Source: Candidatus Tayloriibacteriota bacterium
Lineage (GTDB): Bacteria > Patescibacteriota > Minisyncoccia > Phycocordibacterales > PALSA-1337
Length of the DNA stretch: 52,572 nucleotides
Assembly (NCBI GenBank): GCA_037129895.1
Contig: JBAXUB010000008.1
Span: forward strand, 1 to 52,572
Direction of reading: 5' to 3'
The notes under the pieces were generated by a model. That model worked only from the letters and a program-made list of their open reading frames with translations, made no database searches and was not told where the DNA came from. The position numbers and the translations under genes were made by a program. Numbering within the stretch: position 1 is the first letter of the stretch; every line of letters begins with the position of its first letter. Shown one piece after another: positions 1-52,572 of this stretch.

Positions 1-4
1 AATT

Positions 5-1615
5 ATGAATAATCAAACCAAAAAGTTTTTCATTTATACTCGCAAGTCTACGGACGACAAAGACAGACAAGTCCGCAGTATTTCCGACCAACTAGCGGAA
101 TTGAAAGATTTAGCGTTGAAAGAACAGCTGGAAGTGGTTGATGTCTTTGTCGAGAAACAGACCGCCAAAATACCAGGTCGGCCTGTGTTTAACGAGATGA
201 TGTTGAGAATGGAAAATGGCGAGGCCTCTGGTATTTTGGCGTGGCACCCCGATAGACTTGCGAGAAACTCGGTAGATGGAGGAAAAATAATCTACCTCGT
301 TGATACTGGTGTAATTTCAGAAATGAAATTTCCAACTTTTTGGTTTGATCCGACACCGCAAGGCAAGTTCATGCTTTCAATCGCTTTTTCGCAATCCAAG
401 TATTATGTGGATAATTTGAGCGAAAATATAAAACGAGGTCATCGCAACAAAGTGAAAGACGGAATATGGCCTCAAATGTCTCCGCTTGGATATGTGAATG
501 TAAAAGGCAAAGGTATTGTTCCAGATATTGAAAACGCAAAATTGATTAAAAAGACATTTGAGGCATATTCGTCTGGGTCTTTCACTTTGCGACAACTTCG
601 CGACAAGTTTAATGAACTTGGATTGAAACGAAAAAGTGGAAAGGAACTTGCGGTGTCGAATTATCAGCAAATCCTCAAAAATCCTATCTATACGGGGCTA
701 ATGAGGTATAACGGAGAGATTTTTGAGGGAAAGCACGAACCTATTATCACAAAGAAACTTTTTGATTCCGTTCAAGAAGTGATGATGAGAAAATCCAAGC
801 CGAAAGGTAAAGGACTGAAAGAATATATTTACAGAGGATTTTTCCGTTGCGGAGAATGTGGTTGTTTCATTACTACCGAAACACAAAAGGGTCATAACTA
901 TCTCCGCTGTACCAAACGGAAAAATCCTTGTTTGCAAAAATATGTTCGTGAAAAAATCATCACTTCTCAAATCAGAACGGAATTACAAAAAGTTTCTTTG
1001 CCACTCGATTGGGCAAATTGGATGATTGCCGAAAATGAGAAAGATCGGCAATTGGAAGTCCAATCGAGTGAGATTTTTTCTCAAAAAACAAAAAATGAAA
1101 TTTCTCTTTTAGATTCCAAAATTGAGAAGCTGATGAACGCATATCTTGAAAACGCACTTTCGTTAGACGAATATCGTGATTCCAAAAACAAGTTGATGTG
1201 CCAAAAACAGCTTCTCAAAGAGAAATTATCAGCTTTTGAGAAAAAATCTCATAATCGGTTCGAACTTGCTGATAGATTCATAAAATCCAGTATAAACAAT
1301 ATGGAATTGGCAAACGAGGGAATTCCCGAAAAGATTTTTCGGGAATTCAAAAAAGTCGGTTCGAACTTTCAAATTAAGGATCGAACCGTACTTTTTGAGC
1401 CACGCGGAGCGTGGCGAATCCTTGCAGAATTAGGATTTTTTGGGGGGAATTCGGAACAGACGGCACTTCGTGCCGACCATATTTTTTGCGGAAATTTGAA
1501 TTCCGATTTGATGCGGAGAGGGGGAGATTCGAACTCCCGAAGAGCTTACGCCCTTGCCGCTTTTCGAAAGCGGTACATTCGACCACTCTGTCACCTCTCC
1601 AATAGTGAACATTAA
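5..1615 (+). CDS. Large serine recombinase (resolvase + recombinase + Zn-ribbon + coiled coil); 3' end runs antisense through tRNA-Ser
   Basis: N-terminal YTRKS catalytic motif, DRLARN, NPIYTG...GKHEPII recombinase domain, CGECG..C zinc ribbon. Confidence 0.92.
   Translation: MNNQTKKFFIYTRKSTDDKDRQVRSISDQLAELKDLALKEQLEVVDVFVEKQTAKIPGRPVFNEMMLRMENGEASGILAWHPDRLARNSVDGGKIIYLVDTGVISEMKFPTFWFDPTPQGKFMLSIAFSQSKYYVDNLSENIKRGHRNKVKDGIWPQMSPLGYVNVKGKGIVPDIENAKLIKKTFEAYSSGSFTLRQLRDKFNELGLKRKSGKELAVSNYQQILKNPIYTGLMRYNGEIFEGKHEPIITKKLFDSVQEVMMRKSKPKGKGLKEYIYRGFFRCGECGCFITTETQKGHNYLRCTKRKNPCLQKYVREKIITSQIRTELQKVSLPLDWANWMIAENEKDRQLEVQSSEIFSQKTKNEISLLDSKIEKLMNAYLENALSLDEYRDSKNKLMCQKQLLKEKLSAFEKKSHNRFELADRFIKSSINNMELANEGIPEKIFREFKKVGSNFQIKDRTVLFEPRGAWRILAELGFFGGNSEQTALRADHIFCGNLNSDLMRRGGDSNSRRAYALAAFRKRYIRPLCHLSNSEH
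1514..1600 (-). tRNA. tRNA-Ser(CGA)
   Basis: Reverse complement GGAGAGGTGACAGAGTGGTCGAATGTACCGCT-TTCGAAA-AGCGG...GGGAGTTCGAATCTCCCCCTCTCCG; long variable arm, G discriminator. Confidence 0.95.
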
Positions 1616-1693
1616 CAACAATAACATTTTTTGCCAAAAACTCAAAAAGATAGTAGTATGGTGTAGTTAGTACAAAGACAACTTATTAATCAT

Positions 1694-1768
1694 GGCCCTA
1701 TCGTCTATCGGTTAGGACATTTGCTTTTCAAGCAAGTAAGCCGGGTTCGACTCCCGGTAGGGTCACCA
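1694..1768 (+). tRNA. tRNA-Glu(TTC)
   Basis: GGCCCTA...TTTGC-TTTTCAA-GCAAG...CCGGGTTCGACTCCCGG-TAGGGTC-A-CCA. Confidence 0.95.
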
Positions 1769-2056
1769 ATTGGGATTTATCGAGCAAGAATTGCTGATAT
1801 AGGTTGTAGATTGGCGTTAGTTTCGCGTTTCCAAATTTATTTCCAGAAAACTGCACATTTTCGGATATAACCATTTTTTGGAAACATAGGCGATCTTCCG
1901 GCTTCTTGGCGAGCTTTACCCATGTGCTGGCTGTATTTCTCACGAAGTCGAAGCAGTATTCTAGGGCTGCATCCATCTTGAATTCTTTGTCATATTTCTC
2001 GTACATTAAGCTCAGGTGCTTCTTGATCTTGTCGTCAATGAGATTTTTTCGCTTGC
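1728..2056 (-). pseudogene. C-terminal remnant of a second serine recombinase reading antisense into tRNA-Glu
   Basis: Frame reads KRKNLIDDKIKK...STW..LAKKPEDRLCFQKMV...FSGNKFGN..LTPIY...KSQLVTLPGVEPGLLA; the last residues are the tRNA antisense; no catalytic domain upstream; 5' boundary approximate. Confidence 0.6.
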
Positions 2057-2125
2057 AAAATGCTGGTAAATATGTAATACTCTTATTGTATCCACACGAA
2101 GAGGGATCCGAAAGGTGTTAGTGCC

Positions 2126-2647
2126 TTAGGAGCCCTTTTCTTTTTTGTGCCATTCTATGTAGGTTTTGATGTTGTATAAATAGTCAAAAAATTCAGCTCC
2201 GAAATGTTTGTACAGAGATGAAGCAAAATCTCTATTTGGGAAAAGTATCTTCATGAACCGACCTTTCTTGATCAAATAGTCCACCACCTTTTTATAATCT
2301 CCGTCTCCAGATACGATAACTACTTTATCGAAATCTTTATTTTCAATTAGATTTTTCATTATTTCAAAGACGATATCGGTATCAACATTACCTTTCTTCG
2401 TACTTTTGAGCACAGGATTATGTTCCTTGAATAAGACAATAAAACCAGATTTTTGCAGATTGTTATACAAATCCTGTTCTGCTTCGGATACATACCCTAG
2501 AAAATAGTAAGCTTCAGCTATATGGTATTTATCCTTGAGATATACCCTGAGTTTCTTCAGATCAACTTTCCAACCATCTTGAATAGTACCAAGATGGAGA
2601 TTTTGGCCGTCTATGAAGGCGATATTTGATTCCTTTGGTTTATCCAT
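2126..2647 (-). CDS. NYN-domain (LabA/DUF88, PIN-like) protein
   Basis: AFIDGQNL, KGNVDTDIV and VSGDGDY motifs. Confidence 0.92.
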   Translation of the reverse strand: MDKPKESNIAFIDGQNLHLGTIQDGWKVDLKKLRVYLKDKYHIAEAYYFLGYVSEAEQDLYNNLQKSGFIVLFKEHNPVLKSTKKGNVDTDIVFEIMKNLIENKDFDKVVIVSGDGDYKKVVDYLIKKGRFMKILFPNRDFASSLYKHFGAEFFDYLYNIKTYIEWHKKEKGS

Positions 2648-2713
2648 TGGTGTGGATTATATCATGCCATGCCCTGATGTTTTCAACAACCTGTTTCCAA
2701 TCCTGTATAATGT

Positions 2714-2722
2714 GGGTCACCA
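2714..2722 (+). mobile_element. Putative att core: 9-bp copy of tRNA-Glu 3' end (GGGTCACCA = 1760-1768)
   Basis: Exact direct repeat bracketing the recombinase remnant and NYN gene; short, so chance is possible. Confidence 0.55.
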
Positions 2723-2723
2723 G

Positions 2724-2748
2724 TGATCTGTACCCCATAAAATGAACA
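2724..2748 (+). mobile_element. Solo IS3-family-like terminal repeat
   Basis: TGATCTGTACCCCATAAAATGAACA, 24/25 identical to 40362-40386; TG...CCCC...GACA pattern of IS3-family ends. Confidence 0.55.
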
Positions 2749-2795
2749 TGTACATTGATTTCTTTTATTAGAATTGATAGACTAACAAAAATAAT

Positions 2796-2990
2796 ATGAA
2801 CATATCATCATTTTTTCCATCGTTTTCAGGGGCAAGCATATTACTTTATTTATTTTTTGCATTCATCTTTTTCATGATTATCAGAGAGCTTGTTACATGG
2901 TACTGGAAGATAAATAGAATTACAGACTTGCTAGAGCAGATTGAAAAGAATACAAAGCCGAAAGATAACACTACGGATGTTGCTAAATAA
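2796..2990 (+). CDS. Small single-pass membrane protein
   Basis: Hydrophobic segment followed by RELVTWYWKIN..LLEQIE. Confidence 0.75.
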   Translation: MNISSFFPSFSGASILLYLFFAFIFFMIIRELVTWYWKINRITDLLEQIEKNTKPKDNTTDVAK

Positions 2991-3146
2991 ACAAAATAGT
3001 GGAATATTACCGATTAACAACCGCAAGAAAATTATTTAAATAAAATGAAATTCGCAGAAAATTAGGACATTTCCACATAGTATGCTATGCTTGTTTTACA
3101 AGGAACTAGTCGAATTTCTTTATATTAGATCAATTAAATCAATCAA

Positions 3147-3344
3147 ATGACAGGAACAATCAAGACTTTGATGCCAAAAGGGTTCGGTTTTATCTCTCGC
3201 GAGGGAGAAACAAAAGACCTCTTTTTCCACTCAAACGACCTATCAGGAGTATCATTTAACGACCTCAAAGAGGGCGATACAGTGAATTTCGAGGTAGTAG
3301 ATGGCCAAAAGGGCCCAAGTGCAAAGAATGTAACACGCGTATAA
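3147..3344 (+). CDS. cspA: Cold-shock protein
   Basis: KGFGFI (RNP1), DLFFH (RNP2), KGPSAKNV. Confidence 0.95.
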   Translation: MTGTIKTLMPKGFGFISREGETKDLFFHSNDLSGVSFNDLKEGDTVNFEVVDGQKGPSAKNVTRV

Positions 3345-3358
3345 ATCACGCTTTTACT

Positions 3359-3394
3359 AGAAAAAACACTCTCTTAACTGAGGGTGTTTTTTCT
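3359..3394. terminator. Bidirectional intrinsic terminator
   Basis: AAAAAACACTCTC-ttaact-GAGGGTGTTTTTT between convergent genes. Confidence 0.85.
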
Positions 3395-3428
3395 TTGCTT
3401 ACTCCGATCATGTTTCTCCCATATCACA

Positions 3429-3890
3429 TCACCTAGTCGCATAAATACTTGGCGTCAATTCCCCTGTTGAACTAGCTGTAATACGACCGTTGCCGTCTAG
3501 ATAGATCCAATACCCAGTATCGTAGTCGTCAACACTTACGAAACCTGCTGTTGTTATCGACGGATCAAATGGCAATGAAGATATGTAATTCGGTACCAGA
3601 CAATATGCCAGATCTCCAGCATCCGCATGATCTCCGCTACCCTTAACCTCAGTCCATACATTTGGTATTGCTTTCACCACACCATCGCAGACAAAGACAC
3701 CTCGATGCTCAGCCATGTTTTGATGCACGGCATTCAGTATCGCATTCACATTACTCGTGCGCTGAGAATCTCTAGCCAATTTGAACTGTCGAGCAGGATT
3801 CACCGCTACCAATACTATAGTTGCTAGAATCGCTATGATACCGATAACCACTAGAATTTCGATCAGAGTAAAACCTTTGTTTTTGTGCAT
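3429..3890 (-). CDS. Type IV pilin / pseudopilin (probable major pilin)
   Basis: KGFTLIEILVVIGIIAILA prepilin cleavage/N-methylation motif; ARDSQRTSNV. Confidence 0.92.
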   Translation of the reverse strand: MHKNKGFTLIEILVVIGIIAILATIVLVAVNPARQFKLARDSQRTSNVNAILNAVHQNMAEHRGVFVCDGVVKAIPNVWTEVKGSGDHADAGDLAYCLVPNYISSLPFDPSITTAGFVSVDDYDTGYWIYLDGNGRITASSTGELTPSIYATR

Positions 3891-3964
3891 ATATTATTAC
3901 TATTATTTTAATAAAAACGGAACACTACTAGTCGAACTACTAACGAAACATAACGAACATCATG

Positions 3965-4030
3965 ATCTTACAATAAGCGGGATAAAATCCTGATAAATTT
4001 TCAATCAAGATTTGATAAAATTTTGATAAA
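3965..4030 (-). promoter_or_regulatory. Promoter with 11-bp-period TTTATC direct-repeat array (site A)
   Basis: GATAAA at 3981, 3992, 4014, 4025 (degenerate at 4003); -10 TAAGAT (3965-3970) is 10 bp from the proximal repeat. Confidence 0.8.
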
Positions 4031-4045
4031 GAAATATATACGCAA

Positions 4046-4381
4046 CTATTCATTAACTTTTACTATGACACCCAGCAATTCCGCTATAGCACCGACCGAT
4101 ACATGCCCTGCAAAATCGTTTGAGAAATGTAGTGTACAACCAAGTTCACTGATAGTCATCGTACCGGACAAGAAATAGTCAGCGCCGATCATAAGATCTG
4201 CTATATTCATACAGGATGACAGGTTGAGTTCGACCTGTGTCCGTATTTCTCTTCTATTAACCATATCCAAATACATGACTGCAGATGTTAGCGTCGACAA
4301 CGAAAATACAAGTAGACCGCTAGCAACGATCATTGTAGAGATCATAGCGATAAAACCACGATTTTGACTAATGATATGCAT
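4046..4381 (-). CDS. Minor pilin-like (PilX-type N-terminus) protein
   Basis: NRGFIAMISTMIV class III signal-like start; last gene of the pil operon. Confidence 0.75.
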   Translation of the reverse strand: MHIISQNRGFIAMISTMIVASGLLVFSLSTLTSAVMYLDMVNRREIRTQVELNLSSCMNIADLMIGADYFLSGTMTISELGCTLHFSNDFAGHVSVGAIAELLGVIVKVNE

Positions 4382-4526
4382 CGTAAATTTCTCGACTTAA
4401 CTTGATATTTTGATAATTTGTTTCCGATGCAAATATGAGAAAACCACTCATGAGCAGAGACAGCAATGAAATATACAACATCACCTCGATCAATGTGACG
4501 CCGCCTGACTTCTGATTTATCGTCAT
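4368..4526 (-). CDS. 52-aa minimal pilin-like protein (not in ORF track)
   Basis: MTINQKSGGVTLIEVMLYISLLSLLMSGFLIFASETNYQNIKLSREIYDAYH; ATGA overlap with the upstream stop. Confidence 0.8.
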   Translation of the reverse strand: MTINQKSGGVTLIEVMLYISLLSLLMSGFLIFASETNYQNIKLSREIYDAYH

Positions 4527-6025
4527 GGAATTTTTCTATTAATTGAAATTTCATATAATTCCGGTTTCGTATGAGACAACACATATATTTTGTCTAGATA
4601 ACATGTCATCGCTTGCGGAGATGAAGGTAGTGAATATTTCATAGAAGTACTAGCATTCAATTCATTACTATATATCTGAAACTCGCTGCCGATCTGTCTC
4701 GTGATCACATAGATGCTCTGCCTATCTCTCAAGATTCCATATACCCCACCAGGCATATCTAGCGACTGATAACTGGGTAATGTATACGAACCAATGGTGG
4801 TGCCGGACGTACTCGCTGCGAATTGAAGCAATTCATGCTCAGTCACTGTATTGTAACCACCAGATGTACGACCAAAAGACAGAGCATTTTCGAATAGTGT
4901 GGTGATCTTCCCTTCTTGCCTCTGCCAACCACTTGGACTGAAAGATGATAATGATTCGAACATTCCCATATTGGAAGTATTGAAGATCTGTAACTGTTTT
5001 TCATTCGCAGTAGATACGTAAGCGATATTATCTAGTATGTATATATCATTGACCTTGCTACCGATCTCGTAGCCAGCTACCTCTCTCGGTGACTCTGGAT
5101 CATGAACATCTATCGACAACAATTCATCACCAAGCCATTTTTCTGTACCTATATATATGAGGTCATTCGCGAATGATACTGTACTACCGAGTGCTGGTGT
5201 TGCAGTTGCATAAGGTAATGGTAATTGGAATCTCTTGACCAGTGACAATCCATGACTGGGGCTCTGCATCATGACGTGTAATTGGCCTACCGTAGAAGGT
5301 GCCGCGCCATATATATACTTACCTGCCACAGACAATGAAGATAGACCTGGACCAGTATTCAAATATGAAAGCAGGTCTACCCCGGCGTTTTGTCGAATTC
5401 TAAAGATGAATATATCTGGATCAAGTGAGACATTTGAGTCGGCAGATACATATACGACATCATTCCTAACCTGAACATCAGTCAATGGTATCGATGGATT
5501 TATTGGCAGCGTATAGGTAACAATATTTATGATAATTTCTGAAGAACTAGCGATACTACGAGTGGAGTATTCATCTCTATGTTTGTACCACTCATATGAC
5601 CCCACAACTGTACTATCACCAAAATCGACAGCACAGACTGGCTGATCTGATACCGGATCAATCAATGGTGAACGTGCAGAGATAGAAGTAAACTTGATCA
5701 TAGGCAGACTTAAGCCAGAACTAGTACTCGAACTAGGGATAGTACTTATGAAAGTATCTATCTCATCAAGGTGATTACCATAAGGAATCTTACCGACCTC
5801 TGCTATGAGGCCATCGGTAGTCGTACTCTGAAACGTAGAGCTAGAATTCACAATTTCATCATAATGATCGAGTAATAGAGTTCGCTCTCTAGCTTTGAAA
5901 AATATATCCCTGGAATATGCCGACGATTCAGACAATGATATAACAAAAATCAGACACACTGATAATGCGAGTAAAATATCAACGAGTATCACTCCTCTAA
6001 TGCTGTAATGTCTTTGATAGATCAT
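4523..6025 (-). CDS. Pilin-like N-terminus fused to LVIVD-type beta-propeller (putative pilus adhesin)
   Basis: RGVILVDILLAL N-terminus; repeated ..YV.....L.I.DV..P..P units. Confidence 0.75.
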   Translation of the reverse strand: MIYQRHYSIRGVILVDILLALSVCLIFVISLSESSAYSRDIFFKARERTLLLDHYDEIVNSSSTFQSTTTDGLIAEVGKIPYGNHLDEIDTFISTIPSSSTSSGLSLPMIKFTSISARSPLIDPVSDQPVCAVDFGDSTVVGSYEWYKHRDEYSTRSIASSSEIIINIVTYTLPINPSIPLTDVQVRNDVVYVSADSNVSLDPDIFIFRIRQNAGVDLLSYLNTGPGLSSLSVAGKYIYGAAPSTVGQLHVMMQSPSHGLSLVKRFQLPLPYATATPALGSTVSFANDLIYIGTEKWLGDELLSIDVHDPESPREVAGYEIGSKVNDIYILDNIAYVSTANEKQLQIFNTSNMGMFESLSSFSPSGWQRQEGKITTLFENALSFGRTSGGYNTVTEHELLQFAASTSGTTIGSYTLPSYQSLDMPGGVYGILRDRQSIYVITRQIGSEFQIYSNELNASTSMKYSLPSSPQAMTCYLDKIYVLSHTKPELYEISINRKIP

Positions 6026-7046
6026 ATATTGGCATCAAGATTGATAATGCTATCGCTCCGACAACAACTCCCATAGCGATCATCATTATCGGTTCTATGA
6101 GGGCCGTTAGCTTTTTCAAGGAATGCTCGATCTCCCTGTCGAGAATATTCGCTGCTCGAAGTATAGAGAGCCCCAATGTTCCAGATGATTCCCCTGCTGC
6201 TGTAAGAGCGACGATATACTGAGGAGTTGGTAGGATCGACAAGGCTATATTCAATGGTGACCCTCTAGAGACGATAGGTATCTTTGGTTCGAGTAGTCGA
6301 CGTATAGGCACATAACCGATAGAATTCACAGCATCACTGAAGGCTTTCGCTATAGATTGCCCTCCGTCTATGAGTGACCCAAATGAACGTAGGAATATTA
6401 CTACATTATAATTTCGAACTACTACGCCAATCAGTGGTGTTTTAGATACAGAGGATTGGACGAGCCTTCTAAACAGAGTCGAACTTCTGTAAAGCCAAAT
6501 AGATACAAACGCAAATATTATAATAATTAGGGCGATATATAGACCGTAACGCAATACTACATCTGAACAAAATATCATAATCCTACTTATCAATGGAAGT
6601 TCTGTATGCAATCCTTTCAACATAGGAACGATCTGTGGCATCACACCGCGCATAAGTGCGATAACAAAAACGATTGAAAATATCCCGATAACTCCAGGGT
6701 AGACCATCGCTCCAAAGCATTTCTTCATTAGTTCTTCTTGCTTTTCCAGAATATCACGGACCATGGCTATGGAGGATGAAAGATTACCAGTTTTCTCACC
6801 ATTAGCGATGATACTGGCGAGAGTGCCTGACAACCTGGTCATGTAGACCAAGCCAGAAGAAAATAGAGCCCCTGACTCTATATGAGCTATCAGATTTCTC
6901 ACAGATGGCTTGTGCTTCGTACTTACCCCATCCACACAAAGTCGAAGTGCCATATCAATAGCCAAACCAGATGATAAGTATAGTTCTATTCTTTCCAATA
7001 AAATACACACATCACGCACTTTCCATTTTACGTGTCTTTTCATCAT
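5997..7046 (-). CDS. pilC: Type II secretion F / PilC-family inner-membrane platform protein
   Basis: GEKTGNL, AMVYP, AGESSGTL, LIEPIMM...ILMPIY motifs. Confidence 0.9.
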   Translation of the reverse strand: MMKRHVKWKVRDVCILLERIELYLSSGLAIDMALRLCVDGVSTKHKPSVRNLIAHIESGALFSSGLVYMTRLSGTLASIIANGEKTGNLSSSIAMVRDILEKQEELMKKCFGAMVYPGVIGIFSIVFVIALMRGVMPQIVPMLKGLHTELPLISRIMIFCSDVVLRYGLYIALIIIIFAFVSIWLYRSSTLFRRLVQSSVSKTPLIGVVVRNYNVVIFLRSFGSLIDGGQSIAKAFSDAVNSIGYVPIRRLLEPKIPIVSRGSPLNIALSILPTPQYIVALTAAGESSGTLGLSILRAANILDREIEHSLKKLTALIEPIMMIAMGVVVGAIALSILMPIYDLSKTLQH

Positions 7047-8194
7047 ATATTTAATACGCCCACTACTTCTTCTCTAGTTGTGATACCCCATTCTACTTTC
7101 TCCATTCCATCCTCTATAATCGGGCAAAACCCATTGAACCTAGCAACATTTTGCAGAGAAGATGAAGAAGTTTTCGCAGATATGAGATCGCGCATTACAG
7201 AGTCAATCTCACAGACTTCAGCTATAACTGATCGACCGAAGTATCCAGAAAATTTGCACCTATCACAACCCTCCGCAAAACATTCATGACACATCGTACG
7301 GACAAGACGTTGCGCGACTATGAGACGGAGAGTCGACGCCAATAAATAATGATCTACACCCATATCGACAAGTCTCGTTACTGCTTCTAGAGCTGAATTG
7401 GTATGCAGTGTCGAAAGAACCAAGTGACCAGTTAATGCTGTATGAACCGCAACTTTCGCCGTTTCATTGTCACGAATCTCACCAACCATGATGACGTCAG
7501 GATCTTGACGAAGAGCTGAGCGCAGACCACTTCCGAATGTCACACCATGACTATGCCTTATGTGAACTTGACGCACTCCAGGAATCTCATATTCAACTGG
7601 ATCCTCTAATGTCACGATAGATAATGGCTCACGCACTTTCAATGACAGACATGTATGAAGCGTTGTAGTCTTACCAGAACCGGTAGGACCAGTGACTAGG
7701 ATGAGTCCATGAGTATTCTTCATCGCTTTGTCTATCAGCCGCACATGATCTGGAGTGAATCCCAATTTTGCAAAAGATGTATCTACATTCGTCTTTGATG
7801 GCAACAACCTAATCACAGCATTCTCTCCATGATATGTAGGCATAAACGATATACGAAGATTATACTCTTCACCATTTATGTTCGTCCTCCATCTTCCATC
7901 CTGTGGCATTGCATGAATATCGGTCCTAGCTCCTGAAAGGATCTTCAGTCTAGCTATAACTTCCTCATGTAAGCGTATATTGATCGTACCAACTTCGCCT
8001 ATTCGACCATCTACACGAAACCTCACGATCATGTCATCTTTCCTAGGATCACAATGAATATCCGAGGTCCTCATGTACGCAGCAAAGGCCAAAACCTTAT
8101 CGATCGCTTCTACTGCTGTTTGCGGATTTTGAGGAAAATCAAGTACTGCATTTTGCCCCTGTTTATTAATATTTATATTTGATTCATTATTCAT
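7043..8194 (-). CDS. pilB: GspE/PilB-family assembly ATPase
   Basis: SDIH, PQDGR, GPTGSGKTTT, TLEDPVEY, LRQDPDVIMVGEIRD, TGHLVLSTLH. Confidence 0.95.
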   Translation of the reverse strand: MNNESNININKQGQNAVLDFPQNPQTAVEAIDKVLAFAAYMRTSDIHCDPRKDDMIVRFRVDGRIGEVGTINIRLHEEVIARLKILSGARTDIHAMPQDGRWRTNINGEEYNLRISFMPTYHGENAVIRLLPSKTNVDTSFAKLGFTPDHVRLIDKAMKNTHGLILVTGPTGSGKTTTLHTCLSLKVREPLSIVTLEDPVEYEIPGVRQVHIRHSHGVTFGSGLRSALRQDPDVIMVGEIRDNETAKVAVHTALTGHLVLSTLHTNSALEAVTRLVDMGVDHYLLASTLRLIVAQRLVRTMCHECFAEGCDRCKFSGYFGRSVIAEVCEIDSVMRDLISAKTSSSSLQNVARFNGFCPIIEDGMEKVEWGITTREEVVGVLNI

Positions 8195-8200
8195 GCAGAC

Positions 8201-8255
8201 ACAATATCAAATGACAGATAAAATCCTGATAAAATTTTGATAAAGAATTGATAAA
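8201..8255 (-). promoter_or_regulatory. Promoter with TTTATC direct-repeat array (site B), leaderless pilB
   Basis: GATAAA at 8217, 8228, 8239, 8250; TG-n-TATTGT -10 (8201-8206) 10 bp from the proximal repeat and 6 nt before ATG. Confidence 0.8.
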
Positions 8256-8423
8256 GAAAGTCTCAAGATTTTCCCCAACAAATAGCTTCGATCTCAAATC
8301 GGTAAGAGATTTAGGTCGACTTTGACAGATCCAGCATACGTGGTAACATATAGTCTGCTGTTCTTTCGGATAAATGTGCTGAGGGAACGAGCTCGGATAA
8401 ACTAAGCAAACAAAAGGAAAATA

Positions 8424-8624
8424 GTGGCAAAAACTGCTATAACACCCTCGATCAAAACAACTCCACCGTGCATACGGTGGCAAGTCGGATCCAATGCTGT
8501 AGGACAATCAGTGCGTTGCCAAGGCAAGTGTTCGTCGGTCACTCGACTGAATACCCTGGCATTGGTACTCGCCAATATGAAGATCCGGCACAACCCCAAT
8601 CCACCAAATCAGGAGGCGGAATAA
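8424..8624 (+). CDS. Hypothetical 66-aa protein (or ncRNA) in its own transcription unit
   Basis: AAGGA upstream of GTG start; downstream terminator; no family recognised. Confidence 0.4.
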   Translation: MAKTAITPSIKTTPPCIRWQVGSNAVGQSVRCQGKCSSVTRLNTLALVLANMKIRHNPNPPNQEAE

Positions 8625-8673
8625 CGGAGGGCCGTCATACCCTCCATAAATACAAATACAGAATAATTTATCC

Positions 8674-8704
8674 AAGCGGGCGGCAATTGCCACCCGCTTT
8701 TTTT
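8674..8704 (+). terminator. Intrinsic terminator
   Basis: AAGCGGGCGGC-AATT-GCCACCCGCTT followed by T run. Confidence 0.8.
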
Positions 8705-8740
8705 GCATAGGTCTGACCTCTGCAGAGGTCTGACCTCTAC
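8704..8740. repeat. Two tandem copies of 21-bp palindrome family (core AGGTC[T/A]GACCT)
   Basis: TGCATAGGTCTGACCTCTGCAGAGGTCTGACCTCTAC; other copies at 11717, 16928, 33463. Confidence 0.8.
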
Positions 8741-8824
8741 ATTAACTATCCTTGACTTCTATCATCTTTTCATGCTTTACTTATAGGAACGAGCCAGCGG
8801 CTCTATTTTAATTATTTAATCCTT

Positions 8825-10732
8825 ATGGAAATCCGCAATATAGCTATAATAGCGCACGTCGACCACGGCAAAACCACCCTCACAGACGCCATAATGACCC
8901 AATGCGGTCACGGTGACGAAGGTACGATGGATTCCAACGCCCTAGAACAAGAGCGTGGTATTACGATATATGCAAAAAATACTTCAGTTAACTACAAAGG
9001 TACCAAGATCAATATAGTAGACACTCCGGGACATGCTGACTTCGGATCAGAAGTCGAACGTGTTCTACGCGCTATTGATGCGGTATTACTCGTAGTTGAT
9101 GCTCAGGAAGGCCCAATGCCTCAAACACGATTCGTATTGAAAAAATCTCTCGAGCTAGGACTCCGACCTATCGTAGTTATCAACAAGATCGATAAGCCAG
9201 CAGCGAACCCAGCACGCGTTCATGATGAAGTATTGGAACTTTTCATGGAACTCGGTGCACACGATTCTCAGATCGACTTCCCAACTATCTATGCTATTGG
9301 TCGAACTGGTGTTGCGAAAAAATCTCTTACAGATGACTCCAAGGATCTCACTCCACTTCTCGATACTATTCTCGAATATGTGCCAGCAGCTAATAGAGCA
9401 GGTAAGATTAAAGATGCTGTAGGGACTTTCGGAGTGAGCGAAGGCGAGCGAGAAGGAGCTGCGGCGCTAGCAAGCGCCGACAGCGTTCCCGGAAGCACTA
9501 TGATCTTACCTGCAGCATTAACTGCACAGGTATTCAACCTCGGCTATGACAATTTCCTAGGTCGCTTGGCAGTATGTCGAATATATTCTGGAGCGATCAA
9601 GGACGGTCAGAACATTTGGATAAAAGACGTTAGCGGAAAATCATTTACCGGCAAAGTGACCAAACTATTTACATTCGAAGGAAAGAAACGTCTAGAAGTA
9701 GCACAAGCAGAAGCTGGTGACATCGTCACCGTTGCTGGAGTGCCGGAGATATTCATCGGTGAGACCATCACTGATAATGTCAATACGGAGCCCTTACCAG
9801 CTATCAAAGTTGATGAACCAACAATCTCTCTACAATTTCTGGTTAACAATTCACCATTTGCGGGCAAGGAAGGAACATTCGTTACGGGCAGACAGATCCG
9901 TGAGAGACTAGAGCGCGAACTGGAGACTAACGTCGGATTGAAAGTTGATTTTTCATCAAACGAATATTATACAGTCTATGGTCGCGGTGAACTCCATATC
10001 GGTATATTACTAGAAAATATGCGACGTGAAGGATTCGAACTTCAGGTTTCTCAACCAAAAGTAATCATCAAGGAGGAGAAGGACGAAGCTGGTAATATCA
10101 CAAAAACCTTCGAACCGTTCGAAGAGGTTATCATTGACGCTCCACAGGAATATTCTGGTATCATCATAGAGACACTAGGTAAGCGTAAAGCGATCATGTC
10201 CAACATGACAGCACACGGCAATCAGGTTCGCATAGTTTTCGAAATGCCAACAAGAGGACTTCTGGGATATCGTAATACATTCACTATAGATACGAAGGGT
10301 GAAGGTATCATGTCTAGTCGCGTTACAGGCTTCAAAGATCATGTTGGAGTTATAGAAAAGCGCGAAACAGGTTCGATGACTTCTATGGTTTCTGGTAAAT
10401 CTTTTGGCTTTTCACTATGGAATCTGCAAGACCGCGGAAGACTATTCATCATTCCTGCTATGGATATTTACGAGGGTATGGTTATCGGTGATACATCAAA
10501 AGGTGACGATCTAGAAGTTAACCCATGTAAAGGAAAGCAGCTATCAAATATGCGTTCTTCTGGAAAAGATGAAGCTCTCACACTCGTGCCACCATTTATA
10601 TTGAGTATTGAACGTGGACTAGAACTCATGCGCGATGATGAATACCTAGAGATCACCCCGAAAAATATACGATTACGCAAGAAATTCCTCACAGAACTAG
10701 ATCGAGCACGAGCTAGAAGGAAGGATCTATAA
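8825..10732 (+). CDS. typA: Translational GTPase TypA/BipA with an in-frame insertion
   Basis: [46 protein letters not shown]. Confidence 0.97.
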
Positions 10733-10815
10733 AGTCTATAAAAAGCGGCGCCGAATCTATATTCGACGCCAGTGATTGAAGCCACACTTGTGGACATTAT
10801 GCCTTATGGACGAAG

Positions 10816-11157
10816 CTATTGTTCCTGTTTGGGATGCGGATGGATAGTGAGTCCGTCCGGTTCCGAAACCATACCGTTCAGAAATTTGCGCATTTCCTGA
10901 TACAACCTGTGCACGTCTGTAAGTGTTTTCGAGCCCGATTCCCCTATCATGCTCTCATCCCATTTCGAGGAGAGATCATGTATGGCAGGCATGAGTCGGC
11001 AGAGCAAGTCCAGCGCCCTGACTTCATTGAAATTGCAGCCGTACAGTCTGCCCATCGTCATCTCGAGCTTGGTTCTCAATTCTTCTGGTACTCCCAGAGT
11101 TTCGAGTTGAACCAGCATCTTGGCCAATTCCACCAGATATATTCTATTGTCATTCAT
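10816..11157 (-). CDS. Hypothetical protein (likely start 11157)
   Basis: ORF track 10816-11211; AAGGA precedes the ATG at 11157; no family recognised. Confidence 0.6.
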   Translation of the reverse strand: MNDNRIYLVELAKMLVQLETLGVPEELRTKLEMTMGRLYGCNFNEVRALDLLCRLMPAIHDLSSKWDESMIGESGSKTLTDVHRLYQEMRKFLNGMVSEPDGLTIHPHPKQEQ

Positions 11158-11226
11158 AAATACTATTTCCTTTCTCTGCAAACAGACTACATCAGCTGCA
11201 GAATATGTCAACCTGCTCGTAATGGT

Positions 11227-12042
11227 TCAATAGCTTGGAAACACCCTTCCTATCTTCGTCCTATTGATCGATAGTGCTATAGCTGCGACTCCGAGATCTT
11301 GACCTATTCTATCAGCTAACGACCTCATATAGGTGCCACTTGAACATCTAACTCTGATCTTAACTGACGGCCATGCTGTCTGGCAGTTTTTCAATAGCCG
11401 GATCCAGGCTTGTATTATTTGATCTTGTCTAAAATCTCCCTTAACTAGACCAATTCTACTGACTATCATTGACAACAGTTTTTCAGACTCGATTGGCACA
11501 ATTTTGTTCTCTACCATTTCAATACTATATATTTCTACTTCCCTCGTAGGCATCTCTTCCGGCAATGCACCGCTTCTAGCCAATTCATGGAGCTGTTTGC
11601 CACCAACGGTTTTTGATGAATACGGTGGGTACTGTTGAACAAACTTCCCAGTATATCCATTCAAATATTCCTGATTCATTATATTCCCAATCTGACTAAG
11701 TCTTATCTCTGTATCGTGTAGAGGTCTGACCTCTACAATACCTAAAGCGTCGAAAGTATCAGTTTTAATACCGAACAAGACTTCGACTTCGTATTCTTTA
11801 TTCAGGTTCAAGAACTTTTCCTTCTCTTTACATTCATCTCCTATCAATATCATAAGTTGACCTTCTGCCATGGGATCAAGGCGCCCGGCGTATGTTAGCG
11901 GTACATCTTTCCAAGAATATTTCGTATCAGTCAAAGATTTGCCATCTACGCATAGTTCACCACTTTGCATTTTAGATAATCTAAATTTTTCCAATGCTTC
12001 AAGTGGCGTCTCACCTATATTCTTATGGATGATTTGGGACAT
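11227..12042 (-). CDS. truB: tRNA pseudouridine(55) synthase TruB-like
   Basis: YAGRLDPMAEG, KEYEV, TDTFD, PPYSS, CSSGTYMRSL. Confidence 0.92.
   Translation of the reverse strand: MSQIIHKNIGETPLEALEKFRLSKMQSGELCVDGKSLTDTKYSWKDVPLTYAGRLDPMAEGQLMILIGDECKEKEKFLNLNKEYEVEVLFGIKTDTFDALGIVEVRPLHDTEIRLSQIGNIMNQEYLNGYTGKFVQQYPPYSSKTVGGKQLHELARSGALPEEMPTREVEIYSIEMVENKIVPIESEKLLSMIVSRIGLVKGDFRQDQIIQAWIRLLKNCQTAWPSVKIRVRCSSGTYMRSLADRIGQDLGVAAIALSINRTKIGRVFPSY
11717..11737. repeat. 21-bp palindrome copy inside truB
   Basis: TGTAGAGGTC-T-GACCTCTACA with perfect 10-bp arms; encodes VEVRPL. Confidence 0.75.
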
Positions 12043-12076
12043 AAGGAGATATTAGCATAGAAATTTGTCTTAATCC

Positions 12077-12142
12077 TTTATTACTTCTTTATCATTTCTT
12101 TATCAAAATTTTATCAGGATTTTATCTATTCTCTGGTACTGT
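12077..12142 (+). promoter_or_regulatory. Promoter with TTTATC direct-repeat array (site C) upstream of tRNA-like RNA
   Basis: TTTATC at 12088, 12099, 12110, 12121 (TTTATT at 12077); TG-n-TACTGT -10 at 12137-12142, 10 bp downstream. Confidence 0.8.
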
Positions 12143-12171
12143 CTCATTGCGCAGGCATCTTGCCTTCGCGT

Positions 12172-12244
12172 GGCCCCGTGAGACGGTCTTGGCTTTTACC
12201 TCATCAATAAAAGTCTGCGGGTTCGACTCCCGCCAGGGCCACCA
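12172..12244 (+). ncRNA. Non-canonical tRNA-like RNA
   Basis: Acceptor GGCCCCG/CAGGGCC + A-CCA; perfect T arm GCGGG-TTCGACT-CCCGC; vestigial D arm; 8-bp stem GGCTTTTA/TAAAAGTC with 9-nt loop CCTCATCAA; 1-nt variable region. Confidence 0.75.
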
Positions 12245-12254
12245 AATATCGAAC

Positions 12255-12282
12255 TTGACGAACTCTTGTTTTCAACTATAAT
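12255..12282 (+). promoter_or_regulatory. Sigma70-type promoter for downstream sRNA
   Basis: TTGACG-N16-TATAAT. Confidence 0.7.
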
Positions 12283-12288
12283 GATAAC

Positions 12289-12373
12289 CAATTGATGAGG
12301 TAGAAGCTGCGGAACGCTGAGAAAGGAAAACTCGCAGACTTAGTAAAGACTCGCTTCGGCGGGTTTTTACTTT
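12289..12373 (+). ncRNA. Putative ~85-nt sRNA antisense to the tRNA-like RNA
   Basis: Own promoter; 5' ATTGATGAGGTAGAAGC complementary to 12192-12208; CTGCG/CGCAG stem; terminator AGTAAAGACTCGC-TTCG-GCGGGTTTTTACT; no ATG-initiated ORF longer than 2 codons. Confidence 0.65.
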
Positions 12374-12405
12374 AAATATTAATCCATTCCTGCTACAATA
12401 TCCCC

Positions 12406-13680
12406 ATGGCAGATAAAGCAAAAAAACTGAATACTGAGGCTTATAAAGGCGTCCGAGACTTCTTTCCGCAGGATATGGCGATCGAAAAGGCTATTTTCGG
12501 CGTATGGAGAAATGTCTGCGAGAAATATGGTTACGAAGAATACGGTGCTTCTGTATTGGAGCCGGCCGAACTTTATCGTGCAAAATCAGGCGAAGAGATA
12601 GTAAACGAACAGACTTACACATTCACAGATCGTGGAGATCGTGAAGTGACATTGCGTCCAGAGATGACACCAACTGTAGCTCGTATGGTCGCAGCAAAGA
12701 AACGCGAACTCGCCTTTCCGTTACGCTGGTACTCGATTCCAAACCTTTTCCGTTATGAACAACCACAGAGAGGCCGCGTCCGTGAACATTGGCAGCTCAA
12801 TGTGGACATATTCGGCGTTGATTCGATAAACGCAGAGATTGAGACTATCAATATGGCTTACGATATTATGCGTGCTTATGGCCTCAAAGATACCGACTTC
12901 GAGATACGTGTAAACAACCGGAAACTGATGAACTATGTAACACGCGACGTATTCTCACTAGATGAGTCAACCGCACAGAAAGTCTCTAAACTGATCGACA
13001 AGAAAGACAAGATGAAGCCCGAGACATTCGAGCTCGGTGCAAAGGAATTACTCGGAGAAAATACTCAGAAATTTTTGACACTTCTCAATTCACAGAATTT
13101 TGAGGAATTCACCTCGAGACTCCCGCAGACAAAAGAGGAACATCTCGGCCTCAAGGAGATTCGCGAAGTCATCGCTGGCCTAGAAAAGCTAGGTATAACC
13201 AATACACGTTTTGACCAAACTCTGATGCGCGGATTTGACTATTATACTGGGATCGTATTCGAAGTATTCGACCTCAATCCCGCAAATCGTCGTGCCGTTT
13301 TTGGTGGTGGTAGATATGATGACCTATTGGCACTATTCGGCAATGACAAGGTATCAGCTGTCGGATTTGGCTCTGGTGATGTGATCGCTCGTGACATTAT
13401 GGAAACCTATGGAACACTGCCAGCAGTGAAAGCGCCAGCCAATATAGCTATCTGCATACTTGGCACACAGAATACATCATACGCACTGGATGTGGCTCAA
13501 TCATTACGATCAAAAGGGACGAAAGTCACCGTCAATATATCTGGAAAGAAGCTCAGTGATCAGATCAGTAATGCAGACAAATGCAGTATACCTCTAGTCA
13601 TTTGCATCGGCGACGAAGAAGTCAAAACTGGCAAACTTAAAATCAAGGACCTGAAGAGCGGTGAGGAAAAGGAGTTGTAA
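12406..13680 (+). CDS. hisS: Histidine--tRNA ligase
   Basis: KGVRDF, LRPEMT, FRYEQPQRGRVREHWQ, RGFDYYTG, GGGRYD. Confidence 0.97.
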   Translation: MADKAKKLNTEAYKGVRDFFPQDMAIEKAIFGVWRNVCEKYGYEEYGASVLEPAELYRAKSGEEIVNEQTYTFTDRGDREVTLRPEMTPTVARMVAAKKRELAFPLRWYSIPNLFRYEQPQRGRVREHWQLNVDIFGVDSINAEIETINMAYDIMRAYGLKDTDFEIRVNNRKLMNYVTRDVFSLDESTAQKVSKLIDKKDKMKPETFELGAKELLGENTQKFLTLLNSQNFEEFTSRLPQTKEEHLGLKEIREVIAGLEKLGITNTRFDQTLMRGFDYYTGIVFEVFDLNPANRRAVFGGGRYDDLLALFGNDKVSAVGFGSGDVIARDIMETYGTLPAVKAPANIAICILGTQNTSYALDVAQSLRSKGTKVTVNISGKKLSDQISNADKCSIPLVICIGDEEVKTGKLKIKDLKSGEEKEL

Positions 13681-13707
13681 ATCGGACCACGAGATCTTTC
13701 GTTCTGG

Positions 13708-13726
13708 TTTCTCGTAACTTCAGGCT
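13708..13726 (+). repeat. Direct repeat flanking dinD (copy 1)
   Basis: TTTCTCGTAACTTCAGGCT, 18/19 identical to 14653-14671. Confidence 0.75.
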
Positions 13727-13738
13727 ACTGTCCGCGAA

Positions 13739-14572
13739 CTATCTACTCAAAACCATCTTTCTGTCTTCCGACTTTATCCTCCTTCTTAATTTCTTCAAAT
13801 CCTCCGCCGCTGGCAAAGCCTCCGGTTTTATACCGCTTTTACCCAGAAGATCTCGAACATTTTTGTTATTTTTTATATGTTCATGAGTTATCACTGCTTC
13901 ACCTCTTAGGTTAGCTTCACGCTTCAAAGTAAAGCTCGTTATCTCATTTGCAAAATCCTTAGCCTTTATAGTAATAGCAGGCAAAAAATCAGCCAAGGCA
14001 CGCGAGACCGGCACACCAAGCTTCTGCTTCATATTCAATGTGGTGTTGCCACCAAACAATGCTTGGTCACCTTTACTTCGTATTCGTGCAAAACCGGCAC
14101 CATCAACACCACGCTCGTACATCAATCCTGATAATAGCTTCTCGGAATTTGACAGCTTTTCCCTGAACATCAACCGTTCCAGCTCATTTATTCTTTTCTC
14201 TATCAACTCCTGCTTACGAGTCTGTATAGCAAAATATGCCATAGCAAAGGCCACTGGTCCTTTATTTGGGTCTCCATTTTGGGCTACGAGATAACATGCG
14301 TAACGAGTAAGTGAAATGTCTTCAATCTCACGTTCTGCGCCCTTACCGGCAACTATCATCTTGTTGACACCAACAAATTGATCGCCGACTGAAACTTTGC
14401 TGTTAGTACAAGCCGTTTTTGCCTTATCTATAACCTTGAGAAAATTCCGCCACTCATCGTACCCCAACAAAACCTGTAAATCCCTAGCAAACCAAAATTC
14501 AAGTCCATCCTCTGTTTTTTGGGCGTACTCATCGAAACTTTTATGAAGTTGGTGAATAATTTCAGTTTTCAT
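13739..14572 (-). CDS. dinD: DNA-damage-inducible protein D (Bro-N family)
   Basis: EFWFARDLQVLLGY, LTRYACYLVAQNGDP, YFAIQTRKQE, RSKGDQALFGG; start moved to ATG 14572, 7 nt after TATAAT. Confidence 0.9.
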   Translation of the reverse strand: MKTEIIHQLHKSFDEYAQKTEDGLEFWFARDLQVLLGYDEWRNFLKVIDKAKTACTNSKVSVGDQFVGVNKMIVAGKGAEREIEDISLTRYACYLVAQNGDPNKGPVAFAMAYFAIQTRKQELIEKRINELERLMFREKLSNSEKLLSGLMYERGVDGAGFARIRSKGDQALFGGNTTLNMKQKLGVPVSRALADFLPAITIKAKDFANEITSFTLKREANLRGEAVITHEHIKNNKNVRDLLGKSGIKPEALPAAEDLKKLRRRIKSEDRKMVLSR

Positions 14573-14652
14573 TTGCACAATTATATCAAACGAAATATTC
14601 TTGAGAAGTTCCCAAGCAAAAAAAATTATGTTGAAACATACGAAATCAGAAA

Positions 14653-14671
14653 TTTCTCGTAACTTCAAGCT
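14653..14671 (+). repeat. Direct repeat flanking dinD (copy 2)
   Basis: TTTCTCGTAACTTCAAGCT. Confidence 0.75.
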
Positions 14672-16879
14672 TTACCTTCCTACTACCCCTCTCGTCATAG
14701 ATCCAAAGAATCCTGTTGATGGTAGACCACTGTCTTTCTGGTACTTCATAAGAGCCTTCTTGGTTAAAGAACCAAATGAGGTCGTCTCCTTGCCAGGAGA
14801 ACCCGGACCAGAAGTAGCAATCGTATAACCTTTTGAATTCAGGAATTGCTGCAAGAACTTTACATCTTGACCGTTACTGCCAAATTGGAGATTGCGTATG
14901 AGAGTAGCTTTGATCTTTGCAATGGTAAATACGGCTTGAGATTGAAGTCCTTCTAATGTAGTAGCCTTTTGTGTACATACATAGCCAGTTGGACATCCTG
15001 GGACTATAGACCTTGTTGTAGTTGCTTATAGAAGTCCAAGAGCCAAAAGTGTCTGCATGCTTACACGACTACCTCCTGATGAAGAAGAACTACCCGGAAC
15101 AGAAGCTGTGGGACAGACAGACGTTATGAATGTGTCATCACTGCTAGATGCAGTACCTGCTATATTTGTAGCAAAGGAGCGAAAGTGATATGTAGTGTTA
15201 CATGTCAGACCTGTAATGCCTTCAGCAAATGTCTCTGTGGCATAATCTCCAGATGTTGACACTACACTGCCATATGAGCCAGTCGTACCATATTCGAAAC
15301 CTGCAATAGTAGCATTAACTCCTCCTGTATTTGTGATTTCACCATTTAGAGTTGCAGCTGTAGTTGTGAGAGACGTGGCTGTAGAAGTAATAACAGTAGG
15401 AACAGCGGCGAGTGTAGTAGTAGAGAGTATTACTCCAGTTGACGTACCAGCAGAGTTTACGGCATATGCTCTATAGTAATATGTTGTATTTGGAATGAGA
15501 TCGGTGAGACTCTGTGTAAAATTACCTGCTGATTGAGCGCCTAACGTGGTCGTAGCTATAACTGTCGTGAGAGTAGCTGATGTAGTTCCATATGCAAAGC
15601 CTGACTGAGTGACAGATGCAGAACCGATAGAACTAATACTGGCATTTAATGACAGACTAGATGATGAGACAGATAACGCGTCGGCGGTTGTGATAGTGGG
15701 AGGTGTGGGATTTGAAAATACGGCAAGATATTGGTATGAGGAGCTCCCTCCTACGGTGGCGAATAGCCCTCCAGCATATAACTTGTTCCCATCAGAAGAA
15801 AGTGTAATGGCCATAACTCGGTTTCCCAAATCGGGATTGAAAGCAGAGACCACTGTTCCATCCGACGTTTTAATGGCGGCCAAACGGTTATATGTTACAC
15901 CTCCTACAGTAGTGAAGTAGCCACCAGCATACAATTTACTACCATCAGAAGAGAGAGCGACAGCATTAACTCGGTTTCCCATATTTGGATTAAATGTTGT
16001 ACTTGCTGTACCGTCTGATGTCTTGATAGCAGCTAAACGGTTACATGTTACACCTCCTACTGTAATGAAAGTTCCTCCTGCATAAAGGGTAGACCCATCA
16101 GAAGAAAGAACGAGGGCGATAACAAAGGACTCCATATTCGAATTAAATGTAGAAATTGCTGTTCCATCCGACGTATTGATTGCTGCCAAATAATTATACG
16201 TCGCAACCCCTACAGTGGTGAAATAACCACCAGTATACAATTTACTACCATCAGATGAAAGAGCGAGTGCAGTTACAACACTTCCTACATTTGGATTGAA
16301 TGTCGTACTAGCTGTACCGTCTGATGTCTTAATAGCTGCCAGATTGTTGTATGTTGCACCCCCTACAGTAAGAAATTGACCTCCTACATAAATAGTCATG
16401 TTATCAGATGAAAGAGCGAGGGCGATTACGGCATTCCCTACAGTACCTACATTTGGATTAAACGTAGTACTTGCTGTACCGTCTGATGTCTTGATAGCAG
16501 CTAAACGGTTATATGTTACACCTCCTACTGTAATGAAAGTTCCTCCTGCATAAAGGGTAGACCCATCAGAAGAAAGGGCCAGGGCTGAAACAGTACTATC
16601 CATATTTGGATCAAAATTTGGATCAAGTGTACCATTAGAAAGAATGTGAGCAAGACGATTGCGTGTTGTGCCTCCGACATCAGTAAAAGCTCCGCCAATA
16701 TAATATCCACCTGATGTGTCGGGGACTATGGCATTAACAGCACCATTAGGTAATGGCACCCCAGCATCTGGCGTTGAGGAAAACTCCGCCTTCGATATAC
16801 TAGGTGCTGTAAACAGAACTGATGCAATCAACAACGTAAATACTGTAACCGGCAATATTATATATATTCTTTTCTTCAT
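14672..16879 (-). pseudogene. Secreted beta-propeller-repeat / FN3-like / peptidoglycan-binding surface protein split by one in-frame TAA (15026-15028)
   Basis: Signal peptide MKKRIYIILP; ~56-aa LALSSDGS.LYAGG.F.TVGG repeats; TTYYYRAYAVN FN3-like units; same frame continues after TAA into RNLQFGSNGQDVKFLQQFLN...TGFFGSMTR (PG-binding). Confidence 0.8.
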
Positions 16880-16927
16880 TATTACAATAAATATTTTATC
16901 TATTATACCACAACAATACAAGTATAC

Positions 16928-16948
16928 TGCATAGGTCAGACCTCTGCA
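16928..16948. repeat. 21-bp palindrome family copy
   Basis: TGCATAGGTCAGACCTCTGCA. Confidence 0.75.
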
Positions 16949-16994
16949 TCTCTACGCATTGCTGAAAACTCCCTCTTCCCTTACAATAGACTCC

Positions 16995-17570
16995 ATGCGC
17001 AAAATAACTTTTGATATAGAGACGAAGAACTTTTTCCAAGAAGTTGGATCAAACGACCCTAGAGATCTAGATATTTCAGTGGTATGCCTGCACGACTCGG
17101 CCGATGACAGCTACAAGAGTTTCCTCGAGAAGGATTTCAACAAACTGTGGCCTATCATCGAACAGGCCGACATGCTGATCACCTGGAATGGCGACCACTT
17201 CGATATCCCATTATTAAATAAATACTACTCGGGAGACTTGAGTAAGATCAAAAGTCTAGACCTCATGAAAGAAGTCCAGAAAGTTCTAGGAAGGCGTCTA
17301 AAGCTAGACAGTGTCGGCGAAGCTACGCTAGGTAGAAACAAATCAGGCAATGGTATAGACGCGGTCAATTGGTGGAGAACCGGTGAGATAGACAAGATCA
17401 TAAAGTATTGTATCGAAGATGTCAGGCTGACGAAGGAACTATACGACTTTGCTATAAGTAATAGCCACCTCAAATACCGAGACATCGGCAATCTGAAAGA
17501 GATCAAACTGAACACTACTGACTGGGAAACACCACAGTCATCGGCTATGACTTTTACTTTACCATTCTAA
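16995..17570 (+). CDS. RNase H-like (YprB/DEDD-type) exonuclease domain protein
   Basis: ITFDIET, TWNGDHFDIP, YCIEDV; start moved to ATG 7 nt after TACAAT. Confidence 0.88.
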   Translation: MRKITFDIETKNFFQEVGSNDPRDLDISVVCLHDSADDSYKSFLEKDFNKLWPIIEQADMLITWNGDHFDIPLLNKYYSGDLSKIKSLDLMKEVQKVLGRRLKLDSVGEATLGRNKSGNGIDAVNWWRTGEIDKIIKYCIEDVRLTKELYDFAISNSHLKYRDIGNLKEIKLNTTDWETPQSSAMTFTLPF

Positions 17571-17587
17571 TCCTGTAGACTAAACCT

Positions 17588-18412
17588 ATGGAAAATACAA
17601 AAACATACAATCATTTAACAGTCCCTGCAGCGATCATCATTGCTGGAGCGATCATTGCTATCGCAATCATCTGGAATAAGCAACCAAGTACGACGACCAA
17701 AGCACCAGAGGAAAAACGCGTGACTGTGAACTTATCAGCAATTACAACTGCAGATCATATTTTCGGTAATCCAGATGCAGCTATCAAGATCGTTGAGTAC
17801 TCGGATCCTTCTTGCCCATATTGCAAGACTTTCAATCCAACGATGGAGGATATCATAAACAAATACGGACCAACAGGAGAAGTTGCGTGGATATACAGAC
17901 ACTTCCCACTCAACAAACCAGATGCCAATGGCAATGTACTGCATCCGAACGCTATGAATGAATCTCAAGCCCTAGAATGTGCTGCTTCAGTAGGAGGTAA
18001 CGATAAATTCTGGGCATTTGAAAAGAAACTCTACGAGGTAACACCTTCAGTAACAAGCCAGTCACCGAAAGGTCTAGACCCAGCACAGCTCCCTATCATC
18101 GCGAAATCAGTCGGCATAGATACGAAAGCATTCAGCGAATGTCTATCTAGTGGCAAATTCGCAGATACAGTGAACAAGGAATACCTCTCAGGTATCAACG
18201 CTGGAGTCTCTGGAACACCGAGTAACTTTCTGGTATTGAATAAACCAGCCAACAAGAGTGTCAAAACATTTATCGACAATACTGTTGTGACCAATTCTTT
18301 GCCACCATCACTCCTATACATAACTGATGACATGAAGACGATAGTTATGGCTGGGGCGATGCCAAAAGAACTCATAGTTGGCCTTATATCCGCTATACAA
18401 GCAGACAAATAG
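17588..18412 (+). CDS. DsbA-family thioredoxin-fold oxidoreductase
   Basis: N-terminal TM, EYSDPSCPYC, YRHFPL, GVSGTP. Confidence 0.92.
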   Translation: MENTKTYNHLTVPAAIIIAGAIIAIAIIWNKQPSTTTKAPEEKRVTVNLSAITTADHIFGNPDAAIKIVEYSDPSCPYCKTFNPTMEDIINKYGPTGEVAWIYRHFPLNKPDANGNVLHPNAMNESQALECAASVGGNDKFWAFEKKLYEVTPSVTSQSPKGLDPAQLPIIAKSVGIDTKAFSECLSSGKFADTVNKEYLSGINAGVSGTPSNFLVLNKPANKSVKTFIDNTVVTNSLPPSLLYITDDMKTIVMAGAMPKELIVGLISAIQADK

Positions 18413-18427
18413 CCACCGCTCCATTTG

Positions 18428-21358
18428 CTATATCCTTCGCAGACCACACCATTCACATTTTGGATCATTACAGAATGATTCTACAATCTCGCCACTCATA
18501 ACTGTCGTCACCAATGACTCGATCTCAGATCTAACCCTCAAAATATCTTCATCAGTTATAGGTAGAGCGACTGTAGGACATCTACCCTTCTCATCTGGTG
18601 AGACGAATACGAGTGCAGGACTAATATTCCGATTCCTCCATCTCAGATCATTCTCGATCAAGATCTTATAAAATATCAATTGACGAAAATAATTTCCATC
18701 CGAAGATTTCGTGAGGCCCTTTATGGCATTCTCTGACATAACTTGTTTGGCTTTGTAGTCAAATACAGTTACTGACTTTCCATCATCCAATATAGCGTCC
18801 ATCTTGCCATGTATTGGAATATCAATATCGAATTTGATAATAGTCTTCACCCAAGTTTCTGTGTAAACAATACTTTTCTCATCTCTCAATGCAAAGTGAG
18901 GTGACATCGCTTTGCTAATATCTGGCAGATCTTCTCTCAGTTCACTCAAAGCTGAGGTCTTCTCTTTTATTGAAAGCAGGGACTTGCTGAAATATTCCGT
19001 TATAGATCTACTCATTATCTCCTCTATCTCTTTCGGCAAAACCTTATGAGCATCCCAAACTCTAGCTATAGCTTCATGCATCGCGGTTCCCTTTTCAGCT
19101 GCGACTGATGGTGCTTGTGGCATTTTCAATATACTTTGGTATATGAACCGATTTGGACAATTCAAGAAATGATTGAGTGAAGTTACTGACAGACCACTCT
19201 CAACTAGAGTCTTTTTCGTGAGATCCAATAGCTTTTGACTATTCATATCGAAAGTCTTTACACTAGAAGCCACCTCGTCATGTCCTACCCGATTCGAATA
19301 TAGCTTTTCCGCACCAACTCGTTCCAATACTTTTCTAGATACATTGACATTATCCAATTCGTCGATGAACCGTAGTGGTACCAAAGCTTTTCCATCAGAT
19401 TCTTCTAGTGCAGTCAGGATAACCGCGTGCTTCCTTGCTCTAGTCAGTGCCACATAGAACAATCTGCGTATGTCCTTGATATCACCGTCATTCGAACGTT
19501 TCCTCTGTAATATGAAAGATGCGCCTTTGGGTCTGCCAACCCAGACATCCTCAGTCGCATAAGGTATGAATACATAATCAAATTCTAGACCTTTACTTCC
19601 GTGTGCTGTCATGACTTGAATCGGTAGATCCGGTGCACCTACTGAGACCTTCACAGTACGTGTTTCTGCAGATATTCGATATGCCAGCAATGCATCTATC
19701 AAATCCTTCGGATCAACTGTCCTCGACTCACGTGCCAATGATTCTGATAGAGATACTATACCGCGCCAGACATTTACATAAGCAGGATCTCTACTGACGA
19801 TCGCGGTATACCCAGATTTCTCTGCAGTATTTACGATGAATGCCATCGGACCAGCAGATAATAGATCCGCTCGTATGCTCGACAATCCTGGAATTTTACT
19901 ATTGAATTCATCGAATGTCCCACTCCTCAATTTCTTTATTATTTCTGTACCAGTACCAAAATCCAAGCCCCACATTCCGGATATTATCGTATTGGCCAAT
20001 AGATCAACCCTCGTTGGATCTACGATATATTGCAGCAAATCAAAGAATATCCTACCAACTGGATGATTGAATATATCAACACTACGTTCAGATGAAATCG
20101 CAATATTATGAAACTCACACAGGCGAATGATCCTATCGAGATCTCGATTCCTGCGGACTATGACAGCTGTACTGCCAGTATTGTTCTCCACAATTTCACG
20201 AAGCCTCCTCACTAACTCAGATTCTATCGCTGTCGTATTCTGACCAGTCAATACTTCGATCTGTCGTCTGTCTTCCTTTGAACCGGACTTCAGACGAACA
20301 CGTAGATCTGAATGTTCGTTATCAGTATAATTCTTCTCTATCATACTGAAACTGGCGTCGAGGATATCTTGATGTGATCTATAGTTTTGATCCAGCTTGA
20401 TAACCTCCATATTCGGCCATTTCTTTTGTAATAATAGAAAGTTCTCAACCGATGCGCCTTGGAATCTATATATTGCTTGTTTCTCATCTCCAACGATGAA
20501 TACATTCGGTGTCTCGAAGAATTCCGCAACCAATGACAGTATAAAATTCTGAGCATCGTTAGTGTCTTGATGTTCATCAACATGGATATAGAGATACCTT
20601 TCTTGTATAAGCCTGAGTAGTAGTTCATCTTCACGTAATGATAATAATAAGTCGATGATCAAATCATTGAAGTCCATCTTCTTGGACTCGCGTTTCAGTG
20701 TTTCGTATTCACTATATACGTCAGCAAACAGAGCTGTACGATGATACTTTTCGATCAACTCTTTTGCGTCCGCCTTCAACTGGCCTTTGGTGGCACCCCT
20801 AGTCGATATTGACTCCTCATCTTTCTCGATACGTTCGATCTCCGACATGACAAAAGCATGTATCATTTCTGGCGTAAGGGCCTCTCTCTTTGCATCATCA
20901 ATACTTCGGAGAATTCCAGAAACATATACATCAGGCTTACCGGCTGGCCTCAAGTCTCGATATTTCTCACCTTCTATAATCTTGCGCACGAGTGACTCTT
21001 GTTCAATATCTGTCATCTGTTTCATTTCATGAAGTGGTAGGAAGTGGTCAGGATATTCAGAAATGATAGATGAAGCAAATCCATGAAATGTATGTATTCG
21101 GACATCATGAGCACGATCTCCTATAACACTCTGCAATTTCGTGCGTATAGCCTTTACTCCGGCATCTGTATACGTTATCGCTAGTATCCCGTTTGCAGGT
21201 GTATCTGTGCGTTTCAGTATATTCGCGATACGAAGTGTGAGAATGGTCGTCTTGCCCGTTCCTGGGCCAGCTATGACCATCACAGGGCCTTCTATAGTAT
21301 CTACAGCTTTCCTCTGAGCTGGATTCAAGTTTTTATACTGTGTCTCAAATACATTCAT
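18428..21358 (-). CDS. UvrD/REP helicase fused to PD-(D/E)XK nuclease
   Basis: AGPGTGKT, VDEHQD, VGDEKQAIYRFQGA, HGSKGLEF, YVALTRA; C-terminal GKMD..DYK..QL.FY with Cys cluster. Confidence 0.93.
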   Translation of the reverse strand: MNVFETQYKNLNPAQRKAVDTIEGPVMVIAGPGTGKTTILTLRIANILKRTDTPANGILAITYTDAGVKAIRTKLQSVIGDRAHDVRIHTFHGFASSIISEYPDHFLPLHEMKQMTDIEQESLVRKIIEGEKYRDLRPAGKPDVYVSGILRSIDDAKREALTPEMIHAFVMSEIERIEKDEESISTRGATKGQLKADAKELIEKYHRTALFADVYSEYETLKRESKKMDFNDLIIDLLLSLREDELLLRLIQERYLYIHVDEHQDTNDAQNFILSLVAEFFETPNVFIVGDEKQAIYRFQGASVENFLLLQKKWPNMEVIKLDQNYRSHQDILDASFSMIEKNYTDNEHSDLRVRLKSGSKEDRRQIEVLTGQNTTAIESELVRRLREIVENNTGSTAVIVRRNRDLDRIIRLCEFHNIAISSERSVDIFNHPVGRIFFDLLQYIVDPTRVDLLANTIISGMWGLDFGTGTEIIKKLRSGTFDEFNSKIPGLSSIRADLLSAGPMAFIVNTAEKSGYTAIVSRDPAYVNVWRGIVSLSESLARESRTVDPKDLIDALLAYRISAETRTVKVSVGAPDLPIQVMTAHGSKGLEFDYVFIPYATEDVWVGRPKGASFILQRKRSNDGDIKDIRRLFYVALTRARKHAVILTALEESDGKALVPLRFIDELDNVNVSRKVLERVGAEKLYSNRVGHDEVASSVKTFDMNSQKLLDLTKKTLVESGLSVTSLNHFLNCPNRFIYQSILKMPQAPSVAAEKGTAMHEAIARVWDAHKVLPKEIEEIMSRSITEYFSKSLLSIKEKTSALSELREDLPDISKAMSPHFALRDEKSIVYTETWVKTIIKFDIDIPIHGKMDAILDDGKSVTVFDYKAKQVMSENAIKGLTKSSDGNYFRQLIFYKILIENDLRWRNRNISPALVFVSPDEKGRCPTVALPITDEDILRVRSEIESLVTTVMSGEIVESFCNDPKCEWCGLRRI

Positions 21359-21446
21359 ATAACTATTATAGAATGACCACACGAAAGTTATACCATTGAT
21401 TTATTGAGAAAATATGGTACTCTATGTATAGTAAAGGTTTGAACAT

Positions 21447-21554
21447 ATGCTGAAAAGATTATACGCAGTGATATCATTCGGTGCGTTTCTGTTAAAGCAA
21501 CTCATTCGTGAGGCCTTCCGTTGTTTGTTCAAGAAGCACAAAGTTTCTCATTGA
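21447..21554 (+). CDS. Putative 35-aa amphipathic peptide
   Basis: MLKRLYAVISFGAFLLKQLIREAFRCLFKKHKVSH; upstream TG-n-TACTCT; terminator at about 21582-21615. Confidence 0.45.
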   Translation: MLKRLYAVISFGAFLLKQLIREAFRCLFKKHKVSH

Positions 21555-21647
21555 GATGATATGGCAACTACGCGCCCCTCAGGCCGACACAACTCTCTTG
21601 TGCCGGCTTTTTTTTAATAGATAAATTGTAAAGTCAATAAAGTAGAA

Positions 21648-22880
21648 TCAGTAATTCTTCAACCTATTTATATTGTCATGCTGACGGATCTTTTCGTGAG
21701 CCTTGGCTTCGATCTGACGAATACGTTCACGAGTAACACCGAATTCACGGCCTACCTCCTCCAAAGTATGAGTGATACCATCGTTCAAACCATGTCTCAT
21801 TTCTAGGATCTTACGTTCCTTTTCTGAAAGATCATTCAAAATGAGGTTAACCTGATCACGTAGGATTCTGCGTGAAGATTCCTGATCTGGAGAAAGTATC
21901 TTGTCGTCAGCGATGAAGTCTTGGAGTGTTGATTTGTCATCTCCATCATCTCCGACAGGCTTCTCTAGGGAAACTACTTCTTGTTCGATCTTCTCGATCT
22001 GATAGATTTTCTCAACATCCATGCCCATCTCCATAGCGATCTCATCAGGTAATGGTTCACGACCCAAATCATGTGAAAGGCGTCGTACAACCTGCTTATA
22101 TTTTGCGATCGTTTCTACCATATGTACTGGCACACGGATCGTACGTGACTGATCGGCTAGAGCACGAGTTATCGCTTGGCGTATCCACCATGTTGCGTAG
22201 GTTGAAAACTTATACCCTTTGGTCCAATCGAACTTATCAACAGCACGAAATAGTCCGAGGTTTCCTTCTTGTATAAGGTCTAGCAATGTGAGGTCGGGAC
22301 TACGTCCAACATATTTCTTTGCAATAGAGACCACCAAACGTAGGTTTGCCTTGGCCAGGAGATTCTTTGCTTCCACATCACCGTTTTGTATACGTCGTGC
22401 TAGCTCTTTCTCCATGCTTGCATTGATGAGTGGATACTGACCGATCTCCTTTAGATACATCTGTATAGAATCGTATGCAGAATCAGGATTTCGAGAGAGA
22501 TGCGATGGCGCTTTCTTGTGACTCAAATCTTCAACTTCCAATATTCCTCCCCCTTCCAAAACGTCGACATTGGCCGTAGTAAATTTCGTATATAGTTGAT
22601 CCAAGAACATCACGTCATTCTCGATCTGAGGAAACTCCTTCAAGATCTCATCATAAGTTACGAATCCTCGATCCCTACCTTTCTGTATGAGCCTATTGGA
22701 TTTCACCTCGAATTCCTTGGCCTTGTTGACGCCTGACTTTGGAGCACTGCCCGAAGAGCTAGATTTCGAACGTGATTTTGTAGTCTTTGCTGTGGTTTTC
22801 TTCGAACGAAAAGACGCCCTTTTTACTGGACGCTTGGTACTGCGACGAACCTTTGAAGCCGCTTTTTTATTATTGCGCAT
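21648..22880 (-). CDS. rpoD: Primary RNA polymerase sigma factor (sigma70) with basic N-terminal extension
   Basis: [56 protein letters not shown]. Confidence 0.97.
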
Positions 22881-22956
22881 ATTTAGTATTTATTAACTCG
22901 GTTGTTATTGTATATGAATCTTCGACTCTTGGCAAGAGTGTGCCCTTACTTTGCTC

Positions 22957-24858
22957 CTACTTGTTATTCTTCACTATTTCGGCCTTATGAATAGACAATA
23001 TTTGGCACTTTTTGGCCAATTCTACGACGCGTACCTGATCTCCGGCCTTCTCAGCAATCTTCAATTCCTGCATTGCCTTTATCAATTCTTCATTCACAAC
23101 ATCGATAGAGAAATTGAACACCAACTCCTTCATATGAACATCCCATTTCCCATGATCACTACCGTATAGAGATTCTGCTTCGAATGACATATCATCTATA
23201 TCTTTACTAATCCTCTCAATTCTAGCTTTGAATGTATCGCCCGCTAGTTTTTCGATCCTTGCATAGTATTCCTTGTATTTACCTTCATCTTGCTTTTTTA
23301 TCAAATTTAATAGACCGAACATCCGACGCTCCACGAGATCATTGTGATTTTGCTTATTTAAATACGAGCCAAACTCACCTCGTGGTGCACTAGCTTTCTG
23401 ATCTGGCAGATTCTTTGACCCTGTTGACGTTGGTCCCGCCGATCCCGTATTCGCTGCAGCCTGCGCTTCAGTTTCGAGTTTCTTACGGACGGTACGCAAG
23501 TCTTCCCATATCGCTCCTGCATCTATATTGGACTTGTCAGCGATCATCTTTACGAAATAATCCTGATCAGTTCTGCTATCTATACTAGCGAGCAGAGGAA
23601 ATACCCTCTCACGCAATGCACGAGGCAATTTGCGAGCATCCTTCTCATCTCGCAACACATTCAAGAACTCAAACTCAACAACAGGCTTAGTCGCACGCAA
23701 AATATCCTTCCAAACATCAGGGTTTTCTTTTACCAGATCCGCTGGATCTTTGCCCCCGACGATATCTGCCATCTTCACATCCATACCGAGTGATAGCGCT
23801 ATACCAGCTGCTCTAAATGCGGCTTTGCGTCCAGCCGAATCAGAATCAAAGGCCATTATCACGTTTGGAGATAGACGACGTACTAGTCCGAGGTTGTTCA
23901 CTATTCCCTGTTTATTGACCGAATCATCCGACAATGCTGTACCTGAAGCTGCAACTATATTTCTGACACCAGCTTGATATGACATGATGAGGTCCATCTG
24001 ACCTTCGACCATGATCGAGTAATTGAGTCTGCGGATTTCAGTTTTTGATTTGTCCAACCCAAACAATATAGCTGACTTGTCATATAGAGGTGTATCTGGA
24101 CTATTCAAATACTTTGCTGACTTGTCATCGGATATCAATATTCTTCCAGTAAATGCGACTATACGTCCACTCGAATCCGATATCGGAAACATGATACGAC
24201 CACGGAAACGATCGTAGTATCTGATGGTGGGATATGTTGTTGGCTTCCCAATGTCTGCGGACGCTCCCACTAACCCCAATCCTCGACCTTGTGAAACCAC
24301 ACCATACCCCACCAAATCCTCCTTACGTTTTATGAGCCCAGCCTTTTCCATGACAGTTTGATTCCAGCCCTTCTTCTTTAGATAATCTAGCAGATTACTC
24401 CAACCGAGAGGCGCCCAACCGATACGAAATGTCTTGCGGGTTTCATCTTTGATACCACGACCCTTGACGTACTGCTCTGCATCCTTGGACTTTGCATATT
24501 GATCCTCGAAATACTTTGCAGCGTCCTCCATTATCCTGAATAGCTGATCCCTCTCACTTTCATCTTTCTGGTCCATGACCAATGGTACACCGGCTTTGTC
24601 TGCCAACACCTTTAGAGCTCCTTTGAAATCCAGCCCTTCGAATTGTTCGACGAAATTGAATATGTCACCCTTTGCCCCACAACCGAAACAATAGTAACCG
24701 CCACGTTCTGGAGATATGAAAAATGATGCCGACTTTTCATTATGAAAAGGACATTTTGCTTTGAAAGATTTACCCGCACGATCAATCTTTACATATGAAC
24801 CGATGAGGTCTTCTATGGGTATTCTGGCCTTGATTTCTTCGACAGTAGTTCGTGACAT
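22957..24858 (-). CDS. dnaG: DNA primase with in-frame insertion
   Basis: CPFHNEKS..CFGC zinc finger, DRFRGRIMFPI, KYLNSPDT, VEGQMD, FDSDSAG; start moved to 24858. Confidence 0.96.
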   Translation of the reverse strand: MSRTTVEEIKARIPIEDLIGSYVKIDRAGKSFKAKCPFHNEKSASFFISPERGGYYCFGCGAKGDIFNFVEQFEGLDFKGALKVLADKAGVPLVMDQKDESERDQLFRIMEDAAKYFEDQYAKSKDAEQYVKGRGIKDETRKTFRIGWAPLGWSNLLDYLKKKGWNQTVMEKAGLIKRKEDLVGYGVVSQGRGLGLVGASADIGKPTTYPTIRYYDRFRGRIMFPISDSSGRIVAFTGRILISDDKSAKYLNSPDTPLYDKSAILFGLDKSKTEIRRLNYSIMVEGQMDLIMSYQAGVRNIVAASGTALSDDSVNKQGIVNNLGLVRRLSPNVIMAFDSDSAGRKAAFRAAGIALSLGMDVKMADIVGGKDPADLVKENPDVWKDILRATKPVVEFEFLNVLRDEKDARKLPRALRERVFPLLASIDSRTDQDYFVKMIADKSNIDAGAIWEDLRTVRKKLETEAQAAANTGSAGPTSTGSKNLPDQKASAPRGEFGSYLNKQNHNDLVERRMFGLLNLIKKQDEGKYKEYYARIEKLAGDTFKARIERISKDIDDMSFEAESLYGSDHGKWDVHMKELVFNFSIDVVNEELIKAMQELKIAEKAGDQVRVVELAKKCQILSIHKAEIVKNNK

Positions 24859-24935
24859 AAGTGTAGTATATGGTAAAAGTCGGAAAGTATAAAGGGTATG
24901 TTCGGTTATGTGGAAATTCCAAATAGCTGCCAAAA

Positions 24936-25493
24936 CTATCTTGATTCTAAGTCCTTCGTTAACTTGATTGTTATCTTCCCTTTTAGTTTGCCTTTCATTT
25001 CCTTAGACTCTATTAGATCCATAGCCTCCTTCAATCCCTCTAGCTTTTCGGGCGTTTTCAACATAACTGATCTATTGATACCATAACCATTAACGAGATA
25101 CTCCCTCAACACCTTAGTAGCCCAAATACGGAACTGAGTAGCTTTTTTGGAATTGACTCGGTAACCGACAGCAATGATTGCATCGAGGTTAAAGTATTCA
25201 ACATTACGCTTTATGCTTCTTCCACCCTCAATTTGAACTTGTTCCATTTTGGAACAAGTTGATTTCTTTGCAAGCTCACATTCTCTATAAATATTTTTCA
25301 GGTGTTTAACTATCGCCGGAGTGTTTACATCAAATAGATTTGCAATCTCTGCCTGTGTCGCCCACACTGTATCTTTTACTAGATCTACTTTTAGTTCCAT
25401 ATTGCCTTTGTCACTAGTGTAAATGATAACCTTATCATTCACTTTACTTGAATCATTCATTATTATTGTTTGCTTTGTATTTTTCATATACAT
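24936..25493 (-). CDS. RhuM-family (virulence RhuM) DNA-binding protein
   Basis: TVWATQAEIANLF, QIEGGRSIKR, NLDAIIAVGYRVNSKKATQFRIWAT. Confidence 0.88.
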   Translation of the reverse strand: MYMKNTKQTIIMNDSSKVNDKVIIYTSDKGNMELKVDLVKDTVWATQAEIANLFDVNTPAIVKHLKNIYRECELAKKSTCSKMEQVQIEGGRSIKRNVEYFNLDAIIAVGYRVNSKKATQFRIWATKVLREYLVNGYGINRSVMLKTPEKLEGLKEAMDLIESKEMKGKLKGKITIKLTKDLESR

Positions 25494-25659
25494 AAAATCC
25501 CCATTAATTAATAATAGTTACAAAAAATGCCGATCGTATTCTTGAATTATTCAGTTGTTCTCTACACGATTACAATATGAGAAAATCGTGAGTATGATGA
25601 GAATATTATACTCCAGCAAAATATTTCTACAATCAATCACACTCCGAATCATTTCCCGC

Positions 25660-25697
25660 ATCAAAAAACCCCGCATCTGTGTGCAGGGCTTTTTGAT
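25660..25697. terminator. Intrinsic terminator after rpoC
   Basis: ATCAAAAAACCCCGCA...TGCAGGGCTTTTTGAT. Confidence 0.7.
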
Positions 25698-25745
25698 ACC
25701 TATAATTCCTTCTAATATTTTCTAATACGAATGACTACTACAGTA

Positions 25746-28700
25746 TTACACCGTTTCCTCTCCCAATAGAGCATCTCTAGCGGCTGACATCGCATCAACC
25801 ATAGCTTTCTTTGGAGAACCTTCGAATCCTGTACCAGCTGGGACGAGGCGACCGATGATAACATTCTCCATGAGACCAGTTAGATCATCATCAGCACCGC
25901 GAACTGCATTGGCGATAAGAACGCGAGTTGTATGCTGGAATGAAGCAGCTGACAAGAAACTCTTTCTCGTAAGTGATGTCTCAGTGATACCCATGACCAG
26001 TCTCTCAACTTTAGCAATCTCACCACCATTTGCCTTGGCGATAGCATTCTCTTCACCGAGCTGGATATCATCAACGATCATTCCATCAGTCAAGTTGGTA
26101 TTACCACCTTCCAATACTCTGCGTCGGCTGAACATCTGCTTCACGATGAGCTCGATGTGCTTTCTAGAAACTGTTTCTCCCTGAAGTTCATAGATCTTTC
26201 CAACTTCAGTAATAACATAATCCTTTGCTTTCTCTTCGCCACCGAATTCATAAACTTCATCAATATCAGCAGAACCATCTGTTAGAAGTTGTCCCTTGGT
26301 TACACGATCTCCAACCCTGACTGTTGTTGCACGTCTGTATGGGTACAGGTATTCAACTTCTGATCCCTTATTTGCGGATCCTTTTGCCCGGTCTTCTATA
26401 TCTGGGAGAACGTAGACCGCTTTTTCTTTACCCATATCTTTGAATCCTGTGACGACGCCATCAACTGTAGCGACTACAGCTGGATTCTTTGGTCGGCGCT
26501 TTTCGAAGACTTCCTCAACACGAGGTAGACCCATAGTGATGTCACCGCCTAGCCCTGCAGCACCTCCCTGGTGGAAGGTACGCATTGTTAGCTGTGTTCC
26601 AGGCTCACCGATAGCTTGAGCTGCGACAGTTCCAACAGCTTCACCGAGAGCGATGAGTGAGTTCTTTCCTAGGTCTAGTCCGTAACACATAGAACATACT
26701 CCTCGAATCGTCTTACATGACAATGGAGATCTTACGCTTACATCTGTGAGTCCTGCTTCCTCTACTACCGAAGCGTCTGCCTTTGACAATAGATGTCCTT
26801 TCTTGAACAAAACTGTACCATCAACTGATTTGATATCCTCAGCAATGATACGGCCTCGAATGTTCTTTGATAGAGGAATATTCATTCCTGATGCCGTTTG
26901 CTTGTGTATGATGATACTATCCTTGGTTCCGCAGTCTACCTCTGATACGACAACATCTTGTGCAACGACGAACAGCTTACGAGTTAGATATCCGGCTTTT
27001 GCAGTGTTCAAGGCGGTGTCTGTAAGACCCTTACGTGAACCGTGTGTAGTGATGAAATATTCAATAGGTGTTAGACCTTCCTTTGCACATGAGAGAATTG
27101 GGAATTCGATAGTCTCTCCAGAAACTGATGAGATGAGTCCTTTCATACCGGCCATCTGTGTGATCTGTGATAGAGAACCTCGAGCTCCTGATGTGATCAT
27201 GTCATATACAGATCCCATCTTGTCGAGTGAGGCTGGAATAGCCTTCTCAACTTCTCCCTTTGCCTTCTGCCATATTTCGATATGCTTCCTGATGCGCTCT
27301 TCTTCTGTTAGAAGTCCTTCATCAAATTGCTTTGAAACAATATCAGCTGAGCGCTTGCCTCTCGCAACAATCTCTTTCTTTGCTTCAGGGACGATGATGT
27401 CATCTATGCCCCATGTTGTACCAGAAACCGTTGCATATCCAAATCCGAAAGATTTGATCTTGTCCAATATCGGCGCAACATTGACCGCACCATGCAGTGT
27501 GATCATATCGTCGATGATAGCAGCGATACGCTTACGTCCTACTTCCTCATTGATGAACGGATAGTCATCTGGCAACATATTATTGAATAATATGCGACCT
27601 ACTGTTGTCTCGAACAATCCTTCTTTGAATGCTGCATATTTCTTGCTATTCAATGCTAGAACTTTCACAGGTTCACGTAGATCGATGTCTTTGAAATCAT
27701 AAGCCAATACTGCAGCCTGAGGAGACTCAAAATATTTCATATCTTTTACTTCTTGCTCCTTGCTCTTGCCTTCCTGTTTCTTTATCTTTGTCACCCAGAA
27801 ACATCCTAGAACGATATCAAGCATTTTTGCGACTACTGTTGGATCATTGTTACCTGGCTTCAATATGTTCTTATCAGCTGCCATGATCTCGCGAGCCTCC
27901 ATCTGTGCTTCATCTGACAATGGGACGTGAACAGCCATCTGGTCTCCGTCGAAGTCGGCGTTAAACGCAGTACATACTAGTGGGTGAACCTGGATAGCAT
28001 TACCTTCGATCAAAACTGGTTTGAAAGCTTGTATACCTAGTCTGTGTAGAGTAGGTGCACGGTTTAGTAGTACGTATTTACCCTTGATCACTTCCTCCAA
28101 TATTTCCCAAACTTCCTTTGCATCATCATCGATGAATCTGTTAGCACCGCGGATGTTGTAAGCCAACTCCTTCTTGAGTAGTCCAGAAATAACGAAAGGA
28201 CGGAACAATTCCAATGCCATATGCTTCGGCAATCCACATTCATCTATATGCAATTCTGGTCCGACGACGATCACTGAACGACCTGAGTAGTCAACACGCT
28301 TTCCTAGAAGATTCTGACGGAACAAACCTCTCTTTGACTTCAAACTGTCTGATAGTGATTTCAAAGCTCTCTTTTGCGCAGCTATAGCAGCGGCACCAGC
28401 AGATGAGCTGTGACGGATCGAGTTATCGATGAGGGCATCGACAGCTTCCTGCAAAATACGCTTTTCATTACGTAGAATAACTTCTGGAGCATTGATCTCT
28501 TTCAATTTGAGGAGACGATTGTTGCGGTTGATAACACGCCTGTAAAGGTCATTTACATCTGAAGTAGCATAACGACCGCCGTCTAGTGCGACCATTGGAC
28601 GCAAACCTGGTGGAATAACTGGAATACGTATGAGGAACATCCATTCAGGACGAACCTTGGCTTTGATCATCTGTTTGACTAGTGAAAGTCTCTTTGCGAG

Positions 28701-29459
28701 CTTGTCACTGTCTGCTGAACTCGCCACATCATACTCTTTATCGAGCTCGGCCTTTAGTTTGACTAGATCGATCTTTTTCAAGAGATCATAGACAACTTCA
28801 GCACCGATGCCTGCCTCGAATAGTGATCCGTATTTTACTGCGTACTTGTGATACGTTGCTTCATCCATGACAAACCCTGCATTCAAACTTTCGATCTCTT
28901 TTCTGGCATTCAATAGGAGTTCCTTTAGAGCTTCCTTGGTCTTGTCATCTTGTGATGTCTTTACCTTGTTCTTGTATTCAGCATCGAGATCTTTCAAGAA
29001 TTGAGCCTTTTCTGCATCATGAACTTTGGTGACAATATAACCTGCGAAATATACGACCTTCTCTAGGTCTGAAGTTGTCATACCTAGTATGAGTCCTATT
29101 CTCGACGGCACACTTCGGAGGAACCAGATATGAGAAACTGGTGAAGCTAGTTCGATATGGCCCATGCGCTCACGTCGAACTATTGAACGTGTGATCTCCA
29201 CTCCACATTTTTCACAGACGATACCCTTGTATCGGATACCACGATATTTTCCACAATAACACTCAAAGTCTCGATCTGGTCCAAAGATTCTCTCATCGAA
29301 TAGACCACTCTTTTCAGAACGTTGTGTACGATAGTTGATAGTCTCAGGTTTTGTGACTTCTCCATATGACCATTCTGTGATCTTATCCGGCGAAGCTAGC
29401 GTCAACCGAACGAGGTCGAAATTCTGAGGATCAAGTGCTTTTTTTGTTGGTGTTTGCAT
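25746..29459 (-). CDS. rpoC: RNA polymerase beta' subunit
   Basis: KPETINYRT, GKRVDYSGRSVI, NADFDGDQMAVH, GEPGTQLTMRTFH. Confidence 0.99.
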   Translation of the reverse strand: MQTPTKKALDPQNFDLVRLTLASPDKITEWSYGEVTKPETINYRTQRSEKSGLFDERIFGPDRDFECYCGKYRGIRYKGIVCEKCGVEITRSIVRRERMGHIELASPVSHIWFLRSVPSRIGLILGMTTSDLEKVVYFAGYIVTKVHDAEKAQFLKDLDAEYKNKVKTSQDDKTKEALKELLLNARKEIESLNAGFVMDEATYHKYAVKYGSLFEAGIGAEVVYDLLKKIDLVKLKAELDKEYDVASSADSDKLAKRLSLVKQMIKAKVRPEWMFLIRIPVIPPGLRPMVALDGGRYATSDVNDLYRRVINRNNRLLKLKEINAPEVILRNEKRILQEAVDALIDNSIRHSSSAGAAAIAAQKRALKSLSDSLKSKRGLFRQNLLGKRVDYSGRSVIVVGPELHIDECGLPKHMALELFRPFVISGLLKKELAYNIRGANRFIDDDAKEVWEILEEVIKGKYVLLNRAPTLHRLGIQAFKPVLIEGNAIQVHPLVCTAFNADFDGDQMAVHVPLSDEAQMEAREIMAADKNILKPGNNDPTVVAKMLDIVLGCFWVTKIKKQEGKSKEQEVKDMKYFESPQAAVLAYDFKDIDLREPVKVLALNSKKYAAFKEGLFETTVGRILFNNMLPDDYPFINEEVGRKRIAAIIDDMITLHGAVNVAPILDKIKSFGFGYATVSGTTWGIDDIIVPEAKKEIVARGKRSADIVSKQFDEGLLTEEERIRKHIEIWQKAKGEVEKAIPASLDKMGSVYDMITSGARGSLSQITQMAGMKGLISSVSGETIEFPILSCAKEGLTPIEYFITTHGSRKGLTDTALNTAKAGYLTRKLFVVAQDVVVSEVDCGTKDSIIIHKQTASGMNIPLSKNIRGRIIAEDIKSVDGTVLFKKGHLLSKADASVVEEAGLTDVSVRSPLSCKTIRGVCSMCYGLDLGKNSLIALGEAVGTVAAQAIGEPGTQLTMRTFHQGGAAGLGGDITMGLPRVEEVFEKRRPKNPAVVATVDGVVTGFKDMGKEKAVYVLPDIEDRAKGSANKGSEVEYLYPYRRATTVRVGDRVTKGQLLTDGSADIDEVYEFGGEEKAKDYVITEVGKIYELQGETVSRKHIELIVKQMFSRRRVLEGGNTNLTDGMIVDDIQLGEENAIAKANGGEIAKVERLVMGITETSLTRKSFLSAASFQHTTRVLIANAVRGADDDLTGLMENVIIGRLVPAGTGFEGSPKKAMVDAMSAARDALLGEETV

Positions 29460-29477
29460 GATAGTTTTTTATATTAA

Positions 29478-32400
29478 TTATTCCTCATCAACTTTCGGCC
29501 TGTTTAGTAATTCGACGTTGAGTGCTAGTCCTCTTAGTGTCTTCAACAAGACATTGAATGATGCTGGCAAGTTAGGTGCACGTAGTTTTTCACCCTTCAC
29601 TATCGCATCGAATGTCTGTGAGCGACCTAGGATATCATCTGACTTGACTGTTAGAATCTCACGCAATGTGTGCGCTGCGCCGTGACCTAGGAGTGCCCAG
29701 ACTTCCATTTCTCCAAAACGCTGACCTCCACCTTGAGCTTTACCACCAAGAGGCTGTTGCGTGATCAATGAATAAGGACCGATAGAACGCATGTGTATCT
29801 TGTCCTCAACCATGTGGTGCAGTTTCATGATGTACATGTAACCAACAGCGATCGGTTGATCAAAATGATCACCTGTACGACCATCTCGGAGTTTCATCTT
29901 TCCTGAAGCATCGAAGCCAGCCTTTACGAGCTCGGCTTTGATCTCATCATCAGTTGCTCCTGTAAATGGAGGGACGATAGCCTGATATCCTAGAGTATTG
30001 GCAGCCAATCCGAGGTGTAATTCTAGGATCTGACCGAGGTTCATACGTGATGGCACACCAAGTGGTGTTAGGATAACATCGATAGGACGACCATCTTCCA
30101 TGTATGGCATATCCTCTTCTGGGAGAATCTTGGAAATAACTCCTTTGTTACCGTGACGACCAGCCATCTTGTCTCCGACAGATATGTTACGAACTTGAGC
30201 CGTCTCAATATATATTTTCTTTATGATTCCGGACTCGAGTTTGTCACCCTTCTCGCGTGAGAATATCTTTACTGAGATAACACGACCTTGCTTTCCGTTC
30301 TCCATACGCTTTGATGTATCTTTCACGTCACGAGCTTTCTCACCGAAGATCGAACGAAGTAGTCTCTCTTCTGGAGTCAATTGTGTCTCACCCTTTGGTG
30401 AGATCTTACCAACCAAGATATCACCTGGACGAACCTCTGCACCGATACGTACGATACCTTCTTCGGTTAGGTTCTTGAGTTTGACTTCTCCGACGTTAGG
30501 AATATCGCATGTCGTTACTTCAGGACCTAGTTTTGTATCACGAACATTCACGACGAACTCTTCGATATGAACCGAACTCCATTTGCTCTCTTTAACAATA
30601 CGTTGAGACAATATGATAGCGTCCTCGTAGTTATTTCCTGACCATGACATGAAAGCGACCAATGAGTTGTGTCCGAGTGCGATCTCTCCATGATCTGAAG
30701 TTGAAGTGTCGACTAGAATGTCACCCTTCTTGACCTTTTGACCGAGAGATACGATAGGTCTCTGATGGAATGATGTGAATCCATTTGTTCGAGAGAACAA
30801 TACGAGATCGTATTCATGACTCTTACCTGTTTTCTTGCTCTTGAATATAACTTTCTTTGCTTCTACATGAGTTATCTCACCATCTTCAGGAGCAACAACG
30901 ATACGGCCTGTATCCATGACCGCCTTCTTTTCGATACCAGTTGCGACGAATGGAGCCTCAGGTACGAGACATGGTGTGGCTTGTTTCTGCATGTTCGATC
31001 CCATCAGTGCTCTGTTAGCATCATCATGGTTTAGGAATGGAATGAGTGAGGTAGCGATCGAGAACGCCTGGTTCGTATCAACGTCGATATAATCAACATC
31101 ATTTCTCTTTGCCATCGCAGGCTTACCATTCTGACGAACTTCGACATCTTCTTCTGTGATATTACCATCTGCATCACATTGAGTAGCGGCGTGAGCGATG
31201 CGGAAGGTTTCTTCTTCTAGAGCATTCAGATACACGACTTCTTTTGTAACTTTTCCATTCTTTACTTTCGCATAAGGAGTTTCGATCATTCCAAAATTAT
31301 TGATACGAGCATAGTTAGATAGACGCAAGATAAGACCAATGTTCGGACCTTCAGGAGTATGGATCGGACATAGACGACCATAGTGAGATGGGTGAACGTC
31401 ACGAACTTCGAAACCTGCTCTCTCGCGTGAGAGACCTCCAGGGCCTAGTGCTGTTAGTTGTCTCAAGTTCTCGATTTCAGCCAAGACATTTTCCTGTTGC
31501 ATGAATTGAGACAGCTGGTTAGTTGTGAAGAATTCCTTGATACGAGCTTGCAAAGGTCTTGGGTAGATGAATGATACAGGCATCGTTATATCAGGCTCAA
31601 CTGTAGACATCTTGTCTTGGATATTACGTTTCATCTGTGTCAAACCTAGACGAACACGCTGTTCCAATAGTTCACCTACATATCTAACACGTCGTGATCC
31701 GAGGTGGTCGATGTCATCAGCCTGCATATCAGGAGTAACAGAAAGTGCCACTATATGCTTTATAGTAGTTGCGATATCGTCGATAGATAGAGTTCTCTGT
31801 TCGAGATCCTTCTCTTCCATAGACTTACCGAAACGCTTGTTGAAACGGAATCTTCCAACACGAGAGATATCATACCTGTCTGGTGCGAGCAATGCCTTGA
31901 TGAATGAACGTGCATTGTCAGCTGTAGCCAAGTCGCCATCACGTAGTCTCTTGTGTATCTCTATATATGCATCATCTACTGTCTTTGCATGATCTTTACC
32001 GAGTGTTGTTTCGATGACCTTCTTTGCATCTGCATCCTTTTCGAATAGAGCGATCATCTTCTCATTGGTATCTGCTCCCAAGATGCGCAATAGTGATGTG
32101 GCTGGGAATTTCCTCTTGCGATCAATACGACAATATATAGTATTGTCAGCATCTGTCTCTATCTCCATCCATACACCACGAGCTGGAATGATCTTTGCAC
32201 CAAAGTAACTCTTACCTTTAAGTTCTGACGCTGTAAAGAATATTCCGAATGAACGAGCGAGCTGTGGCACGATCACACGCTCAACACCATTTATGATGAA
32301 TGTTCCATGATCAGTCATGAGTGGAAAATCAGCCAAGAACATCTCTTGCTCCTTGACAACGTTTAGAGATTTGTTTTTGAGCATTACCTTGACCTTGATC

Positions 32401-32708
32401 TGTCCTTCATAGTTCTGCTTGTTATTCTTTGCGAAATGCTCGTTATACTTTGGGCGGATGAGTTCCATGTGGCTGAATGAAAGGTCGAATTTCTTTCCAG
32501 CATAATCTGAGATAGGAGAAAACTCCTTGAGAAGTGCAGGAAGTCCCCTCTCTATGAGATCAGCGAAAGATACGAGTTGAGACTCCACTAGGTGTGGCAT
32601 CTCAGCTAACGGAACTCTATATCGTGAAAAATACTTTTTCGGTCGTGCAGAAGCTGAAGTGACTGGAACTGAACCGGCTGGAACTGATGCTGAAATTGGT
32701 GTAGGCAT
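29478..32708 (-). CDS. rpoB: RNA polymerase beta subunit
   Basis: FIINGVERV, RDVHPSHYGR, GDKMAGRHGNKG, GGQRFGEMEVWAL. Confidence 0.99.
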   Translation of the reverse strand: MPTPISASVPAGSVPVTSASARPKKYFSRYRVPLAEMPHLVESQLVSFADLIERGLPALLKEFSPISDYAGKKFDLSFSHMELIRPKYNEHFAKNNKQNYEGQIKVKVMLKNKSLNVVKEQEMFLADFPLMTDHGTFIINGVERVIVPQLARSFGIFFTASELKGKSYFGAKIIPARGVWMEIETDADNTIYCRIDRKRKFPATSLLRILGADTNEKMIALFEKDADAKKVIETTLGKDHAKTVDDAYIEIHKRLRDGDLATADNARSFIKALLAPDRYDISRVGRFRFNKRFGKSMEEKDLEQRTLSIDDIATTIKHIVALSVTPDMQADDIDHLGSRRVRYVGELLEQRVRLGLTQMKRNIQDKMSTVEPDITMPVSFIYPRPLQARIKEFFTTNQLSQFMQQENVLAEIENLRQLTALGPGGLSRERAGFEVRDVHPSHYGRLCPIHTPEGPNIGLILRLSNYARINNFGMIETPYAKVKNGKVTKEVVYLNALEEETFRIAHAATQCDADGNITEEDVEVRQNGKPAMAKRNDVDYIDVDTNQAFSIATSLIPFLNHDDANRALMGSNMQKQATPCLVPEAPFVATGIEKKAVMDTGRIVVAPEDGEITHVEAKKVIFKSKKTGKSHEYDLVLFSRTNGFTSFHQRPIVSLGQKVKKGDILVDTSTSDHGEIALGHNSLVAFMSWSGNNYEDAIILSQRIVKESKWSSVHIEEFVVNVRDTKLGPEVTTCDIPNVGEVKLKNLTEEGIVRIGAEVRPGDILVGKISPKGETQLTPEERLLRSIFGEKARDVKDTSKRMENGKQGRVISVKIFSREKGDKLESGIIKKIYIETAQVRNISVGDKMAGRHGNKGVISKILPEEDMPYMEDGRPIDVILTPLGVPSRMNLGQILELHLGLAANTLGYQAIVPPFTGATDDEIKAELVKAGFDASGKMKLRDGRTGDHFDQPIAVGYMYIMKLHHMVEDKIHMRSIGPYSLITQQPLGGKAQGGGQRFGEMEVWALLGHGAAHTLREILTVKSDDILGRSQTFDAIVKGEKLRAPNLPASFNVLLKTLRGLALNVELLNRPKVDEE

Positions 32709-32924
32709 ATTTTTTATTAAAATAATAATGACGCAAAATGACCGCTTATATAAAAACGGTTATATTTCGATTACCTTATATTGAGATAATCACTTGTAGG
32801 ATTAATGATGAACCTTTCTAATCCTCCGCTGGTAGGCCCTCCTTTGCCAAAGCTACGAAGGGCGTGGCAGAACACAATCTGCGAAGTTAGGGTGAGCCTA
32901 GCACAGGTGGATATTCAAGTCAAG
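32709..32924 (-). promoter_or_regulatory. rpoB promoter and long structured 5' leader
   Basis: TTGACT-N17-TAGGCT; ~180-nt leader with several hairpins including CCCTTCGTAGCTTTGGCAAAGGAGGG. Confidence 0.55.
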
Positions 32925-33651
32925 GGTTGTTGGGGATAGTTCCTTTCTTGGTCTTTTTCCACTCATCCATCTTGGCATGATGACCACTGAGTAGTATCTT
33001 TGGTACTCTGTATTTCTTTCCTTTGAATTCTATCACTTCAGGGCGTGTATAGACATCTGGACTAGCGACTCGTAATTCTTCTATAGATAGATCATCACCC
33101 AAGACTCCCTTTATGCGGCGTGTGATGGCATCGATCATGATCATCGCTGGCAATTCTCCACCAGTCAATACGAAAGGACCAACTGATATATCTATCATTG
33201 GGAACGCTTTCTTGATTCGAGCATCTATACCCTCATACCTGCCACAAACCAAAACGATATCCGTGTATTTCCTGAACCTATCAGCCACAACATTTGTGAA
33301 CTGTTCTCCCGAAGGACTGAAAAAAACTATTTTGAGTTTTGGTTTTTTTGACGTTGCATCCTTCGCAGCATTCACAGCGCTCTGGATAGCGCCCATGACT
33401 GGCAATGCTTCCATGACCATACCAGGACCACCACCATACGGTCTATCATCCACGCGACGTTCTGCATAGGTCAGACCTCTACCGGCTTTCGCTGCAGCAC
33501 CGGCTGATGCGACAAAATCTCGTGGATTGTAATACTTCACAGCTATCTTTCCATCCTCCTGTGCGCGCTTCAAAATCGAAGCCTTGAGATATGACTCGAG
33601 ACTTTCTGGGAATAGGCTCACAACGTGGAATGTTATCTTCGTATTTGACAT
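32920..33651 (-). CDS. trmD: tRNA (guanine-N1)-methyltransferase
   Basis: VDDRPYGGGPGMV, CGRYEGID, FVLTGGE, YTRP. Confidence 0.96.
   Translation of the reverse strand: MSNTKITFHVVSLFPESLESYLKASILKRAQEDGKIAVKYYNPRDFVASAGAAAKAGRGLTYAERRVDDRPYGGGPGMVMEALPVMGAIQSAVNAAKDATSKKPKLKIVFFSPSGEQFTNVVADRFRKYTDIVLVCGRYEGIDARIKKAFPMIDISVGPFVLTGGELPAMIMIDAITRRIKGVLGDDLSIEELRVASPDVYTRPEVIEFKGKKYRVPKILLSGHHAKMDEWKKTKKGTIPNNP
33463..33482. repeat. Palindrome family copy inside trmD
   Basis: TGCATAGGTCAGACCTCTAC; encodes GRGLTYA in an extra loop. Confidence 0.7.
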
Positions 33652-33703
33652 GTAAGATAATATAGCATGAAATGTGTATTTTGTCTCTTATACACAGTTT
33701 GCT

Positions 33704-33729
33704 TACAACATTATGATCATAATGTTGTA
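33704..33729. promoter_or_regulatory. Perfect 26-bp palindrome overlapping the pilin -10 box (putative operator)
   Basis: TACAACATTATGATCATAATGTTGTA; TATAAT at 33728-33733. Confidence 0.6.
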
Positions 33730-33734
33730 TAATC

Positions 33735-34601
33735 ATGACTATGCGTCCTTCTCACCGAAGTGGATTTACATTGATCGAACTATTGGTAGTCATATCCATA
33801 ATATCTATGCTGGCCTCTGTTGTCTTGGCAGCTATGGGTGGTGCTAGAGATAAAGCAACGATTGCCTCAATGCAGATGTTCGATACACACACTTACCAGG
33901 CGTTGGGAGTTAATCTAGTGGGTATGTGGAATTTTGATGGTCCGAATAATCTTTTTTATGATTCATCCGGAAACGGGCATCATGGGGTAGAATATGTAAA
34001 ATCCCAGTCAAGCTCACCATCATCTAGTGCTGTGATTTCTTCCGTGCCCAATGCAAGCAATCAAAATAACAAAGCAATCAGTTTAAACGGAACTACTTTT
34101 GTTAATGTTGGGGTCCTGAGCGTAGCTAACGATATAACGGTCTCAACGTGGGTAAACTCAAATGACTTTAATACTAGCGCTGTCGGCATTGTCGGAACAA
34201 ACAATACTGCAGATTGGGGTCTATATATATTCGATAATAATTTATCATGGAGGGGACAAACTGGCACACAGGACCCAACTGGCGTTTATAGGATCAATTG
34301 TACTCCTCCAACAAATAGTAAGTGGCATCATTTGGCAGCAACTCAATCTGGAACGAACGCGAGTCTATATGTCGATGGTAAACTTTGTGGTAAAAGATCG
34401 GATATGAAAGGTATCGGAAATACAGGTTTAATTACACTTATTGGGGCTTTCTATACTAACGGAATGCTCTTTACCGGCAGCATCGACGATGTAAAGATCT
34501 ATTCTCAATACATGCTTGCGTCAGAAATTCAAAACATATACCTCGCAGGATTGCCAACTCATACACTAGCGGCCAATATTGATGGTGAAACGGCGAAATA
34601 G
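33735..34601 (+). CDS. Pilin with LamG/concanavalin A-like domain
   Basis: SGFTLIELLVVISII; LVGMWNFD, DSSGNG, WHHLA, LYVDG, FTGSIDDVKIY. Confidence 0.9.
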   Translation: MTMRPSHRSGFTLIELLVVISIISMLASVVLAAMGGARDKATIASMQMFDTHTYQALGVNLVGMWNFDGPNNLFYDSSGNGHHGVEYVKSQSSSPSSSAVISSVPNASNQNNKAISLNGTTFVNVGVLSVANDITVSTWVNSNDFNTSAVGIVGTNNTADWGLYIFDNNLSWRGQTGTQDPTGVYRINCTPPTNSKWHHLAATQSGTNASLYVDGKLCGKRSDMKGIGNTGLITLIGAFYTNGMLFTGSIDDVKIYSQYMLASEIQNIYLAGLPTHTLAANIDGETAK

Positions 34602-34715
34602 AATATTCCACTTATCGCCAATATTCCACTCATTTACAATATTTTGTCTCCAATACCTTGAACAAAAAAACGCAGACCTAACTGCGCTTTTTTGATTCGA
34701 GTAATGGATTGAATA

Positions 34716-35069
34716 CTAGTCCAACTTCAAGTCTGCCATAGCTTCATCAACTGTCTTTGAGTTCGGTGTAACTAGAGGAACTGCTGGAGCTTGAGTAGCC
34801 ATACGTTCTGCTGAGCGAAGACCTCCAACTGGCTCATTGATCTTGAGATTCACGCGAGAATTGTTCTTCATACCAACAACGCGGAGCAATGTTCGGATCG
34901 CCTTTGCTGTATTACCCTGACGACCGATGATCTTACCCATATCTGCTGCACCACATTCGAGTGTGAGCAATACTCCCATCTCATCTACTGTGCGAGTAGT
35001 CTTCACTTCACCTGGATTGTCAACTAACGCCTTGATAACGTAATCTAGAAACTCTTGGTCTTTCTGCAT
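34716..35069 (-). CDS. khpA: KH-domain RNA-binding protein
   Basis: DMGKIIGRQGNTAKAIRTLL; located downstream of rpsP. Confidence 0.92.
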   Translation of the reverse strand: MQKDQEFLDYVIKALVDNPGEVKTTRTVDEMGVLLTLECGAADMGKIIGRQGNTAKAIRTLLRVVGMKNNSRVNLKINEPVGGLRSAERMATQAPAVPLVTPNSKTVDEAMADLKLD

Positions 35070-35158
35070 ATATCTTAATTATTTATTCATAATATCGTAC
35101 AGTTAACGTGCTGTACTAGTACGTAGTGTAGCAAATAGAGAATTGACTGGCAATTGTA

Positions 35159-35524
35159 TTACGCAGCTGGAGTTACTGGAGTAGCCTCTACTGGAACTGC
35201 GGCCTTTACTTCGGCAGGTTTTGCTTCTTCTGCTTTCTTGATCGGAGATTTCTTTGGGAGTGCGTTCATCTTCTTGCCTACGATGATCTTCTGACCAACT
35301 AGGAAATTATGCATCGTTAGAGATAGTTTGGCACCTTTTGATATCCAGTGCTTTACTGCCTCTGTATCGATCTGAGTCTTTGCATCATTCTTCAAACGTG
35401 TGTCATACCATCCCAAGTTCTTGAGATATTTGCCACTCTTTGGGCCGTTCTTTGAATCAGTCAAAACAACACGAAAAGTTGGTTCGTGCTTGCGTCCTGT
35501 TCGCTGTAATCTGATCATTAACAT
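35159..35524 (-). CDS. rpsP: 30S ribosomal protein S16
   Basis: MLMIRLQRTGRKHEPTFRVV..DS. Confidence 0.96.
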   Translation of the reverse strand: MLMIRLQRTGRKHEPTFRVVLTDSKNGPKSGKYLKNLGWYDTRLKNDAKTQIDTEAVKHWISKGAKLSLTMHNFLVGQKIIVGKKMNALPKKSPIKKAEEAKPAEVKAAVPVEATPVTPAA

Positions 35525-35554
35525 GTAGGAAAGATACTAACAGATTATGTTTAA

Positions 35555-36763
35555 TTACGCAAATTGTGCTCTGTCACGGCTCAATATGGACTTAATGACC
35601 TTCAACGTCCTCTTCACTTCCATCTTCTTTGTCCACCTGCCAAATGAAAACCTCACTGATTCACTACTCTTTGCACCGATCGCCTTCAATACATATGATT
35701 CACCAGCGTCCAGGAGGCATGAACTCTTCGTGGAGCATGCAATACCCTTTGCATCTAGTTGCAATACGAGGAATTCATTATCAATACCGGGAATATTCAC
35801 ATTCAAAATATTTGGCGAAACCTTTTCTGTGTCAGTCGGCCCATTAACTTTGATGTTTGGGTCAATTTCTTTGAGCCCAGTGATCATCATGCTACGAAAT
35901 GAATCTGCACCCTCCTTACTTCTCACTTCTTCCTCTACATCTCTTGTTTTCCGCTCACACACTACCAATTCCATCGCTTTCGCAAATCCTGCAATACTCG
36001 GCAGATTCTCAGTACCCGATCTCATACCAGATTCCTGGCCGCCTCCATAGATAACAGGCCCGATAGGCGTACCTCTCCTCGTATACAAGGCACCGATACC
36101 TCGTGGACCATAGATCTTACCCGCGTCGATCGTCATCATATCCACACCCAAATTCTCCATATTTATATCTACTACCGAAAGCGCCTGTGCAGCGTCAGTG
36201 TGGAATAGAGGATATTTATCCTTTCTCGTATTTCGTATCACTTTCGCAATTTCGCGAATCGGCTGGATGCTGCCGATCTCATTGTTAACTGTCATTATTG
36301 AAACCAAGAACGTATTTGGTCTGATGGCCTTCTTGAGTTCATCTATTGAAATCAATCCTTCGGAATTCACGCAAAGCCGCGTAACTTCACAACCATTTTT
36401 TTCTAGCGTATTCGCAACTTCGATGATAGATGAATGCTCAATATTGGAAATTATTATATGCGGTCTCTCTACTCCCCGCTTCTTCACTTCGTTGTACGCA
36501 CCCAATATCGCTAGATTATTCGCTTCGGTTCCACCACTAGTGAATATGATCTCATCTGAATGTGCACGCAAGTTCGTAGCCACAGTTTTCCTAGCTGATT
36601 CCATAGCCTCCTTTGCCGCAACGCCTTCCTTGTACCACGATGACGGATTGGCATACTTTGATGCAGAAAATTTCTTCATCTCGCGAATGACGCGAGGATC
36701 TATAGGTGTTAGTGAAGCATAATCGAGATATATGCGTATTCTAAACATTCTGAACATATCCAA
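35555..36763 (-). CDS. iscS: Cysteine desulfurase (IscS/NifS family)
   Basis: IYLDYASLTP, FTSGGTEANN, NNEIG, HTDAAQA, RSGTEN, STKSSC. Confidence 0.9.
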   Translation of the reverse strand: MDMFRMFRIRIYLDYASLTPIDPRVIREMKKFSASKYANPSSWYKEGVAAKEAMESARKTVATNLRAHSDEIIFTSGGTEANNLAILGAYNEVKKRGVERPHIIISNIEHSSIIEVANTLEKNGCEVTRLCVNSEGLISIDELKKAIRPNTFLVSIMTVNNEIGSIQPIREIAKVIRNTRKDKYPLFHTDAAQALSVVDINMENLGVDMMTIDAGKIYGPRGIGALYTRRGTPIGPVIYGGGQESGMRSGTENLPSIAGFAKAMELVVCERKTRDVEEEVRSKEGADSFRSMMITGLKEIDPNIKVNGPTDTEKVSPNILNVNIPGIDNEFLVLQLDAKGIACSTKSSCLLDAGESYVLKAIGAKSSESVRFSFGRWTKKMEVKRTLKVIKSILSRDRAQFA

Positions 36764-36793
36764 ACTGTAACATGCAAGTACGAATATGGAAAG

Positions 36794-37096
36794 CTACGCT
36801 ATAGCTAACCTTCTCTCAACTTTTCGCAGCCTCGGTTCGTGATCTTTGAATAGGATTCTTTCGGTACTATCGAACCTAACTTCCAATCTCTTTATATCAT
36901 CTTTTGTTGCCATGTTTTCTTCTATGTTTGAAATCCTCTGGTCAAGATGCATAAGCAAACCATCTATTCCATCTACCCTATTTTCCAATCTATCAAACCT
37001 GCTATCAAAACGGCTATAGACTTCACTGAATCCTTTCGCGACCGTAGCCGCCAATTCGTCAATGGTGACTTCCGAATGCGGATTTTTTATAGTCAT
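36794..37096 (-). CDS. Coiled-coil hypothetical protein
   Basis: TIDELA..VAKGF..V..RF, ATKDD heptad repeats. Confidence 0.75.
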   Translation of the reverse strand: MTIKNPHSEVTIDELAATVAKGFSEVYSRFDSRFDRLENRVDGIDGLLMHLDQRISNIEENMATKDDIKRLEVRFDSTERILFKDHEPRLRKVERRLAIA

Positions 37097-37350
37097 ATTA
37101 TTTTGGATAATTATTTGAATTAATATTACTAATAAAATTTGCAGGTGCTACAATTTTATCAGCAATAATATTTTCCACAAGATTACAGGATTAATATTAT
37201 GTTTCCTAATGCAGATTTCTATTATTACTCTGACATTCACAATGCGTGAACGAAATTTTATACACTGATGGGTGGCCTCGATCAGACCTCAGCTTGACAG
37301 TGTGTCATGCTGAGTAGACGAAAAGATTTTATAGCATTATAATCAACAGC

Positions 37351-37833
37351 ATGGATTCATCACTCATATACAACCCGGCAATCATTGGACTCATTATACT
37401 TACGATCATAACTATTGTCCTTTTTGTAAAGATAATAATGATGAATAATAGACTAGAGAAATTCCTGGTAGATGTTGATGCGAAAAATATCGGTGAATCT
37501 CTGGAACATATAGCGACCAAGGTCAGAGATCTCCAAGGTTTCGAAAAAGAAATGGAAAAATACCTGAGCAGTGTTGAGAAAAGATTACGCAAGAGCGCAC
37601 AATCGATCTATACAGTCAGATTCAACCCTTTTCATGGAACAGGCGGCGGAGGGAACCAGAGTTTCGCTACTTCTATATTGAACGAGGAAGGCGACGGTGT
37701 TGTGATATCCAGTCTATATTCACGCGAGCACGTTAGTATCTATTCAAAGCCTATAAAGAACTTCACTAGTGAGCACGAACTATCTACAGAAGAAAAGGAG
37801 TCTGTAGACAAAGCAAAAGCTGGACTGAAGTAG
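37351..37833 (+). CDS. DUF4446-like membrane-anchored protein
   Basis: TM then VRFNPF..GG.QSFA...GDGVVISSLYSRE...KPI. Confidence 0.85.
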   Translation: MDSSLIYNPAIIGLIILTIITIVLFVKIIMMNNRLEKFLVDVDAKNIGESLEHIATKVRDLQGFEKEMEKYLSSVEKRLRKSAQSIYTVRFNPFHGTGGGGNQSFATSILNEEGDGVVISSLYSREHVSIYSKPIKNFTSEHELSTEEKESVDKAKAGLK

Positions 37834-37891
37834 TATTGACAAAAGTCATTGTCAGTGGCTATTTTTTGTGCTAGACTATTTTACTATCAAT

Positions 37892-39445
37892 ATGACTAAT
37901 ACAAGCAAGAAAAATCGTCCTCCGGTTATAGTTGTCATGGGTCACATCGACCATGGGAAATCTACGCTGCTCGACTATATCCGCAAGACAAACATCGTCG
38001 CTGGTGAAGCCGGTGGTATCACACAACACGTCGGTGCATACCAAGCCGAACATATCTCTGCTGACGGAAAGAAACACCCTATAACATTCTTGGATACACC
38101 AGGACACGAGGCTTTCTGTAATATTCGTGAGAGAGGTGCGAAGGCTGCAGACATCGCTATTCTCATCGTCTCTGCAGAAGATGGAGTCAAACCTCAAACA
38201 CTTGAAGCACTAAAGAACATTAACGAACAGAAAATGCCATACATCGTGGCGATCACAAAGATAGACAAACCAAACGCGAACGTCGAGAGAACAAAGCAAA
38301 GCTTAGGAGAAAATGAGATATATGTCGAAGGTTGGGGCGGCAATGTTCCCTGCGTCGCTATATCAGCAGTTACTGGAGAAGGTATACCAGAATTATTGGA
38401 TCTACTCATGCTCCAAGCAGAATTGGAAGACTTAACTTCAAATATAGAGGTACCAGCCAATGGAGTGGTGATAGAATCCACCCTAGATACTCGCAAGGGC
38501 ATTTCCGCAACACTATTGGTCATGAATGGAACACTGAAGATCGGTACGTTCGTCGTTGCAGACGGAACATATGCGCCAGTTCGATTCATAGAAGATTTCA
38601 AAGGTGAAAAGATCGAGACAGCAGGAGCTTCTACCCCGGTTGTTGTTCTAGGTTGGACATCTATCCCTCCATGCGGTGCACCATTTATAACAGTGGAGAC
38701 AAAAAAGTTAGCCGAAAAGGCCATAGAAGAGTACGCTTCGAATTTGAGAAATAGCAAGAACAACTCATCATCTAAACCTTCCCCATCAAAATCTGCCAAC
38801 AATACCGCGGTGAATGAAAATACAACGAAAGTTGTTTCCCTACCACTTGTACTGAAAGCTGATGTCATCGGTTCACTCGAAGGTGTGAAGTTTGAATTGG
38901 CCAAGATCAAACACGATAGAGTCGAGATCAAGATCGTCTCCGAAGGAATCGGCGAGATCAATGAGAACGATGTGAAGTCTGCACAAGGCGATCCAAATAT
39001 TATAATCCTTGGATTCAATGCGGCGCCTGACAAGAAAGCCACAGCCCTCATAGAGAGAGCTTCAGTCCCAATACGTGTTGAGAATTTCAGTATCATCTAT
39101 GAATTATCCAAATTCGTTCGCGATGAACTTATGTCCAAGGTTCCAAAGGAATACGTAGAGGAAGTTACGGGTACTGCCAAGATTATGGCTGTATTCTCTA
39201 GAGACAAAGACCGCCAAGTTGTCGGTGGCAAAGTACAGAGCGGATCCCTAGAGACCGGATCCAATGTAAAGATCATGAGGAGAGAAGCAGAGATCGGTCG
39301 TGGTCTCATACGTGAACTGCAACAGCAAAAGAAGCGTGTGACTGACGTGAGAGAAGGCTTTGAGTTCGGTAGTTTGATCGAATCAAAGATGGAGATCGCT
39401 CCAGGCGACAAGGTTGAGGTTGTGAGGATGGTGGAGAAAAAATAA
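37892..39445 (+). CDS. infB: Translation initiation factor IF-2 (short form)
   Basis: RPPVIVVMGHIDHGKSTLLD, EAGGITQH, DTPGHEAF. Confidence 0.97.
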   Translation: MTNTSKKNRPPVIVVMGHIDHGKSTLLDYIRKTNIVAGEAGGITQHVGAYQAEHISADGKKHPITFLDTPGHEAFCNIRERGAKAADIAILIVSAEDGVKPQTLEALKNINEQKMPYIVAITKIDKPNANVERTKQSLGENEIYVEGWGGNVPCVAISAVTGEGIPELLDLLMLQAELEDLTSNIEVPANGVVIESTLDTRKGISATLLVMNGTLKIGTFVVADGTYAPVRFIEDFKGEKIETAGASTPVVVLGWTSIPPCGAPFITVETKKLAEKAIEEYASNLRNSKNNSSSKPSPSKSANNTAVNENTTKVVSLPLVLKADVIGSLEGVKFELAKIKHDRVEIKIVSEGIGEINENDVKSAQGDPNIIILGFNAAPDKKATALIERASVPIRVENFSIIYELSKFVRDELMSKVPKEYVEEVTGTAKIMAVFSRDKDRQVVGGKVQSGSLETGSNVKIMRREAEIGRGLIRELQQQKKRVTDVREGFEFGSLIESKMEIAPGDKVEVVRMVEKK

Positions 39446-39491
39446 TAGTCGATGCGAATATACGAATTATTCTAATTATACAAATAGAAAA

Positions 39492-39815
39492 ATGAACCAG
39501 AGAGATACAAAAATTAAAGAAATACTACGAGAGCTTGCTGCTAGTTTCTTTTCTCGTGAATCGAACAGGACTTCCCTCATAACTGTGACCGACATCGAGA
39601 TACGCAGTCATGGTGCAACGGCCGTTATATTGGCGACAGTTATGCCAGAAAATCAGGAGGAAGTTGCGATAGAATTCATGAGGAGACAGCTCACAGATTT
39701 CAAAGAATATGTGATGAACAATTCCAGGATTCAGAGAATTCCCTTTTTTCAGGTCGCACTAGACAAAGGTGAGAAGAACCGACAGAGATTGGATGAGATC
39801 ACAAAAAGTGTTTAG
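39492..39815 (+). CDS. rbfA: Ribosome-binding factor A
   Basis: Follows infB; LITVTD..., RIP.F..D pattern. Confidence 0.85.
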   Translation: MNQRDTKIKEILRELAASFFSRESNRTSLITVTDIEIRSHGATAVILATVMPENQEEVAIEFMRRQLTDFKEYVMNNSRIQRIPFFQVALDKGEKNRQRLDEITKSV

Positions 39816-39859
39816 ACTATTTGATTGCACTGTGAGGATACGGGGCCTATAATGTTTAC

Positions 39860-40172
39860 ATGGGAATAAAATATTTGATTCACTAGTTCGACTAGGCGTC
39901 ACTCCTAGAAAATCATTGACCATTTTACATCCGGCAGTGATCAATTTCTCATACGACTATCTGAGCTATTGCATGAATATTTCGGTCTGAGTTTACAAAG
40001 AACTTTACGGAGTTGGACAGCTTTTCAGCTCCGTTATGGAACCAAAGATTCAATACGATTATTTGCGGAGCTTTACAAAAGTTGTAAAAAAGGCGATTAT
40101 TTAGAGCGCAGGTATGAAATATTCAAAGAATTTTTCAAATTGCACAAAAGGCCATGTGGCGAAGATAGCTAA
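39860..40172 (+). pseudogene. Collapsed LAGLIDADG homing-endonuclease remnant abutting tRNA-Cys
   Basis: Segments in shifting frames: MGIKY / IFDSLVRLGVTPRKSLT / FTSGSDQFL...FQLRYGTKDSIRLFAELY...LERRY; catalytic helices missing. Confidence 0.6.
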
Positions 40173-40223
40173 CGCGACGGTCTGCAAAACCGTTATACGT
40201 GGGTGCAAGTCCCACCATGGCCT
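40150..40223 (+). tRNA. tRNA-Cys(GCA)
   Basis: GGCCATG...ACGGT-CTGCAAA-ACCGT...GTGGG-TGCAAGT-CCCAC-CATGGCC-T. Confidence 0.93.
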
Positions 40224-40273
40224 CAAGTCATTGTGAAGTATTAATAGAAAACAGTTCACATTGACAAACACCC

Positions 40274-40357
40274 GCCCGGGTGGTGAAATTGGTAAACACG
40301 TAACACTTAAAATGTTATCTCTTACAAGGGTTGTGGGTTCGATTCCCACCCCGGGCA
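40274..40357 (+). tRNA. tRNA-Leu(TAA)
   Basis: GCCCGGG...TAACA-CTTAAAA-TGTTA, variable arm, GTGGGTTCGATTCCCAC-CCCGGGC-A. Confidence 0.95.
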
Positions 40358-40361
40358 CTTG

Positions 40362-40386
40362 TGATCTGTACCCCATAAAATGGACA
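40362..40386 (+). mobile_element. Solo IS3-family-like terminal repeat directly after tRNA-Leu
   Basis: TGATCTGTACCCCATAAAATGGACA; no transposase follows. Confidence 0.6.
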
Positions 40387-40421
40387 CCCATCCCCCACGT
40401 ATTTTACACGTATTTTCTCTT

Positions 40422-40463
40422 AATTGTGGTATGATATTTGACATATGAAAAACTCTCAAAAAG
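40422..40463 (+). repeat. Promoter + start cassette repeat (copy 1)
   Basis: 41/42 identical to 41581-41622. Confidence 0.85.
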
Positions 40464-41365
40464 TGTTCGTCGTTCCACTTTTAATAATTGCAGTTCTAGT
40501 GATAGCGGTCGGTGTTTACTATTTTTTACAATATAAGTCTGTACCAAGTAAATATCAAGCTTCAGAAATGAGTAAATCTTGGCCAGTTTATACAAACAAT
40601 GAATATGGTTTCCATATTAAATATCCTGATACGAATTGGTCCTATGAAGCCAGTTCAAACAGAGTGTCATTCAGGCCAGACGGCTCTGCCGATTTTAGCA
40701 TTTATGCGGGAAAGGAATCCGTTGACTCAAGAATAGCGACTGTCAAAAATAGTGTTACAGGTTCATGCTCAGTCGAAAAAACCCTAGTCTCAATCAACGA
40801 CGCTCTCGTAAGAAAGATGACATGTGAAATAGGGTATTTTGATAGTGCAGGAAACAAAGAAAATAGTTTCCTTTACCTTGAAAAGAACGGTATTACATAT
40901 GAGATTTCGTTTAGTCTTGGAAGGGGGTCATTAAAAAACGATAAAAACCTACAGGATGAATATAAAGAAATGGTTGGCACTTTTGGATTTAATCAAATAA
41001 CTAATTCCGGCCAATTAACATTTGTTCATCCAAAATACAACTATTCTATCGCTTATCCGGATTCATGGCATATTATAACTGGGGACCATTTGGGACTAGA
41101 TTCAAGTGTGGGCGATCGAATAGATGTGTATGCTACTGAAAATACTACTTTCGAAAAATATCAGCAATTCCAAGGAAATCAGATCAACGATTGCACTGCA
41201 AAGAAAGAATATTTCGCTCATAAACTTATGGGACAAAAGTGCGATTGGCTAGGAAGAGAGACCTATTTCTTTGAGAAAAACGGTAATCTATATTCTATTT
41301 CATTGACTAAAAAAGTAAGTTCAACAAATGTCTTTGACACTATTCTTAACAGTTTCACTATCTAG
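40445..41365 (+). CDS. Membrane-anchored surface protein with two PsbP-like repeats
   Basis: MKNSQK + TM; W.VYTNNEYGFHIKYP..W and FVHPKYNYSIAYPDSW repeats. Confidence 0.8.
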   Translation: MKNSQKVFVVPLLIIAVLVIAVGVYYFLQYKSVPSKYQASEMSKSWPVYTNNEYGFHIKYPDTNWSYEASSNRVSFRPDGSADFSIYAGKESVDSRIATVKNSVTGSCSVEKTLVSINDALVRKMTCEIGYFDSAGNKENSFLYLEKNGITYEISFSLGRGSLKNDKNLQDEYKEMVGTFGFNQITNSGQLTFVHPKYNYSIAYPDSWHIITGDHLGLDSSVGDRIDVYATENTTFEKYQQFQGNQINDCTAKKEYFAHKLMGQKCDWLGRETYFFEKNGNLYSISLTKKVSSTNVFDTILNSFTI

Positions 41366-41464
41366 CTGACATAGTAGTAAATAAAATAATTTTGGCTACG
41401 GGAATATTTGCCTTTGTGGTGTTACAAAAGTTTGGTTGCTATTTTTTTGGCAGTTGGTCTAGAA

Positions 41465-41569
41465 ATGAACCATGTCATTGTCGTATGTATCATTTTCTAT
41501 TTCATTGTTGATGCGATTATCGGCTGGATTATTGAAAAGATTAAGAACAGACGCAGTTTGGTATCATAA
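41465..41569 (+). pseudogene. Short membrane-protein fragment
   Basis: MNHVIVVCIIFYFIVDAIIGWIIEKIKNRRSLVS; no clear own start signal. Confidence 0.35.
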
Positions 41570-41580
41570 CAAAGTCACTA

Positions 41581-41622
41581 AATTGTGGTATGTTATTTGA
41601 CATATGAAAAACTCTCAAAAAG
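41581..41622 (+). repeat. Promoter + start cassette repeat (copy 2)
   Basis: AATTGTGGTATGTTATTTGACATATGAAAAACTCTCAAAAAG. Confidence 0.85.
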
Positions 41623-42521
41623 GTTTTGTTATGCCATTATTAATTGCAGTTATCGCATTATTAGTCATTGGGGGTGTGTATGTTTACGAAAATAAAAAAG
41701 CTGTAACGCCGGTCGTTGTCGATACTGGGTTACAACAATTAGTTCAACAGCAGACAGATACCCAAGCTGCCCCAGCTACGACTCAACAGGAAACTCATGC
41801 TTCCGTTACCGTTACAAATAGCTCAAATGTTGCAGCAATAAAATCGATAGATGCATGTAATACGATGGAACGTGGTCTAACACGTACAAGTGAATGCTAT
41901 GTGCAGGCACTTGAATCAGTAAAGAGCTCTTCTTTATGTGGAATGATTACTGACGACGGATATAAAAATATGTGTTACATGACTACGGCACCAATAGAAA
42001 AGAGTTCCGAAATATGCAATAAAATTCAATCTGGTCAATCCTTTAGAGACAGTTGTTTCATGGCCGTCGCAGAAGCAACAAAAAACCCAGAAATATGCGA
42101 CAATATGACCTCGGATTCGGGAAATAGATTGAGCTGTTATGATGTCGTTGGGCCGTCTAAATGGTACCTATCTGTCTGTCAGAAAAAACTGCTTGACCAG
42201 AATATTACTGCAAATTTTTTAATTGGAAAACAATATTCTGAATTAGTTGGACCAGACATGGTATCTGGAACATTCAATAGCGATGGAACAATTGTTGTGA
42301 CTCGTTCAGGAGGTGGATATCCCGCACCTACGCCTGTGGTGAAAACTAACAAATGGAGAGTTGAAAACGGATATTTGATTATTGAAGGCGAGTTCACGGG
42401 TGCCATTAAGGATGCTAAATTCTATAAGCTCAACGGCGAAGTCTTTGCCATTTTAGGAAATGTCAGAATAGGTTCAGCTATAAATAATCCTCAATCTAGC
42501 GGACCACTTCTTTGCCCATAA
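41604..42521 (+). CDS. Class III signal-peptide surface protein with Cys-rich repeats
   Basis: MKNSQKGFVMPLLI; repeated C..I......CY...A......IC units. Confidence 0.8.
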   Translation: MKNSQKGFVMPLLIAVIALLVIGGVYVYENKKAVTPVVVDTGLQQLVQQQTDTQAAPATTQQETHASVTVTNSSNVAAIKSIDACNTMERGLTRTSECYVQALESVKSSSLCGMITDDGYKNMCYMTTAPIEKSSEICNKIQSGQSFRDSCFMAVAEATKNPEICDNMTSDSGNRLSCYDVVGPSKWYLSVCQKKLLDQNITANFLIGKQYSELVGPDMVSGTFNSDGTIVVTRSGGGYPAPTPVVKTNKWRVENGYLIIEGEFTGAIKDAKFYKLNGEVFAILGNVRIGSAINNPQSSGPLLCP

Positions 42522-42617
42522 TTAACAAAATAGGTTTCCACTTCGTCTAAGATAAGTGCAGTTGGTTTTGATCTCTCTGATCTCATGCTATACTCTCTGC
42601 CATAAAACCAGATAAAC

Positions 42618-43004
42618 ATGAATAAAGACTTCAGAGAGTGGCATAATCAAAAAAGTGATCTACATGAAAATAAAGTTCGTGCTTTTTTTCATGAAAGAGA
42701 AGTCTGGTTCGCCTCAGTAGGCATGAATATCGGTTTTGAACAAGATGGTCGTGGTGATACATTTCTGCGCCCAGTAATCGTTTTAAAGAAATTTAACAAC
42801 GAAGTCCTGTGGTGTATTCCTCTTACCAAGAATCAGAAGAAAGGAAAATACTATTACTCATTTCCTTTAGGTTCAGAGGTAAGTACAGCTATTCTTTCTC
42901 AAATCCGTCTAATTGATTGTAAAAGATTACAATATAAGATTGGAGATATGGATCATAAGAACTTCGACGAGATAAAAGAAAAACTCAAGCAATTGCTCGC
43001 CTGA
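42618..43004 (+). CDS. PemK/MazF-family endoribonuclease, no adjacent protein antitoxin
   Basis: REVWFASVGMNIGFEQDG..F.RPV, IPLT, AILSQIRLID.KRL..KIG. Confidence 0.88.
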   Translation: MNKDFREWHNQKSDLHENKVRAFFHEREVWFASVGMNIGFEQDGRGDTFLRPVIVLKKFNNEVLWCIPLTKNQKKGKYYYSFPLGSEVSTAILSQIRLIDCKRLQYKIGDMDHKNFDEIKEKLKQLLA

Positions 43005-43190
43005 GTCTTTCTAGTTTATACCCCTTTCGGGGAGGGCCGAAGCCGTTTGTACCTATAGACTAGCATAGTAGGTTAAATATTACAAGCAAAAATGTGGATC
43101 GATGGATTTAAGCCATATTACAAGCCAAAAAGGTTCCAACATTGTCCCAGACGGTGCACAGAAAAATCGAATAGGTTATTTTACAGTATA

Positions 43191-44180
43191 CTATTCCTCA
43201 TCCCCAGCTGGTGCTGACGCACTCTCCTTACCACTCTTTTCGAACTCATGTAAAGCATCGATGATAGGTTGGATATTCCCTTTCAATATTAGTGGCAGCG
43301 TATGCCATGATTCCTTTATACGATGGTCAGTGAGTCTGTCTTGTGGATAATTGTAAGTACGGATTTTCTCTGAGCGATCACCAGTTCCGATCTGACCCTT
43401 GCGATTGGCAGAGAACTTCTTTGCTTCGGCTTCTTCCTGCATAGCCTCAAGTCGTGCAGTCAATATTTGCAGAGCCTTTTCTTTGTTCGCTGACTGACTT
43501 CTCTCTGCAACAGATCGAACAGCCATACCAGTCGGCTTGTGTATGATGCGAGCTGCAGTTTCAACCTTATTCACATTCTGACCACCTTTACCACCAGCAC
43601 GTGATGTCTCAATTTCGAGATCTGAAGGGTTGATGACAAACTTGGATTTCTTGCGGATCGGCATGATGGCAACTGATGCGGTCGAGGTATGGATACGGCC
43701 CGATTTCTCAGTCTCTGGAACACGTTGAACACGATGAACTCCAGTTTCCCAACGTAGGTCATCATATATACCCTTACCTTTGATCTCCATAGAAGCCTCT
43801 TTATAACCACCGATATCATTGGACGACTCATCTATGATCTTCGTAGCCCAACCGCGATTTTCGGCATAACGCCTGTACATATTGAGAAGTTCTGCAGCAA
43901 ATAGTGCCGCTTCATCCCCACCTGCACCGGCCCGTACTTCTAGAATGATTTCATTTGGCTTCTCTTCTTCGACAACGTCGTTTTCAATGATAGACTTCAT
44001 CTGCTCTTCTAGGTTCTTCTTTTGCTCCAAGATCGACTGAAGATCTGTTTCAGCCAACTCCTTTAGGGATGGATCTTTTTCCATCATCCCACGAACTTCT
44101 GCTTCATCACGAATTAGCTTCTCATACATTCCTGCGAGAAAAGCGGTTTTTGGGTTTGATTTGTATGTATCTAGATTCAT
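43191..44180 (-). CDS. prfA: Peptide chain release factor 1
   Basis: EVRAGAGGDEA, HRVQRVPETE (PxT), GGQNVNK, RTYNYPQDR. Confidence 0.96.
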   Translation of the reverse strand: MNLDTYKSNPKTAFLAGMYEKLIRDEAEVRGMMEKDPSLKELAETDLQSILEQKKNLEEQMKSIIENDVVEEEKPNEIILEVRAGAGGDEAALFAAELLNMYRRYAENRGWATKIIDESSNDIGGYKEASMEIKGKGIYDDLRWETGVHRVQRVPETEKSGRIHTSTASVAIMPIRKKSKFVINPSDLEIETSRAGGKGGQNVNKVETAARIIHKPTGMAVRSVAERSQSANKEKALQILTARLEAMQEEAEAKKFSANRKGQIGTGDRSEKIRTYNYPQDRLTDHRIKESWHTLPLILKGNIQPIIDALHEFEKSGKESASAPAGDEE

Positions 44181-44441
44181 CTATGCCTTTTTAGCGGCTT
44201 TAGATTGGCGAGTCTTGAATTTCTCTACGCGTCCTGCAGTATCTATAGTCTTTTCCTGATTTGTATAGAAAGGATGAGAAGCACTGGAGATTTCGACATG
44301 ATGAGCTGGATATTCCTTGCCATCTGTCCACTTTTCTGTGGCTTTTGTCTCAATCGTTGAAGGTATCAAGAATTTCGTATCGCTGGAATTGTCAGCAAAT
44401 ATGACCTGTCTGTAATTTTTTGGGTGTATATCTTTCTTCAT
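44181..44441 (-). CDS. rpmE2: 50S ribosomal protein L31 type B
   Basis: [27 protein letters not shown]; no Zn cysteines. Confidence 0.93.
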
Positions 44442-44527
44442 ATGTGGAAGTAATTTAACATATGGAATTGATTAAAGCAAGCCAGCAAAACAGCCGACAA
44501 TCTACCCGATATGTTATAATATTTCCA

Positions 44528-45727
44528 ATGTCACACAATACAACCCCAAAATCACACGTCATATACACAATAGCTGTGATCGGTTTTATCTATACCTTGC
44601 ATCTAGTGATCCCGATGTATTCCAATTCGAGTTTTCTCAGCATATTCGCTGATGAAAATACACTGAGTTACATATACATGGCGGGTGCGGCTCTATCCAT
44701 TTTCGGATATTTGATCGCGCCAGGGATCATCAGATATTTTGGTAACTACAAGACGACGATTGCTCTCATCATCATTCAAATAGTTCTATTCTACGGATTA
44801 GTGACTTCAACATCAGTAGTTACACTCACGATCATATTCATCATTCAAACAGCGATCATAGCTCTCATCAGTTTGTGCCTCGACATATTCCTCGAGGTTT
44901 ACACCGAGGGATCCAACGTCGGTAGTGTACGCGGGCTTTACACTGCGACATTGAATGCATCGTGGGTAGTTGCACCACTTATCGGTTCTATGCTCATCAA
45001 TGGTACAGATAATTATCGCAATACTTACGTAGCAGCGCTCGCTATGCTTTTCCCTCTTCTATATCTGGTTTATAGAAATTTCCCGAAATTCAAAGACCCC
45101 AATTACATCCACCTCTCACCACATCAGCTCATCAAGCATATATGCGTCAACAAAAGTTGGATTCAACTGTTTTTCGCCAACATAGTATTGCAGGTCTTCT
45201 ATTCTTGGATGGTCGTTTATAGTCCTATATATTTAAATAAATCTATCGGATTTGGTTGGGAGGAGATAGGTATCATACTGGTCATCATGCTCATACCTTT
45301 TCCTCTCATTCAATACCCTCTCGGCAAATTATCTGACGGTGGATATGGTGGCCACAAATACGGTCAGAAGAAAATCATGGCCGCAGGATTCATAGTTATG
45401 GGTATTGCTACGATTTCACTATCCCTGTTTACACTGAAGAGTGTTGCCCTCTGGGCGACCTTACTGCTCATCACTCGTATCGGAGCCGCCGCTGTTGAGA
45501 TCATGATCGAAACGTACTTTTTCAAGACTGTGTCTGTCAGAGATTCTGCAGCTCTCGGACTTTTCAGGATAACCAGGCCGCTATCTTATTTCATCGCTCC
45601 TCTCATCACTATTATTGGATTGTACTTTGTGAAAGACCAGTATCTATTCGTCATTGTTGGATTCGTATGTCTGTTGGCTCTGATCCCTGTTATGAAAATG
45701 AGAGAGGTTAGGAAATCAGTTAACTAG
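44528..45727 (+). CDS. MFS transporter
   Basis: About 12 hydrophobic segments, GKLSD..G.K motif; start moved to ATG 7 nt after TATAAT. Confidence 0.88.
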   Translation: MSHNTTPKSHVIYTIAVIGFIYTLHLVIPMYSNSSFLSIFADENTLSYIYMAGAALSIFGYLIAPGIIRYFGNYKTTIALIIIQIVLFYGLVTSTSVVTLTIIFIIQTAIIALISLCLDIFLEVYTEGSNVGSVRGLYTATLNASWVVAPLIGSMLINGTDNYRNTYVAALAMLFPLLYLVYRNFPKFKDPNYIHLSPHQLIKHICVNKSWIQLFFANIVLQVFYSWMVVYSPIYLNKSIGFGWEEIGIILVIMLIPFPLIQYPLGKLSDGGYGGHKYGQKKIMAAGFIVMGIATISLSLFTLKSVALWATLLLITRIGAAAVEIMIETYFFKTVSVRDSAALGLFRITRPLSYFIAPLITIIGLYFVKDQYLFVIVGFVCLLALIPVMKMREVRKSVN

Positions 45728-45843
45728 CAATATAATAAATTTTTAGTAGTTTTTCGTAATTGTCATCAATATTTGACTGACATTTCTAGTGACGGCCAAA
45801 ATTTTGGGGTGTTATGAGGGGTATTGCATCTCTTACAAACACG

Positions 45844-45990
45844 CCATTTTCAAATCATGCCATGGCATGATTTTGCTAAATAGTGAAAATGTGCAAAAAA
45901 AGTGACCCAAAACGCCTTGTATTTACTGTGCGTATTTATATATAAAATATTAACTACCCCAAATCATGCCATGGCATGATTTGAAAATGG
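45844..45990. repeat. 147-bp element with perfect 30-bp inverted ends, each containing a 22-bp palindrome
   Basis: CCATTTTC-AAATCATGCCATGGCATGATTT (45844-45873) and its exact reverse complement (45961-45990). Confidence 0.85.
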
Positions 45991-46140
45991 TAGCCTTCGC
46001 TGGGTATCCACCACCCCCAGACAAACTTCCTTCTCTTCATGACAAAGTTCTTCGTCATCACGTCACACTTGTCACCTTATATGATTAACCGTACAAAATA
46101 TTGAAAACATTATTCCTTCATAGTAAAATCATCGAACACT

Positions 46141-46360
46141 ATGCAAAACCAAGCTCCACGATACCCAACTTCGAAAAAGATGACGCAGATGCGCCGTGGA
46201 TTATTGGAATTGGCGATACTCATCATACACTGAACAGGACGACACAGGTATGCGCAAATGTTATTACGTAACAAACCTAGGTATGAAAATGATGGAAGAA
46301 TTGCGAAACTACTGGAACATACTAGATGCAACTCTGAAACAACTAAGATCACCCCGTTGA
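46141..46360 (+). pseudogene. PadR-family regulator with internal deletion/frameshift
   Basis: First frame TQMRRGLLELAIL*; second frame GMRKCYYVTNLGMKMMEELRNYWNILDATL*; central HTH missing. Confidence 0.7.
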
Positions 46361-46396
46361 TCGCCCCCATAATCCCTCACAGCCTTCATATCCCCT

Positions 46397-47215
46397 TTAA
46401 AACTTCCTACTCTCAATCATTAGAAACATCGGAATCTCTTTACGCGTACGATCTTCCTCAGCGGACCTCGGCCCGACTTGACTCTTTTTGTGAGAAATCC
46501 ACTCTTCTAGACGAGTCACAGCGAGTCCTGACTTATTCAAAGCTTTGAAATACGATTGCAAAGGCCTGTGGAATGAAACAGTGAACTTTTTCTTTGCCGC
46601 TATATTCTCGCCAGGAGTCATATCAACCTTGATCTGAGCCTCGGACATATACTCATCGATCCTTCTATACATTTTTGCTTGTTGTACCCCCGATATTTCG
46701 GGCCTGAGATTGCGAGCATCATCCCATCTCCAACTCGAATATTTCGGGACTCGAAAAGCTGGGTGATTCAGAACGACTATCATCCTTCCACCCACTTTCA
46801 AAGTTCTACTACATTCCTGGAATGTCTCCAGTATTTTCTCTATATTCTGTAATGCGAGTATGATGACTACCACATCGATAGACCCATCCGGAACAAAGGT
46901 CAACTTATCTGAAGGCGTTACGTTATATACAACTGACCCCTTCTTTATGGTGTCATTACTTACATGCTTCTTGGCCAATTCGATCAATTCAGATGATATA
47001 TCACAACCTATAACTTTCGCCCCATTATTGGCGAAAGCTCTGGCAAAATATCCCTGACCGCAAGCAACGTCCAACACAGCCATGCCAACCTTTGGATCGA
47101 CTAGACGGATCAGATTGGGCATCAAAACATTCTTCTGATATGAATCTGCAGTGTCTTCAACTAAACCATCATACCATTCAGCAATGGCTCCCCAGGAAGT
47201 ATTTTTGTCTTTCAT
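46397..47215 (-). CDS. Class I SAM-dependent methyltransferase
   Basis: VLDVACGQG, GCDIS, LKVGG, FHRPL. Confidence 0.9.
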   Translation of the reverse strand: MKDKNTSWGAIAEWYDGLVEDTADSYQKNVLMPNLIRLVDPKVGMAVLDVACGQGYFARAFANNGAKVIGCDISSELIELAKKHVSNDTIKKGSVVYNVTPSDKLTFVPDGSIDVVVIILALQNIEKILETFQECSRTLKVGGRMIVVLNHPAFRVPKYSSWRWDDARNLRPEISGVQQAKMYRRIDEYMSEAQIKVDMTPGENIAAKKKFTVSFHRPLQSYFKALNKSGLAVTRLEEWISHKKSQVGPRSAEEDRTRKEIPMFLMIESRKF

Positions 47216-47312
47216 ATATATAGAATACCACAAAATCTGACATATGTGAAGTTGCTCAACAATTGTTAAATATAGATAAAACGACTATAATTGGTAAATA
47301 TTAAGTAAATAA

Positions 47313-48632
<1,320 letters not shown>

Positions 48633-48633
48633 A

Positions 48634-48665
48634 AAAGAAAAACCCTTTTGACGGGGTTTTCTTTC
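48634..48665. terminator. Bidirectional terminator
   Basis: AAAGAAAAACCC...GGGGTTTTCTTT between convergent units. Confidence 0.75.
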
Positions 48666-48684
48666 TAACTCGTTTCCACCAGCA

Positions 48685-48759
48685 TTATGCCTCTGGGGCT
48701 GGTGCTGGAGGAGGAGTCTGAGGAGCTTGTGGCTCAACTGGCTTCTTTGTCCTTGCCAT
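48685..48759 (-). CDS. 24-aa Pro-rich small protein with structured leader
   Basis: MARTKKPVEPQAPQTPPPAPAPEA*; A-rich start context; terminator downstream. Confidence 0.5.
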   Translation of the reverse strand: MARTKKPVEPQAPQTPPPAPAPEA

Positions 48760-48963
48760 ATTATTTATGCAGGTTGATTAACTCCCGCCCGTAAATTATA
48801 CGCCCGGTACAAGTGGCAACCGCTTTCCCTCATCAACTTGACTTGTCGTCAAAGTGTAGTACAGAATAATGACCCAAACTCGTACTTCCCTGCCATGATG
48901 TAATTTGGACGAAAATTACATCACGATTACGATACTTTGCACAGAGAGAGCCTATCTGTGGTG

Positions 48964-49713
48964 TTACTTTTTTGACTTTGCTTGATTGGCGACCATATCA
49001 ACTGCTCTTTTGACTTCATCAGGATCCCCTACGAAGGACTTGCTGACAAATTTCATGTCTGCATCGAACTCATATACGAGAGGTATCGCTGTCGGTATAT
49101 TCAACTCAGTGATATCTTGATCCGAAATATTTTCAATATGTTTGACCAAAGCTCGCAAACTATTACCAGACGCTGCCACGATGACCTTACGACCATTCTT
49201 TATCTCTGGAACAATATTTTGACTCCAATACGGCACGACTCGAGCCACAACATCCTTCAGATTTTCTGAGAGTGGTATCTCTGTCTCCTTGAGGTCAGCA
49301 TACAGAGGATTTTTCCCTGGATACATCGGACTATCTTTGGTTATCGATGGTATCAGAACATCATATCCACGACGCCAGATCTTGACCTGTTCCTCGCCAT
49401 ACTTCTCTGACGTCTCTGCCTTATTCAATCCCTGAAGTGCACCATAGTGACGCTCGTTCAATTGCCAAGCTGTACGAATCTCGATGTTCGATTCATTGAG
49501 TTCTTCGAGTACTATCTTCAGAGTCTTGGTCACTCTCATGAGTGGGTTCTGAAAAGCTAGATCGAAACTATATCCCTGTTGCTTTAGCGTCATACCAGCC
49601 TTGTGGGCCTCTATAACACCCTTTTCTGATAGATCGACATCTGTCCAACCAGTAAAACGGTTCTCCTTGTTCCAGACACTCTCACCGTGACGAAGTAATA
49701 TTAATTTATACAT
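48964..49713 (-). CDS. gpmA: 2,3-bisphosphoglycerate-dependent phosphoglycerate mutase
   Basis: LRHGESVWNKENRFTGWTDV, LNERHYGALQG, GNSLRAL. Confidence 0.97.
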   Translation of the reverse strand: MYKLILLRHGESVWNKENRFTGWTDVDLSEKGVIEAHKAGMTLKQQGYSFDLAFQNPLMRVTKTLKIVLEELNESNIEIRTAWQLNERHYGALQGLNKAETSEKYGEEQVKIWRRGYDVLIPSITKDSPMYPGKNPLYADLKETEIPLSENLKDVVARVVPYWSQNIVPEIKNGRKVIVAASGNSLRALVKHIENISDQDITELNIPTAIPLVYEFDADMKFVSKSFVGDPDEVKRAVDMVANQAKSKK

Positions 49714-49747
49714 AAATCTAATTATACACGAAAAACCGTCAAATCTA

Positions 49748-51022
49748 CTATTTCTTTCTAACTACCAATACCCCGAGATACCTGACCAGCAATACGAAAC
49801 TTGTCGCTATGAATGCGCCCACAGCCCAGCCAGCGATAACATCAGATGCCCAGTGAACATTGAGTACAACCCTCGTCATGCCTACAACGAAAACAGATAG
49901 CGAAAAAACCACGATCAGTAACTCTCTCTTTATATGTGTCTTTACTCTAGGTACGACTAGATATGTCAACAATACAAAGAATACTGCAGCCATACATGCA
50001 TGTCCGCTCGGGAAACTCGGGTTATCGGCCAATATAACCAATGCATTGTCAGGCCTCATTCGCATGAAGAATTCCTTCATGATACCGAGTACGAACAATG
50101 TCGTGCTAGTCGAGAAAATGAATATGAGACCTAGTCGCCATCTCTTCTTGATCATTAAAGATACACCGAACAATATTCCCAATCCACCAGTAACATACAT
50201 ACTACCAATAGTAGTCACGAAAGTAGCGACCGATATCACTATCGGGTAGAGATGACCGATCCTATCCATGAAAGTATTCACAACCACATCAAAGTTAGCC
50301 ATGAACGAATTACCAGACCAAGCATCCTGAACTGTAACTGCTAGTAGCACTAGAGAAATGATGTTCAGACCCAAACTGAATAATTCGTACTTTGCAAATA
50401 TGTGAAATCTTGAATTGATAAATCTATAGCCCCACATGATGAGGATCGCTAGTATGATTCCTGCAACGGCGATCTTTCCGAAATATCCTGATGCATAATG
50501 ATACCCTTCTCCAAAAACGTAACCGAGCATGATAGATAGTACTGCCCAACATACTCCACCTACAATATTATAGAACCAAAACTTCCCAGCCTTTATCTCA
50601 CCTGTTCCTACCAAGAAAGGCATGAGTGCCCTCGTGACTGGACTGAAACGCCCAAGTATCATCGCCTTGCCAGTGTGAGTATCTAACATTTTTCTCGCTC
50701 TATCGATATGCGCATCTTTGATGAAAAAATACGGTCGTAAACGTGCTATGAGTGAAAGACCGTACTTTCTACCAAGGGTAAAACCGATATAATCACCGAG
50801 CAGTGCAGCAACCACAGTTACAGAGATCACCCAGTATATATTGAACACACCCATTCTAGCCAAGAATCCAGCTACTATAATAGAGATGTGCCCAGGAATT
50901 GCTGTACCGATAAGGGGTAATCCCTCTAGTAGTACGACGAAAAACAAAAAAGGATAACCGCCAGCCACGACGAAACTCTCTATGTTTCTAGACAAAGCAA
51001 AAAAGAAGTGAGCGTAAGGCAT
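49748..51022 (-). CDS. DedA / PAP2 phosphatase fusion membrane protein
   Basis: GDYIGF.LGR..G and GRF.P..R (DedA); K....R.RP, SFPSGH, RV.LNVHWASDV (PAP2). Confidence 0.92.
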   Translation of the reverse strand: MPYAHFFFALSRNIESFVVAGGYPFLFFVVLLEGLPLIGTAIPGHISIIVAGFLARMGVFNIYWVISVTVVAALLGDYIGFTLGRKYGLSLIARLRPYFFIKDAHIDRARKMLDTHTGKAMILGRFSPVTRALMPFLVGTGEIKAGKFWFYNIVGGVCWAVLSIMLGYVFGEGYHYASGYFGKIAVAGIILAILIMWGYRFINSRFHIFAKYELFSLGLNIISLVLLAVTVQDAWSGNSFMANFDVVVNTFMDRIGHLYPIVISVATFVTTIGSMYVTGGLGILFGVSLMIKKRWRLGLIFIFSTSTTLFVLGIMKEFFMRMRPDNALVILADNPSFPSGHACMAAVFFVLLTYLVVPRVKTHIKRELLIVVFSLSVFVVGMTRVVLNVHWASDVIAGWAVGAFIATSFVLLVRYLGVLVVRKK

Positions 51023-51115
51023 ATAGCTGTCATTATTATAGCAGTATGTTATAATCAAAATCCAATAGGTTGATAACAACATATTATTAAGTAAACTAGA
51101 TAAATAACATCAATT

Positions 51116-51352
51116 ATGAAGAACATTACAATATACTCAACACCAACTTGTGTCTATTGCAACATGGCCAAGACATTCTTCAAGGCCAATAACATGACAT
51201 TCAAGGAATTCGATGTCTCCTCTGATCTCGAGAAGCGTAAGGAAATGATAGATATGACAGGCCAAATGGGCGTTCCAGTCATCAAGGTTGATAATGAAGT
51301 CGTCGTCGGATTTGATGAGTCAAAACTGAAAGCCGCGATTGGAGCCAAGTAG
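51116..51352 (+). CDS. Glutaredoxin / NrdH-like redoxin
   Basis: YSTPTCVYC, GQMGVPVI, VGFD. Confidence 0.92.
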   Translation: MKNITIYSTPTCVYCNMAKTFFKANNMTFKEFDVSSDLEKRKEMIDMTGQMGVPVIKVDNEVVVGFDESKLKAAIGAK

Positions 51353-51377
51353 AAGTTAAGCTAACTCTCTCAATTAC

Positions 51378-51416
51378 CAAAAAATGACCTTATAGAAAAG
51401 TTGGGTCATTTTTTTG
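51378..51416. terminator. Bidirectional terminator
   Basis: CAAAAAATGACC...GGTCATTTTTTTG. Confidence 0.75.
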
Positions 51417-51472
51417 TGCGGGTTGTGGTACGAATTTCTCGCAATGAGTAATATAGCTTGAATTTAGGTTAA

Positions 51473-52288
51473 TTAGCGACTATTATCCGGCAGAAAATTA
51501 TCCTTAGAAACAACCGACCTACCCAACTCCTTTTCAAGCTCCTTTCTAGCTACACCGGCAATCTTGCCACCACGGTTTGCATCAGATTTTATCTTTGATA
51601 CACCGACGGATTCTTCTTGACGATGAATCTCGGTAGTTGACCTTTCACCGAGCATTGTGAAGATCAATTCAAAGTCATCCATATGGTCTCGTAGATTTTC
51701 CCGTTTCAAACCCTTCAGTTTCTTGTAATCATTGGGAGTGATACCAAAAGTTGCCTTGGAGATCTCAGCTGTCAGGATTTCGTAATCCTTTTGTTCATTT
51801 GCTCCTCGATTTTTCCATTCACCTGTTAATTCCTCACGGATAGCTATGCCACGCATTCGTTTCTCGATCCAACTATCTGGATAGCCTTTGAGTTTATAGA
51901 GAAGACGAGTCCGCTTCGTAGCCAATTCTGGGTTTTCGATTTCTTGAATGCGTTCGTAACCGACTTTTGCAAGCCAACGTTTGAAAGGTTCAGCTTTGGG
52001 AGATGGTACAGACTGAATTATACGCAACATCCCTTCAGTATCGGCACAATCTGTTTTACGCATCTTGTTATCTGGAGCAAGCAACTTCAACTCTCGACAA
52101 GTTGTCGAGAGTTGAATACCTTCTTCATCTTTGACTCTTTCCTTCATTCTATACCAATAATCACTCGCATCTGTGGTATCAGTTAGAGCTTGAATAACAT
52201 CAACAACAGAAAACCACCATTCATTTTGGTAAATGGTTTTGCGTATTTGTTTCTTCTTGAATATGGCAATCTTTGTAACTGCTTCCAT
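51473..52288 (-). CDS. Bro-N domain protein
   Basis: WWFSVVDVI..LT, RIIQSVPSPKAEPFKRWLA, NLRDHM. Confidence 0.9.
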   Translation of the reverse strand: MEAVTKIAIFKKKQIRKTIYQNEWWFSVVDVIQALTDTTDASDYWYRMKERVKDEEGIQLSTTCRELKLLAPDNKMRKTDCADTEGMLRIIQSVPSPKAEPFKRWLAKVGYERIQEIENPELATKRTRLLYKLKGYPDSWIEKRMRGIAIREELTGEWKNRGANEQKDYEILTAEISKATFGITPNDYKKLKGLKRENLRDHMDDFELIFTMLGERSTTEIHRQEESVGVSKIKSDANRGGKIAGVARKELEKELGRSVVSKDNFLPDNSR

Positions 52289-52345
52289 ACAACAATTCTC
52301 TCACTTCAAAAAGAAAAAACAATATTGACCACTATAAATATCAGT

Positions 52346-52467
52346 GTGCGGGTAGCGAGAATCGCCCGCAGCTCTCACTCGCTACCCACTCGTTCGGCTT
52401 GGGCACCGCCTCACGGCTCGCTCTTGCTAGAGCTCGCACGTTCCGGCGTTCGATTCTCACCACCTCG
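52346..52467. mobile_element. tRNA 3'-end fragment (Gly-like, minus strand) joined to a GC-rich structured element
   Basis: Reverse complement of 52346-52364 is CGATTCTCGCTACCCGCAC (T-loop, T stem, acceptor); inverted CGATTCTC near 52451; internal GAGC/GCTC hairpins. Confidence 0.5.
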
Positions 52468-52517
52468 TCTCTATGATGCTAAACTCGCAGGCATAACATG
52501 CCTGCTCGTTTATCATA

Positions 52518-52572
52518 TGAAGCGTACCCCTTTTAGTAGACACTTTAGAAACCCGCCCCCGCGCCTTCTAGG
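52518..52572 (+). mobile_element. Probable IS3-family end at the window edge
   Basis: TGAAGCGTACCCCTTTTAGTAGACA shares the TGA...GTACCCC...GACA pattern; sequence stops soon after. Confidence 0.5.

Follow-up and report, generated by a model that had tools for sequence, protein, structure and literature searches.

Promoters of the PhoB/pho-box type carry direct repeats of 11-bp period whose proximal repeat ends 10 bp before the -10 element and replaces the -35 element. Known competence regulons are those of ComK in Bacillus, ComX/SigX in streptococci, and Sxy/TfoX with CRP in Haemophilus and Vibrio. RpaA of Synechococcus elongatus is a global circadian output regulator for which we know of no repeat-array architecture or dedicated regulon. 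RpaA, an OmpR-family protein, is reported to lie upstream of natural competence and pilus genes (10.1101/822627). CiaR, an OmpR-family regulator of streptococci, recognizes TTTAAG-N5-TTTAAG located 10 bp from the -10 element at about 15 promoters, the strongest of which drive small RNAs (csRNAs), and is linked to competence (PMC3091779). Natural transformation was demonstrated experimentally in Saccharibacteria in 2023 (PMC10633639), in a paper that names no regulator ("response regulator" and "two-component" each have 0 occurrences). Our literature searches brought up no account of a regulator, regulon, or promoter motif for competence in Patescibacteria.

The window considered here is the whole stretch of 52,572 nucleotides that was analyzed, part of the 841-kb genome, rated 100% complete, of an uncultured Patescibacteria (CPR) bacterium. 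Reading the sequence directly, we found three arrays of hexamer repeats (Table 1) where an earlier note on this DNA had placed them, pointing at the targets it had named: the pilin gene, the ATPase-platform-pilin-like operon, and a tRNA-like RNA, here called RNA-A. The promoter-proximal ends of all three have TTTATCAGGATTTTATC in common and all lie 10 bp from a -10 hexamer, also as described. The count of four to five TTTATC hexamers stands in that every array contains four perfect units, but the additional TTGATT of array 1 and the distal TTTATT of array 3 are degenerate. TTTATC-N5-TTTATC occurs 8 times in the window, each time within one of the arrays, against 0.04 occurrences expected, and none of 100 shuffles of the window gave 8 matches. 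The ATG of the ATPase gene falls at +23 from the end of array 2, so its mRNA is predicted to be leaderless; the predicted transcription start, 8194, is the A of this start codon, which may be taken as indirect support for that start. Transcription from the pilin promoter is predicted to begin near 3958, leaving a 5' UTR of about 68 nt.

Table 1. Coordinates of the array promoters, their targets, the RNA module, and the candidate regulator (positions in the window unless a contig is given)
Feature	Position	Strand	Description
Major pilin	3429-3890	minus	153 aa, prepilin N-methylation motif; orthologues with arrays in G002, G005, G018, G022
Pilin promoter -10 hexamer	3965-3970	minus	TAAGAT; 10 bp from array 1
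Array 1	3981-4030	minus	Five units at 11-bp period: four perfect TTTATC, one TTGATT; 51.6 bits; minus-strand read-out TTTATC AAAAT TTTATC AAATC TTGATT GAAAA TTTATC AGGAT TTTATC
Array 1 proximal unit	3981-3986	minus	
Competence-pilus operon	4046-8194	minus	Orthologous operons with arrays in G005, G018, G022
Membrane protein	4046-4381	minus	111 aa; operon member
Prepilin-like protein	4368-4526	minus	52 aa; operon member
Protein with pilin-like N-terminus	4523-6025	minus	500 aa; operon member
ComGB/GspF-type platform protein	5997-7046	minus	349 aa; operon member
ComGA/GspE-type ATPase	7043-8194	minus	383 aa; operon member
ATPase-operon -10 hexamer	8201-8206	minus	TATTGT; 10 bp from array 2; extended -10, TG two bases upstream
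Array 2	8217-8255	minus	Four perfect TTTATC units; 62.2 bits
Array 3	12077-12126	plus	TTTATT and four TTTATC units; 57.6 bits
RNA-A promoter -10 hexamer	12137-12142	plus	TACTGT; 10 bp from array 3; TG upstream
RNA-A	12149-12244	plus	tRNA-like RNA; predicted start 12149
RNA-A 5' hairpin	12149-12170	plus	
RNA-A tRNA-like cloverleaf	12172-12244	plus	4-bp mini D-arm, long "anticodon" stem, canonical T-arm, A73, encoded CCA
RNA-A segment complementary to RNA-B 5' end	12190-12208	plus	D-arm 3' side, anticodon-stem 5' strand and loop
RNA-B promoter	12255-12282	plus	TTGACG-N16-TATAAT; canonical sigma-70-type; best match (11/12) in window 3300-12500
RNA-B	12290-12369	plus	About 80 nt; one stem-loop, terminator hairpin with U-run
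RNA-B 5' end complementary to RNA-A	12291-12309	plus	Single-stranded
OmpR/PhoB-family response regulator	C2:1732-2490		Outside the window

The scan of the whole genome that the note had proposed showed that the motif keeps to promoters rather than being scattered. Counting arrays with four or more units and no more than 3 mismatches gave 14 in the genome and 0 in each of 5 shuffles. A weight-matrix scan gave 17 promoters scoring 30 to 64 bits, compared with a best score of 10.6 bits in 3 shuffled genomes; because the matrix was trained on 15 of the 17 sites, only the 17th (C20:10218) counts as an independent find. All 17 copies lie upstream of a -10 element and are aimed at the start of a gene or RNA. 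The motif, its fixed geometry, its list of targets, and its conservation can be read directly in the sequence: the direct repeats have a period of exactly 11 bp and 4 to 7 units per array, the spacer between array and -10 element (TAnnnT) is 10 bp in 16 promoters and 11 bp in one, and TG occupies the extended -10 position in 13 of the 17 (manual count on the alignment). The -35 position reads ATCAGG or TCAGGA, and none of the 17 promoters has a -35 hexamer. A -35/-10 consensus scan of window positions 3300 to 12500 recovered none of the three array promoters and ranked the promoter of RNA-B, a second small RNA, first (11/12), so canonical -35 elements are used elsewhere by this organism. An in-frame ATG is found at +23 in eight promoters and at +24 in one, where base composition predicts about 0.3 in 17 at any one fixed offset; these nine mRNAs are probably leaderless.

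This arrangement resembles the promoters of Escherichia coli PhoB and Bacillus subtilis PhoP in the family of the candidate regulator (OmpR/PhoB), the repeat period, the 10-bp spacing, and the replaced -35 element, and it shares with PhoP the use of four or more hexamer repeats rather than two. It differs from both in its half-site, TTTATC, and in having up to 7 units. Assignment to a Pho regulon was rejected: none of the first genes behind the 17 promoters has a phosphate-acquisition (pst, pho) domain. The candidate regulator reaches 161 bits against a PhoB model with a cut-off of 296 and is therefore no PhoB orthologue.

CiaR is similar in regulator family, 10-bp spacing, regulon size, small-RNA targets, and link to competence. 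However, CiaR sites have two repeats with an essential final G, whereas the arrays here have 4 to 7 repeats ending in C, and the effect of CiaR on competence is an indirect damping, whereas the sites described here sit at the DNA-uptake genes themselves. The recognition helices are also unlike (VVEVYVSKVRKKL in CiaR, FSNTVEAHMRNLRVKL in the present regulator). With a different hexamer, TTTATC, and a different helix, the array promoters do not belong to a CiaR regulon.

As in the regulons of ComK, ComX/SigX, and Sxy/TfoX-CRP, a pilus or pseudopilus, ComEC, DprA, SSB, and ComM stand under one switch. There the switch is a ComK box, an alternative sigma factor, or a CRP-S site; here it is a candidate response regulator with a direct-repeat array, recA and comF are excluded, and many mRNAs are predicted to be leaderless. 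RpaA is alike in being, as reported, an OmpR-family regulator above competence and pilus genes. The mechanism proposed below would be of the PhoB/CiaR kind; we found no publication in which such a mechanism serves CPR bacteria as the master switch of competence.

We postulate, with a probability of roughly 0.7, that the TTTATC arrays are activator sites of a clade-specific competence regulon and that they are read by the sole OmpR/PhoB-family regulator of the genome. The phosphorylated regulator would bind head-to-tail on the 4 to 7 direct repeats, one helical turn (11 bp) apart, with the proximal protomers covering the would-be -35 region (proximal hexamer at -28 to -23, the next at -39 to -34), and would recruit RNA polymerase to promoters having only an extended -10 element (TGnTAnnnT). 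Transcription would begin 7 nt past the -10 element, which at 9 of the 17 promoters is the A of the ATG and would yield leaderless mRNAs. The genes induced together would serve to capture DNA (the ComGA/ComGB-type pilus operon and the pilin, which both lie in the window), to transport it and degrade one strand (ComEC and a separate ComEC-type metallo-beta-lactamase [MBL] protein), and to protect and recombine the strand that enters (SSB, DprA-TopA, and ComM), along with accessory genes and three small RNAs. We infer the identity of the array-binding protein, the sign of regulation, and the transcription starts. If correct, the model gives one CPR clade (at least 93 species representatives) a complete, testable scheme consisting of a cis-element, a list of 17 promoters, a single candidate regulator, and predicted leaderless starts. 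Such organisms have very few transcription factors, so a clean regulon offers a rare entry into how they sense their surroundings or host.

The note had suggested that one winged-helix activator controls both the pilus genes and the RNA and had called for a search for OmpR-family genes. That search returned exactly one gene (a single Trans_reg_C match in the genome), which is physically linked to an array; together with the target list, this supports the note's reading of a single activator. The protein has a canonical receiver and winged-helix architecture with a conserved acceptor region, and its closest solved structure is 1kgs (E = 9e-47). Receiver-domain matches number 8 in the genome; the other 7 fall in short open frames, of 132 to 143 aa except for one of 276 aa. 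Starting 25 bp past the regulator stop codon, an array is predicted to drive an sRNA about 190 nt long. Three or more strict hexamers with the 11-bp period lie within 300 nt downstream of the regulator in 20 of 30 orthologous loci, as against 2 of 980 control windows, and the 5' hairpin of the sRNA is kept in 27 of the 30.

The note had also asked whether the arrays are conserved, and they are present at orthologous promoters in four other species. In G022 they precede the sRNA, the MBL protein with an M50 peptidase, an NYN protein, the lipase, the pilin, rpsF-ssb, the ATPase operon, and RNA-A. Those of G018 precede the sRNA, the 73-aa protein, the pilin, ComEC, rpsF-ssb, the ATPase operon, ComM, and the lipase. 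G005 has them before the pilin, a Y1 transposase-like gene, ComEC, the MBL protein with the M50 peptidase, the ATPase operon, the 73-aa protein, and RNA-A, and G002 before the sRNA, ComM, the pilin, and two RNA-A copies. Visual inspection of 30 dprA loci of the genus showed arrays at 10 or more. A relaxed three-unit pattern matched 47 of 93 genus genomes and 0 of 120 other genomes of the class, while a reversed-pattern control matched 1 of 93 and 3 of 120, respectively. Regulator matches at E ≤ 1e-40 were found in 85 of the 93 genus genomes. Best matches of 52 to 82% identity are listed for 82 of the 92 other genus genomes, and two more have best matches of 33% and of 60% over a partial match. 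The class sample gave 17 of 120 at E ≤ 1e-20, with identities of at most 49%. The relaxed pattern had no match in 46 of the 92 other genus genomes, though most of them carry the regulator, which means that the pattern is too strict or that the system is less than universal.

The most probable alternative is that the regulon is real but that another DNA-binding protein, perhaps lineage-specific and without a Pfam family, reads the arrays, the array next to the regulator then indicating only that the sRNA or kinase is a plain regulon member. The recognition helix FSNTVEAH[I/M]RNLR is almost invariant across 30 orthologues while the favored hexamer drifts among species (TTTATC, TTCATC, TTGAAC, TTGATC, TTTAAC), so no co-variation ties regulator to sites. 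The regulator is moreover an orphan in this genome, with no adjoining kinase gene (at the orthologous loci, a kinase-like gene comes after the sRNA in just 9 of 30) and no array upstream of its own gene that would indicate autoregulation, and our survey covered the Trans_reg_C and Response_reg families. We nevertheless regard another reader as unlikely. Direct repeats of 11-bp period that end 10 bp from the -10 element and replace the -35 element are the signature geometry of the OmpR/PhoB family, of which the genome encodes a single member; the synteny of regulator, array, and sRNA holds in 20 to 27 of 30 loci; and arrays and close regulator orthologues have the same clade limits.

The note had raised both competence and host attachment as roles. 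Enrichment for com and pil genes, which it had suggested looking for, is strong: ComEC (domains Competence and DUF4131), DprA (TIGR00732, 196.6 bits; cut-off, 191) followed by TopA, ComM/YifB (TIGR00368, 524.6 bits), rpsF-SSB, the ComGA/GB-type operon, and the pilin all have arrays. A further target is a stand-alone 312-aa protein that has no Pfam match and whose Atlas model aligns with ComEC-type Lactamase_B domains at TM 0.71 to 0.80. The DNA channel, the pilus, and the genes for processing single-stranded DNA thus all bear the motif, here and in relatives, which is what a competence regulon would contain. That the arrays instead serve type IV pili used in host attachment or motility, the DNA-processing genes being incidental, could draw on the pilus genes that make up two of the three window targets and on the link between type IV pili and host association in Saccharibacteria reported in one study (PMC9894109). 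We consider this very improbable. Of 5 full-length T2SSE matches and 1 shorter, partial-length match in the genome, only the short, ComGA-like ATPase of the window (383 aa) has an array; the genome scan found none at the four PilB-size ATPase loci or the shorter match. ComEC, the ComEC-type MBL protein, DprA, ComM, and SSB, by contrast, appear to be array-driven both here and in relatives. The competence role suggested by the note is therefore supported and the attachment role is not; the evidence points to a DNA-uptake regulon rather than a general pilus or attachment regulon, one that would set the DNA-uptake pilus apart from four other pilus systems of the same genome.

The genome scan found no arrays at recA, the comF-like gene, or pilD, and ComEA (HHH_3), looked for in the genome, was not found. 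Several array targets have no evident role in DNA uptake, namely, a 945-aa LCAT-like lipase, a PemK-like protein with a cardiolipin-synthase/PLD-like protein, two Y1 (IS200-type) transposase-like genes, a family of basic proteins of about 137 aa, and a 73-aa acidic protein, so the program may be wider than competence. The large lipase, the basic family, and the acidic protein, all conserved regulon members, may be new competence or prey-exploitation factors.

The position of the arrays does not by itself reveal whether regulation is positive or negative, and the proximal units overlap the region contacted by RNA polymerase, as repressor operators or roadblocks might. We think it highly unlikely that the arrays are such elements, since promoters without a -35 element should be weak unaided. 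The promoters combine direct repeats of 11-bp period, a proximal repeat at the -35 position, and a winged-helix response regulator in the genome, the marks of OmpR/PhoB-type, activator-dependent (class II) promoters, whose half-sites of 6 to 7 bp recur every 10 to 11 bp; the repeats lie wholly upstream of the -10 element, on one helix face, reaching to about -72, which fits class II activation and would be unusual for repression. That the repeats are not protein sites at all but phased T-tracts (curvature or UP-like) or mobile-element remnants is scarcely credible: the units are rich in T and recur about once per helical turn, and two arrays on contig C4 are exact duplicates 626 bp apart, but conservation is position specific (1.5 to 1.9 bits at the ATC of the unit and the AGGAT of the last spacer), the distance to the -10 element is fixed, arrays are retained at orthologous genes of other species despite different flanks, and there are no terminal repeats or element-like flanks.

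Small RNAs account for three targets of the proposed competence regulon: the regulator-adjacent sRNA, RNA-A of the window, and a second RNA-A-like module on contig C23. The analysis brings to light three conserved small RNAs that Rfam does not contain. RNA-A and RNA-B of the window are complementary over 19 nt, allowing G-U pairs, a length reached in 0 of 300 shuffles, and complementarity of 12 to 22 nt in 27 of 30 loci marks a conserved module. The consensus RNA-A combines a 7-bp acceptor stem with a D-arm of 4 bp and a 4-nt loop, and its loop at the anticodon position has 9 to 12 nt. A73 is present at all 30 loci and G3-U70 at 27 of them, the copy in the window being an exception with C3-G70. 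G3-U70 and A73 form the established alanine identity set. RNA-A thus resembles tRNA-Ala and the tRNA-like domain of tmRNA in its acceptor stem, canonical T-arm, A73, and G3-U70 but differs in lacking a normal anticodon loop and in having a short D-arm and a dedicated antisense partner. It was rejected as a tRNA (Rfam RF00005, 27.4 bits against a gathering score of 29, with abnormal D-arm and anticodon loop), and the pair was rejected as a tmRNA: ARAGORN calls none here, and contig C10 has a standard tmRNA, in a genome that also carries three tRNA-Ala genes. By inspection, RNA-B comprises the pairing segment, a short linker, and a terminator within about 55 to 80 nt, where a tmRNA would have a tag reading frame and pseudoknots joined to its tRNA-like domain.

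We tentatively suggest, as a possibility that we ourselves consider less likely than not, that the RNA arm of the regulon is a new kind of two-RNA switch in which RNA-A, co-induced with the competence genes, is paired with the 5' end of RNA-B, a small RNA made constitutively from the DNA just downstream. RNA-A would keep the alanine identity set without an anticodon, its pairing with RNA-B evolving fast and always being compensated. RNA-B might gate a non-ribosomal tRNA mimic charged with alanine, which could, for instance, act as a donor in cell-envelope aminoacylation or as a decoy; alternatively, RNA-A might titrate RNA-B. If this is true, the switch and the regulator-adjacent sRNA would form a post-transcriptional layer of competence control in a CPR clade, one with no described counterpart.

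The three arrays of TTTATC-type hexamers that an earlier note had described in the window, direct repeats with an 11-bp period that each end 10 bp before a -10 hexamer, lie exactly at the positions it gave when the sequence is read. The motif TTTATC-N5-TTTATC occurs eight times in the window, always within these arrays, compared with 0.04 expected; eight occurrences were reached in 0 of 100 shuffles. Across the whole genome (G000; 841,529 bp in 25 contigs, of which the window is C24; 42% G+C; completeness rated 100%), we detected 14 arrays of at least four units with no more than three mismatches, and none in five shuffles. Looser criteria and a weight matrix extended the set to 17 promoters scoring 30 to 64 bits (best score in three shuffled genomes, 10.6 bits), of which C20:10218 is the sole independent recovery, since matrix training used 15 of the 17 sites. 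Other matrix matches of at least 18 bits were shifted registers of the same arrays. The regulon that the note had proposed, linking type IV pilus genes to a tRNA-like RNA, is supported genome-wide and is wider, with ComEC, DprA, ComM, and ssb among the targets alongside the ATPase operon and the pilin (genes were simple longest-ORF calls).

The consensus of the 17 promoters, from the weight-matrix alignment, is cTTtATCAaatCTTtAtcaaaa.TTtATCAGgAtTTTATC-N7-TGa-TAnnaT, with an extended -10 TG in 13 of 17 as counted on that alignment and ATCAGG/TCAGGA where a -35 element would be. A -35/-10 consensus scan of window positions 3300 to 12500 recovered none of the three array promoters and ranked first, at 11/12, the unrelated promoter of RNA-B, a small RNA encoded just after the tRNA-like RNA (RNA-A); canonical -35 elements are therefore in use in this organism, and the array promoters do without one. 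An in-frame ATG stands exactly at +23 from the array end, 7 nt past the -10 hexamer, in 8 of the 17 promoters and at +24 in one more, whereas chance would, by our own arithmetic, put about 0.3 of 17 at any one fixed offset. The case in the window is the start codon of the ATPase, with its A at 8194. The spacing is the signature of leaderless mRNAs at 9 of the 17 promoters (window 8192-8194 and eight others in G000), and it is the best support that sequence by itself can lend to the predicted start sites.

Array promoters have the same geometry as pho-box promoters and CiaR promoters. The CiaR regulon comprises 15 promoters with TTTAAG-N5-TTTAAG at a ten-base distance from the -10 element, and its five strongest promoters drive csRNAs (PMC3091779). 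The array regulon nevertheless differs from the Pho and Cia regulons in half-site, in its 4- to 7-unit arrays, in target set, and in lineage, and it is outside both. By analogy, it most likely works as Pho and Cia promoters do.

Array promoters, regulon members, and related features in G000 and array-preceded orthologues in four other species (C, contigs of G000; L, retrieved loci)
Feature	Location	Strand	Details
Array 1	window 3981-4030	(-)	TTTATC-AAAAT-TTTATC-AAATC-TTGATT-GAAAA-TTTATC-AGGAT-TTTATC (transcribed strand); 10 bp; TAAGAT
Array 2	window 8217-8255	(-)	TTTATC-AATTC-TTTATC-AAAAT-TTTATC-AGGAT-TTTATC (transcribed strand); 10 bp; TATTGT
Array 3	window 12077-12126	(+)	TTTATT-ACTTC-TTTATC-ATTTC-TTTATC-AAAAT-TTTATC-AGGAT-TTTATC; 10 bp; TACTGT
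153-aa pilin	window, array 3981	(-)	
383-aa ATPase	window, array 8217	(-)	T2SSE 368 bits; ComGA model 250 bits (cut-off 300); without PilB N-terminal part
Rest of ATPase operon	window	(-)	349-aa ComGB/GspF-type platform protein; 500-aa and 52-aa proteins with prepilin N-termini; 111-aa membrane protein
RNA-A	window, array 12126	(+)	tRNA-like RNA
RNA-B promoter	window 12255-12282		
Two-RNA module	window 12149-12369		
Two-RNA module	C23:~9020-9339	(-)	
Two-RNA module	L171, L176, L178, L182, L199-L228		
NYN-domain gene	window 2126-2647	(-)	PIN-like nuclease
tRNA genes	window 1513-1600 (-), 1694-1768 (+), 40150-40358 (+)		Ser-CGA, Glu-TTC, Cys-GCA, Leu-TAA; unrelated to regulon
ComEC	C5:917		460-aa channel protein at C5:940-2322 (L005)
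312-aa protein	C5:3266 (gene C5:3325-4263, L005)		membrane-anchored, MBL fold; M50 peptidase gene next
DprA-TopA	C12:51975		
ComM/YifB	C25:6964		
rpsF-ssb	C1:19752		
PemK-like and cardiolipin-synthase/PLD-like proteins	C10:3855		
945-aa lipase	C1:6593 (gene C1:3711-6548, L002)		LCAT/alpha-beta-hydrolase-like
Two Y1 (IS200-type) transposase-like genes	C22:8735 (own array); second downstream of C4 pair		
~137-aa basic proteins	C4:15953; C20:10218 (C20:9782-10218)		one family
122-aa basic protein	C4:16579		looks unrelated to ~137-aa family
Tandem array promoters	C4:15953-16628 (L004)		copies 626 bp apart
73-aa acidic protein	C22:26878		
Two further RNAs	C2:1646; C23:9339		
Regulator	C2:1732-2490		252 aa
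Regulator-adjacent sRNA	C2:~1440-1624 (L003); orthologous loci L052-L080	(-)	array-driven, ~190 nt
Array-free T2SSE genes	C25:35307, C1:80236, C19:25289, C4:9017, C4:10647		four PilB-size ATPases and one shorter match
Orthologues in G022			sRNA, MBL protein and M50 peptidase, NYN protein, lipase, pilin, rpsF-ssb, ATPase operon, RNA-A
Orthologues in G002			sRNA, ComM, pilin, two RNA-A copies
Orthologues in G005			pilin, Y1 transposase-like gene, ComEC, MBL protein and M50 peptidase, ATPase operon, 73-aa protein, RNA-A
Orthologues in G018			sRNA, 73-aa protein, pilin, ComEC, rpsF-ssb, ATPase operon, ComM, lipase

Because its core members are the canonical set for DNA uptake and single-stranded DNA processing, we read the regulon, from gene content, as one for competence rather than attachment. 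The earlier note had offered a host-attachment or competence switch; the second part is supported by array-driven ComEC, DprA, ComM, and ssb, and the first is not, the PilB-size loci being array-free. T2SSE has five full-length matches and one partial-length match in G000, and an array precedes only the short ATPase of the window. The remainder amount to a large set of pilus loci for a genome of 841 kb. No array was found at recA, the comF-like gene, or pilD of G000, nor was a ComEA-type HHH_3 domain found in that genome. Natural transformation dependent on comEC has been shown experimentally in Saccharibacteria, in a paper whose main text names no regulator (PMC10633639). A literature search on a CPR competence regulator or regulon, leaderless promoters, and tRNA-like sRNAs returned nothing relevant.

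ComEC is apparently split in G000: the 460-aa channel protein is without the C-terminal metallo-beta-lactamase domain, and an MBL-fold protein with its own array is encoded 1 kb downstream. The Atlas model of this 312-aa protein aligns to ComEC-type Lactamase_B domains with TM scores of 0.71 to 0.80, including those of clusters with a Competence + Lactamase_B architecture, and on that structural likeness we read it as a putative split-off ComEC nuclease domain. At E ≤ 5, Pfam had no usable match to the 312-, 500-, 137-, 122-, 111-, and 73-aa proteins. The 945-aa lipase is a conserved member, present in the regulons of G018 and G022 as well. Competent bacteria elsewhere couple fratricide or type VI secretion to competence, and we speculate by analogy that the lipase could be induced together with DNA uptake to lyse prey or host cells. 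On C4, the array promoter is exactly duplicated in tandem; the 122-aa protein lies behind the upstream copy and a 137-aa protein, with a paralogue behind the C20 array, behind the downstream copy. The NYN-domain gene of the window comes after the pilin gene in the same orientation, and it may join the regulon by read-through, given that the G022 orthologue (L165) carries an array of its own and a leaderless start.

The note had called for a search for OmpR-family genes, and exactly one Trans_reg_C match was found in G000, on C2: a receiver plus winged-helix protein. Receiver domains had eight matches in the genome, of which the seven besides this regulator lay in short open frames. The protein reaches none of the NCBIfam equivalog cut-offs (161 versus 296 for PhoB), and its closest solved relative is Thermotoga DrrD (1kgs, E = 9e-47). 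A six-unit array begins 25 bp past its stop codon and leads into an RNA of about 190 nt, absent from the annotation, that carries a 5' hairpin and a strong terminator. We retrieved 30 orthologous loci (best-segment identity, 51 to 66%) from MAGs labelled Saccharibacteria, Taylorbacteria, Paceibacteria, Minisyncoccia, or Patescibacteria group. At least three strict hexamers (TT[TCG]A[TA][CAT]) with an 11-bp period occur within 300 nt 3' of the regulator in 20 of the 30, versus 2 of 980 control windows from the same loci, and the sRNA 5' hairpin GTTATGnGTCGACATAAC, in a pattern with four accepted variants added by eye, occurs in 27. Beyond the hairpin the sRNA is variable, with a UCUUCC-like stretch in many copies. 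No Rfam family matched it or RNA-B at E ≤ 1; an RsmY match is noise, scoring 18.2 bits where the gathering score is 57.

In 9 of the 30 loci (L059, L061, L069, L070, and L075-L079), a gene for a histidine-kinase-like protein comes after the regulator-sRNA pair in the same direction; there, transcription from the array may extend to the kinase and so provide positive feedback. The G000 regulator is an orphan, the kinase gene being absent at that position. No co-variation of the recognition helix, which is nearly invariant, with hexamer type was seen. This protein is the candidate regulator of the arrays on four grounds: the geometry is typical of its family, the genome encodes no second one, it is syntenic with an array, and the two have the same clade range.

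Three exact TTTATC units were found in 8 of 24 other genus genomes and in none of 16 genomes that represent the order's other families. The relaxed form, three TTBAWC units, occurred in 47 of 93 genus genomes (G000 included) and in none of 120 class genomes outside the genus, from 102 genera; reversed-pattern controls matched in 1 of 93 and 3 of 120, respectively. The regulator matched at E ≤ 1e-40 in 85 of the 93 genus genomes (58 of 59 high-quality ones), with best matches of 52 to 82% identity listed for 82 of the 92 other genus genomes, and at E ≤ 1e-20 in 17 of the 120 class genomes, all at ≤49% identity. Counts over relatives, whether of genomes or of loci, are not independent, and since the genomes are kin, the co-occurrence of pattern and regulator amounts to one event and not many.

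Every exact two-unit match was retrieved in four other species (18 regions from G022 and G002; 20 from G005 and G018). As the note's proposal implied, arrays are conserved at orthologous pil promoters: that of the pilin in all four species and that of the ATPase operon in G022, G005, and G018. Six regions (L162, L172, L177, L180, L181, and L198) have an array before a gene that is off the G000 list or not clearly identified, and downstream sequence was too short at contig ends in L166, L178, and part of L162. Two regions of G018 (L195 and L197) are two-unit chance matches, with no -10 hexamer or gene nearby. The other regions have orthologues of G000 regulon genes downstream. At dprA, arrays were counted by eye at 10 or more of 30 loci from the 61 genus genomes searched; the dprA genes of the two closest relatives (66 to 68% DprA identity) have none.

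ARAGORN calls window positions 12172-12244, within RNA-A, a tRNA-Met, with an Rfam score of 27.4 bits, under the gathering score of 29; three further tRNA-Met genes and a complete set of tRNAs are present in G000. From its predicted start at 12149, the transcript comprises a hairpin and then a cloverleaf with a 4-bp D-arm, a 4-nt D-loop, and a long anticodon-like stem capped by a loop of 9 nt. Five RNA-A copies were used for a covariance model, which matched in 76 of 93 genus genomes (E ≤ 1e-3), with roughly 60 matches at 45 bits or more and a weak tail at ~33 to 36 bits that is probably ordinary tRNAs. RNA-B (~12290-12369) comprises one stem-loop, a terminator, and a free 5' end that can pair with the anticodon-arm region of RNA-A, with changes compensated across loci. 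In 27 of the 30 best loci, a D/anticodon-arm segment of RNA-A is complementary over 12 to 22 nt (G-U allowed) to a site 38 to 81 nt downstream, with a TTGAC...TAnnnT promoter immediately 5' of that site in 24 of those 27; a strict array lies upstream of RNA-A in 16 of the 30. For five of six modules, the length of the complementarity was reached in no more than 1 of 300 shuffles. The paired segments vary among species (CCTCATCAAT/ATTGATGAGG in G000, CCCACCCGTCAA/TTGACGGGTGGG in G002), so it is the pairing that is conserved and not the sequence.

We favor an antisense gate or sponge as the role of this two-RNA module, which is not in Rfam. RNA-B is rejected as a T-box-like cis leader of hisS, which in the window lies 36 nt past the RNA-B terminator: hisS is next in only 2 of the 30 loci, and the genes downstream of the module are mostly convergent. 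The downstream gene not being conserved, the module is autonomous. A two-piece tmRNA is rejected, RNA-B having no conserved reading frame on inspection and a normal tmRNA being encoded on C10. A hammerhead at the CUGAUGAG-like 5' end of RNA-B is rejected by eye: the motif varies (CUAGCAAG, CUGACUAG, and others) and pairs fully with RNA-A instead of making up a core. In the diverged second module, behind the C23:9339 array, the longest complementarity is not significant, being reached in 118 of 300 shuffles. In the acceptor stem of RNA-A, G3-U70 occurs in 27 of the 30 loci and A73 in all 30, and the adjacent acceptor pairs co-vary; the copy in the window is one of three with C3-G70.

What the first reader, a model, noticed from the sequence alone, without database searches (positions are those of the whole stretch)
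12077..12373. tRNA-like RNA with an expanded anticodon-like arm paired with its own antisense sRNA
Seen: 12172-12244 has a 7-bp acceptor stem (one C-A mismatch), encoded ACCA and a perfect T arm. The D arm is vestigial, the variable region is 1 nt, and the anticodon arm is an 8-bp stem with a 9-nt loop CCUCAUCAA. Directly downstream, a separate TTGACG-N16-TATAAT promoter and a UUCG terminator define an ~85-nt RNA whose first bases (12291-12307, AUUGAUGAGGUAGAAGC) pair over 17 nt with 12192-12208 (one G-U). Established: GGCCCC/ACCA ends and a CU-CAU loop resemble tRNA-Ile2/Met(CAU), and tRNA-shaped ends are substrates for RNase P. Inference: a tRNA scaffold repurposed as a stable base-pairing regulator presenting a seed loop, with a constitutively expressed sponge or partner RNA. 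I know of no described system like this, but could not search.
Basis: partly seen in the sequence, partly recalled or inferred. Interest (0 to 1): 0.92.

Follow-up and report, generated by a model that had tools for sequence, protein, structure and literature searches.

The report
tRNA-like RNA with dedicated partner RNA
Between truB and hisS lies a gene for a tRNA-shaped RNA followed by a separate small RNA gene whose start is complementary to the tRNA-shaped RNA's long hairpin; the same two-gene RNA module, with co-varying complementarity, recurs in many related tiny-genome bacteria and matches no RNA family I could find.

Summary
Window 12172-12244 is a tRNA-shaped RNA: ARAGORN calls tRNA-Met(CAU), Rfam tRNA gives 27.4 bits against a cut-off of 29. 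It is followed by TTGACG-N16-TATAAT and an about 80-nt hairpin-terminated RNA whose 5' tail pairs with the long hairpin. In the window alone the 17-nt inverted repeat is only modestly unusual (8 of 500 shuffles). The comparative evidence is decisive. I collected 79 homologous tRNA-like genes from this genus, order, class and phylum; 73 have a partner RNA gene directly downstream. In 55 'type A' modules (the window's type) the hairpin sequence varies freely and the partner's 5' end co-varies: cognate duplex -32.7 against -14.9 kcal/mol for non-cognate pairs. Paralogous modules within one genome are orthogonal. The CAU is incidental. Most members carry the tRNA-Ala acceptor stem with G3:U70 and A73 (71 of 78); the window's copy has C3-G70. 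In 18 'type B' modules the partner pairs with the acceptor 3' strand plus a CCA that is not genome-encoded. Gene context is not conserved, so this is not a hisS leader. Best reading: a non-decoding tRNA mimic controlled by a dedicated anti-RNA through strand invasion. No matching family appeared in Rfam 15 or in my literature searches. Function and expression remain untested.

The parts
12077..12126 (+). 11-bp-phased TT(T/C)(A/T)TC boxes upstream of the tRNA-like gene (promoter-class element)
   Evidence: Direct repeats at 11-nt spacing. The same boxes occur at 12 strict sites in the genome and upstream of the tRNA-like gene in relatives.
12134..12142 (+). extended -10-like TGGTACTGT of the tRNA-like gene; predicted start near 12148-12150
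   Evidence: Read from the sequence. The pattern TTTATC-N6-8-T(G/T)nTAnnnT is shared by the 12 sites. Not detected by the sigma-70 consensus scan. The start site is inferred.
12149..12169 (+). leader hairpin abutting the terminal stem
   Evidence: RNAfold centroid of 12140-12244. A hairpin in the 30 nt upstream (MFE <= -5) occurs in 50 of 63 genus loci.
12170..12244 (+). tRNA-like RNA: 7-bp acceptor stem (+2 bp leader/trailer), mini D arm with GG, 8-bp stem with 9-nt loop (12191-12215), 1-nt variable region, T arm, encoded ACCA
   Evidence: ARAGORN. Rfam tRNA 27.4 bits against 29. Fold. Covariation in 79 homologues: 94.5% of cells paired, 0 of 500 shuffles as high.
12255..12282 (+). sigma-70-type promoter of the partner RNA (TTGACG-N16-TATAAT)
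   Evidence: 11 of 12. An equivalent promoter was found by regex in 29 of 30 genus loci.
12290..12370 (+). partner small RNA: single-stranded 5' tail, internal hairpin, terminator hairpin with U run
   Evidence: Fold: z -2.85, 1 of 200 shuffles folds as well. Start inferred from the -10 position. Terminator not listed by the scan.
12291..12309 (+). R1: complement of the hairpin loop plus 5' strand (pairs with 12190-12208)
   Evidence: 18 pairs, -28.1 kcal/mol; 19 contiguous pairs allowing G-U, starting 8 nt after the -10.
12329..12341 (+). R2: complement of the hairpin 3' strand, variable base and T-stem 5' strand (12211-12223)
   Evidence: 13 nt, 92%.: -21.5 kcal/mol, 0 of 200 shuffles. An R2 passing <=5 of 200 shuffles is seen in 12 of the 27 loci scored.
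12371..12399 (+). promoter-like site of hisS, downstream of the partner's terminator
   Evidence: TTTAAA-N17-TACAAT with TG, 9 of 12. hisS CDS at 12406-13680.

Best explanation
A two-gene RNA module. Gene 1 makes a non-decoding tRNA mimic. It keeps the acceptor/T minihelix, the elbow (D-loop GG, T loop UUCGA) and A73. In most family members it also keeps the tRNA-Ala acceptor stem with G3:U70. Its 'anticodon' arm has become a long, fast-evolving hairpin that serves only as an address.

Gene 2, directly downstream and under its own sigma-70-type promoter, makes a dedicated anti-RNA. Its single-stranded 5' tail docks on the hairpin loop as a toehold and invades the stem and the D stem (R1). In many members a second block (R2) opens the T arm. 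Binding unfolds or sequesters the mimic, and may expose it to RNase III, so that tRNA-binding machinery no longer sees it. The partner thereby sets how much active mimic the cell has.

Shown: the anatomy, conservation, covariation, orthogonality of paralogues, and the predicted thermodynamics.

Inferred: transcription, trans action, the direction of control, alanylation, and the mimic's cellular activity. The window's own copy has C3-G70, so alanylation is not predicted for it.
For: - Partner presence: 73 of 79 collected tRNA-like genes have a partner gene directly downstream, 55 type A and 18 type B.
- Position: in 48 of 55 type A modules at least 12 contiguous pairs start 2-10 nt after the -10 hexamer.
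- Specificity: cognate duplexes average -32.7 against -14.9 kcal/mol. The cognate partner is the best of 55 for 47 arms, and the cognate arm is best for 52 partners. The earlier set of 29 gave 25 of 29.
- Mismatches in the cases read base by base are G-U on the + strand RNA.
- In all ten genomes with two type A modules, each cognate duplex is more stable than its cross duplexes: cognate -21 to -48, cross -8 to -27 kcal/mol.
- tRNA fold: 94.5% of cells paired, 19 of 22 pairs with double changes, covariation 0.635 against 0.179 in shuffles.
- G3:U70 in 71 of 78, while neighbouring pairs co-vary. In this genome G3:U70 occurs only in the 3 tRNA-Ala genes of 46 tRNAs, and their acceptor stems equal those of the family.
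- Type B partners carry UGGUGGA plus 4 nt pairing with the acceptor 3' strand, A73 and CCA. CCA is encoded in 0 of the 18 rows listed, and the mean contiguous run is 9.5 bp. This implies recognition of the processed, CCA-tailed RNA in trans.
- Window dimer predicted at -63.2 against -24.3 and -24.7 kcal/mol for the monomers. The partner's 5' 14 nt are unpaired in its own fold.
- RNase III, AlaRS and RNase P RNA are encoded in the genome.
- The two genes have different promoter types.
- The conserved features not explained by complementarity are in the tRNA-like RNA, apart from the type B partners' invariant UGGUGGA and 5' hairpin.
Against: - No expression data: no RNA run was listed. Both transcripts, their ends and the duplex are predictions.
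- The tRNA-like gene has no terminator of its own, so read-through would place both partners on one transcript. Cis folding is therefore possible.
- The window's inverted repeat alone is reached by 8 of 500 shuffles.
- The window's copy lacks G3:U70 and has a C-A mismatch.
- R2 passes the <=5 of 200 shuffle criterion in only 12 of 27 scored loci.
- The leader/trailer pairing of 2-4 bp would bury A73-C74 and is awkward for a free acceptor end.
- In one search each partner window was placed using its own arm, which favours cognate pairs somewhat.
- The A4 and A5 alignments were fitted to the model, which favours the structure.
- No consumer of a special Ala-RNA was found: FemAB and LPG_synthase_C are not detected.
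- 6 of 79 tRNA-likes have no visible partner.
Confidence: 0.5

Rival explanations
1. The tRNA-like RNA is a stable base-pairing regulator whose loop is a seed for mRNA targets, and the downstream RNA is its sponge or decoy.
For: The loop is presented on a stable scaffold, and the partner has a strong consensus promoter. Complementarity is conserved.
Against: - The loop is hypervariable between close relatives and between paralogues, so any mRNA target would have to change with it.
- In this genome, other 9-10-nt matches to the seed read, from their sequence context, as coding sequence spelling I/L-D-E-V (in one case a Walker-B-like LIIDEV) rather than start regions.
- The conserved part is the tRNA core with the tRNA-Ala acceptor, which a seed scaffold would not need.
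Confidence: 0.15
2. One transcript with a structural switch. Transcription from the upstream promoter runs through both elements, and the complementarity acts in cis to control folding, processing or release of the tRNA-like RNA. The internal promoter adds extra partner.
For: There is no terminator between the two genes, and the partner's -35 starts 0-45 nt after the tRNA-like end. Leader/trailer pairing and a leader hairpin suggest controlled processing.
Against: A consensus promoter is conserved in front of the partner (29 of 30). Type B partners pair with a CCA that is not encoded (0 of 18 rows), which requires a processed RNA and so trans action.
Confidence: 0.15
3. A cis-acting leader or attenuator of the downstream aminoacyl-tRNA synthetase gene (T-box-like), here hisS.
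For: The module lies upstream on the same strand of hisS in the window and in G099, and of alaS in G124. It has a terminator hairpin. Type B partners pair with NCCA as T-boxes do.
Against: - The next gene is convergent in 29 of the 35 loci with a called downstream ORF (36 loci scored, one without an ORF), and on the same strand in only 6.
- Neighbours differ: GrpE, FtsH, MurA-like and others.
- hisS has its own promoter-like site after the terminator.
- No T-box match in Rfam.
Confidence: 0.05
4. An ordinary or decaying tRNA-Met/Ile2 gene next to a chance or duplication-derived inverted repeat.
For: ARAGORN calls tRNA-Met(cat). The repeat alone is reached in 8 of 500 shuffles.
Against: - The genome has three other CAU tRNAs and tRNA-Ile(UAU).
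- The Rfam score is below cut-off.
- In ARAGORN's own 7-nt reading, position 37 is C and 31-39 is a C-A mismatch.
- Homologues keep the fold but not the loop, and the partner co-varies.
Confidence: 0.02
5. A second, two-piece tmRNA-like ribosome-rescue RNA: the tRNA-like domain plus a message piece.
For: The family has a G3:U70/A73 acceptor and T arm. Weak tmRNA model hits of 16-31 bits cover the tRNA-like domain only.
Against: - The genome has a standard tmRNA (91.5 bits) next to smpB, and only one SmpB.
- In the few partners read by eye there is no shared reading frame, and the partner's start is the paired region.
- The window copy lacks G3:U70.
Confidence: 0.03

Closest known systems
tmRNA tRNA-like domain (Rfam RF00023)
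   Same: Acceptor/T minihelix with G3:U70 and A73 in most family members, reduced D region, no decoding anticodon. The tmRNA model gives weak hits restricted to this part.
   Different: Scores are 16-31 bits against a cut-off of 47. The RNA has a closed 'anticodon' hairpin instead of the long P2 helix, pseudoknots and tag ORF. It has an adjacent antisense partner. The genome already has tmRNA and smpB.
T-box riboswitch (tRNA-sensing leader; properties recalled, not tested beyond Rfam)
   Same: An RNA that contacts a tRNA-shaped RNA at the anticodon-loop position. In type B it also pairs UGG with the NCCA end.
   Different: It is not a leader: the downstream gene is convergent in 29 of 35 loci. 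Pairing is 12-22 bp and invades stems. The ligand is a private tRNA mimic encoded next door. There is no Rfam T-box match. The window's type A partner does not touch the CCA end.
sRNA/sponge pairs, including the tRNA-precursor spacer 3'ETS-leuZ that sponges RyhB/RybB (recalled)
   Same: Two non-coding RNAs whose interaction is base pairing, one of them linked to tRNA.
   Different: Here the tRNA-shaped body itself is the paired partner. The pair is encoded as one module, is hypervariable and orthogonal between paralogues, and no third-party mRNA target is evident.
Antisense systems with 5'-end-to-loop docking (IS10 RNA-IN/RNA-OUT, CopA/CopT) and the RNase P-processed C4 antisense RNA of phages P1/P7 (recalled)
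   Same: A free 5' tail or loop acts as toehold followed by stem invasion. A structured RNA has its complement a short distance downstream on the same strand.
   Different: Those control an mRNA for a transposase, replication protein or antirepressor. Here neither RNA shows a coding target, and the structured RNA is a full tRNA mimic with tRNA-Ala identity elements. Rfam C4 was not matched.
RNA-toxin/RNA-antitoxin (type VIII) modules such as CreTA or SdsR/RyeA (recalled; search listing only)
   Same: Adjacent RNA-only pair, several orthogonal copies per genome, patchy distribution, shifting genomic context.
   Different: Toxicity is untested. The known RNA toxins are not tRNA mimics, and the antagonists act differently (Cascade repression, cis-antisense).
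Pseudo-tRNAs and tRNA-like RNAs such as B. cereus tRNA-Other, bacterial YrlA and mascRNA (recalled; mascRNA leader-trailer paper seen only as a search listing, PMC8457004)
   Same: tRNA fold retained for a non-decoding role. Leader/trailer pairing at the acceptor end, as reported for the MALAT1 tRNA-like element.
   Different: None of these has a dedicated co-varying partner RNA gene. No Rfam hit to these families.

Membership tests
Canonical tRNA (Rfam RF00005; tRNA-Met or tRNA-Ile2 CAU) | Score at or above the Rfam gathering threshold | tested here: not met
   27.4 bits against 29. The other 46 tRNA matches of the genome score 48-74.7.
Canonical tRNA (Rfam RF00005; tRNA-Met or tRNA-Ile2 CAU) | 7-nt anticodon loop with U33 and purine 37, and an anticodon conserved among orthologues | tested here: not met
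   The fold gives an 8-bp stem and 9-nt loop. ARAGORN's 7-nt reading has C at 37 and a C-A at 31-39. The loop sequence differs among homologues.
Canonical tRNA (Rfam RF00005; tRNA-Met or tRNA-Ile2 CAU) | Acceptor stem, T arm with T-loop consensus, D-loop GG | tested here: met
Canonical tRNA (Rfam RF00005; tRNA-Met or tRNA-Ile2 CAU) | Needed for decoding (no other gene for that anticodon) | tested here: not met
   Three other CAU tRNAs plus tRNA-Ile(UAU) and tRNA-Ile(GAU) are present in the genome.
AlaRS substrates (tRNA-Ala identity set; identity rules recalled) | G3:U70 wobble pair | tested here: not met
   The window copy has C3-G70. In the family G:U occurs in 71 of 78. In this genome it occurs only in the 3 tRNA-Ala genes of 46 tRNAs.
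AlaRS substrates (tRNA-Ala identity set; identity rules recalled) | A73 discriminator, G1-C72, G2-C71 | tested here: met
   Window: GG.../...CC-A. Family.
AlaRS substrates (tRNA-Ala identity set; identity rules recalled) | Aminoacylation with alanine | not testable with these tools
   Needs an in vitro charging assay.
tmRNA (RF00023, one- or two-piece) | Model score at or above threshold with pseudoknots and message domain | tested here: not met
   23.5 bits against 47 for the window RNA. The true tmRNA scores 91.5 bits at C10:2935-3300.
tmRNA (RF00023, one- or two-piece) | Tag reading frame with resume codon and stop in the partner piece | tested here: inconclusive
   Frames were read only by eye in four partners. 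No shared frame was seen. No systematic test was done.
T-box riboswitch (RF00230) | Rfam model match | tested here: not met
   No T-box hit at E up to 10 in the window region or E up to 0.1 in 12 related loci.
T-box riboswitch (RF00230) | Leader of a same-strand aminoacyl-tRNA synthetase or amino-acid gene | tested here: not met
   Same-strand downstream gene in 6 of the 35 loci with a called downstream ORF (hisS twice, alaS once among them). Convergent in 29.
T-box riboswitch (RF00230) | UGGN pairing with the tRNA NCCA end | tested here: not met
   The window's partner has no UGG block. Type B relatives do: UGGUGGA, 18 rows, of which 16 are type B loci.
Trans-encoded base-pairing RNA pair (sRNA with sponge or antagonist) | Complementarity maintained by covariation | tested here: met
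Trans-encoded base-pairing RNA pair (sRNA with sponge or antagonist) | Two separate transcripts that meet in the cell | not testable with these tools
   Promoter and terminator motifs only. No RNA run was listed.
RNA-only toxin-antitoxin module (type VIII-like) | One RNA is growth-inhibitory and the neighbour neutralises it | not testable with these tools
   Only circumstantial evidence: multiple orthogonal copies, found in 52 of 93 genus genomes by score, variable context.

The most novel reading that the evidence does not exclude
A phylum-wide class of RNA-only effector/antagonist modules. The effector is an alanine-accepting, non-decoding tRNA mimic that acts on the translation or tRNA-maturation machinery. 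Each mimic is kept in check by its own orthogonal anti-RNA. Type B anti-RNAs read the free CCA end and could thereby tell the uncharged form from the charged form. This would be a trans-acting, T-box-like sensor coupled to a toxin-antitoxin-like logic.
Probability: 0.25. Interest if true: 0.95.

Novelty: categorically new. Interest (0 to 1): 0.87.

Why it matters
If the two RNAs are expressed and interact as predicted, bacteria of the candidate phyla radiation carry a widespread module built on a tRNA-Ala-derived scaffold with a private, fast-evolving address hairpin and a dedicated anti-RNA. I found no description of it. Three consequences would follow.

- It would add a new use of the tRNA fold, beside decoding, tmRNA and T-box ligands.
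- It would offer a natural set of orthogonal RNA-RNA pairs. In all ten genomes with two type A modules, each cognate duplex is more stable than the cross duplexes.
- It would make a concrete question testable: what does a non-decoding Ala-tRNA mimic do in organisms with minimal genomes?

It also matters for annotation. ARAGORN calls the window's gene tRNA-Met, so such genes can inflate tRNA counts in these genomes.

Tried and rejected
- Expression: the look-up of sequencing runs listed 7 DNA holders and no RNA holder.
- Known families: Rfam at gathering level and at permissive E-values on the window region and on 12 related loci. Nothing reached a family threshold.
- Literature. 'tRNA-like' with 'Patescibacteria' gave 0 papers. 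With 'Parcubacteria' it gave 1 paper, on viral tRNA genes. With 'candidate phyla radiation' it gave 1 paper, on release factors. A looser search gave only unrelated lncRNA papers. 'tRNA-like'/'RNA antitoxin'/'RNA toxin' gave type I and III TA papers only. All were seen as search listings; none was read. The library lacks most subscription journals, and supplements are closed, so a description elsewhere cannot be excluded.
- Consumers of a special Ala-RNA: FemAB and LPG_synthase_C were not found in this 100%-complete genome.
- Phage carriage: 80 viral-contig loci with the conserved 3' motif were scanned with model R2. None reached family level; the best was 42 bits.
- mRNA targets of the seed: other genomic matches read as coding I/L-D-E-V from their context.
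- A conserved protein neighbour: none was found.
- The hammerhead idea, prompted by CUGAUGAG-like partner starts, was dropped because the 'core' positions vary and co-vary with the loop.
- Score thresholds alone are unsafe outside the genus. Two class-level hits (L132, L133) and two phylum-level hits (L139, L142) look like ordinary or unclear tRNAs.
- The script stopped with an error after 27 of 30 loci, so its counts cover 27.
Full report
**1. The observation**

- ARAGORN calls 12172-12244 (+) tRNA-Met(cat), with the anticodon at position 31 rather than 33-35.
- Rfam's tRNA model gives 27.4 bits, under its gathering score of 29. The locus is missing from the gathering-level list, which holds the window's four normal tRNAs.
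- The acceptor stem is GGCCCCG/CAGGGCC with one C-A mismatch. ACCA is encoded and the T arm is perfect.
- RNAfold prefers an 8-bp stem with the 9-nt loop CCUCAUCAA.
- The repeat finder reports the inverted repeat 12192-12208 / 12291-12307: 17 nt with one mismatch, which is G-U on the + strand RNA. It also reports a second repeat, 12211-12223 / 12329-12341.
- The promoter scan finds TTGACG-N16-TATAAT at 12255-12282, matching 11 of 12.
- The partner RNA (12290-12370) folds into a free 14-nt 5' tail, an internal hairpin and a terminator hairpin with a UUCG loop and U run. Its z-score is -2.85, and 1 of 200 shuffles folds as well.
- The consensus terminator scan did not list that hairpin.

By itself the 17-nt repeat is only modestly unusual: 8 of 500 dinucleotide shuffles of 11950-12500 reach it.

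**2. It is not a decoding tRNA**

The genome (841,529 bases, 100% complete by the tool's figure) has 46 ARAGORN tRNA genes, this locus included. Beside it there are two initiator-like CAU tRNAs, one elongator-like CAU tRNA, and tRNA-Ile(UAU). It also has a standard tmRNA (91.5 bits) next to smpB, and an RNase P RNA. The window's RNA is therefore a redundant fourth 'CAU' gene. In ARAGORN's own cloverleaf it has C at position 37 and a C-A at 31-39.

**3. Related loci**

- A DNA search of 61 relatives found three homologues (G009, G010, G032). All three had the same layout, and their hairpin sequences differed while the downstream RNA changed with them.
- A covariance model of the tRNA-like part (R1) and a second one built from 37 members (R2) were run over four samples. 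These were 93 genomes of the genus and draws of 151 genomes each, G000 included, from the order, class and phylum.
- In the genus, 52 of 93 genomes have a hit of at least 46.7 bits. Of the genus hits I read, those that proved to be ordinary tRNAs score at most 45.3 bits (G090 tRNA-Cys). I read sequences from 45 genus genomes, and each held at least one module.
- Several genomes reported as 98-100% complete have no such hit (for example G029, G083, G107), so the module is accessory.
- Outside the genus, type A modules were seen in five groups of genomes:
  - G124 and G184, same order.
  - G378, G319, G263 (two copies), G352, G349, G372, G277 and G377, same class; 9 of 11 listed loci.
  - G477 (two copies), G417 and G430 (two copies), other classes; 5 of 11 listed loci.
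- Hits that were not modules: L132 and L133 look like real tRNA-Ala, and L139 and L142 are tRNA-like or real tRNAs without a partner. Four further loci (G467 twice, G418 twice) have a terminator and then a direct partial copy instead of a complement.

**4. Structure of the tRNA-like RNA**

On 79 members aligned to R2 (A5), 94.5% of cells form standard pairs. Nineteen of 22 pairs show double changes. The covariation score is 0.635, against 0.179 in shuffles and at most 0.123 for slid partners. The alignment was fitted to the model, which favours the structure.

Conserved features:
- The acceptor and T arms.
- The D-loop GG and the T-loop UUCGA.
- A at position 73.
- A G:U at 3:70 in 71 of 78 members. 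The neighbouring pair 4:69 varies (CG 55, GC 15, UA 4, AU 2).

In the window's own genome G3:U70 occurs only in the three tRNA-Ala genes of 46 tRNAs. Their acceptor stems (GGGCCCG/CGGGUCC, GGGCCUA/UAGGUCC, GGGCCAU/AUGGUCC) are the ones seen in the family. From established knowledge of AlaRS identity (recalled), most members should be alanine acceptors.

The window's subclade (G000, G009, G010, G104, G098) has C3-G70 instead, which accounts for the 5 CG cases.

Further features:
- The nucleotides just outside the stem pair as well. Position -1:73 is U-A in 70 of 79. Position -2:74 is GC 58, AU 7, CG 2, UA 2.
- In other orders the extension is 4 bp with covariation: CCGU/ACGG, CGGU/ACCG, CCUU/AAGG, CAUU/AAUG, AUGU/ACAU.
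- In the genus a leader hairpin abuts this stem in 50 of 63 loci. In the window it lies at 12149-12169.

**5. The partner RNA**

Of the 79 tRNA-like genes, 73 have a partner gene directly downstream (by script and by eye).

Type A (55 modules, the window's type):
- A TTGAC-type -35 and a TAnnnT -10 are present (29 of 30 by regex).
- The RNA's first bases are complementary to the loop, the 5' strand of the hairpin and often the 3' strand of the D stem.
- In 48 of 55 modules at least 12 contiguous pairs (G-U allowed) begin 2-10 nt after the -10. Seven others have the complement, but either my promoter regex failed or the run is interrupted.
- Cognate duplexes average -32.7 kcal/mol and non-cognate ones -14.9. 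The cognate partner is the best of 55 for 47 arms, and the cognate arm is best for 52 partners. The first set gave 25 of 29.
- Caveat: each partner window was placed using its own arm.
- In all ten genomes with two type A modules, each cognate duplex is more stable than the cross duplexes.
- A second block (R2) pairs with the hairpin's 3' strand, the variable region and the T-stem 5' strand. At most 5 of 200 shuffles do as well in 12 of the 27 loci scored, the window included at 0 of 200.
- R1 and R2 pair with each other inside the free partner. This leaves the 5' tail as a toehold and gives a strand-exchange geometry.
- For the window the predicted dimer is 14.2 kcal/mol more stable than the two monomers.

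Type B (18 modules, none in the window's genome):
- The loop is CUUACCAGUG-like.
- The partner starts with a hairpin followed by UGGUGGA plus about 4 nt. This pairs with positions 66-72, A73 and CCA. Further on, UCACUGGUAACAC pairs with the loop, just before the terminator.
- CCA is encoded in 0 of the 18 rows listed. Sixteen of those rows are type B loci; L043 and L059 are type A loci that also carry the motif; type B loci L115 and L116 were not parsed. The mean contiguous run from the 3' end over those rows is 9.5 bp.
- In 11 of the 16 type B rows at least 3 of the 4 variable positions pair.
- This indicates that the partner recognises the 3'-processed, CCA-tailed RNA in trans.

**6. Context**

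- The window's neighbours are truB (minus strand) and hisS.
- In G010, G009 and G032 the neighbours are a glycosyltransferase, GrpE, RecG and FtsH.
- Over the 35 loci with a called downstream ORF (36 loci scored, one with none), the next gene is convergent in 29 and on the same strand in 6. The same-strand cases include hisS in G000 and G099, and alaS in G124.
- hisS has its own promoter-like site after the partner's terminator.

The module is therefore free-standing and not a leader.

The tRNA-like gene is preceded by 11-bp-phased TTTATC-type boxes and a TGnTAnnnT -10. This promoter class has 12 strict sites in the genome. It also precedes a PilB-like ATPase, a pilin, a ComM-like protein and a MazF-like toxin. 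The partner uses a consensus sigma-70 promoter. The two RNAs are thus likely under different control (inference).

**7. Mechanism**

The features that are conserved and not explained by complementarity sit in the tRNA-like RNA. Apart from the type B block UGGUGGA and its 5' hairpin, the partner has only its complements and a terminator. The hairpin is hypervariable and private to each module.

This fits an effector with a dedicated antagonist better than a seed regulator with a sponge. I therefore propose that the partner captures the mimic by toehold docking and stem invasion, which removes it from tRNA-binding enzymes. Duplexes of 17-22 bp would also be RNase III substrates, and RNase III is encoded.

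Several points are not known: what the mimic does when free, whether it is alanylated, and whether it is harmful, as in a toxin-antitoxin-like module. The patchy, multi-copy, orthogonal pattern is compatible with a toxin-antitoxin-like reading but does not show it.

**8. Novelty**

Nothing in Rfam 15 matches. Five literature searches found no description (listings only). The library misses most subscription journals, and supplements were closed.

The nearest known things are listed with their differences under Closest known systems: the tmRNA tRNA-like domain, T-box leaders, sRNA/sponge pairs, loop-to-5'-end antisense systems and RNA-only toxin-antitoxin pairs. I rate the module as categorically new. 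Two caveats apply: expression and function are untested, and the window's own copy is a derived member without G3:U70.

Noticed in passing
window 12077-12142; also window about 8222-8255 (-) and 3986-4030 (-); G000 contigs C1, C2, C4, C10, C20, C22, C23, C25: A promoter class made of 11-bp-phased TT(T/C)(A/T)TC boxes followed by T(G/T)nTAnnnT, with 12 strict sites in the genome. Downstream genes include a T2SSE/PilB-like ATPase (window 7043-8194, -), an N_methyl pilin (window 3429-3890, -), a ComM-like Mg-chelatase-family protein, a PemK/MazF-like toxin and three paralogous unknown proteins of about 130 aa. This may be a pilus/competence-type regulon that also includes the tRNA-like RNA.
   Followed up: partly
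L125 (G378) 1270-1933 and L129 (G349) 1276-1936: In two genomes of different families the whole type A module lies antisense inside the linker of a mini-intein (Intein_splicing 72-76 bits; blocks CVTGDTRL and IVAHNT). The intein sits in large GNVGIGTT-repeat, tail-fibre-like ORFs, and the reading frame stays open through the module.
   Followed up: partly
L063 (G124) 1501-1700, alaS from about 1728: A type A module with a G3:U70 acceptor sits directly upstream, on the same strand, of alanyl-tRNA synthetase (tRNA-synt_2c, 464.7 bits). This is a single case. In the window and in G099 the same position is held by hisS.
   Followed up: partly
L098 (G027) and L101 (G078), within the T arm of the tRNA-like gene: The same insertion of about 28 nt interrupts the T arm 3' strand of the tRNA-like gene in two genomes. 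The partner RNA is still present and complementary.
   Followed up: no
L043 (G089), downstream of the type A partner: A second small gene follows the type A partner. It has a type-B-like start (hairpin plus UGGUGGAC) that pairs with the CCA-tailed end of the same tRNA-like RNA over 8 bp.
   Followed up: no
L136, L144 (G467); L138, L145 (G418): In other classes of the phylum the tRNA-like gene is followed by a terminator. After that comes a direct (not complementary) partial copy of its hairpin 5' strand and loop, or a mini acceptor-like hairpin.
   Followed up: no
L062, L077, L078 (G191), L065 (G042), L066 (G237): These tRNA-like genes have a UUACCA-type loop and no downstream partner. A short UGGUA-type partial complement lies in the 5' leader. 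G191 has three copies, two of them 1.4 kb apart.
   Followed up: no
G000 C10:145-219, C19:38785-38857, C21:8178-8250: The genome carries tRNA-Ile(UAU) and two near-identical initiator-like tRNA-Met genes.
   Followed up: no
window 13739-14668 (-): A BRO-N domain protein (35.5 bits), a domain I recall as common in phage proteins, lies just downstream of hisS.
   Followed up: no
None of the 80 loci tested is a family member. They may be tmRNA or tRNA-Ala 3' ends or attachment sites; this was not examined.
   Followed up: partly
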